Shown piece by piece: positions 1-64,000 of a DNA stretch of 64,000 bases. Each line of letters starts with the position of its first letter. Within the stretch, counting starts at the first letter, position 1. Source of the DNA: an uncultured Thiotrichales bacterium (GTDB lineage Bacteria > Pseudomonadota > Gammaproteobacteria > Francisellales > CACEW01); the NCBI GenBank assembly GCA_903870015.1, contig CAIQBE010000050.1, positions 15,984 to 79,983 on the forward strand, in the 5' to 3' direction. The notes below the pieces were generated by a model that saw only the letters and a list, made by a program, of their open reading frames with translations, did not search any database and had not been told where the DNA came from. The translations under genes and the position numbers were made by a program.

Positions 1-294
1 AGAACTATCCGGAACAACTGAATTTTGACGAAGCGGAGGCTGAGGCTCCTCCCCCCCCATCTCTGGATCTGTATCCTGAAGAAGGAAACCATCTTTTCCA
101 TACTCAACTACTACATCTTCTTCACCGGGTGGCGCTGAGGGCGATGGCGCTAGCTGCACAAAAGGAGTCGACCTTGTTGAAACAGCTGACGAAGCAGCAG
201 AAGCAGCCCCTCTTGCCAAATGAGCAAAAACCGCACCCATATCGTGTGCATAGCCTGCAACTGCCTGAACACATCCTCTTGCTGCCTGACTCAT
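1..294 (-). CDS. hypothetical protein, N-terminal 98 codons only (3' end runs off the window)
   Basis: ATG at 294-292 with AAGGAG 8 nt upstream. The frame is open to position 1. The product is Ala/Ser/Pro-rich and GC-richer than the flanking AT-rich DNA, and contains a G8 run (C8 on + strand, 51-58). Absent from the ORF track because it has no stop in the window. Confidence 0.55.
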   Translation of the reverse strand, partial: MSQAARGCVQAVAGYAHDMGAVFAHLARGAASAASSAVSTRSTPFVQLAPSPSAPPGEEDVVVEYGKDGFLLQDTDPEMGGEEPQPPLRQNSVVPDSS

Positions 295-474
295 AATACC
301 AACTCCTTTAATAATAATAAAAAATAATAACTTGATTCTATTTTGTAAAAATAATTCTGTCAATTTTATTTTAAAAAAAAAGATTAATTGCATAATAATA
401 AAAAACTTTACACAAAAGAGCTTTTAAAATATGATCCATCGTGAAAACATAAATGACATCATGAGGAAACAACA

Positions 475-2565
475 ATGCAACAGCTCAAAAAATTAACCCT
501 ATCAATGATCTTAGCTAGTGCATCAAGTATAGCGATAGCAGGGTTACCTCCTTTAACACCGCCCCCCATGATGGTCGGCTACTATCAAGAATCTGACACC
601 CAACCTCTGGGTATTTCACAAGTGCAAGATCTTGATGTCTTAAACTATGCTTTTTTAGGCATGGATAATCAAGGAAACGTGCAACTCGTCAATGCCAACA
701 GCGATATTGGCACACTTCTACCATGGGTCAATGGCACAGAACCCCCCACGATTAATCTCACTGATGCCCTCAGCTACTGGAGTTTTTTAGGTAGCCCTGA
801 CCCACAAGAAGGCGGCAACATTGCCACAGGCGGTAATTTCGCCGCGATGTGTAATATGAAAGCCTTAAATCCAGACCTAAAAGTATTAATGTCTATCGGT
901 GGGTGGAATGGCTCAGCTAATTTTTCGGCTGTCGCTGCAAATCATGCTCCCCAATTTGCCGCTTCAGTAGCGCAAGCAGTTAAAGGCTTTACCTGCTCTA
1001 ACGGTCAAGCTTTGTTTGATGGGATCGATATTGATTGGGAATTCCCTGTCGTCGGTAACAACATTCCTCACACACCCGCAGACAAACAAAATTATGTGAG
1101 CTTATTGGCCAATCTACGCAGTAGCCTAGGCAGCCAAGCTATCATTACCTTTGCGGGCCCTTTTGGCAATGGCCCTGCAGGCAGTGGCACTGCCGCAAAT
1201 TTTGATTTACAAGGCATGCTCCAATACGCCAACTGGGTCAACGTTATGTCTTATGATTTAGGCAATGATTTACCACTCGCCTCCTACAATGCACCATTAT
1301 TTTTAGATCCGCGCGCACCTGCAGGTGACAAATACACAACATCAGGAGGATTGCAGGATTACAAAAATGCAGGCCTGGATCCAACGCAATTAATGATGGG
1401 CATGCCGTTGTACTACACAAAATTTACCAATGTCGCAGCAGGCCCCAACGGCGATGGCGTTTATCAACCCGGAACCTATGTCAATCAAAGCACCCTCCCC
1501 AACTCGAGCATCAGTTGGCTCATCGCCAATGTCACAGGTAACAACGGCATAGAACAAGCCCCTGCTTATCAAGAGACCTTCTTAGACACTCAAAAGAATC
1601 TCTATTTTTACGATACCGCCACGACCGTAACAACAAAGAGCTGCTACGTCAATCCAGATTCAAATGCCCCACTATGTAAATTATTGGGAAATACCAACCA
1701 AATCGCGGGCGGCATGATGTTCTGGGATATTGCCTTTGACAGCAATAGCCAAAATGCCGGCGGAACTTCATTGATCAATACCGCCTATCAATCGCTAAAA
1801 AATGCCGCGCCACCCACCGCACCTCAAAGTGAAGGTACCTTAACTATTTGCAATTCTTCAGACACGGCAAATCCCAGCGGCAGCGGTAGTTGGCTAACTG
1901 CATTAGTCGACGATGCCCAAAGCAAAAAATCCATGGGACAAATGGCGATCAACTTCCTCAATAACCCACAAAGCACCCAACCTATATGCCAAACTTATCA
2001 GGCACCATTTAGCGCCACATCAGGTCAAAGCCAAAAAGTACAAATTGAAGTACAAAATAGCGCAACCGCAACCCCCAAATACACAACCTGCTTGGATGCA
2101 AACGGCACGCCCTTGCAGTATCAAACGTCAATGAGCCCACAAACCATTTACGTCTACCAAGATGCTTATACCCAAAAAGCTTATTGCAGCACCAGCAAGA
2201 TTCCACAAGTAGCATATCCAGTGAAAGTGCTGTTGAGTAATTCAGATAGCCAAGCGGGCGATCCTGATGTCACTTCAATCACGCTCATCAGCAAGACCGG
2301 GCAATATTATGTATTCGATGGCTTAAACCTATCAAATGGCCAACAAACCCCATACTGCAACACCAATGGCGCAGGCTATTATCCTGGCTGCCCCGTCAGC
2401 GGAAACCTAAATAATTTACAAGGCCAAAACGGCATTACTATTAATTTTACTGACAGCAGAGGCACTCACACCTGCCCAGCAGACGTAGTTCTGAATTTAT
2501 CAGCCGGTGGTCAATACAATGTCATGGTTAACCCCCAATATGACTCATGTGCCGTAGGAAGTTAA
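475..2565 (+). CDS. secreted glycoside hydrolase family 18 chitinase-like protein with a C-terminal extension of unknown function
   Basis: 696 aa. Signal-peptide-like N-terminus (LTLSMILASASSIAIA). GH18 catalytic motif FDGIDIDWEFP (Glu codon 1039-1041) and SIGGW strand motif. A GAGGA RBS lies upstream. The last ~250 aa are Cys-containing and Gln/Asn/Ser-rich, with no motif I recognise. Confidence 0.85.
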   Translation: MQQLKKLTLSMILASASSIAIAGLPPLTPPPMMVGYYQESDTQPLGISQVQDLDVLNYAFLGMDNQGNVQLVNANSDIGTLLPWVNGTEPPTINLTDALSYWSFLGSPDPQEGGNIATGGNFAAMCNMKALNPDLKVLMSIGGWNGSANFSAVAANHAPQFAASVAQAVKGFTCSNGQALFDGIDIDWEFPVVGNNIPHTPADKQNYVSLLANLRSSLGSQAIITFAGPFGNGPAGSGTAANFDLQGMLQYANWVNVMSYDLGNDLPLASYNAPLFLDPRAPAGDKYTTSGGLQDYKNAGLDPTQLMMGMPLYYTKFTNVAAGPNGDGVYQPGTYVNQSTLPNSSISWLIANVTGNNGIEQAPAYQETFLDTQKNLYFYDTATTVTTKSCYVNPDSNAPLCKLLGNTNQIAGGMMFWDIAFDSNSQNAGGTSLINTAYQSLKNAAPPTAPQSEGTLTICNSSDTANPSGSGSWLTALVDDAQSKKSMGQMAINFLNNPQSTQPICQTYQAPFSATSGQSQKVQIEVQNSATATPKYTTCLDANGTPLQYQTSMSPQTIYVYQDAYTQKAYCSTSKIPQVAYPVKVLLSNSDSQAGDPDVTSITLISKTGQYYVFDGLNLSNGQQTPYCNTNGAGYYPGCPVSGNLNNLQGQNGITINFTDSRGTHTCPADVVLNLSAGGQYNVMVNPQYDSCAVGS

Positions 2566-2573
2566 ACTGAACG

Positions 2574-2605
2574 CCCAGAACGCAGTCAAAAAACTGTGCT
2601 CTGGG
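2574..2605 (+). terminator. imperfect hairpin downstream of the chitinase gene
   Basis: cccagaacgcag / ctgtgctctggg forms a 12-bp stem (one mismatch, one G-U) with an 8-nt A-rich loop. No U-run follows, so terminator function is uncertain. Confidence 0.3.
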
Positions 2606-2638
2606 GTCAATAGGGGCACAATCAAATATTTAGATTGA

Positions 2639-5169
<2,531 letters not shown>

Positions 5170-5177
5170 CAACTTAA

Positions 5178-6470
<1,293 letters not shown>

Positions 6471-6472
6471 TA

Positions 6473-6787
6473 ATGAAAATCCATCTTCTTAAAAACGACC
6501 AATTTACGAAGATTTTACTGATTGTATTGCTGATTTTACAAATCCCTTTGTGGCTAGGCACAGGCAGTATTTTTAGCCTACTCTACACCTATTATCAGCA
6601 ATATCACATTATCCAAGAAAACGAAGGTCTACAAGCTGCGAATCAAACACTAGCGGATAAAATCAACGCCCTCAAATCTGGCAATAGTGAAATTGAGGCA
6701 CGCGCACGTTTAGAGCTGGGCCTCGTGAAACAAAATGAAATTTACTATCAAGTCATTTATCGCAAAAACAAGGACTCAATATGGTAA
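6473..6787 (+). CDS. ftsB: cell division protein FtsB
   Basis: 104 aa with a single N-terminal TM helix followed by a coiled coil. EARARLELGLVK motif. Lies directly after eno. Confidence 0.85.
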   Translation: MKIHLLKNDQFTKILLIVLLILQIPLWLGTGSIFSLLYTYYQQYHIIQENEGLQAANQTLADKINALKSGNSEIEARARLELGLVKQNEIYYQVIYRKNKDSIW

Positions 6788-7539
6788 GCTTAAAAGATAA
6801 AATCGCGCTTATCACCGGAGCATCAAGCGGCATTGGGGCAGCCACAGCGCATGCCTTGGCTCGCGCGGGCGCGAAATTAATTCTAGCAGCACGACGCATC
6901 GATCGCCTTGAAAGTCTCGCAAAAGAGCTAAAAGACAAATACCAGATCGCTTGTTTTATTTTAGAACTTGATGTGCGCAATAGTGAAAAAGTAGCCGAAG
7001 CCCTCTATCAAATCCCCAAAGCTTTTCAGCCCATCGATATCTTAATCAATAATGCAGGCCTCGCTGCTGGGTTTGACCTAACCAAGGACTCGAATATCGA
7101 AGATTGGGATGCCATGATTGATACTAATTTTAAAGGCCTGATCTACGTCACTCGCGCTATTTTACCCCAAATGCTTGAGCGTAACAGCGGCTATATTGTG
7201 AATATCAGCTCAACAGCCGGACGCCATTCTTATGCAAAAGGCAGCGTCTATTGCGCCACTAAAGCGGCAGTGACTACGTTTTCCCGAGCCCTAAAACAAG
7301 AATGCATCGGAACGGATGTCCGCATTACCGACATCGCACCCGGCATGGCCGAAACCGAATTTAGCGAAGTGCGCTTCAAAGGGGATAAAGATCAAGCCAA
7401 AAAAGTCTATGAAACTTTTACGCCGCTATCCAGTGATGATGTCGCTGATGCGATCATGTTTGCCCTCACCCGACCTGTGCATGTGAACATTGTAGATATG
7501 GTGATTACTGCAAAAGATCAGGCTCGGCATTTGGTCTAA
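6781..7539 (+). CDS. short-chain dehydrogenase/reductase (YdfG-like NADP-dependent 3-hydroxy acid dehydrogenase)
   Basis: 252 aa. TGASSGIG cofactor motif, NNAG, and catalytic S...YCATK. Confidence 0.8.
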   Translation: MVSLKDKIALITGASSGIGAATAHALARAGAKLILAARRIDRLESLAKELKDKYQIACFILELDVRNSEKVAEALYQIPKAFQPIDILINNAGLAAGFDLTKDSNIEDWDAMIDTNFKGLIYVTRAILPQMLERNSGYIVNISSTAGRHSYAKGSVYCATKAAVTTFSRALKQECIGTDVRITDIAPGMAETEFSEVRFKGDKDQAKKVYETFTPLSSDDVADAIMFALTRPVHVNIVDMVITAKDQARHLV

Positions 7540-7608
7540 CCTGTATGACATCATAATGCTATTCAATGCAAAGCATGAGCATGAGCATGATCAAAGACCA
7601 TGCCTTAC

Positions 7609-8949
7609 TTAATGCCCAGCGATCATCATATTATCAATCAAAATCGAGCCACTACGAATTTTATTACGCAGCTCAAGATCATTACTCACGGCCACAATGC
7701 CTGAAAACATATTTTTTAGATTCCCAGCAACAGTAATTTCTTCCACAGGATATTGAATCTCACCATTTTCAATCCACAAACCACTGGCACCACGAGAATA
7801 ATCTCCGGTGACCAAATTCACCCCCTGGCCCATGACTTCAGTAATCAACAAACCTTTATGCATTTTTTTAATCAATGCCTCAAGACTAAGATCATGATCA
7901 TGGCTCACATCAATATTATAAGCCCCACCAGCATGCCCCGTAGTTTTAAGACCTAACTTTCTACCCGTATAAGTACTCAAAAGATAAGTCTTAACCACTC
8001 CTTGTTGCAGCAAATATTGCGCATGTGCCTTAACGCCTTCAGCATCAAAAGGAGCACTGCCCAAAGCTTTGGGAATAAATGGATTATCATACAAAGAAAA
8101 CCAGTCGGGAAAAACCTGCGTCCCCAAACTATCTAATAAAAATGACGAACGCCGATACAAACTACCCCCGCTCACCGCGCGTAAATAATTCCCTAAGAGA
8201 CTACCAGCAATACTCGCTTCAAAAATTACAGGAACATTTTGAGTACTGACGCTTTTAGGATTCAGGCGACGCACGGTACGCATAACGGCATCATGAGCAA
8301 CCGTCTCAGGCGACCATAAGTCTCTATAATCACGAGCCTCAGTATAACCATAATCACGCTGCATTTCGCCAGTTTGAATCGCTGCAATCAAACCCAAGCT
8401 TAAACCATGATTGGTAGCATAAGTGTCAGCGATTAAACCTTCACTGCTACCATAAACGTTTAAGCCTTGATAGGTATTTAAACTCGCGCCTTCAGAATTA
8501 GTAATACGCTCATCCAAGCTCAAAGCACAACGCTCTGTATCTTTAGCTAAAACAATCGCCTCATCGACCGAAATATCCCAAGGATGATACAAATCCAAAT
8601 CTAGCCAAGTCCTGGCTAAATCATCTGGATCAGGCAAACCCGCACACTCATCCGATAAAGTATATTTGGCAATATGCACCGCAGCATCAACCGTCTCTTT
8701 TAAACTTTCAAGGCTTAAATCTGTGGTACTAGCCGAACCCTTTTGTTTACCAAAATAAACCGTCACACTCAAATTTTGATCATCGTGATGTTCAATGGTT
8801 TCGACATCACCCTTACGCACAGTCAATGAAAAACCATAACCACCATTCAGAGCTGCTTCTGCTTCTGTCGCACCAGCGTCTTTAGAAAACTTTAATAACT
8901 GCTTTACACTTTCTTTAAAGAAAGTTTCTTTTTGTTTTAAGGCGTCCAT
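7609..8949 (-). CDS. pmbA: metalloprotease PmbA/TldE
   Basis: 446 aa. Length and overall sequence are typical of the PmbA/TldE family. The 5' end overlaps the 3' end of the upstream monooxygenase gene by 13 nt. Confidence 0.85.
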   Translation of the reverse strand: MDALKQKETFFKESVKQLLKFSKDAGATEAEAALNGGYGFSLTVRKGDVETIEHHDDQNLSVTVYFGKQKGSASTTDLSLESLKETVDAAVHIAKYTLSDECAGLPDPDDLARTWLDLDLYHPWDISVDEAIVLAKDTERCALSLDERITNSEGASLNTYQGLNVYGSSEGLIADTYATNHGLSLGLIAAIQTGEMQRDYGYTEARDYRDLWSPETVAHDAVMRTVRRLNPKSVSTQNVPVIFEASIAGSLLGNYLRAVSGGSLYRRSSFLLDSLGTQVFPDWFSLYDNPFIPKALGSAPFDAEGVKAHAQYLLQQGVVKTYLLSTYTGRKLGLKTTGHAGGAYNIDVSHDHDLSLEALIKKMHKGLLITEVMGQGVNLVTGDYSRGASGLWIENGEIQYPVEEITVAGNLKNMFSGIVAVSNDLELRNKIRSGSILIDNMMIAGH

Positions 8950-10100
8950 ACATCTCCCCGCGCAAGTTGCAGCAGCTGTCTTTTGACGCCGTGCAGCTTA
9001 TTAATCCTAGTTAAACCAACGCCTATTATACGCTGAAACCATGGATGCTCCAATTGAAATAGGCGATTTAATAGACTAAAACCACTACTAAACGCCTTAT
9101 TTTTAACCTGACAAGCCCTAGCATACTGAGTCAAAAGGACTTCCGAGTTGATATCTTTACCCGCTTTTAGCACTTTATTTAAACAAATTACATCCGACAA
9201 ACCCAAATTAACACCCTGCCCCGCCAATGGATGCACGGTATGCGCCGTATCTCCGACTAATACAAATCCAGGACCACAATAACTTTGTGCTGATAAAGCA
9301 CTCAATTCAAAACCTTGAACATGGGTCAGAGCCGTTAACGCCCCCAAATCCGGAAAAGCCCCGAACAAACGTTGCAGCAAAATATCCTCTGGTAGCTCCA
9401 AATATTCGTCCGCCAAAGCTGTAGGCAAAGTCCAAACAATAGAACTCCAGTAGGGATTAAATAAAGGCAAAAATGCCAAAGGTCCTGTCGATAAAAAGCG
9501 CTGATAGGCACAAAAACGATGCGGATTTTTTGAAACCACATTCATGACCAAGGCTTTTTGATTATAAAAATGAATCTCACTTGGCACCCTTAAAAGCTCA
9601 CGCAAATTAGATTGCGCCCCTTGTGCCACAACTAATAATTTAGCACTCAGCACTGCTGCAGTGCTTAATTCTAGCTCCCATAAATCTTTACGCACTACAT
9701 GCTTAACTGTAGCAGGACAAAATAGCCCCCCTTGAGTGATATCAAATTGGTTCAGCAATGCTTTAATTAAAAAATCATTTTCAAGAATAAATCCTAATTC
9801 CGAAAAGCCAAATTCAGCAGCATCAAAACCAATCGCACTTTGATCAGCCCCATAAATTTTCATCGCCAGAATCGGCGTTAATCGCTCAACATCAAGATGA
9901 TTCCAGGCACCTAAAGTTTTCATCAGATGATAAGAAGTATTATTAATCGCACTAACCCGAGCCTGTGGTAACGGACTGGGAGGTAAATCAAGCATGCGCT
10001 GATCAATCAATGCCACGCTAAACCCTTGTTGCTGAAGACTTAAAGCACACGCGGCACCAACAACTCCGGCACCAATAACAGCAATATCATAATCATTCAT
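8937..10100 (-). CDS. ubiI: FAD-dependent ubiquinone-biosynthesis hydroxylase (UbiI/VisC-type)
   Basis: 387 aa. DIAVIGAGVVGAA dinucleotide motif and GDTAHTVHPLAGQGVNLG UbiH/Coq6 fingerprint. Lies directly after ubiH, as in E. coli ubiH-ubiI. Confidence 0.75.
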   Translation of the reverse strand: MNDYDIAVIGAGVVGAACALSLQQQGFSVALIDQRMLDLPPSPLPQARVSAINNTSYHLMKTLGAWNHLDVERLTPILAMKIYGADQSAIGFDAAEFGFSELGFILENDFLIKALLNQFDITQGGLFCPATVKHVVRKDLWELELSTAAVLSAKLLVVAQGAQSNLRELLRVPSEIHFYNQKALVMNVVSKNPHRFCAYQRFLSTGPLAFLPLFNPYWSSIVWTLPTALADEYLELPEDILLQRLFGAFPDLGALTALTHVQGFELSALSAQSYCGPGFVLVGDTAHTVHPLAGQGVNLGLSDVICLNKVLKAGKDINSEVLLTQYARACQVKNKAFSSGFSLLNRLFQLEHPWFQRIIGVGLTRINKLHGVKRQLLQLARGDVWTP

Positions 10101-11281
10101 GTTAACCCCACCATCACCTCATTTAAGGCTGTTTTTGCATAAGGGCATAATTCTAAATTCAGCATCAAACTATTACGCACGCCCTGGACCAGGGGATTTT
10201 TTTGGGTAAACATTTTGATCAAAGCATCAGTAATAGCGATAGTACGCACCTGATCATGATGCCGCACACGTAAATATTCTTCCCAAATAATATCAGGCTG
10301 ATCCAATAAATCTTGATATCTTTTTAAAGTTTGATAAAAACCAAAAATATCCCGCATGCTTAAATTAAAGCCCTGGCCCGCCACAGGATGTAAACTATGA
10401 GCTGCATTACCCAACAAGCCAATGCGTTTATCATAAGTTTGCTCTGCAACGACCTGTTGCAAAGAATAGGCCTGCAAATGCCCTAAAGCTAAAAAACGCC
10501 CGACACGATAGCCCATGATTTTTTGCAGATCTTGTAATAATAACATCGCGGGTAATTTTTGACGCATCTCAGCAAGCGCCGTAGGCATAACCCATACTAG
10601 CGTCATATGGTCTTGGTCAAAAGGCAGCAAGGCCAACGGCCCCTCATGCGTAAAACGCTCATAAGCAGTATGAGCCTCAAGGGCCTGAACCTTAACATTA
10701 CCAATCAAGGCAGTCTGTTCATAATCATGAATGCGTGTACTGATATTTAAAAATTCGCGTACCTGAGACGTGGCACCATCAGCGCCAATCAAGATTTTTG
10801 CACGCAAATGCTTGCCATCGACCTCACACTCAACGCCGTGCTCATCTTGCTGTAGCTGCTTACAAACACCAGTGATACAAGTAATTTTAGGGTCATGCAA
10901 AACCGCCGCCTGTAAGACTTTAGTCAAAACTAAAATCGGAATCACGCATCCAAAATAAGGCAAAACTTCATCCGCTGCATTTAATGCAATCCGTCCAAAA
11001 CCATGTTGATCACTGACGTAAATATTTTGAACTTGCGCACCCAAAGCACTTAAATCCAAGCCCAGCAGATTTTTAAAAATACTTAAAGTACCGTAATTTA
11101 ATGCTAAAGCACGCTGATCAAGCACAGGCTTTGTATCGGGCAATCCCGCTAAAAACTGTTTTTCAACTAAAGTAACCTGCAAATTTAAAGTACTCAAAGC
11201 CTTCGCCAAAGTGGCGCCCACAAGGCCACCACCAACGATCAACACATCAACATCAATGGAGGTGGTCACACCCTTCTCCAT
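10097..11281 (-). CDS. ubiH: 2-octaprenyl-6-methoxyphenol hydroxylase
   Basis: VLIVGGGLVGA and GNAAHSLHPVAGQGFNL motifs. I moved the start to ATG 11281 (MEKGVTT...), because the longer ORF-track start adds an implausible Cys-rich leader. Confidence 0.8.
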   Translation of the reverse strand: MEKGVTTSIDVDVLIVGGGLVGATLAKALSTLNLQVTLVEKQFLAGLPDTKPVLDQRALALNYGTLSIFKNLLGLDLSALGAQVQNIYVSDQHGFGRIALNAADEVLPYFGCVIPILVLTKVLQAAVLHDPKITCITGVCKQLQQDEHGVECEVDGKHLRAKILIGADGATSQVREFLNISTRIHDYEQTALIGNVKVQALEAHTAYERFTHEGPLALLPFDQDHMTLVWVMPTALAEMRQKLPAMLLLQDLQKIMGYRVGRFLALGHLQAYSLQQVVAEQTYDKRIGLLGNAAHSLHPVAGQGFNLSMRDIFGFYQTLKRYQDLLDQPDIIWEEYLRVRHHDQVRTIAITDALIKMFTQKNPLVQGVRNSLMLNLELCPYAKTALNEVMVGLT

Positions 11282-11846
11282 GTTCGTGCTCTTTAAAGCT
11301 AATTTGCAATTCCTGCATAATCGTGAGCACTGCAACGCGCACGTGCTCCTCTAATTCTACGAAATGAGATTCACTCGCCTGATCCGCCTCATCTTCTGGT
11401 GTTAAATCAACCTGACTAATAGACAACAAATCTTGCAAGCATTCCTGGATCGCCTCATTTTTATTGTTTTTAATATCAAGACCTAAAAGATGCAACCCCG
11501 TCAAATAACCTTGACACCACTCACCTAAAGCATCTACACGAGTGACCAAAGGCGCATCATCATCAGGCAATAATAAAGGCAAACTAAATGCCTCTTGCTG
11601 AAAAGCATCTTTAGTTGCATTAAATAGTTCATGCAACAAATGATAAGCCGCACGCGCAGGTTCATCATTGGCCTCAATATGCCCACCAAGAAGAGAATCT
11701 ACCCAAGCTTCACGATTAATACGCGCATGCGCTGATATCAGCGCACATAATAAACCATGACTCTGGCCAGCAGTACCATGAGCCTGAAGCAAATCAAGGG
11801 CATCACTCACCTGCTGATAATCAGGCATCACATGTTGATGATTCAT
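11253..11846 (-). CDS. ygfB: UPF0149 family protein YgfB
   Basis: 197 aa. Collinear similarity to E. coli YgfB as I recall it (HGLLCAL..., ALGEWCQGYLTGL, acidic DL..EDE segment, EHVRVAV). Conserved position upstream of ubiH. Confidence 0.8.
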   Translation of the reverse strand: MNHQHVMPDYQQVSDALDLLQAHGTAGQSHGLLCALISAHARINREAWVDSLLGGHIEANDEPARAAYHLLHELFNATKDAFQQEAFSLPLLLPDDDAPLVTRVDALGEWCQGYLTGLHLLGLDIKNNKNEAIQECLQDLLSISQVDLTPEDEADQASESHFVELEEHVRVAVLTIMQELQISFKEHEHGEGCDHLH

Positions 11847-12280
11847 TCTAATACCTCCATTGGGTTGTCAATACGTTTCACTGGAATTTTTTGGCCATGT
11901 TCATCAATGGCAACATAGGTAAACATCGCCTCGGTAACACAATAACGCTCTTGGCTTAAGCCCTCAGGATTCACCCAGGCCATTAGTTTAAAAGTCATGG
12001 AGGTGGTACCCACATGCTCTAACTTAGCATAACAACACACGGTATCCCCTACCTGTACAGGATGGCGAAAACGCAAAGCATCGATCGCTACTGTGGCAAT
12101 ACGACTTCTAGAGACTTTACGCGCCGCAACAGCGCCCCCCAAATCCATCTCCGATACCAACCAACCCCCAAAAATATCACCATTAAAATTAGTGTCTTTT
12201 GGCATCGCAATGGTACGAATCACAAGCTCGCCCTCAGGTTTTTCATCCAGCGGTTTTTTCAAGACCTTTTCATTACTCAT
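11843..12280 (-). CDS. yciA: acyl-CoA thioesterase (YciA-like hotdog fold)
   Basis: 145 aa. MPKDTNFNGDIFGGWLVSEMD and VGTTSM motifs. Confidence 0.85.
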   Translation of the reverse strand: MSNEKVLKKPLDEKPEGELVIRTIAMPKDTNFNGDIFGGWLVSEMDLGGAVAARKVSRSRIATVAIDALRFRHPVQVGDTVCCYAKLEHVGTTSMTFKLMAWVNPEGLSQERYCVTEAMFTYVAIDEHGQKIPVKRIDNPMEVLE

Positions 12281-12377
12281 ATTCTAATCCTAAAGCCCAT
12301 CAATAAAGCTATATTATGCTAGAGATTATGCAATTGGTCTAGTAAGATAGCATAACCAAGCCCATAAAATAGCCCTC

Positions 12378-13619
12378 ATGAACACCGCCATCAATGATCG
12401 AAAAACCAAGGAGCTAAAAATCGCTGCCAAGATTGTGTTTCTTGGTTTTTGCTGTGCGGTCTTATTTTGCATAACCTTAAGGATTCTTTTATACCTCCAT
12501 GGCAGAGAAGTGCTATACCCATACAATACTTTTTTAGACATACCTCAATATCGGTTTGACGACTTTAGTAGCACTTACAAACCGACTCAAAGCGGAGACC
12601 CCTACGGTCAGGGTGGCATATACTTCCCATTTGCGTTCTTAATGTTTAGAATTTTTACTTTATTCTCTCCCGGTATTGCAGTGGCTTTATATGGGTTAAC
12701 ATTCAGCGCCATGTTATTTTTCATCATAGAATATTACACAAAAGACACGAAAAAATATTTCAAACCACCAATAACATACGACCTCACCATCGGCACTTTT
12801 TTACTAAGCTATCCCGTCTTATTCTGCCTGGACCGAGGAAATATCGAGATAATACTACTCATATTCACATCAATATTTTTAATACTTTTTCAAAAAAAAA
12901 ATTATTACCTAAGCGCCATTATCTTAAGCATACCAATCAGCATGAAAGGATTACCCGCCATTTTTTTAGTTTTACTTTTAAAAGAAAAAAAATATAAAGC
13001 CGCCCTTCTATGCATACTATCAACGATAGCCCTGACATTCATTGCACTCATGACATTCAAAGGGGGAATAACAGAAAGCTGGGCATCATACCATCAACAT
13101 GCCTCAGCTTTTGCCAACCACTGGTTAATTCTGCCCGGAGCCTATCACTCAACCTCTTTGTTTTTAGGCGTTAAAACAATCGCATGGTACTTACTCCCTA
13201 GCGCACAACAAAACTACATCGGCTTTACCCACCACGTCAATATGTTAATTAATATCTACAATGGCATAGCCGTCATAACTCTTGGTGCCATTACCACTTA
13301 TGTAATCAAGTATGAAGCTTCCTTTTGGAAAAATACCGCACTCTTAACCTTCGCCATGATTATACTTCCAGGCATTTCTTATGATTACAAATTGCTGAAT
13401 ATCTTACCCGTACTTTTTATTTTTTTAAATCGAACCACATATGCCACGCAATTAGATAAAATTTATCTGAGCCTCATTGCGCTATTACTTATCCCTAAAA
13501 ATTACTACTACTTTACATTACCTGGTCATGCCCCTATTAACAATTTTATCAATATGATTTGCATATTCACGATCACAGGGCTGATCCTCTATGAAAGATT
13601 CAAGAAAAAACACATATGA
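12378..13619 (+). CDS. polytopic membrane glycosyltransferase candidate (GT-C fold, PimE/GT87-DUF2029-like), paralogue 1
   Basis: 413 aa with about 10 or more hydrophobic segments. An Asp-containing first-loop motif (FCLDRGNIE) is followed by MKGLPAIFLVLLLKEKKYKA. Clear paralogy with 14989..16194. ATGA coupling to the downstream GtrA gene. Confidence 0.6.
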   Translation: MNTAINDRKTKELKIAAKIVFLGFCCAVLFCITLRILLYLHGREVLYPYNTFLDIPQYRFDDFSSTYKPTQSGDPYGQGGIYFPFAFLMFRIFTLFSPGIAVALYGLTFSAMLFFIIEYYTKDTKKYFKPPITYDLTIGTFLLSYPVLFCLDRGNIEIILLIFTSIFLILFQKKNYYLSAIILSIPISMKGLPAIFLVLLLKEKKYKAALLCILSTIALTFIALMTFKGGITESWASYHQHASAFANHWLILPGAYHSTSLFLGVKTIAWYLLPSAQQNYIGFTHHVNMLINIYNGIAVITLGAITTYVIKYEASFWKNTALLTFAMIILPGISYDYKLLNILPVLFIFLNRTTYATQLDKIYLSLIALLLIPKNYYYFTLPGHAPINNFINMICIFTITGLILYERFKKKHI

Positions 13620-13999
13620 ACACAAAAAACACAACAAAGCTCGAACTACTACGCTTTTTAATCATTGGAAGTATCAACACGCTCTTTAGCTATAGCTTAT
13701 TTTGCTTTTTCATCGCCATTAAAACACCCCATGTTCTTGCTATTAGCTTAGCCTACGTATGCGGCGTAACTTTTAATTTTCAAACCATTGGACGATTTGT
13801 GTTTAAATCTCATAATAATCGCTTAATTTTCAAATTTACTTTGGTATACCTATTACTTTACGTAATCAATCTTGGCACCATAGAGCTGACTAACCACTTT
13901 ATCGCGAACTGGTACTTAAGTGGCGGCATCACCTCGATTTTTTGCGCCGCAATATCATTTATTCTCAACAAATACTGGGTCTTTAAAAAAAGCTGCTAA
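13616..13999 (+). CDS. GtrA-family membrane protein (putative polyprenyl-phosphate-sugar flippase)
   Basis: 127 aa with 4 hydrophobic helices. N-terminal LLRFLIIGSINT and C-terminal NKYWVFK motifs typical of the GtrA family. Confidence 0.75.
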   Translation: MNTKNTTKLELLRFLIIGSINTLFSYSLFCFFIAIKTPHVLAISLAYVCGVTFNFQTIGRFVFKSHNNRLIFKFTLVYLLLYVINLGTIELTNHFIANWYLSGGITSIFCAAISFILNKYWVFKKSC

Positions 14000-15011
14000 T
14001 CGTTTTAGCCAAAGCAACCTCTAAGACTAAATTCGCTGGTAAATTAAGCTCATCCATGGCCCGCTGCACCGAAGGAACATAACGCGCTGGTAAAACATCA
14101 ACATCTCTTTTTTTAGCGATTTCAACAGAGGTATTAAAAAACGATGCGACTTTATGCGCAATCTGCTCAATATCATAATCTTCATCCGAGCCTACATTAT
14201 AAGGATAACAAGATTGCCCACGCACCAAAATATGCAATAACCACACCACCAAATCAGCCGCATATTGATACGATCTAAACGCCGAACCATCGCTATTGAC
14301 TTTAATTGGCCCACCATTTAAACCATCACGAATAAAATTACCCACCGCAAAATGGGCATCTAGCGGAAGATAAGGCCCCACAAAAGCAAAGCAACGCGCC
14401 ATTTTGATGGAAAGGTGATAAAGATGATGATACTGGCAACACAAATGCTCTGCCGTATATTTACCAATACCATAAGCATTATGGGTATTATAAATATCAG
14501 GAGCGCATTGATAGGCCTCAGAAATATGGGCAATATCAGCGGGCTGCCGTCCATAAACAGCACCAGAACTGACAAACAATACCTGGGGTTTCTCCGCCTG
14601 CGCTACACAAAGATCCAAAACATGTTGCGTACCTTCCAAAATCGTAGAAAGCATTGCTAAAGGATTAGACTCATTAAGCACTGCACTCGCGGCTGTTGCT
14701 GCATGAATGACATGGGTAAAAGCCTCATTCACCTCAAAATTACGTGTATCACCCTTGATATACTTCAGGCCTGGAAATTGCAAATACGGAAATTCTTTGA
14801 TGAAAAGATCTGGATCACGACTTAAGACCGTTACATTGATACCCTCAATACCTTGCAACGCTAATAGCAGCGACTTCCCAAAAAAACCAGTGCCTCCTGT
14901 TAATAAAATTTTAGCATGCTTAAGTTCAGGCAACAATGATGCTATACGACTTAAAATATAGCGCTGATCTTCCGCCAAAAGAGCATTGCTAACGTTTTCT
15001 GAAACTAACAT
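13983..15011 (-). CDS. extended-SDR NAD-dependent sugar epimerase/dehydratase
   Basis: 342 aa. ILLTGGTGFFG Rossmann motif and AYGIGKYTAE (YxxxK). The 3' end overlaps the convergent GtrA gene by 17 nt. Confidence 0.8.
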   Translation of the reverse strand: MLVSENVSNALLAEDQRYILSRIASLLPELKHAKILLTGGTGFFGKSLLLALQGIEGINVTVLSRDPDLFIKEFPYLQFPGLKYIKGDTRNFEVNEAFTHVIHAATAASAVLNESNPLAMLSTILEGTQHVLDLCVAQAEKPQVLFVSSGAVYGRQPADIAHISEAYQCAPDIYNTHNAYGIGKYTAEHLCCQYHHLYHLSIKMARCFAFVGPYLPLDAHFAVGNFIRDGLNGGPIKVNSDGSAFRSYQYAADLVVWLLHILVRGQSCYPYNVGSDEDYDIEQIAHKVASFFNTSVEIAKKRDVDVLPARYVPSVQRAMDELNLPANLVLEVALAKTISSFF

Positions 15012-16194
15012 TTTTTACCCCTTCATAAATAATCAAAGCTGAAATCGTAAACATAATAACAATATTGATAAAATCATTGATCGGTGCACGACTCGGTTCA
15101 AAAACATAATAGTTTTTGGGAATCAGCAGCAAAACAATCAAAACAAGATAATACCCATCAAAACGACTTTTGTGCTCTCGCGTTAAAAATAGCAAAAACA
15201 ATGGCAACAAATAAAGCAACTTATAATCATAAGATATAGTAGGAAACATAATGATCACAAAAACTAAAAGCGCAATATTCTTCCAAAATGCCGACTCCAC
15301 ACGAATAATATACACTGAAATCATTAAAAAGATAAACGCCGTAAAAATCGTATAAGGCATTAACAAATACTGAATAGCATGATTGTAAACACTCATATTG
15401 GATAATGTGGAGGATGACATATACCAAACATAAACTCTCAGCACTCCCCATAACGAAGCGGATTGAGACACAGATTGAATGGCAAAAACCAGATTATTCT
15501 GCACATCAGACATTGCCTTAAAATACAAAGATACGTTTTCCAACATCGTACCGGAAAAACTGGCCAAGGCCAAAAATGAAAATAGAAGCGCCAAGAAAAT
15601 GCACAAAAAAAATGCTTTATATTGTTTATCCTTAAGAAACAGAACTAAAAAAACCGCAGGAAAACCTTTCATGCCAATGGCAATAAACAAAAAAATCAGA
15701 CTTAAATAATACCGTTTTTGCTGATAGGCCACTAAAAATGAAGCCACAAAAATAAATAACAAACCTTCAATATTACCCCGATCAAAAAACCTCAGAACAG
15801 GATAGCTAACATAAAAAACACTGAGTATTAATAAATAATCAAAAGTACTAAATGCACTCTTAAAACCCCGAGTATAATAAACCAACAACGCAAAAACAAA
15901 TACTGAAAATAATAAATAAAAAGCGATGAGAGAAACCATAGGCGAAAGCCAGGTAAACGGTAAAAAAACCAAATACGCCAAGGGGAAATAATTTGGAGCA
16001 GGCCCCGCATAGGGATTTAAGCCCTGGGTAGATGCATACGTTTTAGCAAAATCATGTAAACTGTCAGAAGGCACATATAAAAAAGTATCATAAGGATAGC
16101 CACGAGCCCCCATTAAAGCAATACACAAAAACGCTAATAACAAACCCAATACAATAATAACAACACAGCATTGCAATTCTTTTTTTTGAGACAT
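14989..16194 (-). CDS. polytopic membrane glycosyltransferase candidate (GT-C fold, PimE/GT87-DUF2029-like), paralogue 2
   Basis: 401 aa from ATG 16194, which has a GAAGGAG RBS (the ORF-track GTG start at 16224 was rejected). RFFDRGNIE and MKGFPAVFLVLFLKDKQYKA align with paralogue 1. Confidence 0.6.
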   Translation of the reverse strand: MSQKKELQCCVVIIVLGLLLAFLCIALMGARGYPYDTFLYVPSDSLHDFAKTYASTQGLNPYAGPAPNYFPLAYLVFLPFTWLSPMVSLIAFYLLFSVFVFALLVYYTRGFKSAFSTFDYLLILSVFYVSYPVLRFFDRGNIEGLLFIFVASFLVAYQQKRYYLSLIFLFIAIGMKGFPAVFLVLFLKDKQYKAFFLCIFLALLFSFLALASFSGTMLENVSLYFKAMSDVQNNLVFAIQSVSQSASLWGVLRVYVWYMSSSTLSNMSVYNHAIQYLLMPYTIFTAFIFLMISVYIIRVESAFWKNIALLVFVIIMFPTISYDYKLLYLLPLFLLFLTREHKSRFDGYYLVLIVLLLIPKNYYVFEPSRAPINDFINIVIMFTISALIIYEGVKNVSFRKR

Positions 16195-16224
16195 AACCAC
16201 TCCTTCACATGAATTCAAAAGCAC

Positions 16225-18252
16225 CTATCTAGGAACTAAGAACAACATAGAACCCGCTGAGTTTTTTGCCTTAATCTGATAACGTAATAATAGGCCATTC
16301 AAATTAATACTGTCGAACGGCGCAGAATTCAAACCAACACCATAAAAGAGACAATGAACAGGATGATGTAAAAGCTGATACTGCAAATCGTCAAGATCGC
16401 TTTGTAAAAGCATTTCTACAAGCCCAGGACCCTGAATAGGAGAGGCTAGTTTTGTCTCTAAATAATAAGCCGCCTGCCGCTGTGACAAAATAACACACTC
16501 TTGATTCGCACCTTTATACTGCTGAATAAAACTGATTTCACTAGCAACAAGACTAGTGGCAGCGGGAGGGAAAAGGTTCACACCACCCTGCAACAGCTTA
16601 GGAAGCGATAAGAATAAATTTTCCGAAGCAAAAATAATAACAATCCAAAAGGGTATCGTAATGATTAATAGTGTTTTTGCTATCAACCCTTTACTAACAA
16701 GATACAATAGCCTATCAACCAATAACGCACCTACAATTATTGCAGGCCATAGCACAGTGATGAGCACAAAAACATGAGAGCGCCCAGTATAATATACAAA
16801 AATACCCACCCCTAAAATACTGACATACAAAATAAGGTCTAAAAAACCGCGGGAAACACCCCCCTTATGCCAATAATATTGGGAAAAAATTATTCCAAAA
16901 AGATACAGAGCAACAACAAGCATCCAGGGATGTAAATGGAGCGGCAGAGGTAGCATACCATAACCCATAAGATAAAATATGTGTTGATATTTATCAATCC
17001 ACCCGTAATGAATCGGACCTCCAGATTTTAAAAATATCCCGTAGAAAAAAGCAGCTATACAAAAACTAATAATAAAGATGTGCAAGATAAACCGAAGCAA
17101 TATGCTATATATTTCATCTTTTCTTCGCCCCCAAGATCGCTTTTGATCGGTTAAACAAAATAAATTTCTTAACAACAAAAAAGCTAGAAAAGCACCTGCA
17201 ATAGGTATACCCGTATCTAAATTCCAAATAATAGCAATAGCCGATACAAAAGAAAAAAGCATACTCTTAACCAGTGAGGGCTTTTTTGCATACAAATAAA
17301 ATACCAAAATAGAAATACAGGGCCAAAAAAAACGAATGGGACTGTATTGAAAATACGGATCATAAGGACTATAAATGGGAGACTGCAATACATATACAAA
17401 AGCATTGGTATTAACCAATAATAGCGCAAGACCAGTCAGTAAAAATAAAGGCGTGTAACGCAACTCTTTATGTAAGACATAAAAAATAGCCGCATACGCC
17501 AAGAGAAGAAGACTCGACAATAAAACCGTCAAAGCAAACAAGGAGCGCGCACCCAGAAAATACAATATAGGCCCTATAAATACAGAATAGTTACCATACT
17601 GCGTCGGAAAATCAACTAATGGAAGCTTACCCGCAACTGCCTGACTAATACTGTAAAGCGGAGCATCTACTGAGATGGTAAGATAAGCAATACCTGGAGA
17701 AAATATCCGAAAAGCTAAGCTAATCAAAATAAATAAAGCAAATAATACATACCAACTTGCCCATCTATATTTTTGATTAGTGACAGATTTTGAAAGATCA
17801 TAGCGCCAAATAAGGAAAAAAATAATAACACCAAATATACTGCAGCTTTGCTCATGATAATCGGATAAAACCAATATTAAATCAGAACCATAAAGTGTAA
17901 AAAAAGCTATCATAGTCATTACAACAAGCAAAAATCTTATGACGAACTCCACATAATATTGAGAACTAAAATGAGAAGCCCCTCTAGCAATATAGGTAAT
18001 AAGCAAAGATGCAATAATAGGAACTAAAAAACACGATGATAGAAAAACAAAGTTTTCACCGGGCTTAGGGATAGTTGATAGCAGATGCTGAAAAGCCTGA
18101 GTAATAACAATATGAGGTAGCGGTGAATGCGGCAACAGTGCATATACATGAACCAAGATATGCACACAAAAAACAACAAAAATGACTAAACCCACATAGC
18201 AGAGCAAAAGCGTTAAAAATATTTGATTATTTTTTTCTTTCAAGCTCATCAT
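16225..18252 (-). CDS. large polytopic membrane protein of unknown function (possible third GT-C-type transferase or polymerase)
   Basis: 675 aa with many hydrophobic segments, then a ~110-aa soluble C-terminal domain. No motif I recognise. Lies between the GT2 gene and GT-C paralogue 2 on the same strand with minimal gaps. Confidence 0.5.
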   Translation of the reverse strand: MMSLKEKNNQIFLTLLLCYVGLVIFVVFCVHILVHVYALLPHSPLPHIVITQAFQHLLSTIPKPGENFVFLSSCFLVPIIASLLITYIARGASHFSSQYYVEFVIRFLLVVMTMIAFFTLYGSDLILVLSDYHEQSCSIFGVIIFFLIWRYDLSKSVTNQKYRWASWYVLFALFILISLAFRIFSPGIAYLTISVDAPLYSISQAVAGKLPLVDFPTQYGNYSVFIGPILYFLGARSLFALTVLLSSLLLLAYAAIFYVLHKELRYTPLFLLTGLALLLVNTNAFVYVLQSPIYSPYDPYFQYSPIRFFWPCISILVFYLYAKKPSLVKSMLFSFVSAIAIIWNLDTGIPIAGAFLAFLLLRNLFCLTDQKRSWGRRKDEIYSILLRFILHIFIISFCIAAFFYGIFLKSGGPIHYGWIDKYQHIFYLMGYGMLPLPLHLHPWMLVVALYLFGIIFSQYYWHKGGVSRGFLDLILYVSILGVGIFVYYTGRSHVFVLITVLWPAIIVGALLVDRLLYLVSKGLIAKTLLIITIPFWIVIIFASENLFLSLPKLLQGGVNLFPPAATSLVASEISFIQQYKGANQECVILSQRQAAYYLETKLASPIQGPGLVEMLLQSDLDDLQYQLLHHPVHCLFYGVGLNSAPFDSINLNGLLLRYQIKAKNSAGSMLFLVPR

Positions 18253-18274
18253 TCAATGCATACCCCATATTAAA

Positions 18275-19018
18275 CTAAAGCCGAACCACCCGCACTTTCT
18301 GATCACGCCCCTTATACCCCATCAACCGTACAATATGCCGCAAGTAATTCCACTGCTCTTTTAAGCCCATTTTAGAATCACCGGCATCACGCGCATGAAA
18401 TGCATAAGGCAATTCACAAATACTGGCGTACTGACCCTTAACCAACACTTCAATCAAAATTTTCCAACCAATCGGATCAAGAGGCGCACCCTCAATCACC
18501 GAACGACGCAAGCCAAAATAACCTCCAGTACAATCAGAAACATCTCGCAAACGCTTAATCAAAAGCCGGCCCAAACAACGGGCGCTCCAAGAAATAAATT
18601 TACGAACAACATTTAAGCCCCCCGCATCCCCGCCCTGGATAAAACGACTGGGGATAACAATATCATAAGTTTTAAGCTGCTTAAAAATCTCTGGCAATAA
18701 CTCAGGAGGATGCTGCAAATCCGCATCCATCACAATCATAAAATCAGCAAGACTTCGTAAAAATCCTTCAACCACCGCCGTACCAAGCCCTCGATTATTT
18801 TCACGATGCACATATCTCACCTGAGAAAATTCTTGCGCTAATCTTGCCAACAACACGGGGGTATCATCACGACTATCATCAATAAATAAAATTTCATAAC
18901 TAATATCAAGCCCCGACAAGACAGCCATGATCTTACGACTCAGTGTTTCAACATTGGAACTTTCATTGAATGAAGGAATAATAATACTTAGATCCACAAA
19001 ACCACCCTTTAAAGCCAA
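18275..19018 (-). CDS. GT2 polyprenyl-phosphate glycosyltransferase (Dpm1/Ppm1-like, probably polyprenyl-phosphate mannose synthase)
   Basis: 247 aa. LSIIIPSFNES, FIDDSRDDT and MDADLQHPPE motifs. No C-terminal TM helices, unlike ArnC/GtrB. The start is ambiguous (TTG 19018 or GTG 18997). Divergent from manC. Confidence 0.75.
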   Translation of the reverse strand: MALKGGFVDLSIIIPSFNESSNVETLSRKIMAVLSGLDISYEILFIDDSRDDTPVLLARLAQEFSQVRYVHRENNRGLGTAVVEGFLRSLADFMIVMDADLQHPPELLPEIFKQLKTYDIVIPSRFIQGGDAGGLNVVRKFISWSARCLGRLLIKRLRDVSDCTGGYFGLRRSVIEGAPLDPIGWKILIEVLVKGQYASICELPYAFHARDAGDSKMGLKEQWNYLRHIVRLMGYKGRDQKVRVVRL

Positions 19019-19114
19019 CTCTACTGCAAGTTATTTGTTAAATAATCTAGTTTTAGCGTGGAATTGGTATTACAATAAACCGCAATTATATCAAACAATT
19101 AAGTGAATCGCTGC

Positions 19115-20515
19115 ATGAGCATTATTATTCCGATTATTTTAGCCGGTGGTAGCGGCTCAAGGCTATGGCCGCTCTCGCGTGAGCATTACCCCAAACAGCT
19201 GCTATCACTCATTGGCAAATATTCACTCTTACAAGAAACAGTAAAACGATCACAAAAAATACCACTCACGCAAGACCCCATTATTATCTGCAATAAAGAG
19301 CATCAATTTCTAATTAGCGAGCAAATGCAAGCGATTGACATCAAAAACCCACGACTCATTCTTGAATCAGTAGGACGCAACACAGCCCCCGCTATTGCCA
19401 TGGCAGCTTATGTCGCACAAAGCCTACACCCTCATGAAACGCCTTTATTATTAGTGTTACCCGCAGATCATATGATTCAAGATCTAGATATTTTTACTGA
19501 GCGAGTATCAAGTAGCGTTGCGCTTGCAGAACAAGGCTATTTAAGCACTTTTGGCATCACCCCAAGCTATGCTGAAACTGGCTACGGCTATATAAAATCC
19601 GGAAAAATGCTCACAAACAATATTTACGAAATTGCTGAATTTGTAGAAAAACCACCGCTAGACAAAGCTGAAACCTATCTAAAAGACGGCTCATATTACT
19701 GGAATAGTGGTATATTTCTATTTAGCAGCAACACTTACCTAGAGGAGCTAAAAAAATATCGCCCCGATATTGCCAAAGCCTGTGCAGAAGAAGTCCATCA
19801 GCTAACCCTCATTAAAAACTGTTATCATTTAAACGCGAGTTTCAAAACTTGTCCAAGCGAATCTATCGATTATGCCGTGATGGAAAAAACTGACAAAGCA
19901 CTCATCACCCCCCTGCCAATAAGATGGAGTGATGTGGGCTCATGGTCGGCGTTATTTGATATTTTACCCAAAGACCCGGAAGGCAATATCATCCAAGGGG
20001 ATGTCACCTCAATCGATGTTAAAAACTGCTATATTCGCGCCGAAAATAGACTCGTCGCCATCGCAGGACTGAAGGATCATATCGTCGTCGAAACTCAAGA
20101 TGCCGTCATGGTCGCACACAAAGACTACGCCCAAAAAGTAAAAGACTTATTCAACAATCTAAAATCAAATGCCCGCAATGAAGTCATAGAACATCGCATC
20201 GTTAATCGCCCCTGGGGAACTTACGAAGTATTAATTGAAGCCCCCCAATATCGGGTCAAACACGTAATCATTAAACCAGGACAAAGCCTAACCAATCAAA
20301 TTCATCAACATCGTAGCGAGCACTGGGTCGTGCTTAAAGGCACCGCCACAGTCAACGTCAATAACATCAAAAAAATATTACAAAATTACGAATCTACGTT
20401 TATTCCCATGAATCAAGAACATCAACTCAGCAATCAAAGTAGCGAAATGCTAGAAATTATCGAAATTCAAACCGGAACCTATGTCGGAGAAGACGATATT
20501 CAACATCCAGGATAA
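19115..20515 (+). CDS. manC: mannose-1-phosphate guanylyltransferase / mannose-6-phosphate isomerase
   Basis: ILAGGSGSRLWPLSR nucleotidyltransferase motif. C-terminal cupin domain (RPWGTYE..., HRSEHWVV). Start placed at ATG 19115. Confidence 0.9.
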   Translation: MSIIIPIILAGGSGSRLWPLSREHYPKQLLSLIGKYSLLQETVKRSQKIPLTQDPIIICNKEHQFLISEQMQAIDIKNPRLILESVGRNTAPAIAMAAYVAQSLHPHETPLLLVLPADHMIQDLDIFTERVSSSVALAEQGYLSTFGITPSYAETGYGYIKSGKMLTNNIYEIAEFVEKPPLDKAETYLKDGSYYWNSGIFLFSSNTYLEELKKYRPDIAKACAEEVHQLTLIKNCYHLNASFKTCPSESIDYAVMEKTDKALITPLPIRWSDVGSWSALFDILPKDPEGNIIQGDVTSIDVKNCYIRAENRLVAIAGLKDHIVVETQDAVMVAHKDYAQKVKDLFNNLKSNARNEVIEHRIVNRPWGTYEVLIEAPQYRVKHVIIKPGQSLTNQIHQHRSEHWVVLKGTATVNVNNIKKILQNYESTFIPMNQEHQLSNQSSEMLEIIEIQTGTYVGEDDIQHPG

Positions 20516-20578
20516 AACTATTAAATTCAGGGCACTTTTGGTAAAATACCGATACCCAAACCTTGAGAATCAACAGAA

Positions 20579-20890
20579 ATGAGCATCGAAACCCTAATTC
20601 AAGAACAAATCAATACCAACCCCTTGATTGTGTACATGAAAGGCACCCCAGAGATCCCCATGTGCGGCTTTTCCGCTAAAGTCGTAGCCATACTCCAATC
20701 CTACAACGTGCCGTTTGACCACATCAACGTTCTAGACAATCCAGAAATCCGAGCAACCCTCCCAAAAATGGCCAACTGGCCCACCTTCCCCCAAATCTAC
20801 GTCAACGGCGAATTAATCGGCGGCTGTGACATATTAGTAGAACTACACGAAGCGGGAGAGCTTCAAGAAATACTAGACACAGTAAAATAA
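20579..20890 (+). CDS. grxD: monothiol glutaredoxin (Grx4 family)
   Basis: 103 aa. CGFS active site and WPTFPQIYVNGELIGGCD. Confidence 0.93.
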   Translation: MSIETLIQEQINTNPLIVYMKGTPEIPMCGFSAKVVAILQSYNVPFDHINVLDNPEIRATLPKMANWPTFPQIYVNGELIGGCDILVELHEAGELQEILDTVK

Positions 20891-20902
20891 AAAGGCCCGA
20901 CA

Positions 20903-20937
20903 AGCCATCCTATTGCATAGCGCAAAGAAGGATGGCT
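20903..20937. terminator. hairpin between convergent grxD and the tRNA operon
   Basis: agccatcct / aggatggct 9-bp stem with a 17-nt loop that contains an inner ttgc/gcaa pairing. On the minus strand a T-run follows after about 9 nt (complement of aaaaaaggcccga). Confidence 0.45.
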
Positions 20938-20938
20938 A

Positions 20939-20986
20939 GCCGAGCCGAAGCGCAATCGGCATTAAGCCGATCAGCGCGAAGGATGG
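20939..20986 (-). repeat. tRNA-trailer hairpin element, copy A (abuts the CCA end of tRNA-Glu)
   Basis: 48 nt, about 84% identical to 46031..46079. Central stem atcggc/gccgat is extended by gcgc/gcgc. Confidence 0.6.
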
Positions 20987-21059
20987 CGTCCCCACGGGGA
21001 TTCGAACCCCGGTTACCGCCGTGAAAGGGCGATGTCCTAGGCCTCTAGACGATGGGGAC
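20984..21059 (-). tRNA. tRNA-Glu (anticodon UUC)
   Basis: 76-nt cloverleaf folded by hand: GTCCCCA acceptor, anticodon loop CTTTCAC, GGTTCGAATCC T-arm, encoded CCA. Confidence 0.93.
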
Positions 21060-21080
21060 AGAGGCAAAAAAACCTGTGTT

Positions 21081-21156
<76 letters not shown>

Positions 21157-21175
21157 TTTAATAAATGGGCTATGC

Positions 21176-21204
21176 ATCATAAAATTTTATCGATTCTAAG
21201 TCAA
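21176..21204 (-). promoter_or_regulatory. sigma70-type promoter for the tRNA-Ala/tRNA-Glu unit
   Basis: On the minus strand, TTGACT - 17 nt - TATGAT. The -10 ends 19 nt before the tRNA-Ala 5' end. Confidence 0.5.
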
Positions 21205-21304
21205 GCATTACTTAACACTTGCTGACAAAAACACAATAAATTAAACGACCACGGTGCGAGATGATATACTATTTAGACTAAACAAGCAAGAAATTTAAAA
21301 AAAA

Positions 21305-22840
21305 CTAATCATGGGCCATCGCCATCTCAACACCACCCTTGTGCGGCTTCTTAATAAAAAACACAAACGGTATCAAAATAATAAAGCTCCACATGATAAA
21401 TTGAAACGCATTGGTAAAAGCCAGCATCTGTGACTGCATCGTTAAGGTCAACCCTAAAACCTGCAAACCCAAAGGACTATGAACATCCAAATGCATATGC
21501 TGCAAATACTGCCGCACCGCAGGATTATAGGGATTAATAAATCCGCCCAACTGATTCCACAAAATCTGCCCTTTGCGCGTATAAACGGTAATTACCAAAG
21601 AAATCCCTATGGAAGACCCCAAAGTTCGCAATAAACTAAACAAGCCCGAAGCCTCCGCCATAAACTTAGGAGCAATAGTAGCAAAAGCAATAATAGACAA
21701 AGAAACAAATATAAGACTAACGCCAAAACCCTGGAAAAACATTGGCCAAAGAATCGAAAAAAGATCAGAATCCAATGACAAATGCGTATAATGGTATATC
21801 CCAATCACATTCAACATAATGCCAATAATAATCAGATATCGAGGATCAAGACGATGACCATATTTCGCCATAAAAATCATACCCAACATACCACTCACAC
21901 CCCTAGGCGCCATGACTAAACCCGTCGTTAAAACCGGATAATTAAACAAGCCCTCCAACATCAGAGGCTGCACCACCATCACCCCAAACATGCCCAAGCC
22001 CATAATTGTAATCAATACATTCGCCAATACAAAGTTACGATCCTTAAAAACTCCTAAATCAAAAACAATACGCTTAGGCTTAAATACATTATGCACAATA
22101 AAAGCCAAAAGCCCACCGATACATAGCAAAAAGGAAATACGAATATCCCAGGCTCCAAACCAATCCTGCTCATTACCACGATCCAAAAAGTACTGCAAAG
22201 ATGCAATACTTAGTGAAAGAAACCCCAAACCCAACCAATCCATTGAGCGCTCTTTACGCGAAGTATCTGGAATCACACGCCATGCCAAAAGCAAAGCAAA
22301 AATCCCAAAGGGAACATTAACAAAAAAAGTCCAACGCCAATTAGCCACATCAGTCAAATAACCACCTAAAGTAGGCCCCAAAATGGGCCCAACCATGACA
22401 CCAGAACCCCAAATAGCCATGGCCACAGCACGCTTTTCCTTTGGAAAAACCCCTGTCAAAATAGCTTGCGACAAGGGCACCAGTGACGCACCAAACACAC
22501 CTTGCAGCAATCTAAACACCACAATTTGCAATAAGTTTTGCGACAAGCCACATAAAGCCGAAGAAACGGTAAAACCCAAAACAGAAATGAGTAAATAATT
22601 TCTCATTCCCAATTTATCAGTCAAATACCCTGTCAAAGGCATAAAAATAGCAGAAGCTACCAAATAACTCGTTAAGGTCCAGGTAATTTCATCGGGATTA
22701 GCGGCAAGCGAGCCTTGCATATAAGGCAAAGCAACATTAACAATCGTCATATCCAAAACTTGCATCAAGGTCGCCGTCATCACAGCAATAGAAATCAACA
22801 AGCGACGTAGCGAGGTAATATCTGAGCTTAATTCACTCAT
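21305..22840 (-). CDS. emrB: MFS drug-efflux transporter, DHA2 (EmrB/QacA) family
   Basis: 511 aa with a 14-TM pattern. MDMTIVNVALP and LTGYLTDKLGMR motifs. Confidence 0.85.
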   Translation of the reverse strand: MSELSSDITSLRRLLISIAVMTATLMQVLDMTIVNVALPYMQGSLAANPDEITWTLTSYLVASAIFMPLTGYLTDKLGMRNYLLISVLGFTVSSALCGLSQNLLQIVVFRLLQGVFGASLVPLSQAILTGVFPKEKRAVAMAIWGSGVMVGPILGPTLGGYLTDVANWRWTFFVNVPFGIFALLLAWRVIPDTSRKERSMDWLGLGFLSLSIASLQYFLDRGNEQDWFGAWDIRISFLLCIGGLLAFIVHNVFKPKRIVFDLGVFKDRNFVLANVLITIMGLGMFGVMVVQPLMLEGLFNYPVLTTGLVMAPRGVSGMLGMIFMAKYGHRLDPRYLIIIGIMLNVIGIYHYTHLSLDSDLFSILWPMFFQGFGVSLIFVSLSIIAFATIAPKFMAEASGLFSLLRTLGSSIGISLVITVYTRKGQILWNQLGGFINPYNPAVRQYLQHMHLDVHSPLGLQVLGLTLTMQSQMLAFTNAFQFIMWSFIILIPFVFFIKKPHKGGVEMAMAHD

Positions 22841-22843
22841 GAC

Positions 22844-23737
22844 CTACTCATGCGTCGGAATAACAACAACCGCACTCGTACCGACACGTAAAGGATATTG
22901 AGAATCAAGATCAAGCACATGTACTTTGACGGGAACCCGTTGCGTCACCTTCACCCAATTACCAGTAGCATTTTGAGGCGGTAATAAAGCAAAAGCATTA
23001 CCACTACCACCGCTAACACTCTCAACCACTCCTTGAAATACATGATCAGGATACATATCGACATAAATTTTTGCAGGCGCACCCACTTTAATACGCGCCA
23101 AATCAGTTTCTTTAAAATTAGCATCAACCCAAAAATAATCGCTGGCAATCAAGGCAAACTGGGGCTCATTGGCATTAACCGTGTCTCGAGGACGCAAGCT
23201 CATATTACTCACCCAACCATCAACAGGGGCTATCACGATAGTATATTGCAAATTTAACTGCGCTGTTTTGAGACTCGCCTGATCCAAAGCCACTAGAGCC
23301 TTCGCGCTATCAAGCTTCGCTAAATTATCATCATGATCTTGCTGTGACAAAACCCCTTCTTTCACCAAAGTAAAAACACGTTGCGCAGTAGCGCGGGCAT
23401 TGGCCAAATTGGCCTGATCAATGGCGAGTTGTGCCTCTGCTTGTTGCTCAACAGCAAGAAATGGGGCAGGATCCAAACGAAATAAGACATCACCCTTTTT
23501 AACAGCCTGATTATTCTGCACGTCCAACTCCAGGACTTGCCCAGTAACCCGTGCAGCAATTTGCACCACATTAGCATTCACATAAGAATCATCCGTGGAA
23601 ACCCTAGTTAAACTATAAATCCAATAACCAAGGGCAACCAAAGCTAGAACGATAAAAATTAAAGCCAAAGCTATGGTCTTTTTATAGTTAAATCCTTTGG
23701 CAGGAACGGGCGATGAAGCACTACTAGCATTTTCCAT
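22844..23737 (-). CDS. emrA: HlyD-family membrane fusion protein (EmrA-like)
   Basis: 297 aa. N-terminal TM anchor, STDDSYVNANVVQIAARVTG lipoyl-like motif, coiled-coil hairpin and C-terminal beta-barrel motif. Confidence 0.85.
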   Translation of the reverse strand: MENASSASSPVPAKGFNYKKTIALALIFIVLALVALGYWIYSLTRVSTDDSYVNANVVQIAARVTGQVLELDVQNNQAVKKGDVLFRLDPAPFLAVEQQAEAQLAIDQANLANARATAQRVFTLVKEGVLSQQDHDDNLAKLDSAKALVALDQASLKTAQLNLQYTIVIAPVDGWVSNMSLRPRDTVNANEPQFALIASDYFWVDANFKETDLARIKVGAPAKIYVDMYPDHVFQGVVESVSGGSGNAFALLPPQNATGNWVKVTQRVPVKVHVLDLDSQYPLRVGTSAVVVIPTHE

Positions 23738-23754
23738 AAGACAAACCCGTTTTT

Positions 23755-24738
23755 TTATAATGAGTACAATGCACTTTTTTGAACAATAGCAACATAGTAC
23801 ACACCGCGATCGCCTTCGACAAGCTCAACCTCATGCAAATAAGGAGCCCAATCCTCTAAAGACCACGTCTCATTATAATAAGGGTAAAAAAAAGGCAATT
23901 TTTTACGCGCATTAATTTGCTCTAAAATTGCCAAACCTTCAGGCGTGGGCTGCTCATTATAAACCTGCTCTGCCATCAAGGCTGCATCAACAGCTGAAAC
24001 ATCATCTCTGATCATCATCCATGATACCACGCCCTGTTCATTTTTTAACAAAAAATTAACGGCATGATCCCACAAATAAAATTCCTTGATTTTTAATCTT
24101 TTAAGCGCACCTAAAAAAAACGAACTGAAAAAGCGATTATCTGACAAACAATGAGTAAATTTTCTATCACGCGGCACCATGCTATCAAAAATCAACCGCG
24201 ATAAATCTTGAAAATACGCAAACTGTAACTCAAACACACTTTTTTCAATCACGGCAAATAAATCTGGATCACTCTTTAAAATAAAGCGATCAATCAGACC
24301 ATCATTAAATGCGCTGACCGCAATCGTATAATCTGCCTCACCCGTAAGCAAAATTTTCTTCATCGGCAAATCACGAATTTCTTGACAAAACTCAAGACCG
24401 GTCATACCAGGCATAGCATAATCAATGATGATCACGGTAACTTGCTTGCCATGCTCAACACTATTGATTTCTTCGCGAATTTTACTTAAATCAATTTCCA
24501 AGCTACGTTTATCATGATGACTAATATCAAAAGTCTCATGACTACTGGCCACACGCTTAGTAAAAAAATCAGGTTTATATTGACGCAGCACCTCCAAAGC
24601 TTGAGCAGGTGCTGTAAAAAACTCAGACAAACCCAAGCCAATTAACTGCACAGATAACCATTGACTAAGACTAGGATCGTCATCAACAACAAGGGTAGTT
24701 GTAGGATGAAAACAGAAGGGAATCATTTGTTTAGCCAT
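23755..24738 (-). CDS. atypical response regulator: receiver domain with a ~45-aa insertion plus a ~190-aa C-terminal domain of unknown function (LqsR-like?)
   Basis: Receiver residues are present: LVVDDDPS, IIIDYAMPGMTG (acceptor Asp), LLTGEAD (T), FILKS (K). The acidic pair and the acceptor Asp are about 85 residues apart instead of about 45. There is no recognisable DNA-binding output. Only a 17-nt gap separates it from emrA. The start is uncertain (TTG 24744, ATG 24738 or ATG 24726). Confidence 0.7.
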   Translation of the reverse strand: MAKQMIPFCFHPTTTLVVDDDPSLSQWLSVQLIGLGLSEFFTAPAQALEVLRQYKPDFFTKRVASSHETFDISHHDKRSLEIDLSKIREEINSVEHGKQVTVIIIDYAMPGMTGLEFCQEIRDLPMKKILLTGEADYTIAVSAFNDGLIDRFILKSDPDLFAVIEKSVFELQFAYFQDLSRLIFDSMVPRDRKFTHCLSDNRFFSSFFLGALKRLKIKEFYLWDHAVNFLLKNEQGVVSWMMIRDDVSAVDAALMAEQVYNEQPTPEGLAILEQINARKKLPFFYPYYNETWSLEDWAPYLHEVELVEGDRGVYYVAIVQKSALYSL

Positions 24739-24816
24739 GAACAATACCAGGAATTTATACTTAGGTCAGATCATACCAAAAGTTCAAAACAAATACTAGA
24801 TAGAGCCCACCCCCTA

Positions 24817-25668
24817 TCACAACACTAATTTTTTTAAATAATCCCGCCATACCCCACCGCATTCAGGGTGTTTTAAACCCAAATGTAAATTCGCCTTAAG
24901 ATAACCCAACTTATCACCACAATCATAACGCACCCCCGAAAATTGATGCGCATAAATCGGATACTCCGCTAACAATTTAGCAATCGCATCAGTCAACTGA
25001 ATTTCACCTCCGGCGCCTTTCTGGGTCATTTCTAAGTACTTAAAGACTTGGGGCGGCAAAAGATAACGACCAACGACAGCAAGATTTGAAGGAGCATTTT
25101 CGGGCTTGGGTTTTTCTACCAATTCTTGGACACGCGCATTTTGATCAGCCACCAAAATACCATAGTTCTGCGTTTCATTTTTAGGTACCTGCTGGACCGC
25201 AAGCATACCTTTCGCATTTTTCGCCTGCATCGCTACAATCATTTCGGTCAAGCAGGGACCATCAATTAAATCATCGGCCAACAAAATCGCAAAAGGCTCA
25301 TCCCCAATTAAATCACGGGCACACAAGACGGCATGCCCCAACCCCAGCGCCTCTTTCTGACGAATATAAATACAATTCACCCCCACAGGTATAATATTTT
25401 GGACCTGCTCTAATAAATCCAGCTTCGCTTTTTCTCGCAGCTTCATTTCAAGCTCATAATTTTGGTCAAAATGATCTTCAATGGCTCGCTTAGCACTGCT
25501 CGTCACAAAAATAAGATCCGTAATACCTGCACGCACAGACTCTTCAACTGCATATTGAATCAGTGGTTTATCAACCACCGGCATCATTTCCTTAGGAGTG
25601 GCTTTGGTGGCTGGCAAAAAGCGCGTGCCCAAACCAGCCACTGGAAAAATAGCCTTGGTAACTTTCAT
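24817..25668 (-). CDS. galU: UTP-glucose-1-phosphate uridylyltransferase
   Basis: 283 aa. [24 protein letters not shown] and VEKP motifs. Confidence 0.93.
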
Positions 25669-25677
25669 GGTAAACTC

Positions 25678-26610
25678 CTAATTTGCTGAATCTATCTTGG
25701 GCGCACTAATAGGTTTCATCGGCCCAACAGGTTTGAGCGCTGAGGGCGCCGGCAAATACAATAATGGGTTTACAGGACTGCCAAATTTACGCACCTCAAA
25801 ATGCACGAGAGGTGCATTATTAATACGACCACTCAAAGCTATCGCTTGACCTTGAGTAATTTTTTGCCCCTGAGTCACTAAAATACTCGAAAGGTCCGTA
25901 TAAGCCGTTAAAAAATTATTATCATGCTTGATGATAATCATCTTGCCATAGCCTTCAGCTCCCTCACCACTAAAAATCACCTGACCATTGGCTGCTGCCA
26001 ATACCTGACTATTAATAGGAATACTAATTTGCATACCACGCGCCAATAGACCATTACCTTCACCAAAAGCCTCTATCACCGAACCAGTAACCGGCCAAGC
26101 CCAGGTAACACCATCGCTCAGCTGCGTATTGGTGGTATTAACCTTAAGGCCATCAACCGTAGCATGCCCACCCGATTGCACAGGCACTGCACTTTCAACC
26201 ACAGCAGCTGTTGGTGCTACTTTAGGCGCTGCACTACCATATTGAGACAAATCTAAAGTCTGCCCCTGTAGCGCCGAAGGCGAGGCTACCGACTGCACAG
26301 TGGTTTTACTCACATTATTAATTTGAGTGCGAGCTGGCAAACCCTGACCAACAGTGCTCGCCGCATGATGATGCTTAGGGCCATGGCCGACATATAAAAC
26401 CTCACCCACTTTTAAGATATAGGGATACTGTAAGTTGTTTTGGCGCGCGAGCGTTTGGTAATCTAAATTATAGGTGGCTGCAATTTTTGATAAAGTATCA
26501 CCATGCTGAACCGCATAATAGCCAGGTTGATTCACAGGCTCCATCATGGCACAACCTGAAAGCATAGCCAAGTTAAAACTCAAATACAAATACAATGCTA
26601 ATTTTTTCAT
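25678..26610 (-). CDS. nlpD: LysM/M23 peptidase-family lipoprotein NlpD
   Basis: Lipobox LSGC after MKKLALYLYLSFNLAM (start moved to ATG 26610). LysM (YAVQHGDTLSKIA). C-terminal M23 domain (GMQISIP..., HFEVRKFGSPVNP). Lies after surE. Confidence 0.85.
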   Translation of the reverse strand: MKKLALYLYLSFNLAMLSGCAMMEPVNQPGYYAVQHGDTLSKIAATYNLDYQTLARQNNLQYPYILKVGEVLYVGHGPKHHHAASTVGQGLPARTQINNVSKTTVQSVASPSALQGQTLDLSQYGSAAPKVAPTAAVVESAVPVQSGGHATVDGLKVNTTNTQLSDGVTWAWPVTGSVIEAFGEGNGLLARGMQISIPINSQVLAAANGQVIFSGEGAEGYGKMIIIKHDNNFLTAYTDLSSILVTQGQKITQGQAIALSGRINNAPLVHFEVRKFGSPVNPLLYLPAPSALKPVGPMKPISAPKIDSAN

Positions 26611-26648
26611 TTTTACATCTCCTTTTTTTTTTACAGAAAAACCCCTGC

Positions 26649-27401
26649 TTAAACGACCCACTCTTTTAAATCATTCAAATGCCGATGCGAGGTTAAATCA
26701 ATCTGCAAAGGGGTAATCGAAACTTGCTTATTATGCACCGCATGAAAATCCGTACCCGGGCTATCATCTTTAATTTTACCGGTATCGCCAATCCAATAAA
26801 TTCTACGCCCTCGACCATCTTCAGCGGGAATAATCGGCTCACCATAATGACGATCTCCCAAGCGCGTAATTTGTGTCCCCTGCAATTCATCATAAGGAAC
26901 GCTTGGAACATTGACGTTTAAAACTAGACCAGACTCAAATGGCTTTCTACGTAATTTTTTCACTAAATCAATCGCTACCTGACCAGCGGTTTCATAATGC
27001 ATATGATCACTGCTAGATCCGGCAGATGAAATTGCAATAGGAGGATATTTTAAAAAGCGACCTTCGGTAGCACCCCCAACAGTCCCGGAATAAATAACAT
27101 TATCCCCCATATTATCTCCAGCATTGATGCCCGAGATGACCATATCGGGAATATTATCCAAAAATCCACTCAAAGCTAAACGAATACAATCGGCAGGAGT
27201 ACCATTCATCTGCCACCAGCCTGAGCCTGAGGGTGTTCTCATAATACGCAAAGGCTTTTCTAAAGTTAAGGCACTGCTAATCCCACTACGATTTTGATCA
27301 GGTGCAATCACAGTGACTTCTGCAATAGTTTGCAACGCTGCGACTAAAGCATAAATACCAGGAGCAAAAGCGCCATCATCATTGGTTACTAAAATATGCA
27401 C
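26649..27401 (-). CDS. surE: 5'/3'-nucleotidase SurE
   Basis: 250 aa. MHILVTNDDGAFAPGI and SGINAGDNMG motifs. Confidence 0.93.
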   Translation of the reverse strand: MHILVTNDDGAFAPGIYALVAALQTIAEVTVIAPDQNRSGISSALTLEKPLRIMRTPSGSGWWQMNGTPADCIRLALSGFLDNIPDMVISGINAGDNMGDNVIYSGTVGGATEGRFLKYPPIAISSAGSSSDHMHYETAGQVAIDLVKKLRRKPFESGLVLNVNVPSVPYDELQGTQITRLGDRHYGEPIIPAEDGRGRRIYWIGDTGKIKDDSPGTDFHAVHNKQVSITPLQIDLTSHRHLNDLKEWVV

Positions 27402-27422
27402 GTTCTATTCCTTATGTTGTAA

Positions 27423-29786
27423 TTAGGTTCTCAATACCACGCCAAGCTTGCTTTGCAACGCCTGCATAACCTGCTGCACGTATGAATCGACTTCATTATC
27501 CACTAAAGTATGATCAGTATGCTGTAAAACTAAGGCAATGGCTAGACTCTTATAATTTTTTGCCACATGCTCGCCTTGATAAACATCAAAGACAAAAACA
27601 TCACTTAATAAATCTCCAGGGACGGCAGCAATCACATCCAGTAACGCTTGTGCTGAATGTACCTCTGGCACGACCAAAGCCAAATCTCGACGAATACCCG
27701 GAAACTTGGAAATACTCACAGCCTCTGGGAATCTTGCTTTAGAAAGCGCCGCTAACTGCACTTCAAAAACCAAGGGAACAAACTTGATATCAAACGCACT
27801 TTGACAAGCAGGATGGAGCGCGCCCACATACCCGACACACTGATCCTGAACAAAAATAGCAACACCTTGGCCTGGATGAATAAAGCTGGGCAAATCTTGA
27901 TTCTTAAATCGAACATCCTCTATATGTAAAAACTCAAACAAAGCCTCAAGCAAGCCTTTAGCATCATAAAAATCTACTCGCTCTGCCGTAAGCCAACTTT
28001 GCGGCTCACGCGCACCATAAAGCAAACCCGCAAGCACAGGAGTTTCATGGGCATCATAAATACGCCCGAGCTCAAAAATACGCACCGTATCCACTTGGCG
28101 GCGCTCGTTGTATTGCAAAATTTTAAGGAGACTCGGAATCACCGACAAACGCATCTCACTTAAATCACTGCTGATAGGATTTTTTAAAACTTGCGCTATG
28201 CGCCCTTCTTTAAAATGTTCATGTTCTTTTGCATCGATAAAACTAAAGGAGATGACCTCACGCAGACCACGCGCACATAAAAAGTTTTTAAGGGTTTCAC
28301 GGGTATTGTAAATTTCTTTATGCGGACTTACGACCAAAGGAAACGCAGGAACTTGGGGGGTAATATTGTCATAGCCATAAACCCGGGCAATTTCCTCGAT
28401 TAAATCCTCAGGAATCTTTAAGTCAAAGCGCCAACTAGGAGTTTGAACTTTTATGCTTTTGCTATCTTCCGCTAAAATTTCACAACCCACAGCACTTAGA
28501 ATTTTACTAATGTCTGCTGGTGCAATACTCACACCTAAAAGTCTTTCCAAATGCGCATAATTTAAAGCAATAGGAACGAGCGTAGGTAAATGTGCTGAAT
28601 GAGCCACCTCCACAACGGGACCTGCTGCCCCACCACAAATTGCTAAAATCAGCTCAGTCGCTAACTCTAAAGCCTTTGTTGAAAGCTCAGGGTCAACTCC
28701 GCGTTCAAAACGATGTGACGCATCGGTATGCAACCCAAAATGACGTGCACGTCCGGCAATAAAGTCAGGGGCAAAAAAGGCTGACTCTAATAAAATATTC
28801 GTACTAGTAACCTCAATTTCAGAATTTTTACCGCCCATAATGCCAGCCATTGCCACAGTTTTTACACCATCAGCAATCACTAAAAATTTTGGCGTTAACG
28901 TAACTACCATATCATTAAGCAATTCTAAAGTTTCTTGGTCTTTGGCAAAACGCACCTGAAGATCACCCTCTATTTTTTGCAAATCAAAGCCATGCATCGG
29001 CTGACCTAAAAGCAACATGACATAATTGAGAATATCAACAACGGGGGAGATACTGCGAATACCTGCATGATTGAGATAAGTCGTAATCTGCGCTGGCATT
29101 TTGGCTTGATTATTAATACCTTTGAGCACACGCGCACCATAACGTGGACAAGCCTCAGAGGCAATAACAGCAACATTAACTTTATCAGTCAGCATTGGGT
29201 TAACATTAGTAATCTTAGGTAACGTAATTGCCATGTTATTTTTAAGCGCCACCTCCCGCGCAAGACCCAAGACACTTAAACAATCACCGCGATTAGGGGT
29301 CAAACTAATATCAATAACGACATCATCCAAGCCCAAATAAGCGCGAACATCTGCGCCAATAGGCGCATCAGACGCCAACTCTAAAATACCCTCCATCGTC
29401 TTAGGCAACCCCATTTCATTTTCAGCGCAAAGCATTCCCTGAGATAAGACACCACGAAGCTTGGCCTCTTTAATTTTAAAATCACCTGGCAAAACAGCGC
29501 CAACAGTAGCCACAGCAACACGAATGCCTGCACGCGCATTGGGAGCACCGCAAACAATATTAAGCAATTCTTTGGCGCCGACATTCACTTGACACACGCG
29601 CAAGCGATCAGCATCCGGATGTTGCACGGCTGATACAACCTCACCCACAACCACGCTAGTAAAAGGCGGCGCCAAAGGCGTCGCTGCATCAATCTCCAAT
29701 CCCAACAACGTCAATTGCTCACATAAAGTCGCGCTATCCACATTTGGATTAACTAAAGTACGTAACCATGATTCTGTCACTTTCAT
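27423..29786 (-). CDS. pheT: phenylalanine-tRNA ligase beta subunit
   Basis: 787 aa. N-terminal tRNA-binding domain (MKVTESWLR..., HPDADRLRVCQV), plus B3/4, B5 and FDX-ACB regions. Confidence 0.95.
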   Translation of the reverse strand: MKVTESWLRTLVNPNVDSATLCEQLTLLGLEIDAATPLAPPFTSVVVGEVVSAVQHPDADRLRVCQVNVGAKELLNIVCGAPNARAGIRVAVATVGAVLPGDFKIKEAKLRGVLSQGMLCAENEMGLPKTMEGILELASDAPIGADVRAYLGLDDVVIDISLTPNRGDCLSVLGLAREVALKNNMAITLPKITNVNPMLTDKVNVAVIASEACPRYGARVLKGINNQAKMPAQITTYLNHAGIRSISPVVDILNYVMLLLGQPMHGFDLQKIEGDLQVRFAKDQETLELLNDMVVTLTPKFLVIADGVKTVAMAGIMGGKNSEIEVTSTNILLESAFFAPDFIAGRARHFGLHTDASHRFERGVDPELSTKALELATELILAICGGAAGPVVEVAHSAHLPTLVPIALNYAHLERLLGVSIAPADISKILSAVGCEILAEDSKSIKVQTPSWRFDLKIPEDLIEEIARVYGYDNITPQVPAFPLVVSPHKEIYNTRETLKNFLCARGLREVISFSFIDAKEHEHFKEGRIAQVLKNPISSDLSEMRLSVIPSLLKILQYNERRQVDTVRIFELGRIYDAHETPVLAGLLYGAREPQSWLTAERVDFYDAKGLLEALFEFLHIEDVRFKNQDLPSFIHPGQGVAIFVQDQCVGYVGALHPACQSAFDIKFVPLVFEVQLAALSKARFPEAVSISKFPGIRRDLALVVPEVHSAQALLDVIAAVPGDLLSDVFVFDVYQGEHVAKNYKSLAIALVLQHTDHTLVDNEVDSYVQQVMQALQSKLGVVLRT

Positions 29787-29789
29787 TTT

Positions 29790-30791
29790 CTAAAACCCCT
29801 TCAAAAAGCGCATATCATTCTCATACAACATGCGTAAATCAGTGATGCCATAACGCACCATGGTCAAGCGCTCCAAACCCAAACCAAAGGCCAAGCCTTG
29901 ATATCTTGAGGAATCAATACCAACATTTTTTAACACATTAGGATGAACCATCCCACAACCCAAAACCTCTAACCAACGGTTATTAAACCAAACATCGACC
30001 TCAGCAGAAGGCTCTGTAAATGGAAAAAATGAAGGGCGAAAACGCACTCTAACCTCTTTCTCAAAAAAATCCTGAAGAAATAATTGCAACAAGCCTTTAA
30101 GATTAGCAAAGTTGACCTGCTCATCCACCCATAAACCTTCAACCTGATGAAACATGGGCGTATGGGTTTGATCAGAATCACAGCGATACACACGCCCTGG
30201 AGCAATTAAGCGAATAGGCCCTGGCTGTTTTTGCATTTCGCGAATCTGCACATTAGACGTATGTGTACGCAATAAACGTCCATCACTAAAATAAAAAGTA
30301 TCGTGCGAAGCGCGTGCTGGATGATTTTCTGGAATATTCAGCGCACTAAAATTATGAAACTCATCCTCAAGTTCAGGCCCCTCTGCCACCGAAAAACCCG
30401 CCAACTCAAAAAACTTGGTAATGCGCGCCAATGAGCGTGAGATAGGATGCAAGCCAGAGGCAGTATTATGACGCCCCGATAAACTCACATCAATACGCTC
30501 CTGCTCCAAACGCACCTGCAAACCCGCCTCGGCTAATATCTGTTCTTTTTCCTCAAATAAAGCCGTAAGCTCAGCCTTCACATCATTGACTAACTGCCCC
30601 ACTTCCCGGCGTACGTCAGGCGCAACCTGGCCTAAACCCTTTAAAATCTCAGTCAACTGGCCTTTTTTACCCAACAAAGTCACTTTATAATCATAAAGCG
30701 CCTGCGGATGATTAAGATCCTTGATGCTGGCACGCGCAGCGGCCAATAGTTCATTTAAATCTTGTTGCACACTAAAGCCCATTTTATTCAT
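29790..30791 (-). CDS. pheS: phenylalanine-tRNA ligase alpha subunit
   Basis: Class II motifs (FRPSFFPFTEPS, GLAFGLGLERL). Start moved to ATG 30791 (MNKMGF...), because the 34-codon upstream extension looks non-coding. Confidence 0.93.
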   Translation of the reverse strand: MNKMGFSVQQDLNELLAAARASIKDLNHPQALYDYKVTLLGKKGQLTEILKGLGQVAPDVRREVGQLVNDVKAELTALFEEKEQILAEAGLQVRLEQERIDVSLSGRHNTASGLHPISRSLARITKFFELAGFSVAEGPELEDEFHNFSALNIPENHPARASHDTFYFSDGRLLRTHTSNVQIREMQKQPGPIRLIAPGRVYRCDSDQTHTPMFHQVEGLWVDEQVNFANLKGLLQLFLQDFFEKEVRVRFRPSFFPFTEPSAEVDVWFNNRWLEVLGCGMVHPNVLKNVGIDSSRYQGLAFGLGLERLTMVRYGITDLRMLYENDMRFLKGF

Positions 30792-30942
30792 GATCGAATA
30801 GCGCCTATAATATAGAATTTTCTTGATTTCGGCAACGATAATAGCTATAATGCCCGAGCCTCGTAAAACCAGGCAGAATTTAGCCTTTCTCAACCATCAA
30901 TGGGTTTGGCCTTTTTAACTTACAATTTGATTGGAGCACATT

Positions 30943-31212
30943 ATGTCATTAGATCGCGATACCTCTGCACGTATTATTAAAGAATTTCAGTTAAGCCCAA
31001 ATGATACTGGCTCACCTGAAGTACAAATCGCTTTATTGAGCGCGCGCATTAACCAACTCTCAACCCACTTTGCAGCACACAAACAAGACATTCATTCACG
31101 TCGCGGCCTATTGCGCATGGTGAGTGCACGTCGTACATTACTTGATTACCTAAAACGCAAAGATCAACAACGCTACCAGCAAACCCTTGCGCGTTTAGAT
31201 TTACGTAAGTAA
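30943..31212 (+). CDS. rpsO: 30S ribosomal protein S15
   Basis: 89 aa from ATG 30943. [21 protein letters not shown]...HSRRGLL. Confidence 0.95.
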
Positions 31213-31270
31213 TCAAAATCATCTTCTGAATCCCGTAAAAAATAACGGTATTTAAAAAAGGAATCGACTT

Positions 31271-33391
31271 ATGAAAGTTTTCAAGAAAGTATTTACCTTT
31301 GGTAAACACCAAGTTACCTTAGAAACAGGCGGCATTGCGCGCCAAGCCGATGGCGCAGTGATGGTACGCATGGGCGACACCGTAGTCTTAGTCACGGCCG
31401 TTGCTGCTAAAAAAGTAAAAGATGGCGCAGATTTCTTCCCACTCACTGTCAACTATGTTGAAAAAATGTATGCGGCAGGTAAGATTCCTGGCGGTTTTTT
31501 AAAGCGCGAAGGCCGCCCTAGCGAAAACGAAATCTTAACCGCACGCTTGATCGACCGCCCTTTACGCCCGTTATTTCCTGAAGGCTTCTATAACGAAATC
31601 CAAGTGATCGCGATGGTGATGTCTTTGGACCCAGAAGTCACCCCAGACATCCCAGCGCTACTCGGCGCTTCTGCTGCGATGAGCCTGGCTGGCGTACCTT
31701 TCTTAGGCCCAATTGGTGGCGCACGAGTGGGTTACAAAGATGGTGCTTATCTTTTAAATCCTAGCCGTAACGATATTTTAACCTCTGAACTTGACTTAAT
31801 CGTTGCCGGAACGAACGAAGCCGTACTCATGGTTGAATCTGAGGCAAAACAACTTCCAGAAGAAATCATGTTGGGCGCCGTATTATTTGGCCATCAAGAA
31901 ATGCAAGTCGCAATCCAAGCGATCAAAGAATTAACCGAAGCCGCTGGCAAGCCAAAATGGGATTGGCAAGCAGCCCCCGTCAATCAAGACCTAAAAAGCA
32001 GTATCAGCACTGCCGCTCTTGATGAAATTACTGCAGCCTATGCTGTACGTGAAAAACAAGAACGCTATAGCAAACTTAAAGAATTGCGCGAACGCATCCT
32101 GACCGAATTTGTCAATGAAGAAGCAGGCATAAGCAAAGCCGACGTCTTGGGCATTATCGCCAAACTCGAAGAGCATCATGTACGTAACACCATTATTCAA
32201 GGTGGCTTACGTATTGATGGCCGCGATAATCGGACCATTCGCCCAATTCATATCGAGGCCTCCGTGTTGCCACGCACCCACGGTTCAGCAATCTTTACTC
32301 GCGGCGAGACGCAAGCCATTGTGGTTGCAACCTTAGGCAATGACCGTGATGCACAATTACTTGATGCCGCTCAAGGTGAAAGCCGTGATCGCTTCATGCT
32401 GCATTACAACTTCCCCCCATACTGCGTTGGTGAAACCGGCATGTACGGCAGCCCCAAACGTCGCGAGATCGGCCACGGCAATTTAGCTCGCCGCGCTATC
32501 GAAGGCGTGTTACCTGGCGAAGCTGAATTCCCTTATACCCTGCGCGTGGTTTCAGAAATTACTGAATCCAATGGCTCAAGCTCGATGGCTAGCGTTTGCG
32601 GTAGCACACTATCACTTTTAGATGCAGGTGTACCTTTAAAAGCCTCTGTTGCCGGTATTGCAATGGGCTTGATTAAAGAAGGTAATAAATTTGCAGTCTT
32701 AAGCGACATTCTAGGCGATGAAGATCACCTAGGCGATATGGACTTTAAAGTAGCTGGTAGCCAATATGGTATTACCGCGCTGCAAATGGACATTAAGATT
32801 ACGGGTATCACCAAAGAAATCATGGACGCGGCATTGCTGCAGGCAAAAGAAGGCCGTATGCATATTCTAAAACTCATGAATGAAGTGATTACCACACCCA
32901 ACCCATTATCACCCTACGCACCTCGCATTTACAGCATAAAGATCAATCCTGAAAAATTAAAGGATGTGATCGGTAAAGGCGGCGCAGTGATTCGCGGTCT
33001 CACCGAAGAATTTGGCGTGACCATTGATCTTGCTGATGATGGTACCGTGAAAATTTTTGCGATCGACAAAACCTCAGCAGAAAAAGTGATTAATCGCATC
33101 AACGACATCACCGCCGAAGTTGAAATTGGCGCAATTTATGAAGGAGTAGTAAGTCGCATTGCTGACTTCGGCGCTTTTGTTACCATATTGCCCGGACGTG
33201 ATGGCTTAGTGCATGTATCACAAATTCGTAACGAACGTGTTGAAAACGTTGCGGATCATTTAACCGTAGGCGATGCCGTACGCGTTAAAGTACTTGAGAT
33301 TGACCGCCAGGGTCGTATCCGCTTAAGCATGAAAGAGGTTGACGCCACAAGCGCCGATGCCACCCCTCCTGCTTCTGAAGACGCACCCTAA
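31271..33391 (+). CDS. pnp: polyribonucleotide nucleotidyltransferase (PNPase)
   Basis: 706 aa with two RNase PH domains, KH and S1 ([19 protein letters not shown]). Confidence 0.97.
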
Positions 33392-33418
33392 AACATCCTT
33401 TTAAGGAAAAAATCGCAG

Positions 33419-33438
33419 CCGCCGCATCTCTGCGGCGG
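33419..33438 (+). terminator. GC-rich hairpin after pnp
   Basis: ccgccgca tctc tgcggcgg forms an 8-bp stem. The A-run lies upstream and no clear U-run lies downstream, so this may be a 3' stabiliser or weak terminator. Confidence 0.4.
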
Positions 33439-33473
33439 GCTTGCTGACTTTGACTTACTTTGAGGTAATCATT

Positions 33474-34010
33474 ATGCGTTTTTTCGATGATTTTTTTCCA
33501 GCACTCGCTTTCTTTATCGTTTATAAATTTTACGGCATTTATTGGGGCACGTTCACCTTAATCATTGGCTGCGCACTACAAATTATCTACTTGAAGATCA
33601 AATACAAAAAAGTAGAAATGCTCTATTGGATCACTTTTTTTAGCGTTTTGATTTTTGGGGGAGCAACAATTATTTTTCGTGATCCTAAATTTTTAATGTG
33701 GAAAGTAAGCATCGCGAATTGGCTCTTTGGCATTGCGTTCTTAGGTAGCCACTTCTTCAAAAAATCCCTGCTCGAAGTATTCTTAAAGGCTGAAGATGTA
33801 CAAAAATTTCCTGCAGGCACCGTACGCACCTTAAATCACATGTGGGGTTGGTTTTTCTTGATTCTGGGCACACTGAACATTTATATCGGCTATTACTATC
33901 CTTTAAACGTCTGGGTTGATTTTAAAGTATTTGGGATATTCGGGATAACCATTGCCTTTGTAGTCGTACAGGCCTTTTATTTACATCGTAAATTCAAACA
34001 GAGCAGATAA
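33474..34010 (+). CDS. yciB: intracellular septation protein A (YciB/IspZ)
   Basis: 178 aa from ATG 33474. MRFFDDFFPALAFFIVYKF N-terminus and 5 TM helices. Confidence 0.85.
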   Translation: MRFFDDFFPALAFFIVYKFYGIYWGTFTLIIGCALQIIYLKIKYKKVEMLYWITFFSVLIFGGATIIFRDPKFLMWKVSIANWLFGIAFLGSHFFKKSLLEVFLKAEDVQKFPAGTVRTLNHMWGWFFLILGTLNIYIGYYYPLNVWVDFKVFGIFGITIAFVVVQAFYLHRKFKQSR

Positions 34011-34039
34011 AAAAAATCCCACGATCAAGTGGGATTTTT
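34011..34039. terminator. bidirectional rho-independent terminator between yciB and rplT
   Basis: aaaaaaatcccac gatcaa gtgggattttt: a 7-bp GC-containing stem flanked by an A-run and a T-run, so it is functional in both orientations. Confidence 0.75.
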
Positions 34040-34057
34040 CAATTCAATCTCAAAAAC

Positions 34058-34420
34058 TTATTTGCTAGCTAACGCTGCTTTTGCTTTTACAATTAAATCA
34101 CTGAAGGCTGCCGCATCATGCATTGCCAAATCAGCCAATACTTTACGATCCAAAGTAATGCCTGCTTTTTTCATGCCATTGATGAATTGACCATAAGCCA
34201 TTCCCTCAGCACGGCACGCTGCATTAATACGCACGATCCAGAGTGAACGAAAATTACGTTTATTCTGTTTACGGTCGCGATATGCATACTGAGCTGCTTT
34301 GATAACCGCTTGCTTCGCTACACGATACACACGGCTTCTATTACCAAAATAACCTTTCGCGAGCTTTAAAATCTTTTTATGACGGGCACGTGCTGTGACA
34401 CCGCGTTTTACTCTTGCCAT
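34058..34420 (-). CDS. rplT: 50S ribosomal protein L20
   Basis: 120 aa. [24 protein letters not shown]. Confidence 0.97.
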
Positions 34421-34435
34421 TTTTAAACTCCTCCG

Positions 34436-34633
34436 TTATGCATAAGGCAAGCATTGTTGAATGCTCGCTTGATCGCGTTCGTTAACCAATACCATACCAC
34501 GTAAATGACGCTTACGTTTAGTAGTTTTCTTGGTGAGGATATGGCCACGGTTAGCTTGACGATGTTTAAAACGTCCGCTCCCCGTCTTTTTAAAGCGTTT
34601 TAGAGCACCGCTTTTGCTTTTTAGCTTGGGCAT
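34436..34633 (-). CDS. rpmI: 50S ribosomal protein L35
   Basis: 65 aa. [20 protein letters not shown]. Confidence 0.95.
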
Positions 34634-34718
34634 TTTTATCTCCTAAGTTACCTGGAAAGACGGTTTTTGCCGCTCGACAGGTATGCCAATGAATGTTAAC
34701 CCCTTTTAAGGGAAGCTA

Positions 34719-34746
34719 ATTCTAGCACAAAACCCCCAAAGATCAA
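34719..34746 (-). promoter_or_regulatory. candidate promoter for rpmI-rplT
   Basis: On the minus strand, TTGATC - 16 nt - TAGAAT with a TG extended -10 (tgcTAGAAT). An ~85-nt leader follows, containing a ccctt/agggg hairpin. Confidence 0.45.
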
Positions 34747-34757
34747 AATGGTTTTTT

Positions 34758-36152
34758 TTATACAGGAGCGACCAAAGCCCCTAAAGTATCTTGCGAAGCC
34801 AAAGACGCCGCAGGCCTTCTACGAAGACAACAGCAGAAAACCCCTTGTATCGCCTCTCTCCAAGATTGTGCACGCTCGACAACTTCTCGCTCCTCTGGAA
34901 ATATCTGATCCATAGGCTTAATGGGCCTAAAACAACCAAAAACCCCAGGAACGACAACTTGCCCCTGAGCCGACACCGCACTTGCAGCTGCGCTTGAGTC
35001 TAGTGCAACCACACCTTCGGTGACAGCTGCAACAGAAACTGGAGCTGCCCCCAGCTCAAGCTTATTTCTTAAACGCACTGCCAAGCCATAAGAATTCACA
35101 AAAAACGCACACACTGAGATCACATAGAGCAAAGCCTCATGATCACCCGCTTGAAAAGCGGATGGCGCGATAGAACCAAAAGCGACAAACCCGGTAAAGG
35201 CCAATAAACCTATACGCAAAGGTAAATCAGCACGATCTGACACAAACATAGCCGCAACTTGCTTGGATAACTCAACAAAGCCTCTTTGCGCAAACAAAAC
35301 ACAAAAAGCACCTCGCGTGAGCGCCGAAACATAAGCCATCCAAGGTGCCGTCGTAATTAAATCCGCCAAATAATGATTAAACGGATCATGAAATTCACCC
35401 TGATGCTCAGGAAATCCCTCTAAAGTATTTGCAAAAACTTTATAAGCACCTAGCCCCAAAAATAGCCCCACAGCCAACGAAGGGAGAAGAGCACGCAACT
35501 CAAAGGTATTTTTAGGTTTAAAAACACTAGCAATCATATTCGGCAGCTGAAAAGTACCCGAAGAAAATAATGCCGTAACAAAGACTAAAGCATAGATATC
35601 ATTAAAAATTTGGAACATCAAACTAGCCCAATCAGGCAAATGGTGAGGCGAATCGCCAGAAAAGGCTTCAATACCTTCCTGACCAGGAATTTTAGTGGTA
35701 AAACTAGTATTAAACGCAGCAAAGACCACCAACAAGCCAAGCGCAAGTTTTGCAGCCTCCCCAAGCCCTTCCGAACAAGAGCTTACACCTCTTACACGAT
35801 GTAAATATTGCTTTAGCGGCAATGCCAAATCCTCTTCAACCGCCAACACATCAAAATAAACATTGGCTAAAACCGCACACAATACAAAATAAACGCCATA
35901 GCCCCATTGCTTGGCGGGCGTATCATATTTGGCCGCCTGCGCAGCACTCGTGAAACCATAATTGATAGAGGTAAATACAGCCACCAAAAGCGCGATATAA
36001 AAAGCTGCTTGTTTTTCCCCCGCGGTTAACTTAACAGACTCATGAGCTGCGGACCCCTCTGGCGGTGCCGGATGAGGTTGAAGTGGCTGCAGAGGCACTA
36101 CCACATCAAATGCAGGCTGCGAATTAGTGGGTTGATCAGAATCGTATGTCAT
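34758..36152 (-). CDS. hypothetical polytopic membrane protein (ORFan)
   Basis: 464 aa. Pro/Gln-rich N-terminus, about 10 hydrophobic segments, and an Ala/Ser/Val-rich C-terminal region with a CCC motif. Visibly GC-richer than its neighbours. No motif recognised. Confidence 0.6.
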   Translation of the reverse strand: MTYDSDQPTNSQPAFDVVVPLQPLQPHPAPPEGSAAHESVKLTAGEKQAAFYIALLVAVFTSINYGFTSAAQAAKYDTPAKQWGYGVYFVLCAVLANVYFDVLAVEEDLALPLKQYLHRVRGVSSCSEGLGEAAKLALGLLVVFAAFNTSFTTKIPGQEGIEAFSGDSPHHLPDWASLMFQIFNDIYALVFVTALFSSGTFQLPNMIASVFKPKNTFELRALLPSLAVGLFLGLGAYKVFANTLEGFPEHQGEFHDPFNHYLADLITTAPWMAYVSALTRGAFCVLFAQRGFVELSKQVAAMFVSDRADLPLRIGLLAFTGFVAFGSIAPSAFQAGDHEALLYVISVCAFFVNSYGLAVRLRNKLELGAAPVSVAAVTEGVVALDSSAAASAVSAQGQVVVPGVFGCFRPIKPMDQIFPEEREVVERAQSWREAIQGVFCCCLRRRPAASLASQDTLGALVAPV

Positions 36153-36221
36153 AAGAATATTCCTTAATTCTAAATTTTTATAATGCTGGGATGTATGAGA
36201 AAAATAAAAAGGGCCAGAGTA

Positions 36222-36344
36222 TTATGCCTGACCAGGCATACCCATCATCATAGACAGAACGACAAAAAAAGCTAACAGAGATGCGCCAGTGACAATGACC
36301 ACCGGAACTAAAGAAACCACTTTTGCTTTAGCTTGTTTACGCAT
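36222..36344 (-). CDS. possible 40-aa small membrane protein
   Basis: MRKQAKAKVVSLVPVVIVTGASLLAFFVVLSMMMGMPGQA: a basic N-terminus and a single TM helix. Lies ~70 nt upstream of, and co-oriented with, the 464-aa membrane protein gene. The RBS is weak (AAGGA, 12-nt spacing). An 8-bp palindrome (36223-36240) spans the stop codon. Below the ORF-track size cutoff. Confidence 0.3.
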   Translation of the reverse strand: MRKQAKAKVVSLVPVVIVTGASLLAFFVVLSMMMGMPGQA

Positions 36345-36486
36345 TTTCTTACAAAATCCTTATGAATACTGGGATTATATCCAAAAAACATATTTATGTC
36401 AAACAAATTTTTTATGGGCACCTTATTATACAATTATCTATTTTTTTGATATAATAACCCTATAGTACGTAGGTAAGGAGTAAATA

Positions 36487-36921
36487 ATGGATCTGAAAAA
36501 ACCCGGCTCAAACTTTACCAATGAACATGGCAAATTAGATGTAAAGCGGCTTTTGAACGCTAGCTCAAAGATATTGCCTAATTTTATTAATAAACGCAAA
36601 CACAAAGATAGCGAAAGCGGTGGTAACGAAAGTGGCACACCCGGCTATAGCAATAGCAGCACTGCAGTTCTTGAGGTAATTGCCGCCATTGCTGCAGCCG
36701 ACCAACGCCCGCACTACTCACCCTCTAATAGCAAAGATGCGGTCAACGCGCTTGCCGCCAGCGCACAAAACGCTTTAGATCTTTCTGCCGGCCTCGGCAT
36801 GACGCCCGGCAGAAGCAGCTTTCCTGACCATCAGTATCCTAGCGGAATTAATCCTGATTATGCTAAAAAAGGGGCCAAAGCTTCAGATCACAATAAAAAA
36901 GGACCGGAAGATAAACCATAA
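36487..36921 (+). CDS. hypothetical low-complexity protein (ORFan)
   Basis: 144 aa. AAGGAG RBS 7 nt upstream. Predicted largely disordered (Ser/Gly/Asn/Lys/Pro-rich) with one short hydrophobic/Ala-rich segment. Confidence 0.55.
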   Translation: MDLKKPGSNFTNEHGKLDVKRLLNASSKILPNFINKRKHKDSESGGNESGTPGYSNSSTAVLEVIAAIAAADQRPHYSPSNSKDAVNALAASAQNALDLSAGLGMTPGRSSFPDHQYPSGINPDYAKKGAKASDHNKKGPEDKP

Positions 36922-36924
36922 AAA

Positions 36925-38334
36925 CTATTCCTTGTCATCTAACCTAAAATTCGCCGCGGTAACAAAATCTCTAATTGTTGGCTTCACCACCGCTTTTTTC
37001 TGCGGACGAATACGAATACAACCATTAAAAAACAAAGAATGCTTTGGAAATACTAACTCTTTATCAATGCTCAGATTTTCAAATAATTTCATAAAACGTG
37101 CATCCTCCTCAATCGCAGGGGTAACATCAGTAACGACTTCCTCACCATTGCCTTGGGGATGAAAAAACTCAAACTCAACTTCTTGCAAGGTTTGATACAA
37201 AATGGTATTTTCGAGCGAGATCGGAAATTTATTTTCCAAAACCTGCTGCTTAAAAGAATAAATCAAATTACGAATTTCCATGAGCTCATCAACCGTACGA
37301 TTGGCATTAGAGCGTTCAGGGATATGATATAAAAACGTATGGCGCTGCAAAGAATAATAAATCGGTTCCGAGCGATTATAATAATTAAGCTCCATAAACA
37401 CTGGCAGGTAATAACGAATACGATACGTATTTAAAAAAATATCTCGAAGACCCGCAAGCGGACCTTGATCATTGGTCTCTACCGGAACAAAACCAGGAAC
37501 CTCACCCATGGCAAGCTTAATAATATGCTTGACCGTTTCAACCACAAACGGCGTATTTTTAATACCCGCCGCTAATTTATCGGTAAAGACTGACCAAATC
37601 AAATCATACATCATTTGATTACTAGAGAACTGGTTATATTTGATGATTTGTTTCGCCAAGATCACCTGAACTTCCTGATCTTTCTCCATTAAATCAAATA
37701 AGGGCCGAGTAAAGAGCAAGACCTCAGTATGCCATGGATCTTTAAACTCTGGGGCTTGCGCTAACTCTCTAAATAATGCCCATTGTTCTGGAAAATGCTT
37801 GGGGCATAAGTATTGTTTATTGATCGTAAAGTTTTTGCTGAGACGCTCGTTATACTGCTCATGAGAAATTTTTGGCAATACTAATAATGAACGAGAACCT
37901 GCAGTATAACTATACGCCATATTCACCGCATGGCTTTTTTTATCAGTATAAAAAAGATTATAAATACTAAAAACAGCCCCTGGCTTTAAAATTCTTAAAG
38001 GAATAAGATGGGATGGCAAATCCACAAAACATTCTAATGAGCCCTTCATTACCGCCATCGTCGGCATGAAATTATAAGGATAATCCAAAAGCTTAAGATA
38101 TTCAGAAGGAAGATCTGGATCATTATAGGGCAACAACTTATTTTGATAGGTGAGTTTGAGCTTACCGCATTCAACCACAGGATCACCATAACGATAACGT
38201 AACTTAATAAAAGGATTTTTGACATTCGCCGCAAGTCTAGACAAAGGTTCATAGAGATCCGGAAGCAAGGTTTTTACTTGCGCCGAGACATCTTGCCAAC
38301 TTAAAATTTCGAAATTATTTGCTTCTGCTACCAC
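36925..38334 (-). CDS. hypothetical protein (ORFan) downstream of kdpC
   Basis: 469 aa, soluble, Tyr/Phe/Leu-rich. No P-loop, no HExxH and no repeat seen. GTG start with no clear RBS, so the start is uncertain. Its stop lies 3 nt from the stop of the convergent 144-aa gene. Confidence 0.6.
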   Translation of the reverse strand: MVAEANNFEILSWQDVSAQVKTLLPDLYEPLSRLAANVKNPFIKLRYRYGDPVVECGKLKLTYQNKLLPYNDPDLPSEYLKLLDYPYNFMPTMAVMKGSLECFVDLPSHLIPLRILKPGAVFSIYNLFYTDKKSHAVNMAYSYTAGSRSLLVLPKISHEQYNERLSKNFTINKQYLCPKHFPEQWALFRELAQAPEFKDPWHTEVLLFTRPLFDLMEKDQEVQVILAKQIIKYNQFSSNQMMYDLIWSVFTDKLAAGIKNTPFVVETVKHIIKLAMGEVPGFVPVETNDQGPLAGLRDIFLNTYRIRYYLPVFMELNYYNRSEPIYYSLQRHTFLYHIPERSNANRTVDELMEIRNLIYSFKQQVLENKFPISLENTILYQTLQEVEFEFFHPQGNGEEVVTDVTPAIEEDARFMKLFENLSIDKELVFPKHSLFFNGCIRIRPQKKAVVKPTIRDFVTAANFRLDDKE

Positions 38335-38415
38335 ATTCTTATTTTATTAATTTCACTAATAAAGATTCTAACATAAACTGAAATAACAAAGCGATAGCTG
38401 ACAGTCATCACAAAC

Positions 38416-38991
38416 CTATAAAGCATCCAAAGCTTGATTTAAATTTAACACATTCACGCGTGGCTCACCCAAAAAACCAAGCTGTCTTGGCGTAATATGT
38501 GTAGCAATAAGGGTATTAACCGTGGCAACAGGAAGATGACGCAATGCCGCAATACGAGGCGCCTGATAATAGGCTGAGGCCAAAGAAATATCGGGATCAA
38601 GACCACTGGCTGAAGCAGTAATTAAATCAATCGGAATCAACTGGGTTTGATCAGGATCTTCTTTTTGCAAAAATGCCGCACGCGTTTTTAATGAGGCTAA
38701 TAATTGAGGGCTAGTGGGACTTAAGCTTGAACCACCAGAGGCCAAGGCATTATAAGCCGGACTAGCCGCAGAGGGTCGAGAAAAAAAGTACTTAGGATTT
38801 TGAAAACTCTGGCCAATCAGACGGGACCCGATCACCTGCCCTTGTGTATTTTGGATTAAACTCCCCGTCACCTGCTGCGGAAAAAAAAGCCGCCCCACAC
38901 CAGTGATAAACAAAGGATACAATATTCCTAACAAAATGCTCAAAAATACCATTGCCATAAAACTTCTACGTAGCTGTGACCAAAATGACAT
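38416..38991 (-). CDS. kdpC: potassium-transporting ATPase subunit KdpC
   Basis: 191 aa. N-terminal TM helix, then SGGSSLSPTS and ASGLDPDIS motifs. Confidence 0.92.
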   Translation of the reverse strand: MSFWSQLRRSFMAMVFLSILLGILYPLFITGVGRLFFPQQVTGSLIQNTQGQVIGSRLIGQSFQNPKYFFSRPSAASPAYNALASGGSSLSPTSPQLLASLKTRAAFLQKEDPDQTQLIPIDLITASASGLDPDISLASAYYQAPRIAALRHLPVATVNTLIATHITPRQLGFLGEPRVNVLNLNQALDAL

Positions 38992-39003
38992 CGTACTTAT
39001 CTC

Positions 39004-41085
39004 CTACGCTAAATGTAAAAAAGTTAAAACCATATCAATCAACTTAATGCCAATAAAGGGAACAAGCAAACCAGCTCCCCCATAAATTAAGCTATTAATT
39101 CTTAATAAGGAGAGTGCAGACACCTGACGATATTTCACCCCTCGCAACGCCAAAGGAATTAAGAAAATAATAATCAAAGCATTAAAAATAACAGCAGACA
39201 AGATAGCACTATCAGGGCTCGTTAAATGCATAATATTGAGGGCATGCAATGCCGGATAGGTACCGACAAAGGCAGCTGGAATAATAGCAAAATATTTAGC
39301 AATATCATTGGCAATACTAAAAGTAGTGAGCGCACCACGAGTCATAAGCAGCTGCTTACCAATCTCAACAATTTCTAATAATTTCGTTGGATTTGAATCC
39401 AAATCTACCATATTGCCCGCTTCTTTTGCAGCTTGCGTTCCGGTATTCATAGCCAAAGCCACATCTGCCTGAGCCAAGGCTGGTGCATCATTGGTACCAT
39501 CCCCCGTCATCGCAACCAAACGACCATCGGCTTGCATATTGCGGATATATTTCAATTTATCCTCAGGCGTTGCATTCGCTAAAAAGTCATCAACACCAGC
39601 CTCAGCAGCAATCGCTGCTGCAGTCAGTGGATTATCCCCAGTCACCATAATGGTTTTAATACCCATTTTACGCAAAGCCGCAAAACGCTCTTTAATTCCG
39701 CCTTTCACAATATCTTTAAGACGAATCACCCCTAAAACATGGGCACCATCAGCAACAACTAAAGGCGTACCACCTTGCTGAGCAACACTATCAACAAGAT
39801 CCTTCACTGCGGGTGGGAAGGCCCCCCCTAATTTCTCAACATGCGCCTTGACCGCATCAGCAGCCCCCTTGCGAATACTACGCCCCGGAACGCCCGGCAT
39901 ATCCACACCACTCATCCGTGTTTGTGCCGTAAAGGGGACAAAAGTCGCTTGTAACTCCGTTAAATCCCTACCACGCAAACCATGCTGCTCTTTAGCCAAA
40001 ACGACAATACTACGCCCTTCTGGCGTCTCATCGGCGAGTGAGGATAATTGTGCCGCATCTGCTAATAACTCTAAAGTCACACCAGGGGCTGGCAAAAATT
40101 CTGTCGCCTGACGATTTCCGAGCGTAATCGTACCCGTTTTATCAAGCAACAATACATCGACATCCCCTGCCGCCTCAACTGCACGCCCAGACATCGCGAT
40201 CACATTAGCACGAATCATGCGATCCATACCGGCAATACCAATTGCCGACAACAAACCACCAATTGTGGTAGGCGCAAGACAGACAAATAACGCTACCAAT
40301 ACAGTCAAGCCGACCACCACACCTTGACCTGACGCAGTCACGCTATAAATAGAAAACGGCAACAAAGTCGCACATACTAATAAAAACACAATGGTTAAAG
40401 TCACAAGCAAAATATTTAAAGCAATTTCATTAGGCGTCTTTTGGCGCTTGGCACCTTCGACTAAGCCAATCATATGATCTAAAAAGCTTTCACCCGGATT
40501 CGTTGAAATCTTAATAATCAGCCAATCAGATAAGACTTGGGTACCGCCAGTCACAGAACTACGATCCCCACCGCTTTCACGAATCACAGGCGCACTCTCA
40601 CCAGTAATCGCACTTTCATTGACTGAGGCTACCCCTTCGATCACCTCACCATCACCAGGAATAAAATCACCCGCCTCAACCAAAACGATATTGCCCATAT
40701 GCAAATCGCTTGAGGGAATCATCTTAAACGCACTATTGCGCTTAGGCTCTGCTAAAAGCTTCGCCTGAGTATCACGCCTAGCTTTACGCAAAGTATCAGC
40801 CTGGGCTTTACCACGCCCCTCTGCAACTGCCTCCGCAAAATTCGCACACCACAAGGTAAACCAAAGCCACAAAGTAATCGCTAAAATAAAAGTGCTAGGA
40901 GCATCTTTAAAATTAAAAAAACTGAGGACAAACAAAAGCGTGGTAAACCAAGCACCCACATACACCGTAAACATCACGGGATTTTTAACTTGCTTCATGG
41001 GAGATAGTTTCGTAAACGCCCCAATAAAAGCTTCTTTTAAAATATGGGGTTCGAACAATGAAAGTTTTTGAGTTTTATGATTCAT
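39004..41085 (-). CDS. kdpB: potassium-transporting P-type ATPase subunit KdpB
   Basis: 693 aa. DKTGTIT phosphorylation site, TGDNPLTA and [10 protein letters not shown]. Confidence 0.97.
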
Positions 41086-41093
41086 GATTGACC

Positions 41094-42836
41094 TTATACG
41101 TTATACATTTGTAATTGTTCTGCGATAGGACCTAAGATTAACGAGGGCATAAACGTCAACCCAGCAATAATCAAGACCACAAACACTAACATCCCAATAA
41201 AAAAGCCACTATAAGTAGGCAGTGTACCAGCACCGACAGGAATATGTTTTTTAGCAGCTAGAGAGCCTGCAATCGCGATAACCGGAATAATGACACCAAA
41301 ACGCCCCAGCAACATAATGAGACTGCCGAGTATATTAAAGAAATTATTATTAACATTAAGCCCCGCAAAAGCACTACCGTTATTATTCGCCATTGAAGTA
41401 AAAGCATAAAGCAGTTCAGTAAAGCCATGCGCTCCGGAGTTACCTAAATTAGCAAGTATACTTTTATCAACCGCAGCAAAAGCCGTAGGAATCAACACAA
41501 TCGTTGGAATCAGTAACACAACTAAAGCTGCCATTTGTATTTCAAAGGCCTCAATTTTTTTACCCAAATATTCCGGGGTACGCCCAACCATCAGGCCTGC
41601 AATAAACACCGTCAAGATCACCATCAACAACAAGCCATAAAGCCCTGTGCCAATACCACCATAGACAACCTCACCCAACTGCATTAAAAACAAAGACACC
41701 ATACCACCCATCGGCGTGTAAGAGTCAACAACACTATTCACTGAACCATTGGATGCAGCAGTCGTAGCCACAGCATACAACGAAGAATCATCAATACCAA
41801 AGCGCAACTCTTTGCCTTCCATATTACCGCCAGGGGCTGCATGCACTCCGAGATTTTGCTGAATATCCACATTAGCAATTTGGCTCAAAGCAGGATTACC
41901 AATGTGTTCAACATAATTAGACAAACAAGCAAACGGAATAAAAATAATCGTCATTGCAAAAAATAGCGCCCAACCCTGACGCGTATCACGCACCATACGG
42001 CCAAAGGTATAACACAAAGCCGCAGGAATTAAAATCAAGGCAATCATTTCAAAAAAATTACTTAACGGCGTTGGATTCTCAAAAGGATGCGCTGAGTTCG
42101 CATTAAAAAAGCCACCACCATTCGTGCCCAATTCTTTAATAGCCTCTTGTGATGCCACAGGGCCCATTGGAATGGTTTGCGTTAAGGCACTATTACTAAC
42201 ATCAAGTACATGCGCGGTAACATAAGGGCTAAAATTCTGCAATACTCCTTGCGACATCAATACGATTGCCCAAATAATTGACAAAGGCACAAGGATATAA
42301 AGAATACCTCTAATCAAATCGACCCAGAAATTACCAAGATCTTTAGTCTCTTTGCGAATAAAACCACGAATCAACACAAGTAAAACCGAAAAACCCGTCG
42401 CAGCTGAAATAAAGTTATGAACTGCAAGCCCAATCATTTGACTAAAATAACTCATCGTGGCCTCACCACCATAAGCCTGCCAATTGGTATTCGTCATAAA
42501 GCTAACTGCGGTATTGAGCGCCAAAGGAAAAGATAGATTATCAAGATGGGCAGGATTAAGCGGCAACCATTTTTGAACGAGTAAAATCAGCAAAAGAAAA
42601 ATAAAAGACATAAAATTAAATGCCAGTAACGCACCCAAATATTGCTTCCAATCCATTTCACGTGCCGCATTAACACCACAAGATTTATAAAAAAGCCGCT
42701 CCACAGGACCAAACACACGCCCCAAAAAAGTAGACCTCTGTTCAAAAACAGCCGCCATATAAGCACCAAGCGGCTTAACTAATAACAATACCACAATCAT
42801 AAAAATCGAAAGTTGCAAAATAGCATTCTCGGTCAT
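41094..42836 (-). CDS. kdpA: potassium-transporting ATPase subunit KdpA
   Basis: 580 aa, polytopic. [10 protein letters not shown] and GTNGGGF selectivity-filter-like motifs. Confidence 0.95.
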
Positions 42837-42882
42837 GGCGACACTCTTAGTTTTTTAACATTTGTCCCAATATCTTATACTG

Positions 42883-43185
42883 CTAACTATGAACACGCAA
42901 TTCGCGAGATGCCTCACTATTTTTTTTGGCAACTCCCTTTTGAAGCGGATGCTCTAATATAAACTGCCGCCCCGAAGCGCTCAGTGTAAAAATCCGCGCC
43001 GGCTTGCGCGCATATTGGTTCATCCATCTAATTTCCCGATCAATCATCCCTTCTTTTAAAAGGTTAGCGACAGCCATATTTTTCTTTGCCGCACGCTGAC
43101 GATGAAAATAACGATAGAGCTCAGTTTGAGTTAAAGCACCATGACGCAATAATGATCGTAGTATCCTTTTTTCAAAAATATCCAT
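42883..43185 (-). CDS. small winged-helix-like putative DNA-binding protein upstream of kdpA
   Basis: 100 aa. The pattern looks like helix-turn-helix plus wing (LTQTELYRYF ... AVANLLKEGMI ... ARIFTLSASG). Basic C-terminal tail. 46 nt upstream of kdpA on the same strand. Confidence 0.5.
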   Translation of the reverse strand: MDIFEKRILRSLLRHGALTQTELYRYFHRQRAAKKNMAVANLLKEGMIDREIRWMNQYARKPARIFTLSASGRQFILEHPLQKGVAKKNSEASRELRVHS

Positions 43186-43311
43186 ATTTGACCCACACCT
43201 ATGTTAATTGAACAATATACAAACAGACCGTAATTTACCACAAAAAACAATGGTGATCAAATAAAAATCACCTTCCCGGCAAAAACCACAAGACCATCCC
43301 AGCCCAACTCA

Positions 43312-43340
43312 TTGACAACCCTAGTATTTATGGGTATTCT
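43312..43340 (+). promoter_or_regulatory. candidate sigma70 promoter for phhAB
   Basis: TTGACA - 17 nt - TATTCT, 33 nt upstream of the phhA ATG. Confidence 0.4.
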
Positions 43341-43372
43341 GGAGGATATAAGCACCATAGAAGGAATACACT

Positions 43373-44185
43373 ATGAACAGCACCCCACGTTACGTCGCCC
43401 GCCCGCCTGATGCGAATGGCTTTATTGAATACACACCCGACGAACATAAAGTGTGGGAAACGCTCTATCAACGCCAAGTAAAGCTAATCGAAGGTCGAGC
43501 CTGCGACGCCTATTACGAAGGCGTGCTTCGACTGGGACTTAATCATCATAAAATTCCGCAATGCAAAGATGTCACCGATGTACTGCAATCCTTAACTGGA
43601 TGGTCAGTGACCCCAGTTGCTGCACTCATTTCATTTAAAGAATTTTTCGATCTCATTGCCAACCGCACATTTCCTGCCGCAAGCTTTATTCGACGGATAG
43701 AAGACTTGGATTATTTACAAGAACCTGATATTTTTCACGAAATTTTCGGTCATGGCCCACTATTAACCGACCCTGCTTTTGCCGCTTTTACTGAAGCTGT
43801 AGGTCAATTTGGCAAAACAGTTTTGCCGGAAGATCGCAAAATGCTAGCGCGTCTCTATTGGTTTACCGTAGAGTTTGGCTTGATCCAACATGGCCCAGAT
43901 TTAAAAATCTTTGGCGCAGGCATTTTATCCTCAAAAACTGAAAGCACCTATGCCTTAGATAGCGAGATCCCACAACGCAAGCCTTTTGATCTACTTGAAG
44001 TACTGCGCATGCCCTATCGCTACGATCAATTACAAAAAACTTATTTTATTATCAATAGCTTTGATGAACTTTATAACATGATCAACGGCAATTTAAATGA
44101 AGTGTTTAAAGAAGCCAAAGCCCTAGGCATGTTACCCGATCCTTTTGCTGAAAATCATGATCCCGATGACGTAAGGAGTTGCTAA
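43373..44185 (+). CDS. phhA: phenylalanine 4-monooxygenase
   Basis: 270 aa. PDIFHEIFGHGPLL iron-binding motif and YWFTVEFGL. Confidence 0.93.
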   Translation: MNSTPRYVARPPDANGFIEYTPDEHKVWETLYQRQVKLIEGRACDAYYEGVLRLGLNHHKIPQCKDVTDVLQSLTGWSVTPVAALISFKEFFDLIANRTFPAASFIRRIEDLDYLQEPDIFHEIFGHGPLLTDPAFAAFTEAVGQFGKTVLPEDRKMLARLYWFTVEFGLIQHGPDLKIFGAGILSSKTESTYALDSEIPQRKPFDLLEVLRMPYRYDQLQKTYFIINSFDELYNMINGNLNEVFKEAKALGMLPDPFAENHDPDDVRSC

Positions 44186-44512
44186 ATGTTAAATCAAAAA
44201 AAATGCCAAGCCTGCGAAGGCTTTTCAGAAGCCCTTGATCTTGACACCGCTACAAGATTTCTAAAAGAAACCCCAGAATGGCAATTAAACCCGGATCACA
44301 AAGCAATCGAGCGCCATTTTGAATTTAAAGGCTTTAATAAAGTCATGGGCTTTGTCAACGCCGTTGCCTGGATCGCCAATCAAGAAGGCCATCATCCGGA
44401 TATCAAACTGGGATACAACTATTGCAATATTATCTATACAACGCACGCCTTAAATGGCTTATCTGAGAATGATTTTATTTGCGCCGCTAAGATCGACCAG
44501 TTACTAATATAA
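44186..44512 (+). CDS. phhB: pterin-4-alpha-carbinolamine dehydratase
   Basis: 108 aa. EGHHPD motif. Starts immediately after phhA. Confidence 0.92.
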   Translation: MLNQKKCQACEGFSEALDLDTATRFLKETPEWQLNPDHKAIERHFEFKGFNKVMGFVNAVAWIANQEGHHPDIKLGYNYCNIIYTTHALNGLSENDFICAAKIDQLLI

Positions 44513-44517
44513 ACAAC

Positions 44518-44593
44518 TGGTAGGCACGAGTGGAATCGAACCACCGACCCCCACCATGTCAAGGTGGTGCTCTAACCGCTGAGCTACGTGCCT
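44518..44593 (-). tRNA. tRNA-Val (anticodon GAC)
   Basis: 76-nt cloverleaf: AGGCACG acceptor, anticodon loop TTGACAT, GGTTCGATTCC T-arm, encoded CCA. Confidence 0.92.
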
Positions 44594-44806
44594 AATTTAA
44601 GTGTGGCATTCTATAACACTTATCAAAGAAACTCAAATTTATTTGCAGTACTTTGTATACCCAATGCATTTAAAAGGTATAAAAGTAGATCACTACTTTT
44701 AAACACCATAAAAAAACACTAATAAAAAAATATAAGAGTAACCTTAATTGACAATAATAAACTTTATGAAATAATAAGATCAACCCAATCAACATAGACC
44801 ACCCCA

Positions 44807-45955
44807 ATGGCATCAGCCCCCCCCCCAAAAGAAATCAGCGCAGCAAGCCTTAGCGAAGAACAAAAAGTAGAAAAAAGATTGACCGCGATAGAAACAAACA
44901 TTGCAGAGACAACACCAAACATAGACAAACTAGAAGAACCATTGAAAAGTGAGGCAAAAAGATACCTACATGATATAAGCAATTTACAATACAAAATCCG
45001 CTATATGGTCACAAGACTAAGCGATGAGGCTGAGTTACGCGAAAATACAGAATACGCCACCGGAGTAAATGACTGGATTGCATATCAAGAGACACTGACC
45101 CTCGAACTAATGCGTATAAGCGGAGCCCCTGGTCTACCACCATCAAAAAAAAGCGAACCTATAGAGCTTCAATCAAAATTAAGCCTGGTAACAACAATGC
45201 TAAGAATTCTTATCCAGGAAGAAAAAGGAGCTGCTGTAGAATTTCGCACACATTTTGAATTACCGCAGACCCCTACCCTGTTCAATCTAGACTGGTTAGC
45301 GCTAGAGCGCGTCATCATGAACCTCGTTGGCAATGCCATTAAATTTACAGAAACAGGCTTCATTCGTATATTCATTAAAACAACATTACAACCAGAAACT
45401 CAGCAAGCGCACTTAGAACTGTCTATCCGAGACACAGGTATGGGCATGACAGGTAGGGAATGTAGCCGCATATTTCAATCCGGAGTACAAGCAAATGACA
45501 CTATAAGAGCCACCTACGGGGGCACCGGCATAGGCTTAACTTACTGCAAGGATGCGGTCACAGCAATCGGCGGCGGCAGCATTGCCCTTAAAAGCAAAAA
45601 ACGCTTAGGTGGCGAAGACGGGGGAAATGTAGCGCAGATAGAAGATGAAGATACCGAACGCGTTACACGGATAGACGAACCTGATTGGGGCACAAAATTT
45701 AGCTTTAGCATAAGCTGCGGTTACTCACAAGCATTGGCAATAAGCGTTGCAGGGGGCGCAGGAACCTCAACCCCATGGAAAGAAACTCCTGCTGACACAC
45801 CCACCTCTACACCTATGAGCGGGATCACCACTCCGAGACCGCACCCAAGAGAATCAACACCCATTGCCGATTCGGCTGTGAGGGATGCTGGATCAGAGAC
45901 AACAGAAGAAAAGCCAGGCCTCGCTAAAAAAAGAGACTGCTGCGAAGTGCAGTAA
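44807..45955 (+). CDS. sensor-less histidine-kinase core protein (DHp-like + HATPase_c) with a Pro/Thr-rich tail
   Basis: 382 aa. H-box-like YLHDISNL. N-box VIMNLVGNAIKFT, G1 DTGMGM and G2 GGTGIGL. No TM or sensor domain. An acidic insertion lies after G2. C-terminus is ...PGLAKKRDCCEVQ. C10 tract at 44817-44826. No obvious RBS. Confidence 0.7.
   Translation: MASAPPPKEISAASLSEEQKVEKRLTAIETNIAETTPNIDKLEEPLKSEAKRYLHDISNLQYKIRYMVTRLSDEAELRENTEYATGVNDWIAYQETLTLELMRISGAPGLPPSKKSEPIELQSKLSLVTTMLRILIQEEKGAAVEFRTHFELPQTPTLFNLDWLALERVIMNLVGNAIKFTETGFIRIFIKTTLQPETQQAHLELSIRDTGMGMTGRECSRIFQSGVQANDTIRATYGGTGIGLTYCKDAVTAIGGGSIALKSKKRLGGEDGGNVAQIEDEDTERVTRIDEPDWGTKFSFSISCGYSQALAISVAGGAGTSTPWKETPADTPTSTPMSGITTPRPHPRESTPIADSAVRDAGSETTEEKPGLAKKRDCCEVQ
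44817..44826 (+). repeat. homopolymeric C10 tract in codons 4-7 of the HK-core gene
   Basis: Counted directly: GCC CCC CCC CCA (A-P-P-P). Confidence 0.95.
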
Positions 45956-46030
45956 TACGAGCAAGGAAAAATTAGAGCCATTAGAGTGCCCCATGATTTG
46001 GGAAAGAGCCTATGAAGTAAGGAATGGCAC

Positions 46031-46079
46031 GCCGAGCCGTAGCGCTATTGGCCTTTAGCCAATACAGCGCGAAGGCTGG
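46031..46079 (-). repeat. tRNA-trailer hairpin element, copy B (abuts the CCA end of tRNA-Gly)
   Basis: 49 nt, about 84% identical to 20939..20986. The stem attggc/gccaat carries a compensatory double change relative to copy A. Confidence 0.6.
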
Positions 46080-46152
46080 AGCGGGAAACGAGGCTCGAAC
46101 TCGCGACCTCAACCTTGGCAAGGTTGCGCTCTACCAACTGAGCTATTCCCGC
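46077..46152 (-). tRNA. tRNA-Gly (anticodon GCC)
   Basis: 76-nt cloverleaf: GCGGGAA acceptor, anticodon loop TTGCCAA, AGTTCGAGCCT T-arm, encoded CCA. Confidence 0.93.
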
Positions 46153-46187
46153 ATTTAGGAGTTGCTATTCTAACGAATTATTTGCAT

Positions 46188-46216
46188 TTGTCAATTAGAA
46201 AATGAAGTGTTATAAT
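46188..46216 (+). promoter_or_regulatory. candidate sigma70 promoter for rne
   Basis: TTGTCA - 17 nt - TATAAT. It predicts a ~320-nt 5' UTR. Confidence 0.5.
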
Positions 46217-46222
46217 AAAAAA

Positions 46223-46542
46223 ACTTACAGAGTGCTTAAATTTTAGCTTACACTCATTGTTGTACCGCTCACGAAGAGCATGTTCTAGCCCTGTAAGCAT
46301 AAGCGCAATAGCCTTAAATAAGCATTGCATGAGCCAGCCAATAGATTGAGCTGTGTATAAAAAACGTAGATTTCTACCAGGATTCGTTAATGCTACTTTT
46401 AAAGTCACTAACTAACCAAAGCCTTGATACATCAAGAGCTTTACGCGCTAAAAGCGCCAAAAATCCTCGCCTGTCTCCACCACGAGACAGTTAGACTGCG
46501 TGTACCTGTACCCAGCTTAATCCAAAAAAAGGATTAAGTAAC
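46223..46542 (+). promoter_or_regulatory. long structured rne 5' leader (possible autoregulatory UTR)
   Basis: ~320 nt with no credible ORF. Hairpins: ctgtctc-caccac-gagacag (7 bp), gcgc-taaaa-gcgc, and taatcc-aaaaaaa-ggatta, which overlaps the RBS region. Confidence 0.45.
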
Positions 46543-48873
46543 ATGACTAAAAAGATACTAATAAACGCCACCCAGGCAGAAGAGATTCGCGTCGCCATTA
46601 TCGAGCAAAACACCCTTGTTGACCTTGATATCGAAGCCAGTCACCGCATTCAAAAGAAAGCCAATATATACAAAGCCAAGGTTTCCAGGATCGAACCCAG
46701 CCTGAACGCTGTATTCGTAGACTACGGCGCTGACCGCCACGGCTTCTTACCCATTAAAGAACTCGCCCCAGACTACATGGATCATAATCGCCCTAAGTTA
46801 TCTGAAGGCCAAGAAATCATTATCCAAATCGAAAAAGAAGAGCGCGGAACCAAGGGCGCAGCCGTTACTACCTTCATCACCCTAGCGGGCTGCTATTTGG
46901 TACTGATGCCCAACAGCCATCGCTCAGGCGGTGTTTCACGCCGTATCGAAGGCGATGACCGCCAACAGCTCAAAGAGCTGCTAGAAGGCTTAACCATCCC
47001 CGAGGATATGAGCGTTATTGCGCGCACTGCTTGCCTAGGCCGCACTCAAGAAGAATTACAATGGGACTTAGATAGCCTTTTAAAACTATGGACAACCGTT
47101 CAAGAGGAAATGCAAAAAAATCGCGCACCTTTCTTAATTTATCAAGAAAGCGATGTTATTATGCGCTCAGTACGTGATTATTTACGCCAAGATATTGAAG
47201 AAATCATCGTCGATGAACGCAAAACTTACGAACGCGTCTTGGACTTAGTACGTAATTTACGCCCTGATTTTGCAGAACGTGTACGCTTCTACCATAATGA
47301 TATTGGACTATTTACCTATCATCGTGTTGAAAGCCAGATCGAAACCGCCTATCAACGTGAAGTTAAATTACCCTCAGGTGGCGCAATTGTCATTGACCAT
47401 ACCGAAGCCTTAACCTCAATCGACATCAACTCCTCTCGGGCGACCAAAGGTGGAGACATCGAAGAAACAGCATTCCAAACCAACCGCGAAGCAGCACGTG
47501 AAGTCGCGCGCCAAATGAAATTACGTGACTTGGGCGGCTTGATAGTTATCGACTTTATCGACATGGAAAATCCAAAAAATCAACGCATTGTTGAAGATGA
47601 GTTAAGCGAAGCCGTGAAAAGCGATCGCGCACGCATCCAAACCGGTAAGATTTCACGTTTTGGCTTATTAGAACTCTCACGCCAACGCCTACGCCCTTCT
47701 TTAGAGGAGTCAAGCGGCATGATGTGCCCACGTTGCAGCGGCCAAGGTACTATTCGGGGTGTTGAGTCCCTATCTTTATCCATCATTCGCCTGATTCAAG
47801 AAGAAGCCATGCGCGCAGATACGCTTGAAGTCCACGTACAATTGCCTATTCCATTGGTAACCTTCATTTTAAATGAAAAACGTAATGTGATTTCACAAAT
47901 TGAGACCCAAAATAAAATCCGCGTGGTACTGATCCCCAACGCCAATCTCGAAACCCCGCATTATCAACTCACCAAAGTGACGCAATCCACCGATGAAGTC
48001 ACCCCTAGCTATATGATGCAAGTGCCTGTGACCACAGAAACTTATACCACGACTCAAGTGAAACTTAAAGAAGTTGAACAACCAGCGATCAAAAGCCTAA
48101 GCATCGAAGCAGCGCCAGTACGCGCCAGCTTTTTGAAAAAAACCCTGGGCGACTTGATCAGCAAAATAGGCAAAATATTCAGCGGCTCTGGCAATAATAA
48201 AAAAGACCGCAACAATGAAAACCGCAACAAAGGCTCATACGGCAACAACCGACGTAATGGCGGCAACAATAGCAACCGCGGCCAACGTGGAAACTCACGC
48301 AATCGCAACGACAATCGTCGCCGCACCGGAGGAGCGCCAGGAACAGGAGCAAGACCAGAACGCACGGAGCGCAACGACAGAAATGATCGCCGCCCTCAAC
48401 AAAACAACCGCACCGCAGGATCACAACAAACTCGCTCACCAAAACCCGCAGGCCCTGCCGATGCGCCCGCAGCAAAAGTGCGCGAGTTTACGCTCTCACC
48501 ACGTGAAACAGTAGCGCCAAAAGTTGAAAACGAAAAAATAATAGCAAAACCAGTAATTCTCGAATTCAACGAAAAAGCAGCTGCACCTCAAAGCGCACCA
48601 GAACCCAGAGAAATAAGCCCTCAAGTACGCACATTATTGGGCGGTGACGGCTTAAACGCTAATAACACCAACCAAGTGCAAAGCGCTAAAGCAACACATA
48701 GTGAACCAAAACTTCAACGCGAAGAAGTAGTACAAAAAACCAATTTCGCCGCTGACGAAGTACGCGAAGCGTTAAGAAAACAGCATGAACAAAGTGGTGA
48801 GCGTGTCGAAACTAAAGTCGCAGCACAAACTGCCAGCAACCCACACTTAAGCAAAGATATTGCAGAGCTATAA
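46543..48873 (+). CDS. rne: ribonuclease E
   Basis: 776 aa. S1 plus catalytic domain (MKKILINATQAEE..., DFIDM). Zn-link CPRCSGQG. Arg/Asn-rich disordered C-terminal half. Confidence 0.95.
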   Translation: MTKKILINATQAEEIRVAIIEQNTLVDLDIEASHRIQKKANIYKAKVSRIEPSLNAVFVDYGADRHGFLPIKELAPDYMDHNRPKLSEGQEIIIQIEKEERGTKGAAVTTFITLAGCYLVLMPNSHRSGGVSRRIEGDDRQQLKELLEGLTIPEDMSVIARTACLGRTQEELQWDLDSLLKLWTTVQEEMQKNRAPFLIYQESDVIMRSVRDYLRQDIEEIIVDERKTYERVLDLVRNLRPDFAERVRFYHNDIGLFTYHRVESQIETAYQREVKLPSGGAIVIDHTEALTSIDINSSRATKGGDIEETAFQTNREAAREVARQMKLRDLGGLIVIDFIDMENPKNQRIVEDELSEAVKSDRARIQTGKISRFGLLELSRQRLRPSLEESSGMMCPRCSGQGTIRGVESLSLSIIRLIQEEAMRADTLEVHVQLPIPLVTFILNEKRNVISQIETQNKIRVVLIPNANLETPHYQLTKVTQSTDEVTPSYMMQVPVTTETYTTTQVKLKEVEQPAIKSLSIEAAPVRASFLKKTLGDLISKIGKIFSGSGNNKKDRNNENRNKGSYGNNRRNGGNNSNRGQRGNSRNRNDNRRRTGGAPGTGARPERTERNDRNDRRPQQNNRTAGSQQTRSPKPAGPADAPAAKVREFTLSPRETVAPKVENEKIIAKPVILEFNEKAAAPQSAPEPREISPQVRTLLGGDGLNANNTNQVQSAKATHSEPKLQREEVVQKTNFAADEVREALRKQHEQSGERVETKVAAQTASNPHLSKDIAEL

Positions 48874-48914
48874 CAGGAAAAGCATCTTGAGGCTAACAGC
48901 CTCAGGATGCTTGT

Positions 48915-50189
48915 TTAGAGCGCAATCACTGTAAAATCTAAATACTTATGCAACGCCTCGGGAATATGAATATTCCCAGCCTCATCTTGATAATTTTCCA
49001 TAATGGCCACAAGGGTACGGCCAACTGCCAAACCCGAACCATTTAAAGTATGGACCAATTCATTTTTTTGTGTCTTCGCATCTTTAAAGCGCGCCTGCAT
49101 ACGCCGCGCCTGGAAATCCAGAAAATTACTGCAAGAGGAAATTTCGCGATAACAATTTTGCGCTGGCACCCAAACTTCCAAATCATAAGTCTTGGCTGCG
49201 CCATTACCAGTATCACCGGTACATAACAACATCACGCGATAAGGCAAACCTAGTTTTTGCAAAATGACTTCTGCATGCTGGGTAATTTCTTCAAGCGCCG
49301 CCCATGATTGCGAAGGATGCACGACATGAACTAACTCAATTTTTTCAAACTGATGCTGACGAATCATACCACGGGTATCTTTACCCGAACTCCCAACTTC
49401 ACTACGAAAACACGGAGTATGTGCCGTAAGCTTCAAAGGCAAATCTGCTTCATTGAGCACCATTTCACGAACAGTATTGGTCAATGAAACCTCAGCCGTC
49501 GGAATCAAATTAAGATTAAAAGGAACCGTTGTTTTAAAAAAATCATCGGCAAATTTAGGCAATTGGCCAGTACCATAAAAAGCCTCATCTTTTACCAAAT
49601 AAGGCACATACATTTCTTGATAGCCATGCTCACGCGTATGGGTATCGAGCATTAATTGAATCAAGGCGCGATGTAAAGCCGCTAATTGCCGACGCAACAC
49701 CACAAAACGAGCTCCAGACATTTTTGCTGCAACTTCAAAATCCATGGCCTGTAAAGCCTCGCCCAAAGCCACGTGATCTTTAGGCGTAAAACTAAATTGT
49801 TTGGGCGTACCTACACGACGCACTTCGACATTGTCGGCATCACTTGCTCCCGCTGGCACTGATGCATCAGGAATATTAGGAATATTTAACAAAAAGTCTT
49901 TAAATTGAATTTCGATCTGATTCAACTCTAATTCAAACCCTTGAAGCTGCGCATTAAGCGCCGCAGATTCCTGCATCAAATTTGTGGTATCTTCGCCTTT
50001 AGCTTTCGCCTGACCAATGGCTTTAGCAAACTTATTGCGCTCGCTTTGTAATTTTTCGGTCTGCGACTGCACGCTCTTACGCTGTTGTTCCAAACTTTGG
50101 AACAAAGACACATCCAAATCAAAGCCCTTTAAGCGCAATCTTGTTGCTACTTCGTCAATATTCGTACGTAATAATTTAGGATCAATCAT
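48915..50189 (-). CDS. serS: serine-tRNA ligase
   Basis: 424 aa. N-terminal coiled-coil arm and class II motifs (FRSEVGS..., TLNGSGLAVGRT). ATGA overlap with the rnpA stop. Confidence 0.95.
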   Translation of the reverse strand: MIDPKLLRTNIDEVATRLRLKGFDLDVSLFQSLEQQRKSVQSQTEKLQSERNKFAKAIGQAKAKGEDTTNLMQESAALNAQLQGFELELNQIEIQFKDFLLNIPNIPDASVPAGASDADNVEVRRVGTPKQFSFTPKDHVALGEALQAMDFEVAAKMSGARFVVLRRQLAALHRALIQLMLDTHTREHGYQEMYVPYLVKDEAFYGTGQLPKFADDFFKTTVPFNLNLIPTAEVSLTNTVREMVLNEADLPLKLTAHTPCFRSEVGSSGKDTRGMIRQHQFEKIELVHVVHPSQSWAALEEITQHAEVILQKLGLPYRVMLLCTGDTGNGAAKTYDLEVWVPAQNCYREISSCSNFLDFQARRMQARFKDAKTQKNELVHTLNGSGLAVGRTLVAIMENYQDEAGNIHIPEALHKYLDFTVIAL

Positions 50190-50590
50190 GGTTTTACCCC
50201 CGCCTCCAGTCTAAGTTTTTGCAGAAAAGAAAACAACTGCGCTAAATCTTGGTGCAATTCTTCATGGGTCGCTACATCAACGCCCTTTTTAGTCATGAGC
50301 ATCAAATGCAGCCCGGGCAATTCATGCTGGCCCAAACGAAAATACTCTCGAATCAAACGCTTAACTAAATTACGCCGAACAGAGGTTTTGGCATTTTTTT
50401 TACTAACGACAGTGCCAAAAGCAGAAATTTGATCCTGAGGAATGGTTTTATAAAATAAAATAAACAAACGCCCATGCTTTTTGTTGGCGCCATTAAAAAG
50501 ATCAGTAAAATTTCTTTTAGTAAAAAGCTGCGATTTTTTCAATGAAAAAGCCCCTTTAGATAAAGGGGCTTGAATAAGCGTTTGCGTCAC
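50186..50590 (-). CDS. rnpA: ribonuclease P protein component
   Basis: 134 aa from GTG 50590. VVSKKNAKTSVRRNLVKRLIREYFR RNR motif. Starts 17 nt after rpmH. Confidence 0.88.
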   Translation of the reverse strand: MTQTLIQAPLSKGAFSLKKSQLFTKRNFTDLFNGANKKHGRLFILFYKTIPQDQISAFGTVVSKKNAKTSVRRNLVKRLIREYFRLGQHELPGLHLMLMTKKGVDVATHEELHQDLAQLFSFLQKLRLEAGVKP

Positions 50591-50606
50591 AGGCTAAGCA
50601 CTAAGC

Positions 50607-50741
50607 TTATGCGCTAAGGCGCACTCTACCCTTTGCACGACGACGCGCCAAAACCTGACGACCTTTTTTAGTCGCCATACGCGCACGAAAACCATGCTTA
50701 CGTTTTTTACGTAAATTGTTAGGTTGATAAGTACGTTTCAT
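50607..50741 (-). CDS. rpmH: 50S ribosomal protein L34
   Basis: 44 aa, translated by hand: [44 protein letters not shown]. Below the ORF-track cutoff. An alternative ATG lies 6 nt upstream. Confidence 0.93.
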
Positions 50742-50896
50742 TGCCATGATAATAACCCTTTTCTAAATTGAAGGGCAATTCTACTACGACTACGACTAAA
50801 ATGCAACATTTAAAAAAAGCCCAAAAATACCCATTGCATATCCAAGCAAATGCCCCATATAATAGATAAATATGATAACAAAGGGACGAAATAAAT

Positions 50897-52189
50897 ATGA
50901 GTAACGCGCGTGTTGCAAAATTAACTTTACCTGATGGCCAAGCTTTTGATTTACCTATACTCAAGAGCACTTTAGGCCCTGATGTAATCGATATCAACAG
51001 CCTGGCAAAAAGTGGCTTGTTTACCTTCGACCCTGGTTTTATGTCAACCGCGGCTTGCCGCTCTGCTATTACCTATATTGATGGCGATAAAGGCATTTTG
51101 CTACACCGCGGCTACCCCATTCAAGAACTGGCTGATAATAGCTCATACCTAGAGGTCTGCTATCTACTGTTAAACGGCGAGCTTCCTAACAAAACCCAAA
51201 TAACCGAATTTGAAGAAAACATCAAATACCATACTATGGTGCACGAACAAGTCGTGAGCTTTTTCCAAGGGTTTCGCAGAAGCGCCCACCCCATGGCAAT
51301 CATGGTCGGGGTGGTCGGCGCGCTCTCAGCTTTTTATCATGAACAAATCAACATTCATGAAGAATCGAATCGCCAGCTCGTTGCCCATCGCCTGATCGGC
51401 AAAATGCCAACGATTGCCGCCATGTGCTACAAATACGCCATAGGCCAACCCTTCATGTATCCAAAAAATGAGATGAGCTATGCCGAAAATTTCTTATACA
51501 TGATGTTTGGCACGCCTTGCGAAGAATATGTACCTAATCCGGTATTCGTAAAAGCCCTCGATCGTATTTTTATGCTCCATGCTGATCACGAGCAAAATGC
51601 ATCAACTTCAACCGTACGCCTCGCAGGCTCAACCGGCGCCAATCCTTATGCCTGTATTTCATCCGGCATTTCCGCACTATGGGGACCGGCTCATGGCGGC
51701 GCTAACGAAGCAGCATTAAGAATGCTCATGGAAATTGGCGATGTCAAAAATATTCCTGCGTTTATTGAAAAAGTAAAAGATAAAAACAGCAATGTACGCT
51801 TAATGGGCTTTGGTCATCGTGTTTACAAAAATTTTGACCCACGTGCTAAAGTTATGCGCCAAACCTGTGAAGATGTCTTAAAAGAACTAGGTGATAGTAA
51901 CAACCCTATTCTGGAAGTGGCCATGGCCTTGCAAGACATCGCCCTAAGCGACCCTTATTTCATCGAGCGCAAACTTTACCCTAATGTAGACTTTTACTCA
52001 GGAATCATTCTCAATGCCATCGGCATCCCCATGAGCATGTTTACCGTAATTTTCGCACTAGCACGTACCGTCGGCTGGATCTCACAATGGAATGAAATGA
52101 TGTCGGATAAAGAATCGAAACTAGGCCGCCCACGCCAATTATACGTAGGCCCCACTGAACGTCATTACGAGCCCATCAGCAAACGTTAA
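50897..52189 (+). CDS. gltA: citrate synthase (type II)
   Basis: 430 aa. [14 protein letters not shown] and [11 protein letters not shown] motifs. Confidence 0.96.
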
Positions 52190-53235
52190 TGAGCCGCTCA
52201 TTCGCACAATATACCAAAGACTGTGAACAATACGTTCGTAGCATTCGCAGTCTTTATTATCAGGGCGCCAAGCTTGAACAGGTGATTAACATGAGCCTGC
52301 CCTTTGAGCTCAAGCCTGCTCATGAAGCGCCCTATAAAAAAGGCATGCTCATGGCTCACGGCTTTCTGAGCTCGCCTTATCTAATGCGCTCCTTAGCTCA
52401 AGATTTTGCAAAAGCCAATTTCTTAGTACGCGCGGTGCTACTACCCGGACATGGCACGCAATACCAAGATTTAGATAATTACACTTGGGAAGATTGGCTT
52501 GCCACCATAAAATTAGGCTATGACAGCCTCGCTAAAGACTGCGAGGAAATTTATCTCTGCGGCTTTTCTATTGGCGCAACGCTCTCATTACTATTTGCAT
52601 TAAGTGCTTTTAAACAACAAAACTGCAAAATAAAAAAATTAATTTTACTGGGCCCATGCCTTGGCGTTAAACCCATCGCAAAAACATTTCCCTTCTTAGT
52701 AAAAAAGAATCTAACACGTTTCTTACCAAAATTATTTTGCACTCAAGCCGAAGCCGAGCACCTAGGAAGCTACACACAGTTTTCAATCAAAAGCGTCGCA
52801 CAAGTGACTGAACTCTTAAGCCTATTGAAAAAAGAACTAAAGCCATACCAAAAACAACAAATTCCGCTACCCTTATTTATAAGTGCCAGTCATGAAGATG
52901 GCACAGTCAAATTCAAACCCATTAGCCAATTGGTAAAAACACATTTACAGAAACAGGATTATTTTTACGTCTACAGCAACCATCCTTTAAAATTACCAAA
53001 AAACACACCCAACACCACAATCAACATGCACAAAGGCAATATTTTGGCTATGTCTCATGTCGCTATCCCCGTTGCACCGACCGACCCCTATTTTGGTAAA
53101 GACGGCAGCTATTATGGCCAGCTTCCTGAGAATACTAAGTTTGGAGAACCACACTTAACACACAGCATAAAACGCCTAACTTACAATCCTGACTACAACA
53201 ACCTAAAAGAAAAAATTTTAGCCTGGCTAATTTAA
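52189..53235 (+). CDS. alpha/beta-hydrolase fold esterase/lipase
   Basis: 348 aa. HGFLSSP oxyanion region and GFSIGAT nucleophile elbow (GxSxG). TAATG one-base overlap with the gltA stop. Confidence 0.7.
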   Translation: MSRSFAQYTKDCEQYVRSIRSLYYQGAKLEQVINMSLPFELKPAHEAPYKKGMLMAHGFLSSPYLMRSLAQDFAKANFLVRAVLLPGHGTQYQDLDNYTWEDWLATIKLGYDSLAKDCEEIYLCGFSIGATLSLLFALSAFKQQNCKIKKLILLGPCLGVKPIAKTFPFLVKKNLTRFLPKLFCTQAEAEHLGSYTQFSIKSVAQVTELLSLLKKELKPYQKQQIPLPLFISASHEDGTVKFKPISQLVKTHLQKQDYFYVYSNHPLKLPKNTPNTTINMHKGNILAMSHVAIPVAPTDPYFGKDGSYYGQLPENTKFGEPHLTHSIKRLTYNPDYNNLKEKILAWLI

Positions 53236-53240
53236 AGTGC

Positions 53241-53261
53241 AAATGAGAATCATTCTCATTT
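53241..53261. promoter_or_regulatory. Fur-box-like perfect palindrome upstream of the NRAMP gene
   Basis: AAATGAGAATCATTCTCATTT is a 21-nt perfect inverted repeat. It matches the core of the Fur consensus GATAATGATAATCATTATC at most positions and lies 53 nt upstream of the GTG start. Confidence 0.6.
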
Positions 53262-53313
53262 ACAAGCAAGACCAGATCAATTATACTAGCACCACCACAA
53301 ACAGGAGGCTAAT

Positions 53314-54549
53314 GTGAATAAAACTGGCACCCTTAAACATTGGCTACTACTTTTTATCGCCGTCTCAGGCCCAGGGCTTGTGGTCATGCTGGCAGACACC
53401 GATGCCGGCAGTGTGATTACTGCGGCACAAAGTGGCGCGGTTTGGGGCTATAAACTTTTAGCACTACAATTTATTTTAATGCCGATTTTATACATCGCCC
53501 AAGAGCTGACCATCCGCCTAGGCTTAGTCACTAAAATGGGCCATGGCGAGCTGATTCGTAAGCATTTTGGCAAGGCATGGGCCTGGCTATCGGTATCAAC
53601 CCTAGTAGCCTCATGTGCAGGCGGTATTATTACTGAGTTCAGCGGCATGGCAGGCGTGGGAATTTTGTTTGGCATCCCTATTTGGCTCACCATGGTTTTG
53701 GTCATCGGATTTTTAATCACCATTGCCTGGACCGGATCGTACTTATCAGTTGAACGTATCGCGATTTTCTTAGGCTTATTTGAGCTCACCTTCTTAATCG
53801 TGGCCTGGCGCGCACACCCAAACGCCCAAGCAATGCTAAATGGCCTAAAGAATATCCCCTACACTAATGCCAGTTATTTATATTTAGCCGCAGGTAATGT
53901 CGGGGCAGTGATCATGCCCTGGATGATTTTTTACCAACAATCCGCTGTCGTGGATAAAAAGCTAAAACTAGAACATTTACGCGCAGCGCGCATTGATACC
54001 GCCATAGGCGCTGTTATCACCCAACTTGTTATGGCCGCCGTACTTGTCACTACCGCAGCAACGCTTGGCAAAATCAACTCAGGCGCCCCCCTAAATACAG
54101 TAGAGCAAATCAGCGAAGCACTCACACCCTTTTTAGGCTCAGCCGCAGGACATTTATTATTTGCACTTGGCATTATTGGCTCAGCCATGGTCGCCGCGAT
54201 AGTGGTATCACTCACGGCGGCCTGGGGCCTGGGTGAGGTCATGGGCTACAAGCGCTCACTCGAACACAAAGTGCACGAGGCGCCATGGTTTTACTCGATC
54301 TACACATTGACACTCATCATCGGCGGATTTATTGTTGCCTCTGGCATTAATCTCGTTAACTTAAGCGTTGCTGTCGAAGTCATGAACGCGATTTTATTGC
54401 CGATCGTATTAGGATTTTTATATTTGTTAGCTCGCAAAGCCTTACCCGAAAAATATCGCCTCAAAGGCATCTATGCTTGGGTAGTCGCAATTATCTTAGG
54501 CATTACCGCACTCTTCGGCTTCGTTGCCGGCATCTGGGGAAGCATTTAA
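53314..54549 (+). CDS. mntH: NRAMP-family divalent metal transporter (divergent metal-site motifs)
   Basis: 411 aa, 11 TM. GTG start with an AGGAGG RBS. The TM1 motif is DTDAGS where canonical MntH has DPGN. The TM6 motif is AVIMPW where canonical MntH has MPH. Confidence 0.75.
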   Translation: MNKTGTLKHWLLLFIAVSGPGLVVMLADTDAGSVITAAQSGAVWGYKLLALQFILMPILYIAQELTIRLGLVTKMGHGELIRKHFGKAWAWLSVSTLVASCAGGIITEFSGMAGVGILFGIPIWLTMVLVIGFLITIAWTGSYLSVERIAIFLGLFELTFLIVAWRAHPNAQAMLNGLKNIPYTNASYLYLAAGNVGAVIMPWMIFYQQSAVVDKKLKLEHLRAARIDTAIGAVITQLVMAAVLVTTAATLGKINSGAPLNTVEQISEALTPFLGSAAGHLLFALGIIGSAMVAAIVVSLTAAWGLGEVMGYKRSLEHKVHEAPWFYSIYTLTLIIGGFIVASGINLVNLSVAVEVMNAILLPIVLGFLYLLARKALPEKYRLKGIYAWVVAIILGITALFGFVAGIWGSI

Positions 54550-55062
54550 ATGACACAAAAATTACCATTCACACTCACGGCCGTCGTCGCTTTTGATAAA
54601 AATTTTGGCATCGGCAAAGACAATCAATTATTATGGCATTTGCCCAATGATCTTAAACACTTCAAGAGCCTAACTCTCAACAAGAATATTTTAATGGGCC
54701 GCAAAACGTATGAATCCATTGGCCGGCCTTTACCCAATCGACGCATGATCGTCCTAACGCGCAATAAAGACTTTCACTCGGACTACGCCACCGTAATTCA
54801 TGACCTTAACAAACTCAAAGATGTGATCGTACCCACTGATGAATTGATGCTGATTGGCGGCGCTGAACTATACCAACTATGCCTACCCTATACCGATAAA
54901 ATTTACGCGACTGAAGTCGATGCAGAAATAAAAGATGCCGATGCTTTTTTTCCAAAATTAAACGAAACAGCATGGAAAAGAGCGTCTGAAGAATATCACT
55001 CAAAAGATGAGCATCACAATTACAACTACACCTTTGTAACGTTAACTAAGAATGCAACTTAA
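54550..55062 (+). CDS. folA: dihydrofolate reductase
   Basis: 170 aa. LLWHLPNDLKHFKSLT, GRKTYESIG and LIGGAELY. Confidence 0.93.
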   Translation: MTQKLPFTLTAVVAFDKNFGIGKDNQLLWHLPNDLKHFKSLTLNKNILMGRKTYESIGRPLPNRRMIVLTRNKDFHSDYATVIHDLNKLKDVIVPTDELMLIGGAELYQLCLPYTDKIYATEVDAEIKDADAFFPKLNETAWKRASEEYHSKDEHHNYNYTFVTLTKNAT

Positions 55063-55312
55063 GCAACTCATCCATAATCTTAGCACTCAAAAAAATATCA
55101 TCACGGACTAAATCTGTATGATAGTCGTGCAAAGGCTCACTATAACCAAAGCGCAGGCGATCATCGATGGCATGAATTTTTTTATGAAGAATCTTTTGCT
55201 CTGCCATTAAACCACGCAAAAATTCAGGCAACTGCCGAATAACAGCGGATTGAACACTATCAGTTTTAACAACATTTTTACGTACTTGATAAACTTTACG
55301 ACCGGAATGCAT
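55046..55312 (-). CDS. hypothetical small protein downstream of dapF
   Basis: 88 aa. Overlaps the dapF 3' end by 17 nt and the convergent folA 3' end by 17 nt. No motif recognised, and coding status is uncertain. Confidence 0.35.
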   Translation of the reverse strand: MHSGRKVYQVRKNVVKTDSVQSAVIRQLPEFLRGLMAEQKILHKKIHAIDDRLRFGYSEPLHDYHTDLVRDDIFLSAKIMDELLKLHS

Positions 55313-56108
55313 CTTGAACGACCTTCTGTAATTGAACCTGACCCCGCAAGGATAAATGCCCCCCTAAATCCTGTAAACGAAGCATGCCTCCTGACATTTT
55401 TAAATCAAGCGGAGCACCATGGGCAATCAAACCTTGATCTTGCAGCACACATAATACCGCCATTGCGCCCGATCCACAAGCTTCGGTAATACCCGCCCCA
55501 CGCTCATACACCAAAGCTTGCCATTGATCTTCGGTATTTTTAAATACAAATTCAACATTAATACCGCCATAAAGATCTTGATAGTGCTCGCCAATACGAG
55601 GCCCCACAAGCAAAAGCTCATCACGAGAAATCTCTGCAAAAATCACTAAATGCGGATTAGGCATATCCATGCGAAAACCGCTAAACTTCGTGCCGGGAAA
55701 AACTTGAACTGTTTCTAGACCTAAATTTTTAACCCCCGTTTTAGGCAAATAAATTTCCACCTGATCATGGGTAACATGACAACGAATCTCTTGACCTGCA
55801 ATAAAAATTGAAAAGGGCTGAGCCAAATCATATTTTTGGACCAAATGATACGCCACACAGCGCACACCATTACCACAAAAAATGCCATCACTGCCATCAG
55901 GATTAAAAAAATATGCTTGGTAGGGAGCGCTATCGGTCACTAACATCAAGCCATCGCCTTGATCACTACAAAGTTGCACACTTAAATTAACCCATTTTGA
56001 ATCAGAACGGACGTCCGTCTGTGGCGAAACCTCTACCACCCACAACAAATTCCCGGTACCGCTATAAAGGCTTGCTTGCATATTAAAAACACGATGATTT
56101 ATAAACAT
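55296..56108 (-). CDS. dapF: diaminopimelate epimerase
   Basis: 270 aa. FFNPDGSDGIFCGNGVRC and EACGSGAMA carry the two catalytic cysteines. Confidence 0.92.
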   Translation of the reverse strand: MFINHRVFNMQASLYSGTGNLLWVVEVSPQTDVRSDSKWVNLSVQLCSDQGDGLMLVTDSAPYQAYFFNPDGSDGIFCGNGVRCVAYHLVQKYDLAQPFSIFIAGQEIRCHVTHDQVEIYLPKTGVKNLGLETVQVFPGTKFSGFRMDMPNPHLVIFAEISRDELLLVGPRIGEHYQDLYGGINVEFVFKNTEDQWQALVYERGAGITEACGSGAMAVLCVLQDQGLIAHGAPLDLKMSGGMLRLQDLGGHLSLRGQVQLQKVVQDAFRS

Positions 56109-56166
56109 ATCATATCACGAAAGAATGAATTAAAATAGACACTTAAATAGCAAACTTAAAGCCACT

Positions 56167-58164
56167 ATGCCCTTTGCCATTAAAGCCCCTTATAAACCCT
56201 CAGGAGACCAACCCACTGCCATACGCCAACTAACTGAGGGCCTCAATGATGGCTTGAAAAATCAAGTGCTGCTAGGCGTTACGGGCTCTGGCAAAACCTT
56301 TACCATTGCCAATGTCATTCAAAATGTCCAGCGCCCGGCTTTAATTCTAGTGCATAACAAAACCCTGGCTGCACAATTTTATGGCGAAATGAAAACTTTT
56401 TTCCCCAATAATCACGTCGAATACTTTGTCTCATACTACGATTACTATCAACCCGAAGCCTACGTCCCCGCCTCTGACACCTATATCGAAAAAGACTCCG
56501 CCATCAACGAGCATATCGAACAGATGCGCTTATCGGCAACCAAAGCCCTGTTAGAATATGATGATGTGATTATTGTCGCCACAGTCTCTGCTATATATGG
56601 CCTAGGCGATCCTAACTCTTATTTACAAATGGCCATACACCTGGATAAGGCCCACCCCATTAAACAACGGGACTTATTAAAGCGCCTGGCTGAAATTCAA
56701 TACACCCGCAATGACAGTGTGCTCGAACGCGGCACATACCGAGTGCGTGGCGATGTTATCGACGTATTCCCTGCTGAATCCGAAAAAGATGCGATTCGCA
56801 TCGAACTCTTTGGTGATGATATTGAAGCCCTCAAATATTTTGACCCCCTGACCGGCGAAATATTAGGCCAAGTGCCGCGGCTAACCATATTCCCAAAAAC
56901 TCACTACGCGACGCCTCGGGAAATTTTAGTGAATATGCTTGATCAAATGAAAGTAGACCTAAAAACTCAAGTAAAGTTTTTTGAAGAACAACATAAACTC
57001 GTGGAAGCACAACGTTTACAACAAAGAACCCTCTATGACATCGAAATGATTAATGAAATTGGTTATTGCAAAGGTATCGAAAACTACTCACGCTATCTTT
57101 CAGGCAAAGCCCCAGGCGAAGCACCACCAACGCTCATTGATTATCTACCCAAAAATGCATTGCTCGTGATCGATGAATCTCACGCCACCGTACCGCAACT
57201 CGGCGCTATGTACAAAGGCGATCGCTCACGCAAAGAAAACCTAGTCAACTATGGCTTTCGCTTGCCCGCAGCCTTGGATAATCGCCCCCTGCAATTTTCA
57301 GAATTTGAAGCACTCATGCCTCAAACTATTTATGTATCCGCAACACCCGGCAACTATGAGTCTGAGCATGCGGATCTCGTGACCGAACAAGTAGTACGGC
57401 CGACAGGACTCCTTGACCCAGAAATTGTGATAAGACCAGTAGGCTCACAAGTTGATGATGTCTTATCAGAAATTAAAAAACGCCTCCCCAAAAACGAACG
57501 CGTACTAATTACCACTCTCACCAAAAAAATGGCCGAAGATTTAAGCAGCTATTTAAACGAACAAGGCATCAAAGTACGCTACCTACACTCGGACATCGAC
57601 ACCGTTGAACGCGTTGAGATTTTACGTGATTTGCGCTTGGGCGTTTTTGATGTTTTAGTGGGCATTAACTTATTACGTGAAGGCTTAGACTTGCCGGAAG
57701 TATCCCTCGTCGCTATTTTTGATGCTGATAAAGAAGGCTTTTTACGCTCAACCCGATCCTTAATTCAAACCATCGGCCGTGCTGCACGTAACGTCAATGG
57801 CTTAGCAATTTTATACGCCGATCGTATCACTGATTCAATGAAAGCGGCAATCGATGAAACCCAGCGCCGCCGGGAAAAGCAAATTCAGTACAATATCGAA
57901 CACGGCATCACCCCCACCACCATTATCCGAGCGATCCAAGATATCATGGAAGGCGCCCGCACTAAAAACCGCGAAGAATTAATTAAAACAAAAAGCCTAG
58001 ACTTACCCGACCTTGAAGCCCTCACCCCACTAGAAGTCTCCAAGCTAGTAAAACAACTAGAAAAACGCATGCGCGAACATGCCAAAAATTTAGAGTTCGA
58101 GCAGGCAGGACACGTCCGAGATCAGTTGCTAGAATTGGAACATTATTGGAAAACAGAAATTTGA
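56167..58164 (+). CDS. uvrB: excinuclease ABC subunit B
   Basis: 665 aa. GVTGSGKT Walker A, DESH box and C-terminal UVR motif ([12 protein letters not shown]). Confidence 0.97.
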
Positions 58165-58216
58165 CATCAATCCCAGTTCATTTTATAGTGCAAGCTCTTG
58201 ATTAATTAGGCAACTC

Positions 58217-59398
58217 ATGAAAAACCGTTTAATCGGCGGCATTTTACTTATTGTTGGCACCTCAATTGGCGGCGGTATGTTAGCCATTCCTATGGCCACA
58301 GCGGGCCTGGGATTTTGGACCTCTAGCCTTGTACTCCTAGGAATTTGGCTAATTACAGTGTTTTCAGCCTACTTGATTCTTGAGGTGAATTTACTGCTAC
58401 CCGAAGGCACCAACCTCATCAGTATGGCACGCACAACGATGGGGCGTGGCGGTGAAGTAATTATGTGGATTTGTTATTTACTTTTACTTTACGCCTTAAT
58501 GTCAGCTTACACCTCTGGTGGCGCTGATATTATTTACAACCTAAGCACAGCCCTACATTTCACATTAGCCAACTGGCTCAATGCGCTAGTTTTTTTAGTC
58601 ATTTTCGGCAGTATTGTCGCCATCGGCATTCATGGGGTAGATTTTGCTAACCGCATTTTATTAAGCACAAAGCTCTTAACTTTTTTATTGGTTGCAGGTT
58701 TTTGCTTAAGCTTAGTTCATATCAATTTTATGCAACATAGCGACTTAAGTTATTTAAGCTCGGCTGTCATGCCAGTCATCACCTCGTTTGGCTTTGCGAT
58801 CATCATGCCCTCATTGCGAGTATACTTAAATAGCAATATTAAACTCTTACGCCAAACTATTTTTTATGGCAGCCTCATTCCTCTCACCTGCTATTTACTA
58901 TGGAATTTTGTGGTACAAGGCAGCATTCAAAGCGACCAACTTATTAGCTTTGGCGCGAGTGATCATGCCGTTGCCTCTCTCACGGATACTTTAAGCTTAC
59001 TCACCCACAATGGCTTCATTAGCCAACTAACCCACCTATTCACTATTATTTGCATCACCACATCATTTTTAGGCGTATCGCTGTGCTTGGTCGATTTTTT
59101 ACGGGATGGGCTACGCTTAAAAGCCCAAACCCATCGGAGCCTATGGCCCATACTCCTTGCCTTCGTGCCACCATTAATTTTAGTCAGCATGATACCAAGC
59201 TTATTTATTAAGGCCTTAAGCTATGCTGGAGTTATGTGCGTTATCTTACTTATGCTACTGCCAGGAGTTATGGCATACCAGGGTCGCTATCGCCTAAAAC
59301 TACCCAGCCATTATCAAGTCATCGGCGGAAAGGCATTACTAATACTACAAATAGTGCTATCCTTAATACTACTAATCTTTGCACTCTATCATATTTAA
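58217..59398 (+). CDS. aromatic amino acid permease (TyrP/Mtr/TnaB, ArAAP family)
   Basis: 393 aa, 11 TM. GTSIGGGMLAIPMATAGLGF signature. Confidence 0.8.
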   Translation: MKNRLIGGILLIVGTSIGGGMLAIPMATAGLGFWTSSLVLLGIWLITVFSAYLILEVNLLLPEGTNLISMARTTMGRGGEVIMWICYLLLLYALMSAYTSGGADIIYNLSTALHFTLANWLNALVFLVIFGSIVAIGIHGVDFANRILLSTKLLTFLLVAGFCLSLVHINFMQHSDLSYLSSAVMPVITSFGFAIIMPSLRVYLNSNIKLLRQTIFYGSLIPLTCYLLWNFVVQGSIQSDQLISFGASDHAVASLTDTLSLLTHNGFISQLTHLFTIICITTSFLGVSLCLVDFLRDGLRLKAQTHRSLWPILLAFVPPLILVSMIPSLFIKALSYAGVMCVILLMLLPGVMAYQGRYRLKLPSHYQVIGGKALLILQIVLSLILLIFALYHI

Positions 59399-59409
59399 AG
59401 GAGCCCCTC

Positions 59410-60690
59410 ATGAATAACAAACGCTATTTATTCAAAGCTTTTATGATCGTGTTTATCACTTCTTTTTTATTTTTTTACGAATTTGGACTTACCAACATTT
59501 ATAACTCCCTTGGGCCCTACGTCGTTAAGGATTTTAACTTAAGCCCAACCCAATTTGGATTTATTGCCAGTTTATTTTTTTACACGGATTTACTGTTTTT
59601 AATCCCTGCAGGATTGTTAGTTGATCGCTACTCACCAAGGCGCATTATCACCCTTGTACTCCTGGTTTCAAGTACAGGCGTACTCTTAAACGCCAATAGC
59701 CATAGCTTGACAATGCTAATTTTCGCTCGATTACTCATGGGCTTTGGCGGTGGCTTTTGCTTAGTGAGCTGTATTCGTATCGCCGTTAATTGGTTTCCGT
59801 CTCAGTACCTTGCCGCCATCAGCGGATTTATTATTACCATGGGCATGCTCGGCGGACTCATGGTCCAAACACCACTCACGCTACTCATCATTCACACATC
59901 ATGGCGTGAAGCCTTGGTGATCGTGGCTATCATTGGCTACACTATTGCCGCATTGATTTTTTTATGCGTGCGCGACATGCCACCAGAACGCCGCGAAGAA
60001 CTCCAAGGACACATCAAAAAACACCATGAATCAGGTCTCATACACTGTCTAAAACTCGCTTTACTGAAAAAACAAAACTGGTACTGCGGTTTTTACACCT
60101 GCCTCATGAACCTCCCCATTTTTATGCTGGGAGCACTCCTTGGCATTCCCTACCTAACTCAAGTAAATCAACTCACCACCACAGAAGCAGCAACAGTTTC
60201 AGGCATGCTCTATTTAGGCACAATGATCGGCTCACCCATCATGGGCTGGCTATCTGATACCTTTAAAAACCGCAAACTTCCCATGCTGATTAATGCAGTC
60301 TTGGCCATAGTCCTCGTATTTATTATTATTCAAATTACTAGCAATAATTTTTGGCTACTTCTCGGATTATTTTTACTCTTAGGTGTTATCACCAGCGCTC
60401 AAATTATTAGCTACCCCACGGTAGTTGAAAGCAATTCTAAAATGATCAGCAGCTCAGCGACCTGTATTATTTCAATGATGTGCATGGTGAGCGGCGCATT
60501 CATTCAACCCTTGGCAGGCTTTTTGCTATCAATTCGTGGCGGCCAGGTCATTGCAGGAACCATGGACTACCCCATCACAAGCTACCACTTTGTCATGAAT
60601 ATCTTACCGATTGCTTTTATCATCGCATTTATCTTCGCACTGCTTATCCGCGAGACTCATGCCAAAGCACTACCCGATGATCCCTCTTGA
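59410..60690 (+). CDS. MFS transporter (possibly Pht phagosomal-transporter-like)
   Basis: 426 aa from ATG 59410 (AAGGAG RBS). The ORF-track start at 59236 overlaps the preceding gene and was rejected. 12 TM. GLLVDRYSPRR loop 2-3 motif. Confidence 0.8.
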   Translation: MNNKRYLFKAFMIVFITSFLFFYEFGLTNIYNSLGPYVVKDFNLSPTQFGFIASLFFYTDLLFLIPAGLLVDRYSPRRIITLVLLVSSTGVLLNANSHSLTMLIFARLLMGFGGGFCLVSCIRIAVNWFPSQYLAAISGFIITMGMLGGLMVQTPLTLLIIHTSWREALVIVAIIGYTIAALIFLCVRDMPPERREELQGHIKKHHESGLIHCLKLALLKKQNWYCGFYTCLMNLPIFMLGALLGIPYLTQVNQLTTTEAATVSGMLYLGTMIGSPIMGWLSDTFKNRKLPMLINAVLAIVLVFIIIQITSNNFWLLLGLFLLLGVITSAQIISYPTVVESNSKMISSSATCIISMMCMVSGAFIQPLAGFLLSIRGGQVIAGTMDYPITSYHFVMNILPIAFIIAFIFALLIRETHAKALPDDPS

Positions 60691-60714
60691 AAAAAGCTGC
60701 CCGCCCCCTCATAT
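60686..60714 (+). promoter_or_regulatory. candidate sigma32 heat-shock promoter for htpG
   Basis: CTTGAAA - ~12 nt - CCCCTCATAT resembles the E. coli sigma32 consensus CTTGAAA / CCCCATNT. It lies 33 nt upstream of the htpG ATG and overlaps the end of the MFS gene. Confidence 0.35.
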
Positions 60715-60746
60715 AAGAATCACCTAATCAATTTATCGGAGCAACC

Positions 60747-62621
60747 ATGAGCACAACTGAAACTTTTGGCTTTCAAACTGAAGTAAAACAACTATTACAA
60801 TTAATGATCCACTCACTTTACAGCAATAAAGAAATTTTTTTGCGCGAGCTAATTTCTAACGCCTCTGACGCCGAAGACAAACTCCGCTTTTTAAGCGTCG
60901 AAAATCCAGCGCTCTTAGAAAATGACCCCGAGTTTAAAATTACCATTGATTTTGACGCCACAGCCAAAACCCTAATCATCACGGACAACGGCATCGGCAT
61001 GAATCGCGATGAAATTATCGAAAACCTAGGCACCATCGCCAAATCCGGCACCAAACAATTTTTAAATGCCTTAACTGGCGATCAAAATAAAGATGTCCAT
61101 CTCATCGGACAATTTGGTGTGGGCTTTTATTCAGCATTTATGGTGGCTGACAAAGTGACAGTTTATAGCCGTAAAGCAGGAACCCCCCAAAATGAAGGTG
61201 TCCTCTGGGAATCGACAGGTGATGGCCAATTTACGATTAGCAATTGCGAACGTGAAGCTCACGGCACACAAGTAATTTTACATGTACGCAAAGAGGATCA
61301 AGAGCTGCTCAATCATTTTAAACTTTTGAGCATTATCCACAAATACTCCGATCACATAATGTTCCCGATTTTATTGAAAGTCGATGAGCATACGCGCCAA
61401 AAAGATGAAAAAGATTTTAATCAAGTCAACAGCGCCGATGCCTTATGGACCCGCCCCAAAAATAAAATCACTGACATTGAATATCAGGATTTTTATAAAC
61501 ATATTAGTCATGATTATCAAAACCCCTTGACCTGGCTGCACTTTAAGGTAGAAGGCAAACAAGAATACACAAGCTTACTGTATATCCCCGCAGCACCTCC
61601 CTTTGATTTATTTGAGCGTGAACACAAAGGCGGCCTTAAGCTATTTATTGAGCGCGTCTTTATTATGGATAATGCCACCATTCTACCCAATTATTTGCGC
61701 TTTATTAAAGGGGTTGTTGACTCCAATGATTTGCCACTGAACGTTTCACGCGAGCTTTTACAAAAAAATGAACTCATCGACAAAATGAAAGCCAACATGA
61801 CCAAGAAAATATTGGCACAGCTCAAAAAAATGAGCGAGGACAATCCTGAACAATACCAAGGTTTTTACCAAAATTTTGGCATTGTACTCAAAGAAGGCTT
61901 TTCTGAGGATCCTGAAAACCAAAAAGAACTGGCAGGATTACTGCGCTTTAGTAGCACACGGGATGACGCCCATACACCGCAAGTTTCATTAGATAACTAT
62001 ATTAAACGCATGAGCACCGAGCAAAAGCACATTTACTATATTATTTCCGACAACTTCAATGCTGCAAAAAATAGTCCACATTTGGAAATTTTTCGTAAAA
62101 AAGATATTGAAGTCTTGTTATTAGCCGATCGCGTTGATGAATGGATGATGGCGTATCTAAAAGAATACGAAGGCAAGGATTTCAAATCGATTACTAAAGA
62201 TGATATTAATCTAGATAATATTAAAGATGCGGATGATAAAAAAACCGAAATACCAGAAAACACACCTGAATCCATCAGCCTGTTAAAACAAATCCAAGAA
62301 TGCCTGGGTAGCAAAGTTAAAGAAGTAAAGGCCTCTAATCGACTGACCGACTCACCCTCATGCCTCGTAGCAGATTCTCAAGGCCTAAGTTTACACCTAC
62401 AGCGTTTAATGCAACAAGCTGGACAAATGGTCCCTCAAAGTCAGCCAATATTAGAAATAAATATGCAACATGCTTTAATTCAGCGTTTAATTGATGAAAA
62501 AGATCAAGATATCGTCAACGACTGGGCTCAACTGCTGTTTGAACAAGCACTATTAGCTGAAGGCGGCAATTTACCTGACCCCGGGACCTTTGTAAAAAGA
62601 ATAAATAAGTATTTCAAATAG
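60747..62621 (+). CDS. htpG: molecular chaperone HtpG (Hsp90)
   Basis: 624 aa. EIFLRELISNASDA and GQFGVGFYSAFMVA motifs. Confidence 0.97.
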   Translation: MSTTETFGFQTEVKQLLQLMIHSLYSNKEIFLRELISNASDAEDKLRFLSVENPALLENDPEFKITIDFDATAKTLIITDNGIGMNRDEIIENLGTIAKSGTKQFLNALTGDQNKDVHLIGQFGVGFYSAFMVADKVTVYSRKAGTPQNEGVLWESTGDGQFTISNCEREAHGTQVILHVRKEDQELLNHFKLLSIIHKYSDHIMFPILLKVDEHTRQKDEKDFNQVNSADALWTRPKNKITDIEYQDFYKHISHDYQNPLTWLHFKVEGKQEYTSLLYIPAAPPFDLFEREHKGGLKLFIERVFIMDNATILPNYLRFIKGVVDSNDLPLNVSRELLQKNELIDKMKANMTKKILAQLKKMSEDNPEQYQGFYQNFGIVLKEGFSEDPENQKELAGLLRFSSTRDDAHTPQVSLDNYIKRMSTEQKHIYYIISDNFNAAKNSPHLEIFRKKDIEVLLLADRVDEWMMAYLKEYEGKDFKSITKDDINLDNIKDADDKKTEIPENTPESISLLKQIQECLGSKVKEVKASNRLTDSPSCLVADSQGLSLHLQRLMQQAGQMVPQSQPILEINMQHALIQRLIDEKDQDIVNDWAQLLFEQALLAEGGNLPDPGTFVKRINKYFK

Positions 62622-62786
62622 AATACATGTTTTCAAAAGGGGTTTTAAGCACTGCAAAACAAGATGACCCCGGGTAACGAGGAACATTTATACAAGGCAA
62701 ATTAGTATAAATAAATATTTTATAAGAAGGCTGAACCCGGATAAATAAAAAATTAAACAACAGCCTTTAAAATTGATAAGAAAAAA

Positions 62787-62820
62787 TGTAGAATAGCACC
62801 AAGGAAAAATCAATTTTTCC
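62787..62820 (+). promoter_or_regulatory. extended -10 promoter plus palindromic operator candidate upstream of the resolvase-like gene
   Basis: TGTAGAAT (62787-62794) is followed by the inverted repeat GGAAAAAT-CA-ATTTTTCC (62803-62820). Confidence 0.3.
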
Positions 62821-62859
62821 AAACTAAATAACCAACAATAAAACAAGGGAGAAATTACA

Positions 62860-63495
62860 ATGAGTAATGTATACCTATATCAAACGCAAGACATAGATAC
62901 CGCAGAACAAATGCAGCTTGAAAGTTATGCAAAGCAAAAAGGCTTCAAAAACTTACACACTGTTACCGAAAGTGCGGACATGGAAACCAAATGGCAAGAG
63001 CGCAGCCTGGGCAAAACCCTCCACAACGCCAAAGCCGGCGATGTGATCGTGGCTTACGATAGTGTACAATTTACTAACTCCGCGGACCAAACCCTCGAAG
63101 TCCTCATTGACCTAGTTGGCCGGGGCATTAATTTGCACTTTGCGAAATACAATATGTCTTACGCCGGTGAAAAAAAATCTCAATTTAGCGAACTTGTAGG
63201 ATTGTTGCGCAAAATAGAATCAGACTATGTGAGCCGAAGAAATATAGAAGCCATCGAGCGTCGTCGCAAAATGGGCGTGGTACTCGGACGTCCTAAAGGC
63301 AGACAAAATAAAGCCCTTAAACTTGATAAATTCAAAAAAGAAATTACCCGTTACTTAGAACTTTCAATTAGCAAGGCCTCCATCGCAAAGCTAGTTAATT
63401 GCCACCCACAAACTCTTTATGATTGGATCGAACGCAACAGCATACCTGATCGCAAACCCAGAAAGCCTCGCACCAGAAAATTAGAAAATGCATAA
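62860..63495 (+). CDS. resolvase/invertase-like protein lacking the catalytic Ser and Arg residues (probable domesticated DNA-binding protein)
   Basis: 211 aa. Overall serine-recombinase layout: N-terminal domain, E-helix-like IERRRKMGVVLGRPKG, and a C-terminal HTH (SIAKLVNCHPQTLYDWIERN). The active-site block reads VYLYQTQDID instead of GYxRVSTxxQ, and DSVQFTN stands in place of DRLGRS. Confidence 0.6.
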   Translation: MSNVYLYQTQDIDTAEQMQLESYAKQKGFKNLHTVTESADMETKWQERSLGKTLHNAKAGDVIVAYDSVQFTNSADQTLEVLIDLVGRGINLHFAKYNMSYAGEKKSQFSELVGLLRKIESDYVSRRNIEAIERRRKMGVVLGRPKGRQNKALKLDKFKKEITRYLELSISKASIAKLVNCHPQTLYDWIERNSIPDRKPRKPRTRKLENA

Positions 63496-63511
63496 ACCTG
63501 CATGAATGATT

Positions 63512-63536
63512 AAAGCCCCTTTTTGGGGCTTTTTTA
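63512..63536. terminator. bidirectional terminator between the resolvase-like gene and lpxA
   Basis: aaagcccc ttttt ggggcttt followed by a T-run. It overlaps the lpxA stop codon. Confidence 0.6.
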
Positions 63537-64000
63537 TTTGCGCAAAACACCACGTTGAGAACGATGAACAAAATCAATAAATATCTGGGCCCGCGGACAA
63601 ATGGGCAAAATTTCAGCCTCAATCTCTGCTAGCGCCGCCGCTTGGGATAAATCACTACGATAATAAATTTTATAAAGCCGCTTCAAGGCCTGCAGCTCAG
63701 GCTCACTAAAGCCACGACGCTTTAAACCTCTAACATTCAAACCCACCGTATAAGGGCTATCACCACCAGCAACCAAAACAAAAGGGGGCACATCTTGAGT
63801 CACAATAGCCGCATGGGCTACCATCGCATAACTACCGACAGAGGTAAATTGATGAATGCCTGAATAGGCGCTCAACAACACAAAATCCCCCACCGATACA
63901 TGCCCAGAAAACGCAACAAAATTGACAATAGTATTATGATCCCCAACAACACAATCATGCCCAACATGACTGTACGCTAAAAAGAAGTTATGATGACCAA
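63534..64000 (-). CDS. lpxA: UDP-N-acetylglucosamine O-acyltransferase, C-terminal 155 codons (5' end beyond the window)
   Basis: Hand translation upstream of the ORF-track fragment continues without stops (HHNFFLAYSHVGHDCVVGDHNTIVNFVAFSGHVSVGDF). These are hexapeptide repeats followed by the LpxA C-terminal helical domain (GLKRRGFS...). Confidence 0.88.
   Translation of the reverse strand, partial: GHHNFFLAYSHVGHDCVVGDHNTIVNFVAFSGHVSVGDFVLLSAYSGIHQFTSVGSYAMVAHAAIVTQDVPPFVLVAGGDSPYTVGLNVRGLKRRGFSEPELQALKRLYKIYYRSDLSQAAALAEIEAEILPICPRAQIFIDFVHRSQRGVLRK

Follow-up and report, generated by a model that had tools for sequence, protein, structure and literature searches.

The window, by which we mean the whole 64-kb stretch of DNA that was analysed, holds a single gene in a slot between two tRNA genes. 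Both tRNA genes lie on the reverse strand and were detected by ARAGORN and Rfam: tRNA-Val (anticodon GAC; 44518..44593; Rfam tRNA 68.8 bits) forms the left border and tRNA-Gly (anticodon GCC; 46077..46152) the right border. All other features of the slot lie on the forward strand. Its sole open reading frame (44807..45955) encodes a soluble protein of 382 amino acids, apparently a histidine-kinase core that lacks a sensor and runs into a disordered tail. Upstream are 213 nt of intergenic DNA with 26% GC (44594..44806), matching the ~210 nt of very AT-rich sequence originally described and containing a candidate promoter and a short 5' UTR. The promoter is of sigma-70 type (TTGACA-16 nt-AATAAT with a TG extension; 44748..44775), with 11 of 12 consensus matches, and a nearly identical site is found at the orthologous locus L002, where tRNA-Val again flanks the gene. 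In an alignment of the two loci, conservation covers the stretch at ~44700-44780 and the surroundings of the ATG, and the N-terminus MASA is shared with the orthologous protein (P0002). Beyond the two tRNAs no Rfam RNA element was detected in the slot gene and its surroundings, and the fold of the 3' UTR is unremarkable (z = -2.3). Every feature described in the original prediction was found where it had been placed.

The arrangement had been called a tRNA-flanked islet, which is apt insofar as a single gene lies between tRNA-Val and tRNA-Gly and the slot varies among relatives. The gene is present in the window lineage and at L002. One relative (L085, SerRS 79% identical) has kept rne and tRNA-Gly with other orphan genes beyond the tRNA-Gly, and another (L003, RNase E 73% identical) lacks the tRNAs as well as the kinase gene; two contigs from closer relatives (L093 and L094) end at or inside tRNA-Gly and are uninformative on the content of the slot. 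A mobile genomic island was rejected. Because neither an integrase ORF nor att-type direct repeats were found at the slot, where the two tRNAs resemble each other but no other long repeat exists, the islet is a variable slot and not a demonstrable mobile island.

A predicted histidine-kinase core without a sensor

The catalytic ATP-binding domain (CA, HATPase_c; residues 117-308, 45155..45730) is complete, as had been claimed, the N, G1, F and G2 boxes all being present. Pfam HATPase_c (PF02518) matches residues 164-268 with E=1e-16 (61.7 bits; threshold 26.4), and the N-box ERVIMNLVGNAIKFT, the G1 box DTGMG and the G2 box GGTGIGL are intact. Residues N172/N176, D209-G211-G213 and G239-G241-G243 are invariant in an alignment of 53 sequences, and AlphaFold models the domain with pLDDT mostly above 88. 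Homology and structure searches, which the original prediction had proposed for this domain, returned histidine kinases: the closest solved structures in Foldseek are WalK, HK853, GacS and CpxA, all of DHp+CA type, and the PDB match 7z8n (E=2e-14) carries the Foldseek label GacS histidine kinase of Pseudomonas aeruginosa. Among NCBIfam models the domain is closest to BarA/LuxQ/TorS/LetS-type kinases (BarA, E=3e-25; LetS, 1e-19), at scores far under the family cut-offs (88 against 890 bits for BarA). A eukaryotic origin of the kinase was set aside, the best matches being bacterial (Planctomycetes, Acidobacteria, Myxococcota). Residues 264-294 of the CA domain (45596..45688) form a family-specific acidic insertion, KKRLGG...IEDEDTERVTRIDEPD, which is absent from the aligned kinases; it is modelled with low confidence, and its segments IEDEDTERVTR and EPDWGTKFSF are invariant in both orthologues.

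Ahead of this domain, AlphaFold, HMMER and Foldseek point to a DHp-like helical hairpin (residues 46-104, 44942..45118), in which modelled helices 46-71 and 77-104 pack into a hairpin adjoining the ATP-binding domain. It contains the site previously noticed as H-box-like, H55 (44969-44971) in the motif H-D-I-S-N. In HMMER, H55-D56 aligns gap-free with the His-Glu pair of SHEIRTP, the box found in hybrid kinases; HDI(S/R)N falls on HEIRT, and E82-Y83 sits at H+27/28, a conserved distance. The assignment is less secure than this alignment and the modelled hairpin would suggest, however, as the protein has no Pfam HisKA match and both MAFFT and one HMMER alignment give a second register with L60 at the His position. 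H-D-x-x-N matches H-[ED]-x-x-[NT], the kinase/phosphatase motif of HisKA proteins.

As the original prediction held, no membrane segment or sensor domain was found in the protein (highest 19-residue hydropathy 1.1; domain scan empty) and nothing next to the gene encodes a response regulator, the closest ORF with a receiver domain (23755-24744) being 20 kb away. Sequence and models together indicate a complete DHp+CA kinase core that has no sensor.

Such a core could belong to an ordinary cytoplasmic orphan histidine kinase, a DHp dimer that autophosphorylates H55 and whose response regulator is encoded elsewhere, for example by the ORF at 23755-24744. The tail would then be a flexible linker, and the vicinal cysteines at its end would either serve as a redox or metal sensor or be without function. 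This explanation, the main alternative to an effector and in our view quite possible though short of an even chance, gains from the completeness of the canonical core with its H-D-x-x-N kinase/phosphatase motif and from the orphan receiver-domain protein encoded in the window. It has to contend with the lack of an input domain of any type, because of which nothing evident is there to regulate the kinase. It is unusual for a housekeeping kinase to lack a sensor, a membrane segment and a neighbouring regulator, and unusual too for its CA domain to be followed by a disordered tail of 74 residues; both traits support a different reading, that the protein is an effector acting in a eukaryotic host cell. 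The intact His and phosphatase motif, for their part, would equally fit an ordinary two-component kinase and so weigh against an effector.

A third explanation is that the gene is what remains of a hybrid kinase after loss of its sensor and receiver parts and is now degenerating into a pseudogene, with a functionless tail derived from a former linker or from intergenic sequence. The affinity of the CA domain to hybrid kinases (BarA, LuxQ, TorS, LetS), with no receiver or HPt domain following it, would fit such a history, as would the missing HisKA match.

A two-member family under purifying selection

An exhaustive profile search of 1.84 billion representatives found the window protein and one orthologue, P0002 (53% identical), as the only members of this kinase family. 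A word-indexed search of 5.8 billion proteins returned the window protein's own cluster and P0002 only, and two members are known among 15 billion proteins. GTDB genomes scanned with the protein contained no further member, and a profile scan of metagenomes recovered generic kinases only. The orthologue lies in the same tRNA-flanked slot at L002. Its position, together with the conserved promoter, gives an appearance of vertical inheritance in two species, which favours an orphan kinase; set against this, its spread among taxa is extremely limited for a signalling kinase and close relatives are without the gene. A family of two that is missing beside this tRNA-Gly in the nearest relatives supports the effector reading.

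Between the window gene and its orthologue, dN/dS is 0.37 overall, 0.23 in the CA domain and below 1 in every region, which places the gene under purifying selection. Selection on the CA domain is a further argument for the orphan kinase. Decay is difficult to reconcile with dN/dS below 1 throughout, with the conserved promoter and start context, and with catalytic boxes and a His that are intact in the orthologues of both species despite only 53% identity.

A disordered tail with an acidic block and a CaaX-like end

The remainder of the protein (residues 309-382, 74 residues; 45731..45952) is a Pro/Thr/Ser-rich tail, predicted to be disordered from its composition and from AlphaFold pLDDT values below 50 from residue 315 onward. 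Identity to P0002 is 35% across the tail, with the short islands WKE, TPIA and SE..EE.P conserved. In the window protein the tail ends ...SETTEEKPGLAKKRDCCEVQ, its final residues being KKRDCCEVQ. The persistence of the islands and of the terminal box argues against decay. Conserved short motifs in a disordered tail, with CC-x-V-Q exactly terminal in both orthologues, likewise sit poorly with an orphan kinase.

The original prediction had pointed to the Glu-rich C-terminal Dot/Icm signals known in Legionella. An acidic block, E-T-T-E-E, does lie 15-19 residues from the C-terminus (45896..45910), and P0002 has EAAEE at -16..-12. The blocks of the two proteins, 12-19 residues from the end, fit the description of the Dot/Icm E block (PMC3096851) and to that extent bear out the comparison; the likeness is a resemblance only. 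An acidic block at E-block distance, and Legionella CaaX effectors of like design, support the effector reading.

The polybasic, CaaX-like end is borne out more fully. The C-C-E-V-Q terminus (45938..45952) comprises a CaaX-type box, C379-E-V-Q, an adjacent upstream Cys and KKR before it; Cys378 and Cys379 are the sole cysteines of the tail. The box is conserved as CC-x-V-Q (CCEVQ in the window, CCIVQ in P0002), identical at 4/5 positions and at the exact terminus in both proteins, and its retention against a tail identity of 35% supports an effector. The corresponding probability is p ~0.05 from two sequences only, which tempers that support. Both CEVQ and CIVQ occur in the prenylation-positive sets of the yeast Ras61/Ydj1 screens, in reporter contexts (PMC9231725 S1 File), and the farnesylation motifs of CENP-F and CENP-E are CKVQ and CKTQ (PMC4384735); these precedents also favour the effector reading. 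CEVQ is predicted to be prenylated with p=0.94 but 'shunted' (PMC9231725), that is, uncleaved, which would make it a poorer membrane anchor and counts against an effector. Moreover, since about one-third of all Cxxx sequences are predicted to be prenylatable (PMC9231725), prenylatability alone is weak evidence.

For the orphan-kinase explanation the CaaX likeness would be coincidental, and both the frequency with which Cxxx ends are prenylatable by chance and a conservation statistic drawn from two sequences speak in its favour. Within the 64-kb window the kinase gene is the sole real ORF with a Cys at -4, and neither the rest of the window nor the related loci yielded another CxxX-ending protein; the lack of a second such protein in the available DNA is a point against the effector reading.

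A candidate slipped-strand switch

Codons 4-7 (A-P-P-P) contain a homopolymer of exactly 10 C (44817..44826), confirming the tract that had been singled out as a candidate slipped-strand switch. It is the only G/C run of at least 9 in the 64-kb window, where ~0.04 are expected from base composition, and no other hypervariable tract was seen there. In the ATG frame, C9 leads to a stop after 20 codons and C11 to a stop after 15 codons. The orthologue at L002 has no C tract; the tract arose in the window lineage only, which supports a switch.

Tract length in related sequences, a comparison suggested by the original prediction, differs in one assembly. C10 is found in the window, in contig L083 and in ERZ1426756, whereas the metagenome contig L001 (12,563 bp; JGI 3300045654, ENA ERZ1426746; NCBI among the listed sources) has C11. 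This is the sole difference between L001 and the window over 10,355 bp, across which runs of A8, T8, C7 and C8 are unchanged, a pattern that supports a switch. Against a switch, the polymorphism comes from one C11 assembly, and a single variant could be a homopolymer error. A DNA-pattern scan of metagenomes found no other tract lengths.

The C11 allele takes on a different meaning under each alternative. For an orphan kinase it would be an artefact of sequencing or assembly, or else a null allele, which accords poorly with 10 kb in which nothing but the tract differs and the other homopolymers stay the same. For a decaying gene the frameshift would be one step towards inactivation, and besides this one frameshifted assembly there is contig L084, in which unrelated sequence is joined inside the 5' part of the kinase gene. 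Most assemblies have the C10 frame intact, however, and given the conservation described above we consider decay very improbable.

Organism and secretion context

The Legionella frame of the original prediction was not established. The source is a gammaproteobacterium other than Legionella, with a SerRS that is at most ~62-64% identical to its named-organism matches, which are diverse gammaproteobacteria. The best RNase E match in GTDB is a MAG at 73% identity. Neither Legionella nor Coxiella is named among the top matches of SerRS and RNase E, a point against the effector reading. The source bacterium belongs to an uncultured freshwater lineage. In the other direction, PhhA, SurE and enolase have 4BPT, 3TY2 and 3TQP as their best solved-structure matches, each from Legionella or Coxiella (source organisms confirmed); this weak hint of a link to Legionellales lends the effector reading some support.

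Pfam and NCBIfam searches with the orphan ORFs and with the relatives' ORFs, together with a walk past the contig ends, found no T3SS, T4SS, other secretion system or known effector family in the 64-kb window, in ~13 kb of extra flank or in the relatives' loci. In all, ~77 kb of the source genome was covered, and the walk met housekeeping genes only. This result counts against an effector and in favour of an orphan kinase.

Discussion

We propose that the kinase is a phase-variable, host-lipidated effector acting in a eukaryotic host cell, a reading to which we assign a probability of roughly 0.4. Its core would have descended from a GacS/BarA-type hybrid kinase through loss of the sensor, membrane and receiver parts and gain of the disordered tail. 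Made from its own strong promoter, the protein would be exported into a protist host cell by means of a signal in the acidic, disordered C-terminus. Host farnesyltransferase would lipidate Cys379 of the CEVQ box, after which the neighbouring Cys378 may be acylated, and the lipid and basic residues together would anchor the kinase on a host membrane. There the ATP-dependent core would autophosphorylate H55, and the phosphate might be passed to a receiver/HPt-type partner, or phosphate removed from one. Were the C10 tract to slip by a single base, the ATG frame would fall out of register, so that a population would contain ON and OFF variants. Within this scheme we infer export, host lipidation, membrane anchoring, the kinase target and the reversibility of the switch.

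Amoebae and other protists have their own histidine kinases, HPt proteins and receiver proteins. A more specific version of the proposal, in which an injected, farnesylated kinase on a protist membrane feeds or drains the host His-Asp phosphorelay under the control of the poly-C tract, is in our estimation unlikely. If true, this would to our knowledge be without precedent: a pathogen using its own kinase to subvert two-component signalling in a eukaryote.

Should the tail be a genuine host-lipidation signal, the known CaaX-effector strategy would turn out to be used outside Legionella as well, in an uncultured freshwater lineage. It would also reach a new enzyme class, as we know of no histidine-kinase core among prenylated effectors, and bacterial interference with protist His-Asp signalling would become a testable idea. 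Three simple, independent handles for experiments are at hand: the poly-C tract, the acidic block and the conserved box at the C-terminus. If the protein is instead an orphan kinase, it is still an unusually minimal one, with no input domain and a conserved cysteine-tipped tail, and would offer a compact model of regulation.

Comparison with known systems

Legionella has 7-11 CaaX effectors of the Pel type. Like AnkB of Legionella pneumophila and the Pel/CMP effectors, the window protein has a Cys at -4 in a farnesylatable box after basic residues, an acidic block in its last ~25 residues, a disordered C-terminus and no signal peptide. It differs in that its catalytic part is a histidine-kinase core, with which no effector was described in the Pel-effector study. 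Its producer is not Legionella, no Dot/Icm system was seen in ~77 kb, there is no sequence homology to the Pel effectors, and its prenylation and translocation are hypothetical.

In Salmonella, the C-terminal CLCCFL of SifA is prenylated and S-acylated by the host. The tail described here (CCEVQ, CCIVQ) resembles it in having a cysteine cluster at the extreme C-terminus, with one CaaX-type prenyl acceptor and a neighbouring Cys that is possibly acylated. SifA, in contrast, is a T3SS effector of unrelated fold, and the Gln at position X here points to farnesyl and not to geranylgeranyl.

With the GacS/BarA/LetS hybrid kinases the protein shares the CA domain and the conserved DHp His, acidic residue and EY spacing. 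It differs from them in lacking membrane segments, HAMP, PAS, receiver and HPt domains, in its divergent H-box, and in carrying a 30-residue acidic insertion in the CA domain and a disordered tail of 74 residues.

Homopolymeric poly-G/C switches operate in Neisseria, Haemophilus and Campylobacter, and in Bordetella a poly-C frameshift affects bvgS, where the switched gene is a histidine kinase. Unlike these contingency genes, the present case has one variant assembly, a reversibility that is hypothetical, no second hypervariable tract in 64 kb and a source organism that is not known to use switches of this kind. It resembles them in having a G/C homopolymer of at least 9 in the 5' coding region, where a one-base change abolishes the frame, and in the occurrence of two length alleles in otherwise identical DNA; in bvgS, too, the gene concerned is a histidine kinase.

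A single kinase gene in a variable tRNA slot

The original prediction of a lone gene between two tRNAs, preceded by about 210 nt of AT-rich DNA, holds. ARAGORN and Rfam place tRNA-Val(GAC) at 44518-44593(-) and tRNA-Gly(GCC) at 46077-46152(-); the sole ORF between them, at 44807-45955(+), encodes a 382-aa kinase, and the 213 nt upstream are 26% GC. A near-consensus promoter (TTGACA, 16-nt spacer, AATAAT, TG extension) is predicted at 44748-44775 from consensus and conservation. This promoter-like site and ~80 nt around it, and likewise the start context CCCAATGGCATCAGC, are conserved on the 1.4-kb contig L002, where the only orthologue, P0002, lies in the same slot (tRNA-Val left, tRNA-Gly right).

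Other relatives differ at this position. Contig L085 (SerRS 79% identical) keeps serS-rne-tRNA-Gly and has no kinase gene in the slot. Beyond its tRNA-Gly (12715-16654), orphan ORFs of 749 and 536 aa replace the kinase gene and tRNA-Val; neither has a significant family match (one marginal NCBIfam match is far under cut-off). Orphan genes particular to each lineage thus gather in the slot beside tRNA-Gly. Contig L003 (RNase E 73% identical) lacks both the tRNAs and the kinase gene. A search of the slot for att-like repeats or an integrase found none; of the proposed islet, variability among relatives thus stands and a mobile island is not demonstrable.

Contigs of three related populations stop in or beside tRNA-Gly or the kinase gene (L093 13052-13080, L094 7243-7461, L084 1-49), which suggests that assemblies break there through repeats or strain heterogeneity. 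At 44410-44556(+), across the end of phhB and the antisense of tRNA-Val, Rfam scores the antisense RNA family HPnc0260 at 57.5 bits, below its gathering score of 59; tRNA-antisense similarity probably accounts for this. Elsewhere in the window, neither Pfam nor NCBIfam has a family for three successive ORFs adjoining kdpABC (34758-38334). One encodes a predicted membrane protein of 464 aa that has a CCC motif close to the C-terminus, one a low-complexity protein of 144 aa, and one a protein of 469 aa whose 90%-identity cluster includes many 38-aa fragments from many contigs. Between htpG and lpxA, a 211-aa resolvase-type recombinase with a helix-turn-helix (62860-63495(+)) is found identically on at least 12 contigs, so it may belong to a multi-copy or mobile element.

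A minimal kinase core in a very small family

Word-indexed search and exhaustive profile search of 1.84 billion representatives recovered only the protein's own cluster and P0002; the next matches, across a gap to E=1e-41, are generic multi-domain kinases. P0002 (365 aa) is 53% identical overall: 42% in the N-terminal part, 67% in the catalytic ATP-binding (CA) domain, 35% in the tail and 4/5 over the last five residues. The corresponding dN/dS values for the first three are 0.57, 0.23 and 0.53, which indicates purifying selection on the gene; that it is a decaying remnant is improbable.

The predicted CA domain is present, HATPase_c being the sole Pfam match (residues 164-268, E=1e-16); by NCBIfam it is nearest to the hybrid kinases BarA, LuxQ, TorS and LetS, at scores far under the family cut-offs. 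As claimed, hydropathy gave no membrane-spanning segment (highest 19-residue value 1.1). An AlphaFold model built from 53 aligned kinases (mean pLDDT 75, pTM 0.72) has an N-terminal helix at residues 17-39 and, after it, a hairpin of two helices (46-71, 77-104). The CA domain (117-308) is well defined, and the tail (309-382) is disordered. Foldseek matched it in the PDB to WalK, HK853, GacS, CpxA and RetS over 260-300 aligned columns, spanning the CA domain and the dimerisation hairpin (DHp), which in such kinases bears the phospho-acceptor histidine.

Pfam HisKA did not match. The HisKA kinase/phosphatase motif is H-[ED]-x-x-[NT]. In a two-orthologue profile, H55-D56-I-(S/R)-N aligns without gaps to the H-E-I-R-T of many hybrid kinases, and at H+27/28 their conserved E-Y is matched by E82-Y83. 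A second register (EAKRYL to RAKSEFL), with L60 at the histidine position, was preferred by MAFFT and by one HMMER alignment. From these alignments H55 is favoured as the putative phospho-acceptor, because of the downstream E-Y spacing and the agreement of H-D-x-x-N with the motif. A 30-residue acidic insertion in the CA domain (45596-45688), whose core IEDEDTERVTR...EPDWGTKFSF is invariant in both orthologues and missing from other kinases, may be a docking surface.

An ordinary orphan kinase could have such a core too, a reading we consider slightly less probable than the effector reading discussed below. At 23755-24744(-), with no kinase gene adjoining, lies the gene of an orphan 329-aa protein in which residues 92-157 form a partial receiver domain and the C-terminal half is uncharacterised. 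Should the kinase be an ordinary two-component protein, this could be its partner.

An apparently polymorphic poly-C tract near the start codon

The predicted run of exactly 10 C is confirmed at 44817-44826; it is the window's only G/C run of at least 9 (~0.04 expected from base composition). Across assemblies both C10 and C11 were seen, the latter in one assembly only. The C11 contig (L001, 12,563 bp; JGI 3300045654, also ENA ERZ1426746, with NCBI among the listed sources) matches window 38880-49233 with 0 mismatches and one gap, the eleventh C, because of which its gene is called from the TTG at codon 25 (358 aa). C10 is found in the window and contig L083 (ERZ27313528), and can be deduced for ERZ1426756 and further contigs, whose product is 382 aa long. 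Runs of A8, T8 and C7, and C8 at 51-58, keep their length in these comparisons. With C9 or C11 the ATG frame is truncated after 20 or 15 codons, respectively. A slippage switch would leave such a pattern; as it comes from one variant assembly, C11 may also be a homopolymer error. P0002 has GCG GCT ACC CCA in place of GCC CCC CCC CCA, which makes the tract particular to the window lineage.

The C8 run, of one length in both assemblies compared, lies in a 300-aa minus-strand ORF with no Pfam hit on record, complete in contig L092 (2802-3704). Contig L084, from another sample (ERZ18658644, BUCK21-1), matches the window exactly from 44928 on; the 49 nt before that are unrelated and bring in an in-frame TAA directly upstream, which shortens the gene call to 316 aa. 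The contig end may be chimeric; alternatively, the 5' part of the gene may really have been rearranged or have taken up an insertion.

A conserved C-terminal box and acidic block

The window protein ends in ...SETTEEKPGLAKKRDCCEVQ and P0002 in ...SEAAEEAPKPKQCCIVQ; the two cysteines of this box are the only ones in the tail. The CaaX-like terminus originally noted, CEVQ, is thus kept as CIVQ in P0002, the conservation of CC-x-V-Q resting on two sequences (p ~0.05). Among the real ORFs of the window and related loci, no other has CxxX at its end. The prenylation-positive training set of Berger et al. 2022, compiled from genetic screens with Ras61 and Ydj1 in yeast, contains both motifs, and their cleavage-negative set includes CEVQ. 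Their combined model labels CEVQ as prenylated (0.94) and 'shunted'; about one third of all Cxxx sequences are predicted prenylatable (PMC9231725). For farnesylation, CENP-F has the motif CKVQ and CENP-E has CKTQ (PMC4384735).

An acidic block is also conserved (ETTEE at -19 to -15; EAAEE at -16 to -12 in P0002). By sequence it appears to match the Dot/Icm E block, described as 3-6 acidic residues within 6-10 positions, usually starting 11-18 from the end (PMC3096851).

Lineage of the organism that carries the gene

Close relatives by SerRS and RNase E occur in metagenomes only, and Legionella as producer is not upheld: SerRS reaches at most about 62-64% identity to organism-named matches. The best solved-structure matches of PhhA, SurE and enolase are from L. 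pneumophila (4BPT) or Coxiella burnetii (3TY2, 3TQP), out-scoring other bacterial entries including Salmonella SurE (2V4N) and B. subtilis enolase (4A3R); source organisms were confirmed for these three and the few out-scored entries named. The window DHFR scores higher with 3TQ8, presumably Coxiella DHFR, than with the 1DDR series, the commonest DHFR sequence in the PDB, which we take to be E. coli DHFR. Such matches are a weak hint of affinity to Legionellales. No secretion-system or effector families were found in the window, extra flanks (~77 kb of genome in all) or relatives' loci. A 696-aa GH18 chitinase (475-2565(+)), whose N-terminus resembles a signal peptide and whose long C-terminal region matches no family, is reminiscent of the secreted chitinases of aquatic, host-associated bacteria.

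Discussion

We suggest, at a probability of roughly 40%, that the kinase is a putative translocated, host-lipidated effector with on/off expression. The combination of features suits this reading better than a housekeeping kinase: the kinase is minimal and lacks an input domain, its long disordered tail carries conserved short motifs, the prenylatable CC-a-V-Q is conserved and exactly terminal, the acidic block sits at the expected distance from the end, the distribution is extremely narrow and the slot variable, and the start-proximal poly-C tract is apparently polymorphic.

CaaX effectors and homopolymer switches are both already known kinds: L. pneumophila strains each have 7-11 effectors of CaaX design, built like the C-terminus described here (PMC13081727). 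If the effector reading is true, the new part would be the kinase-core cargo and the lineage that carries it.
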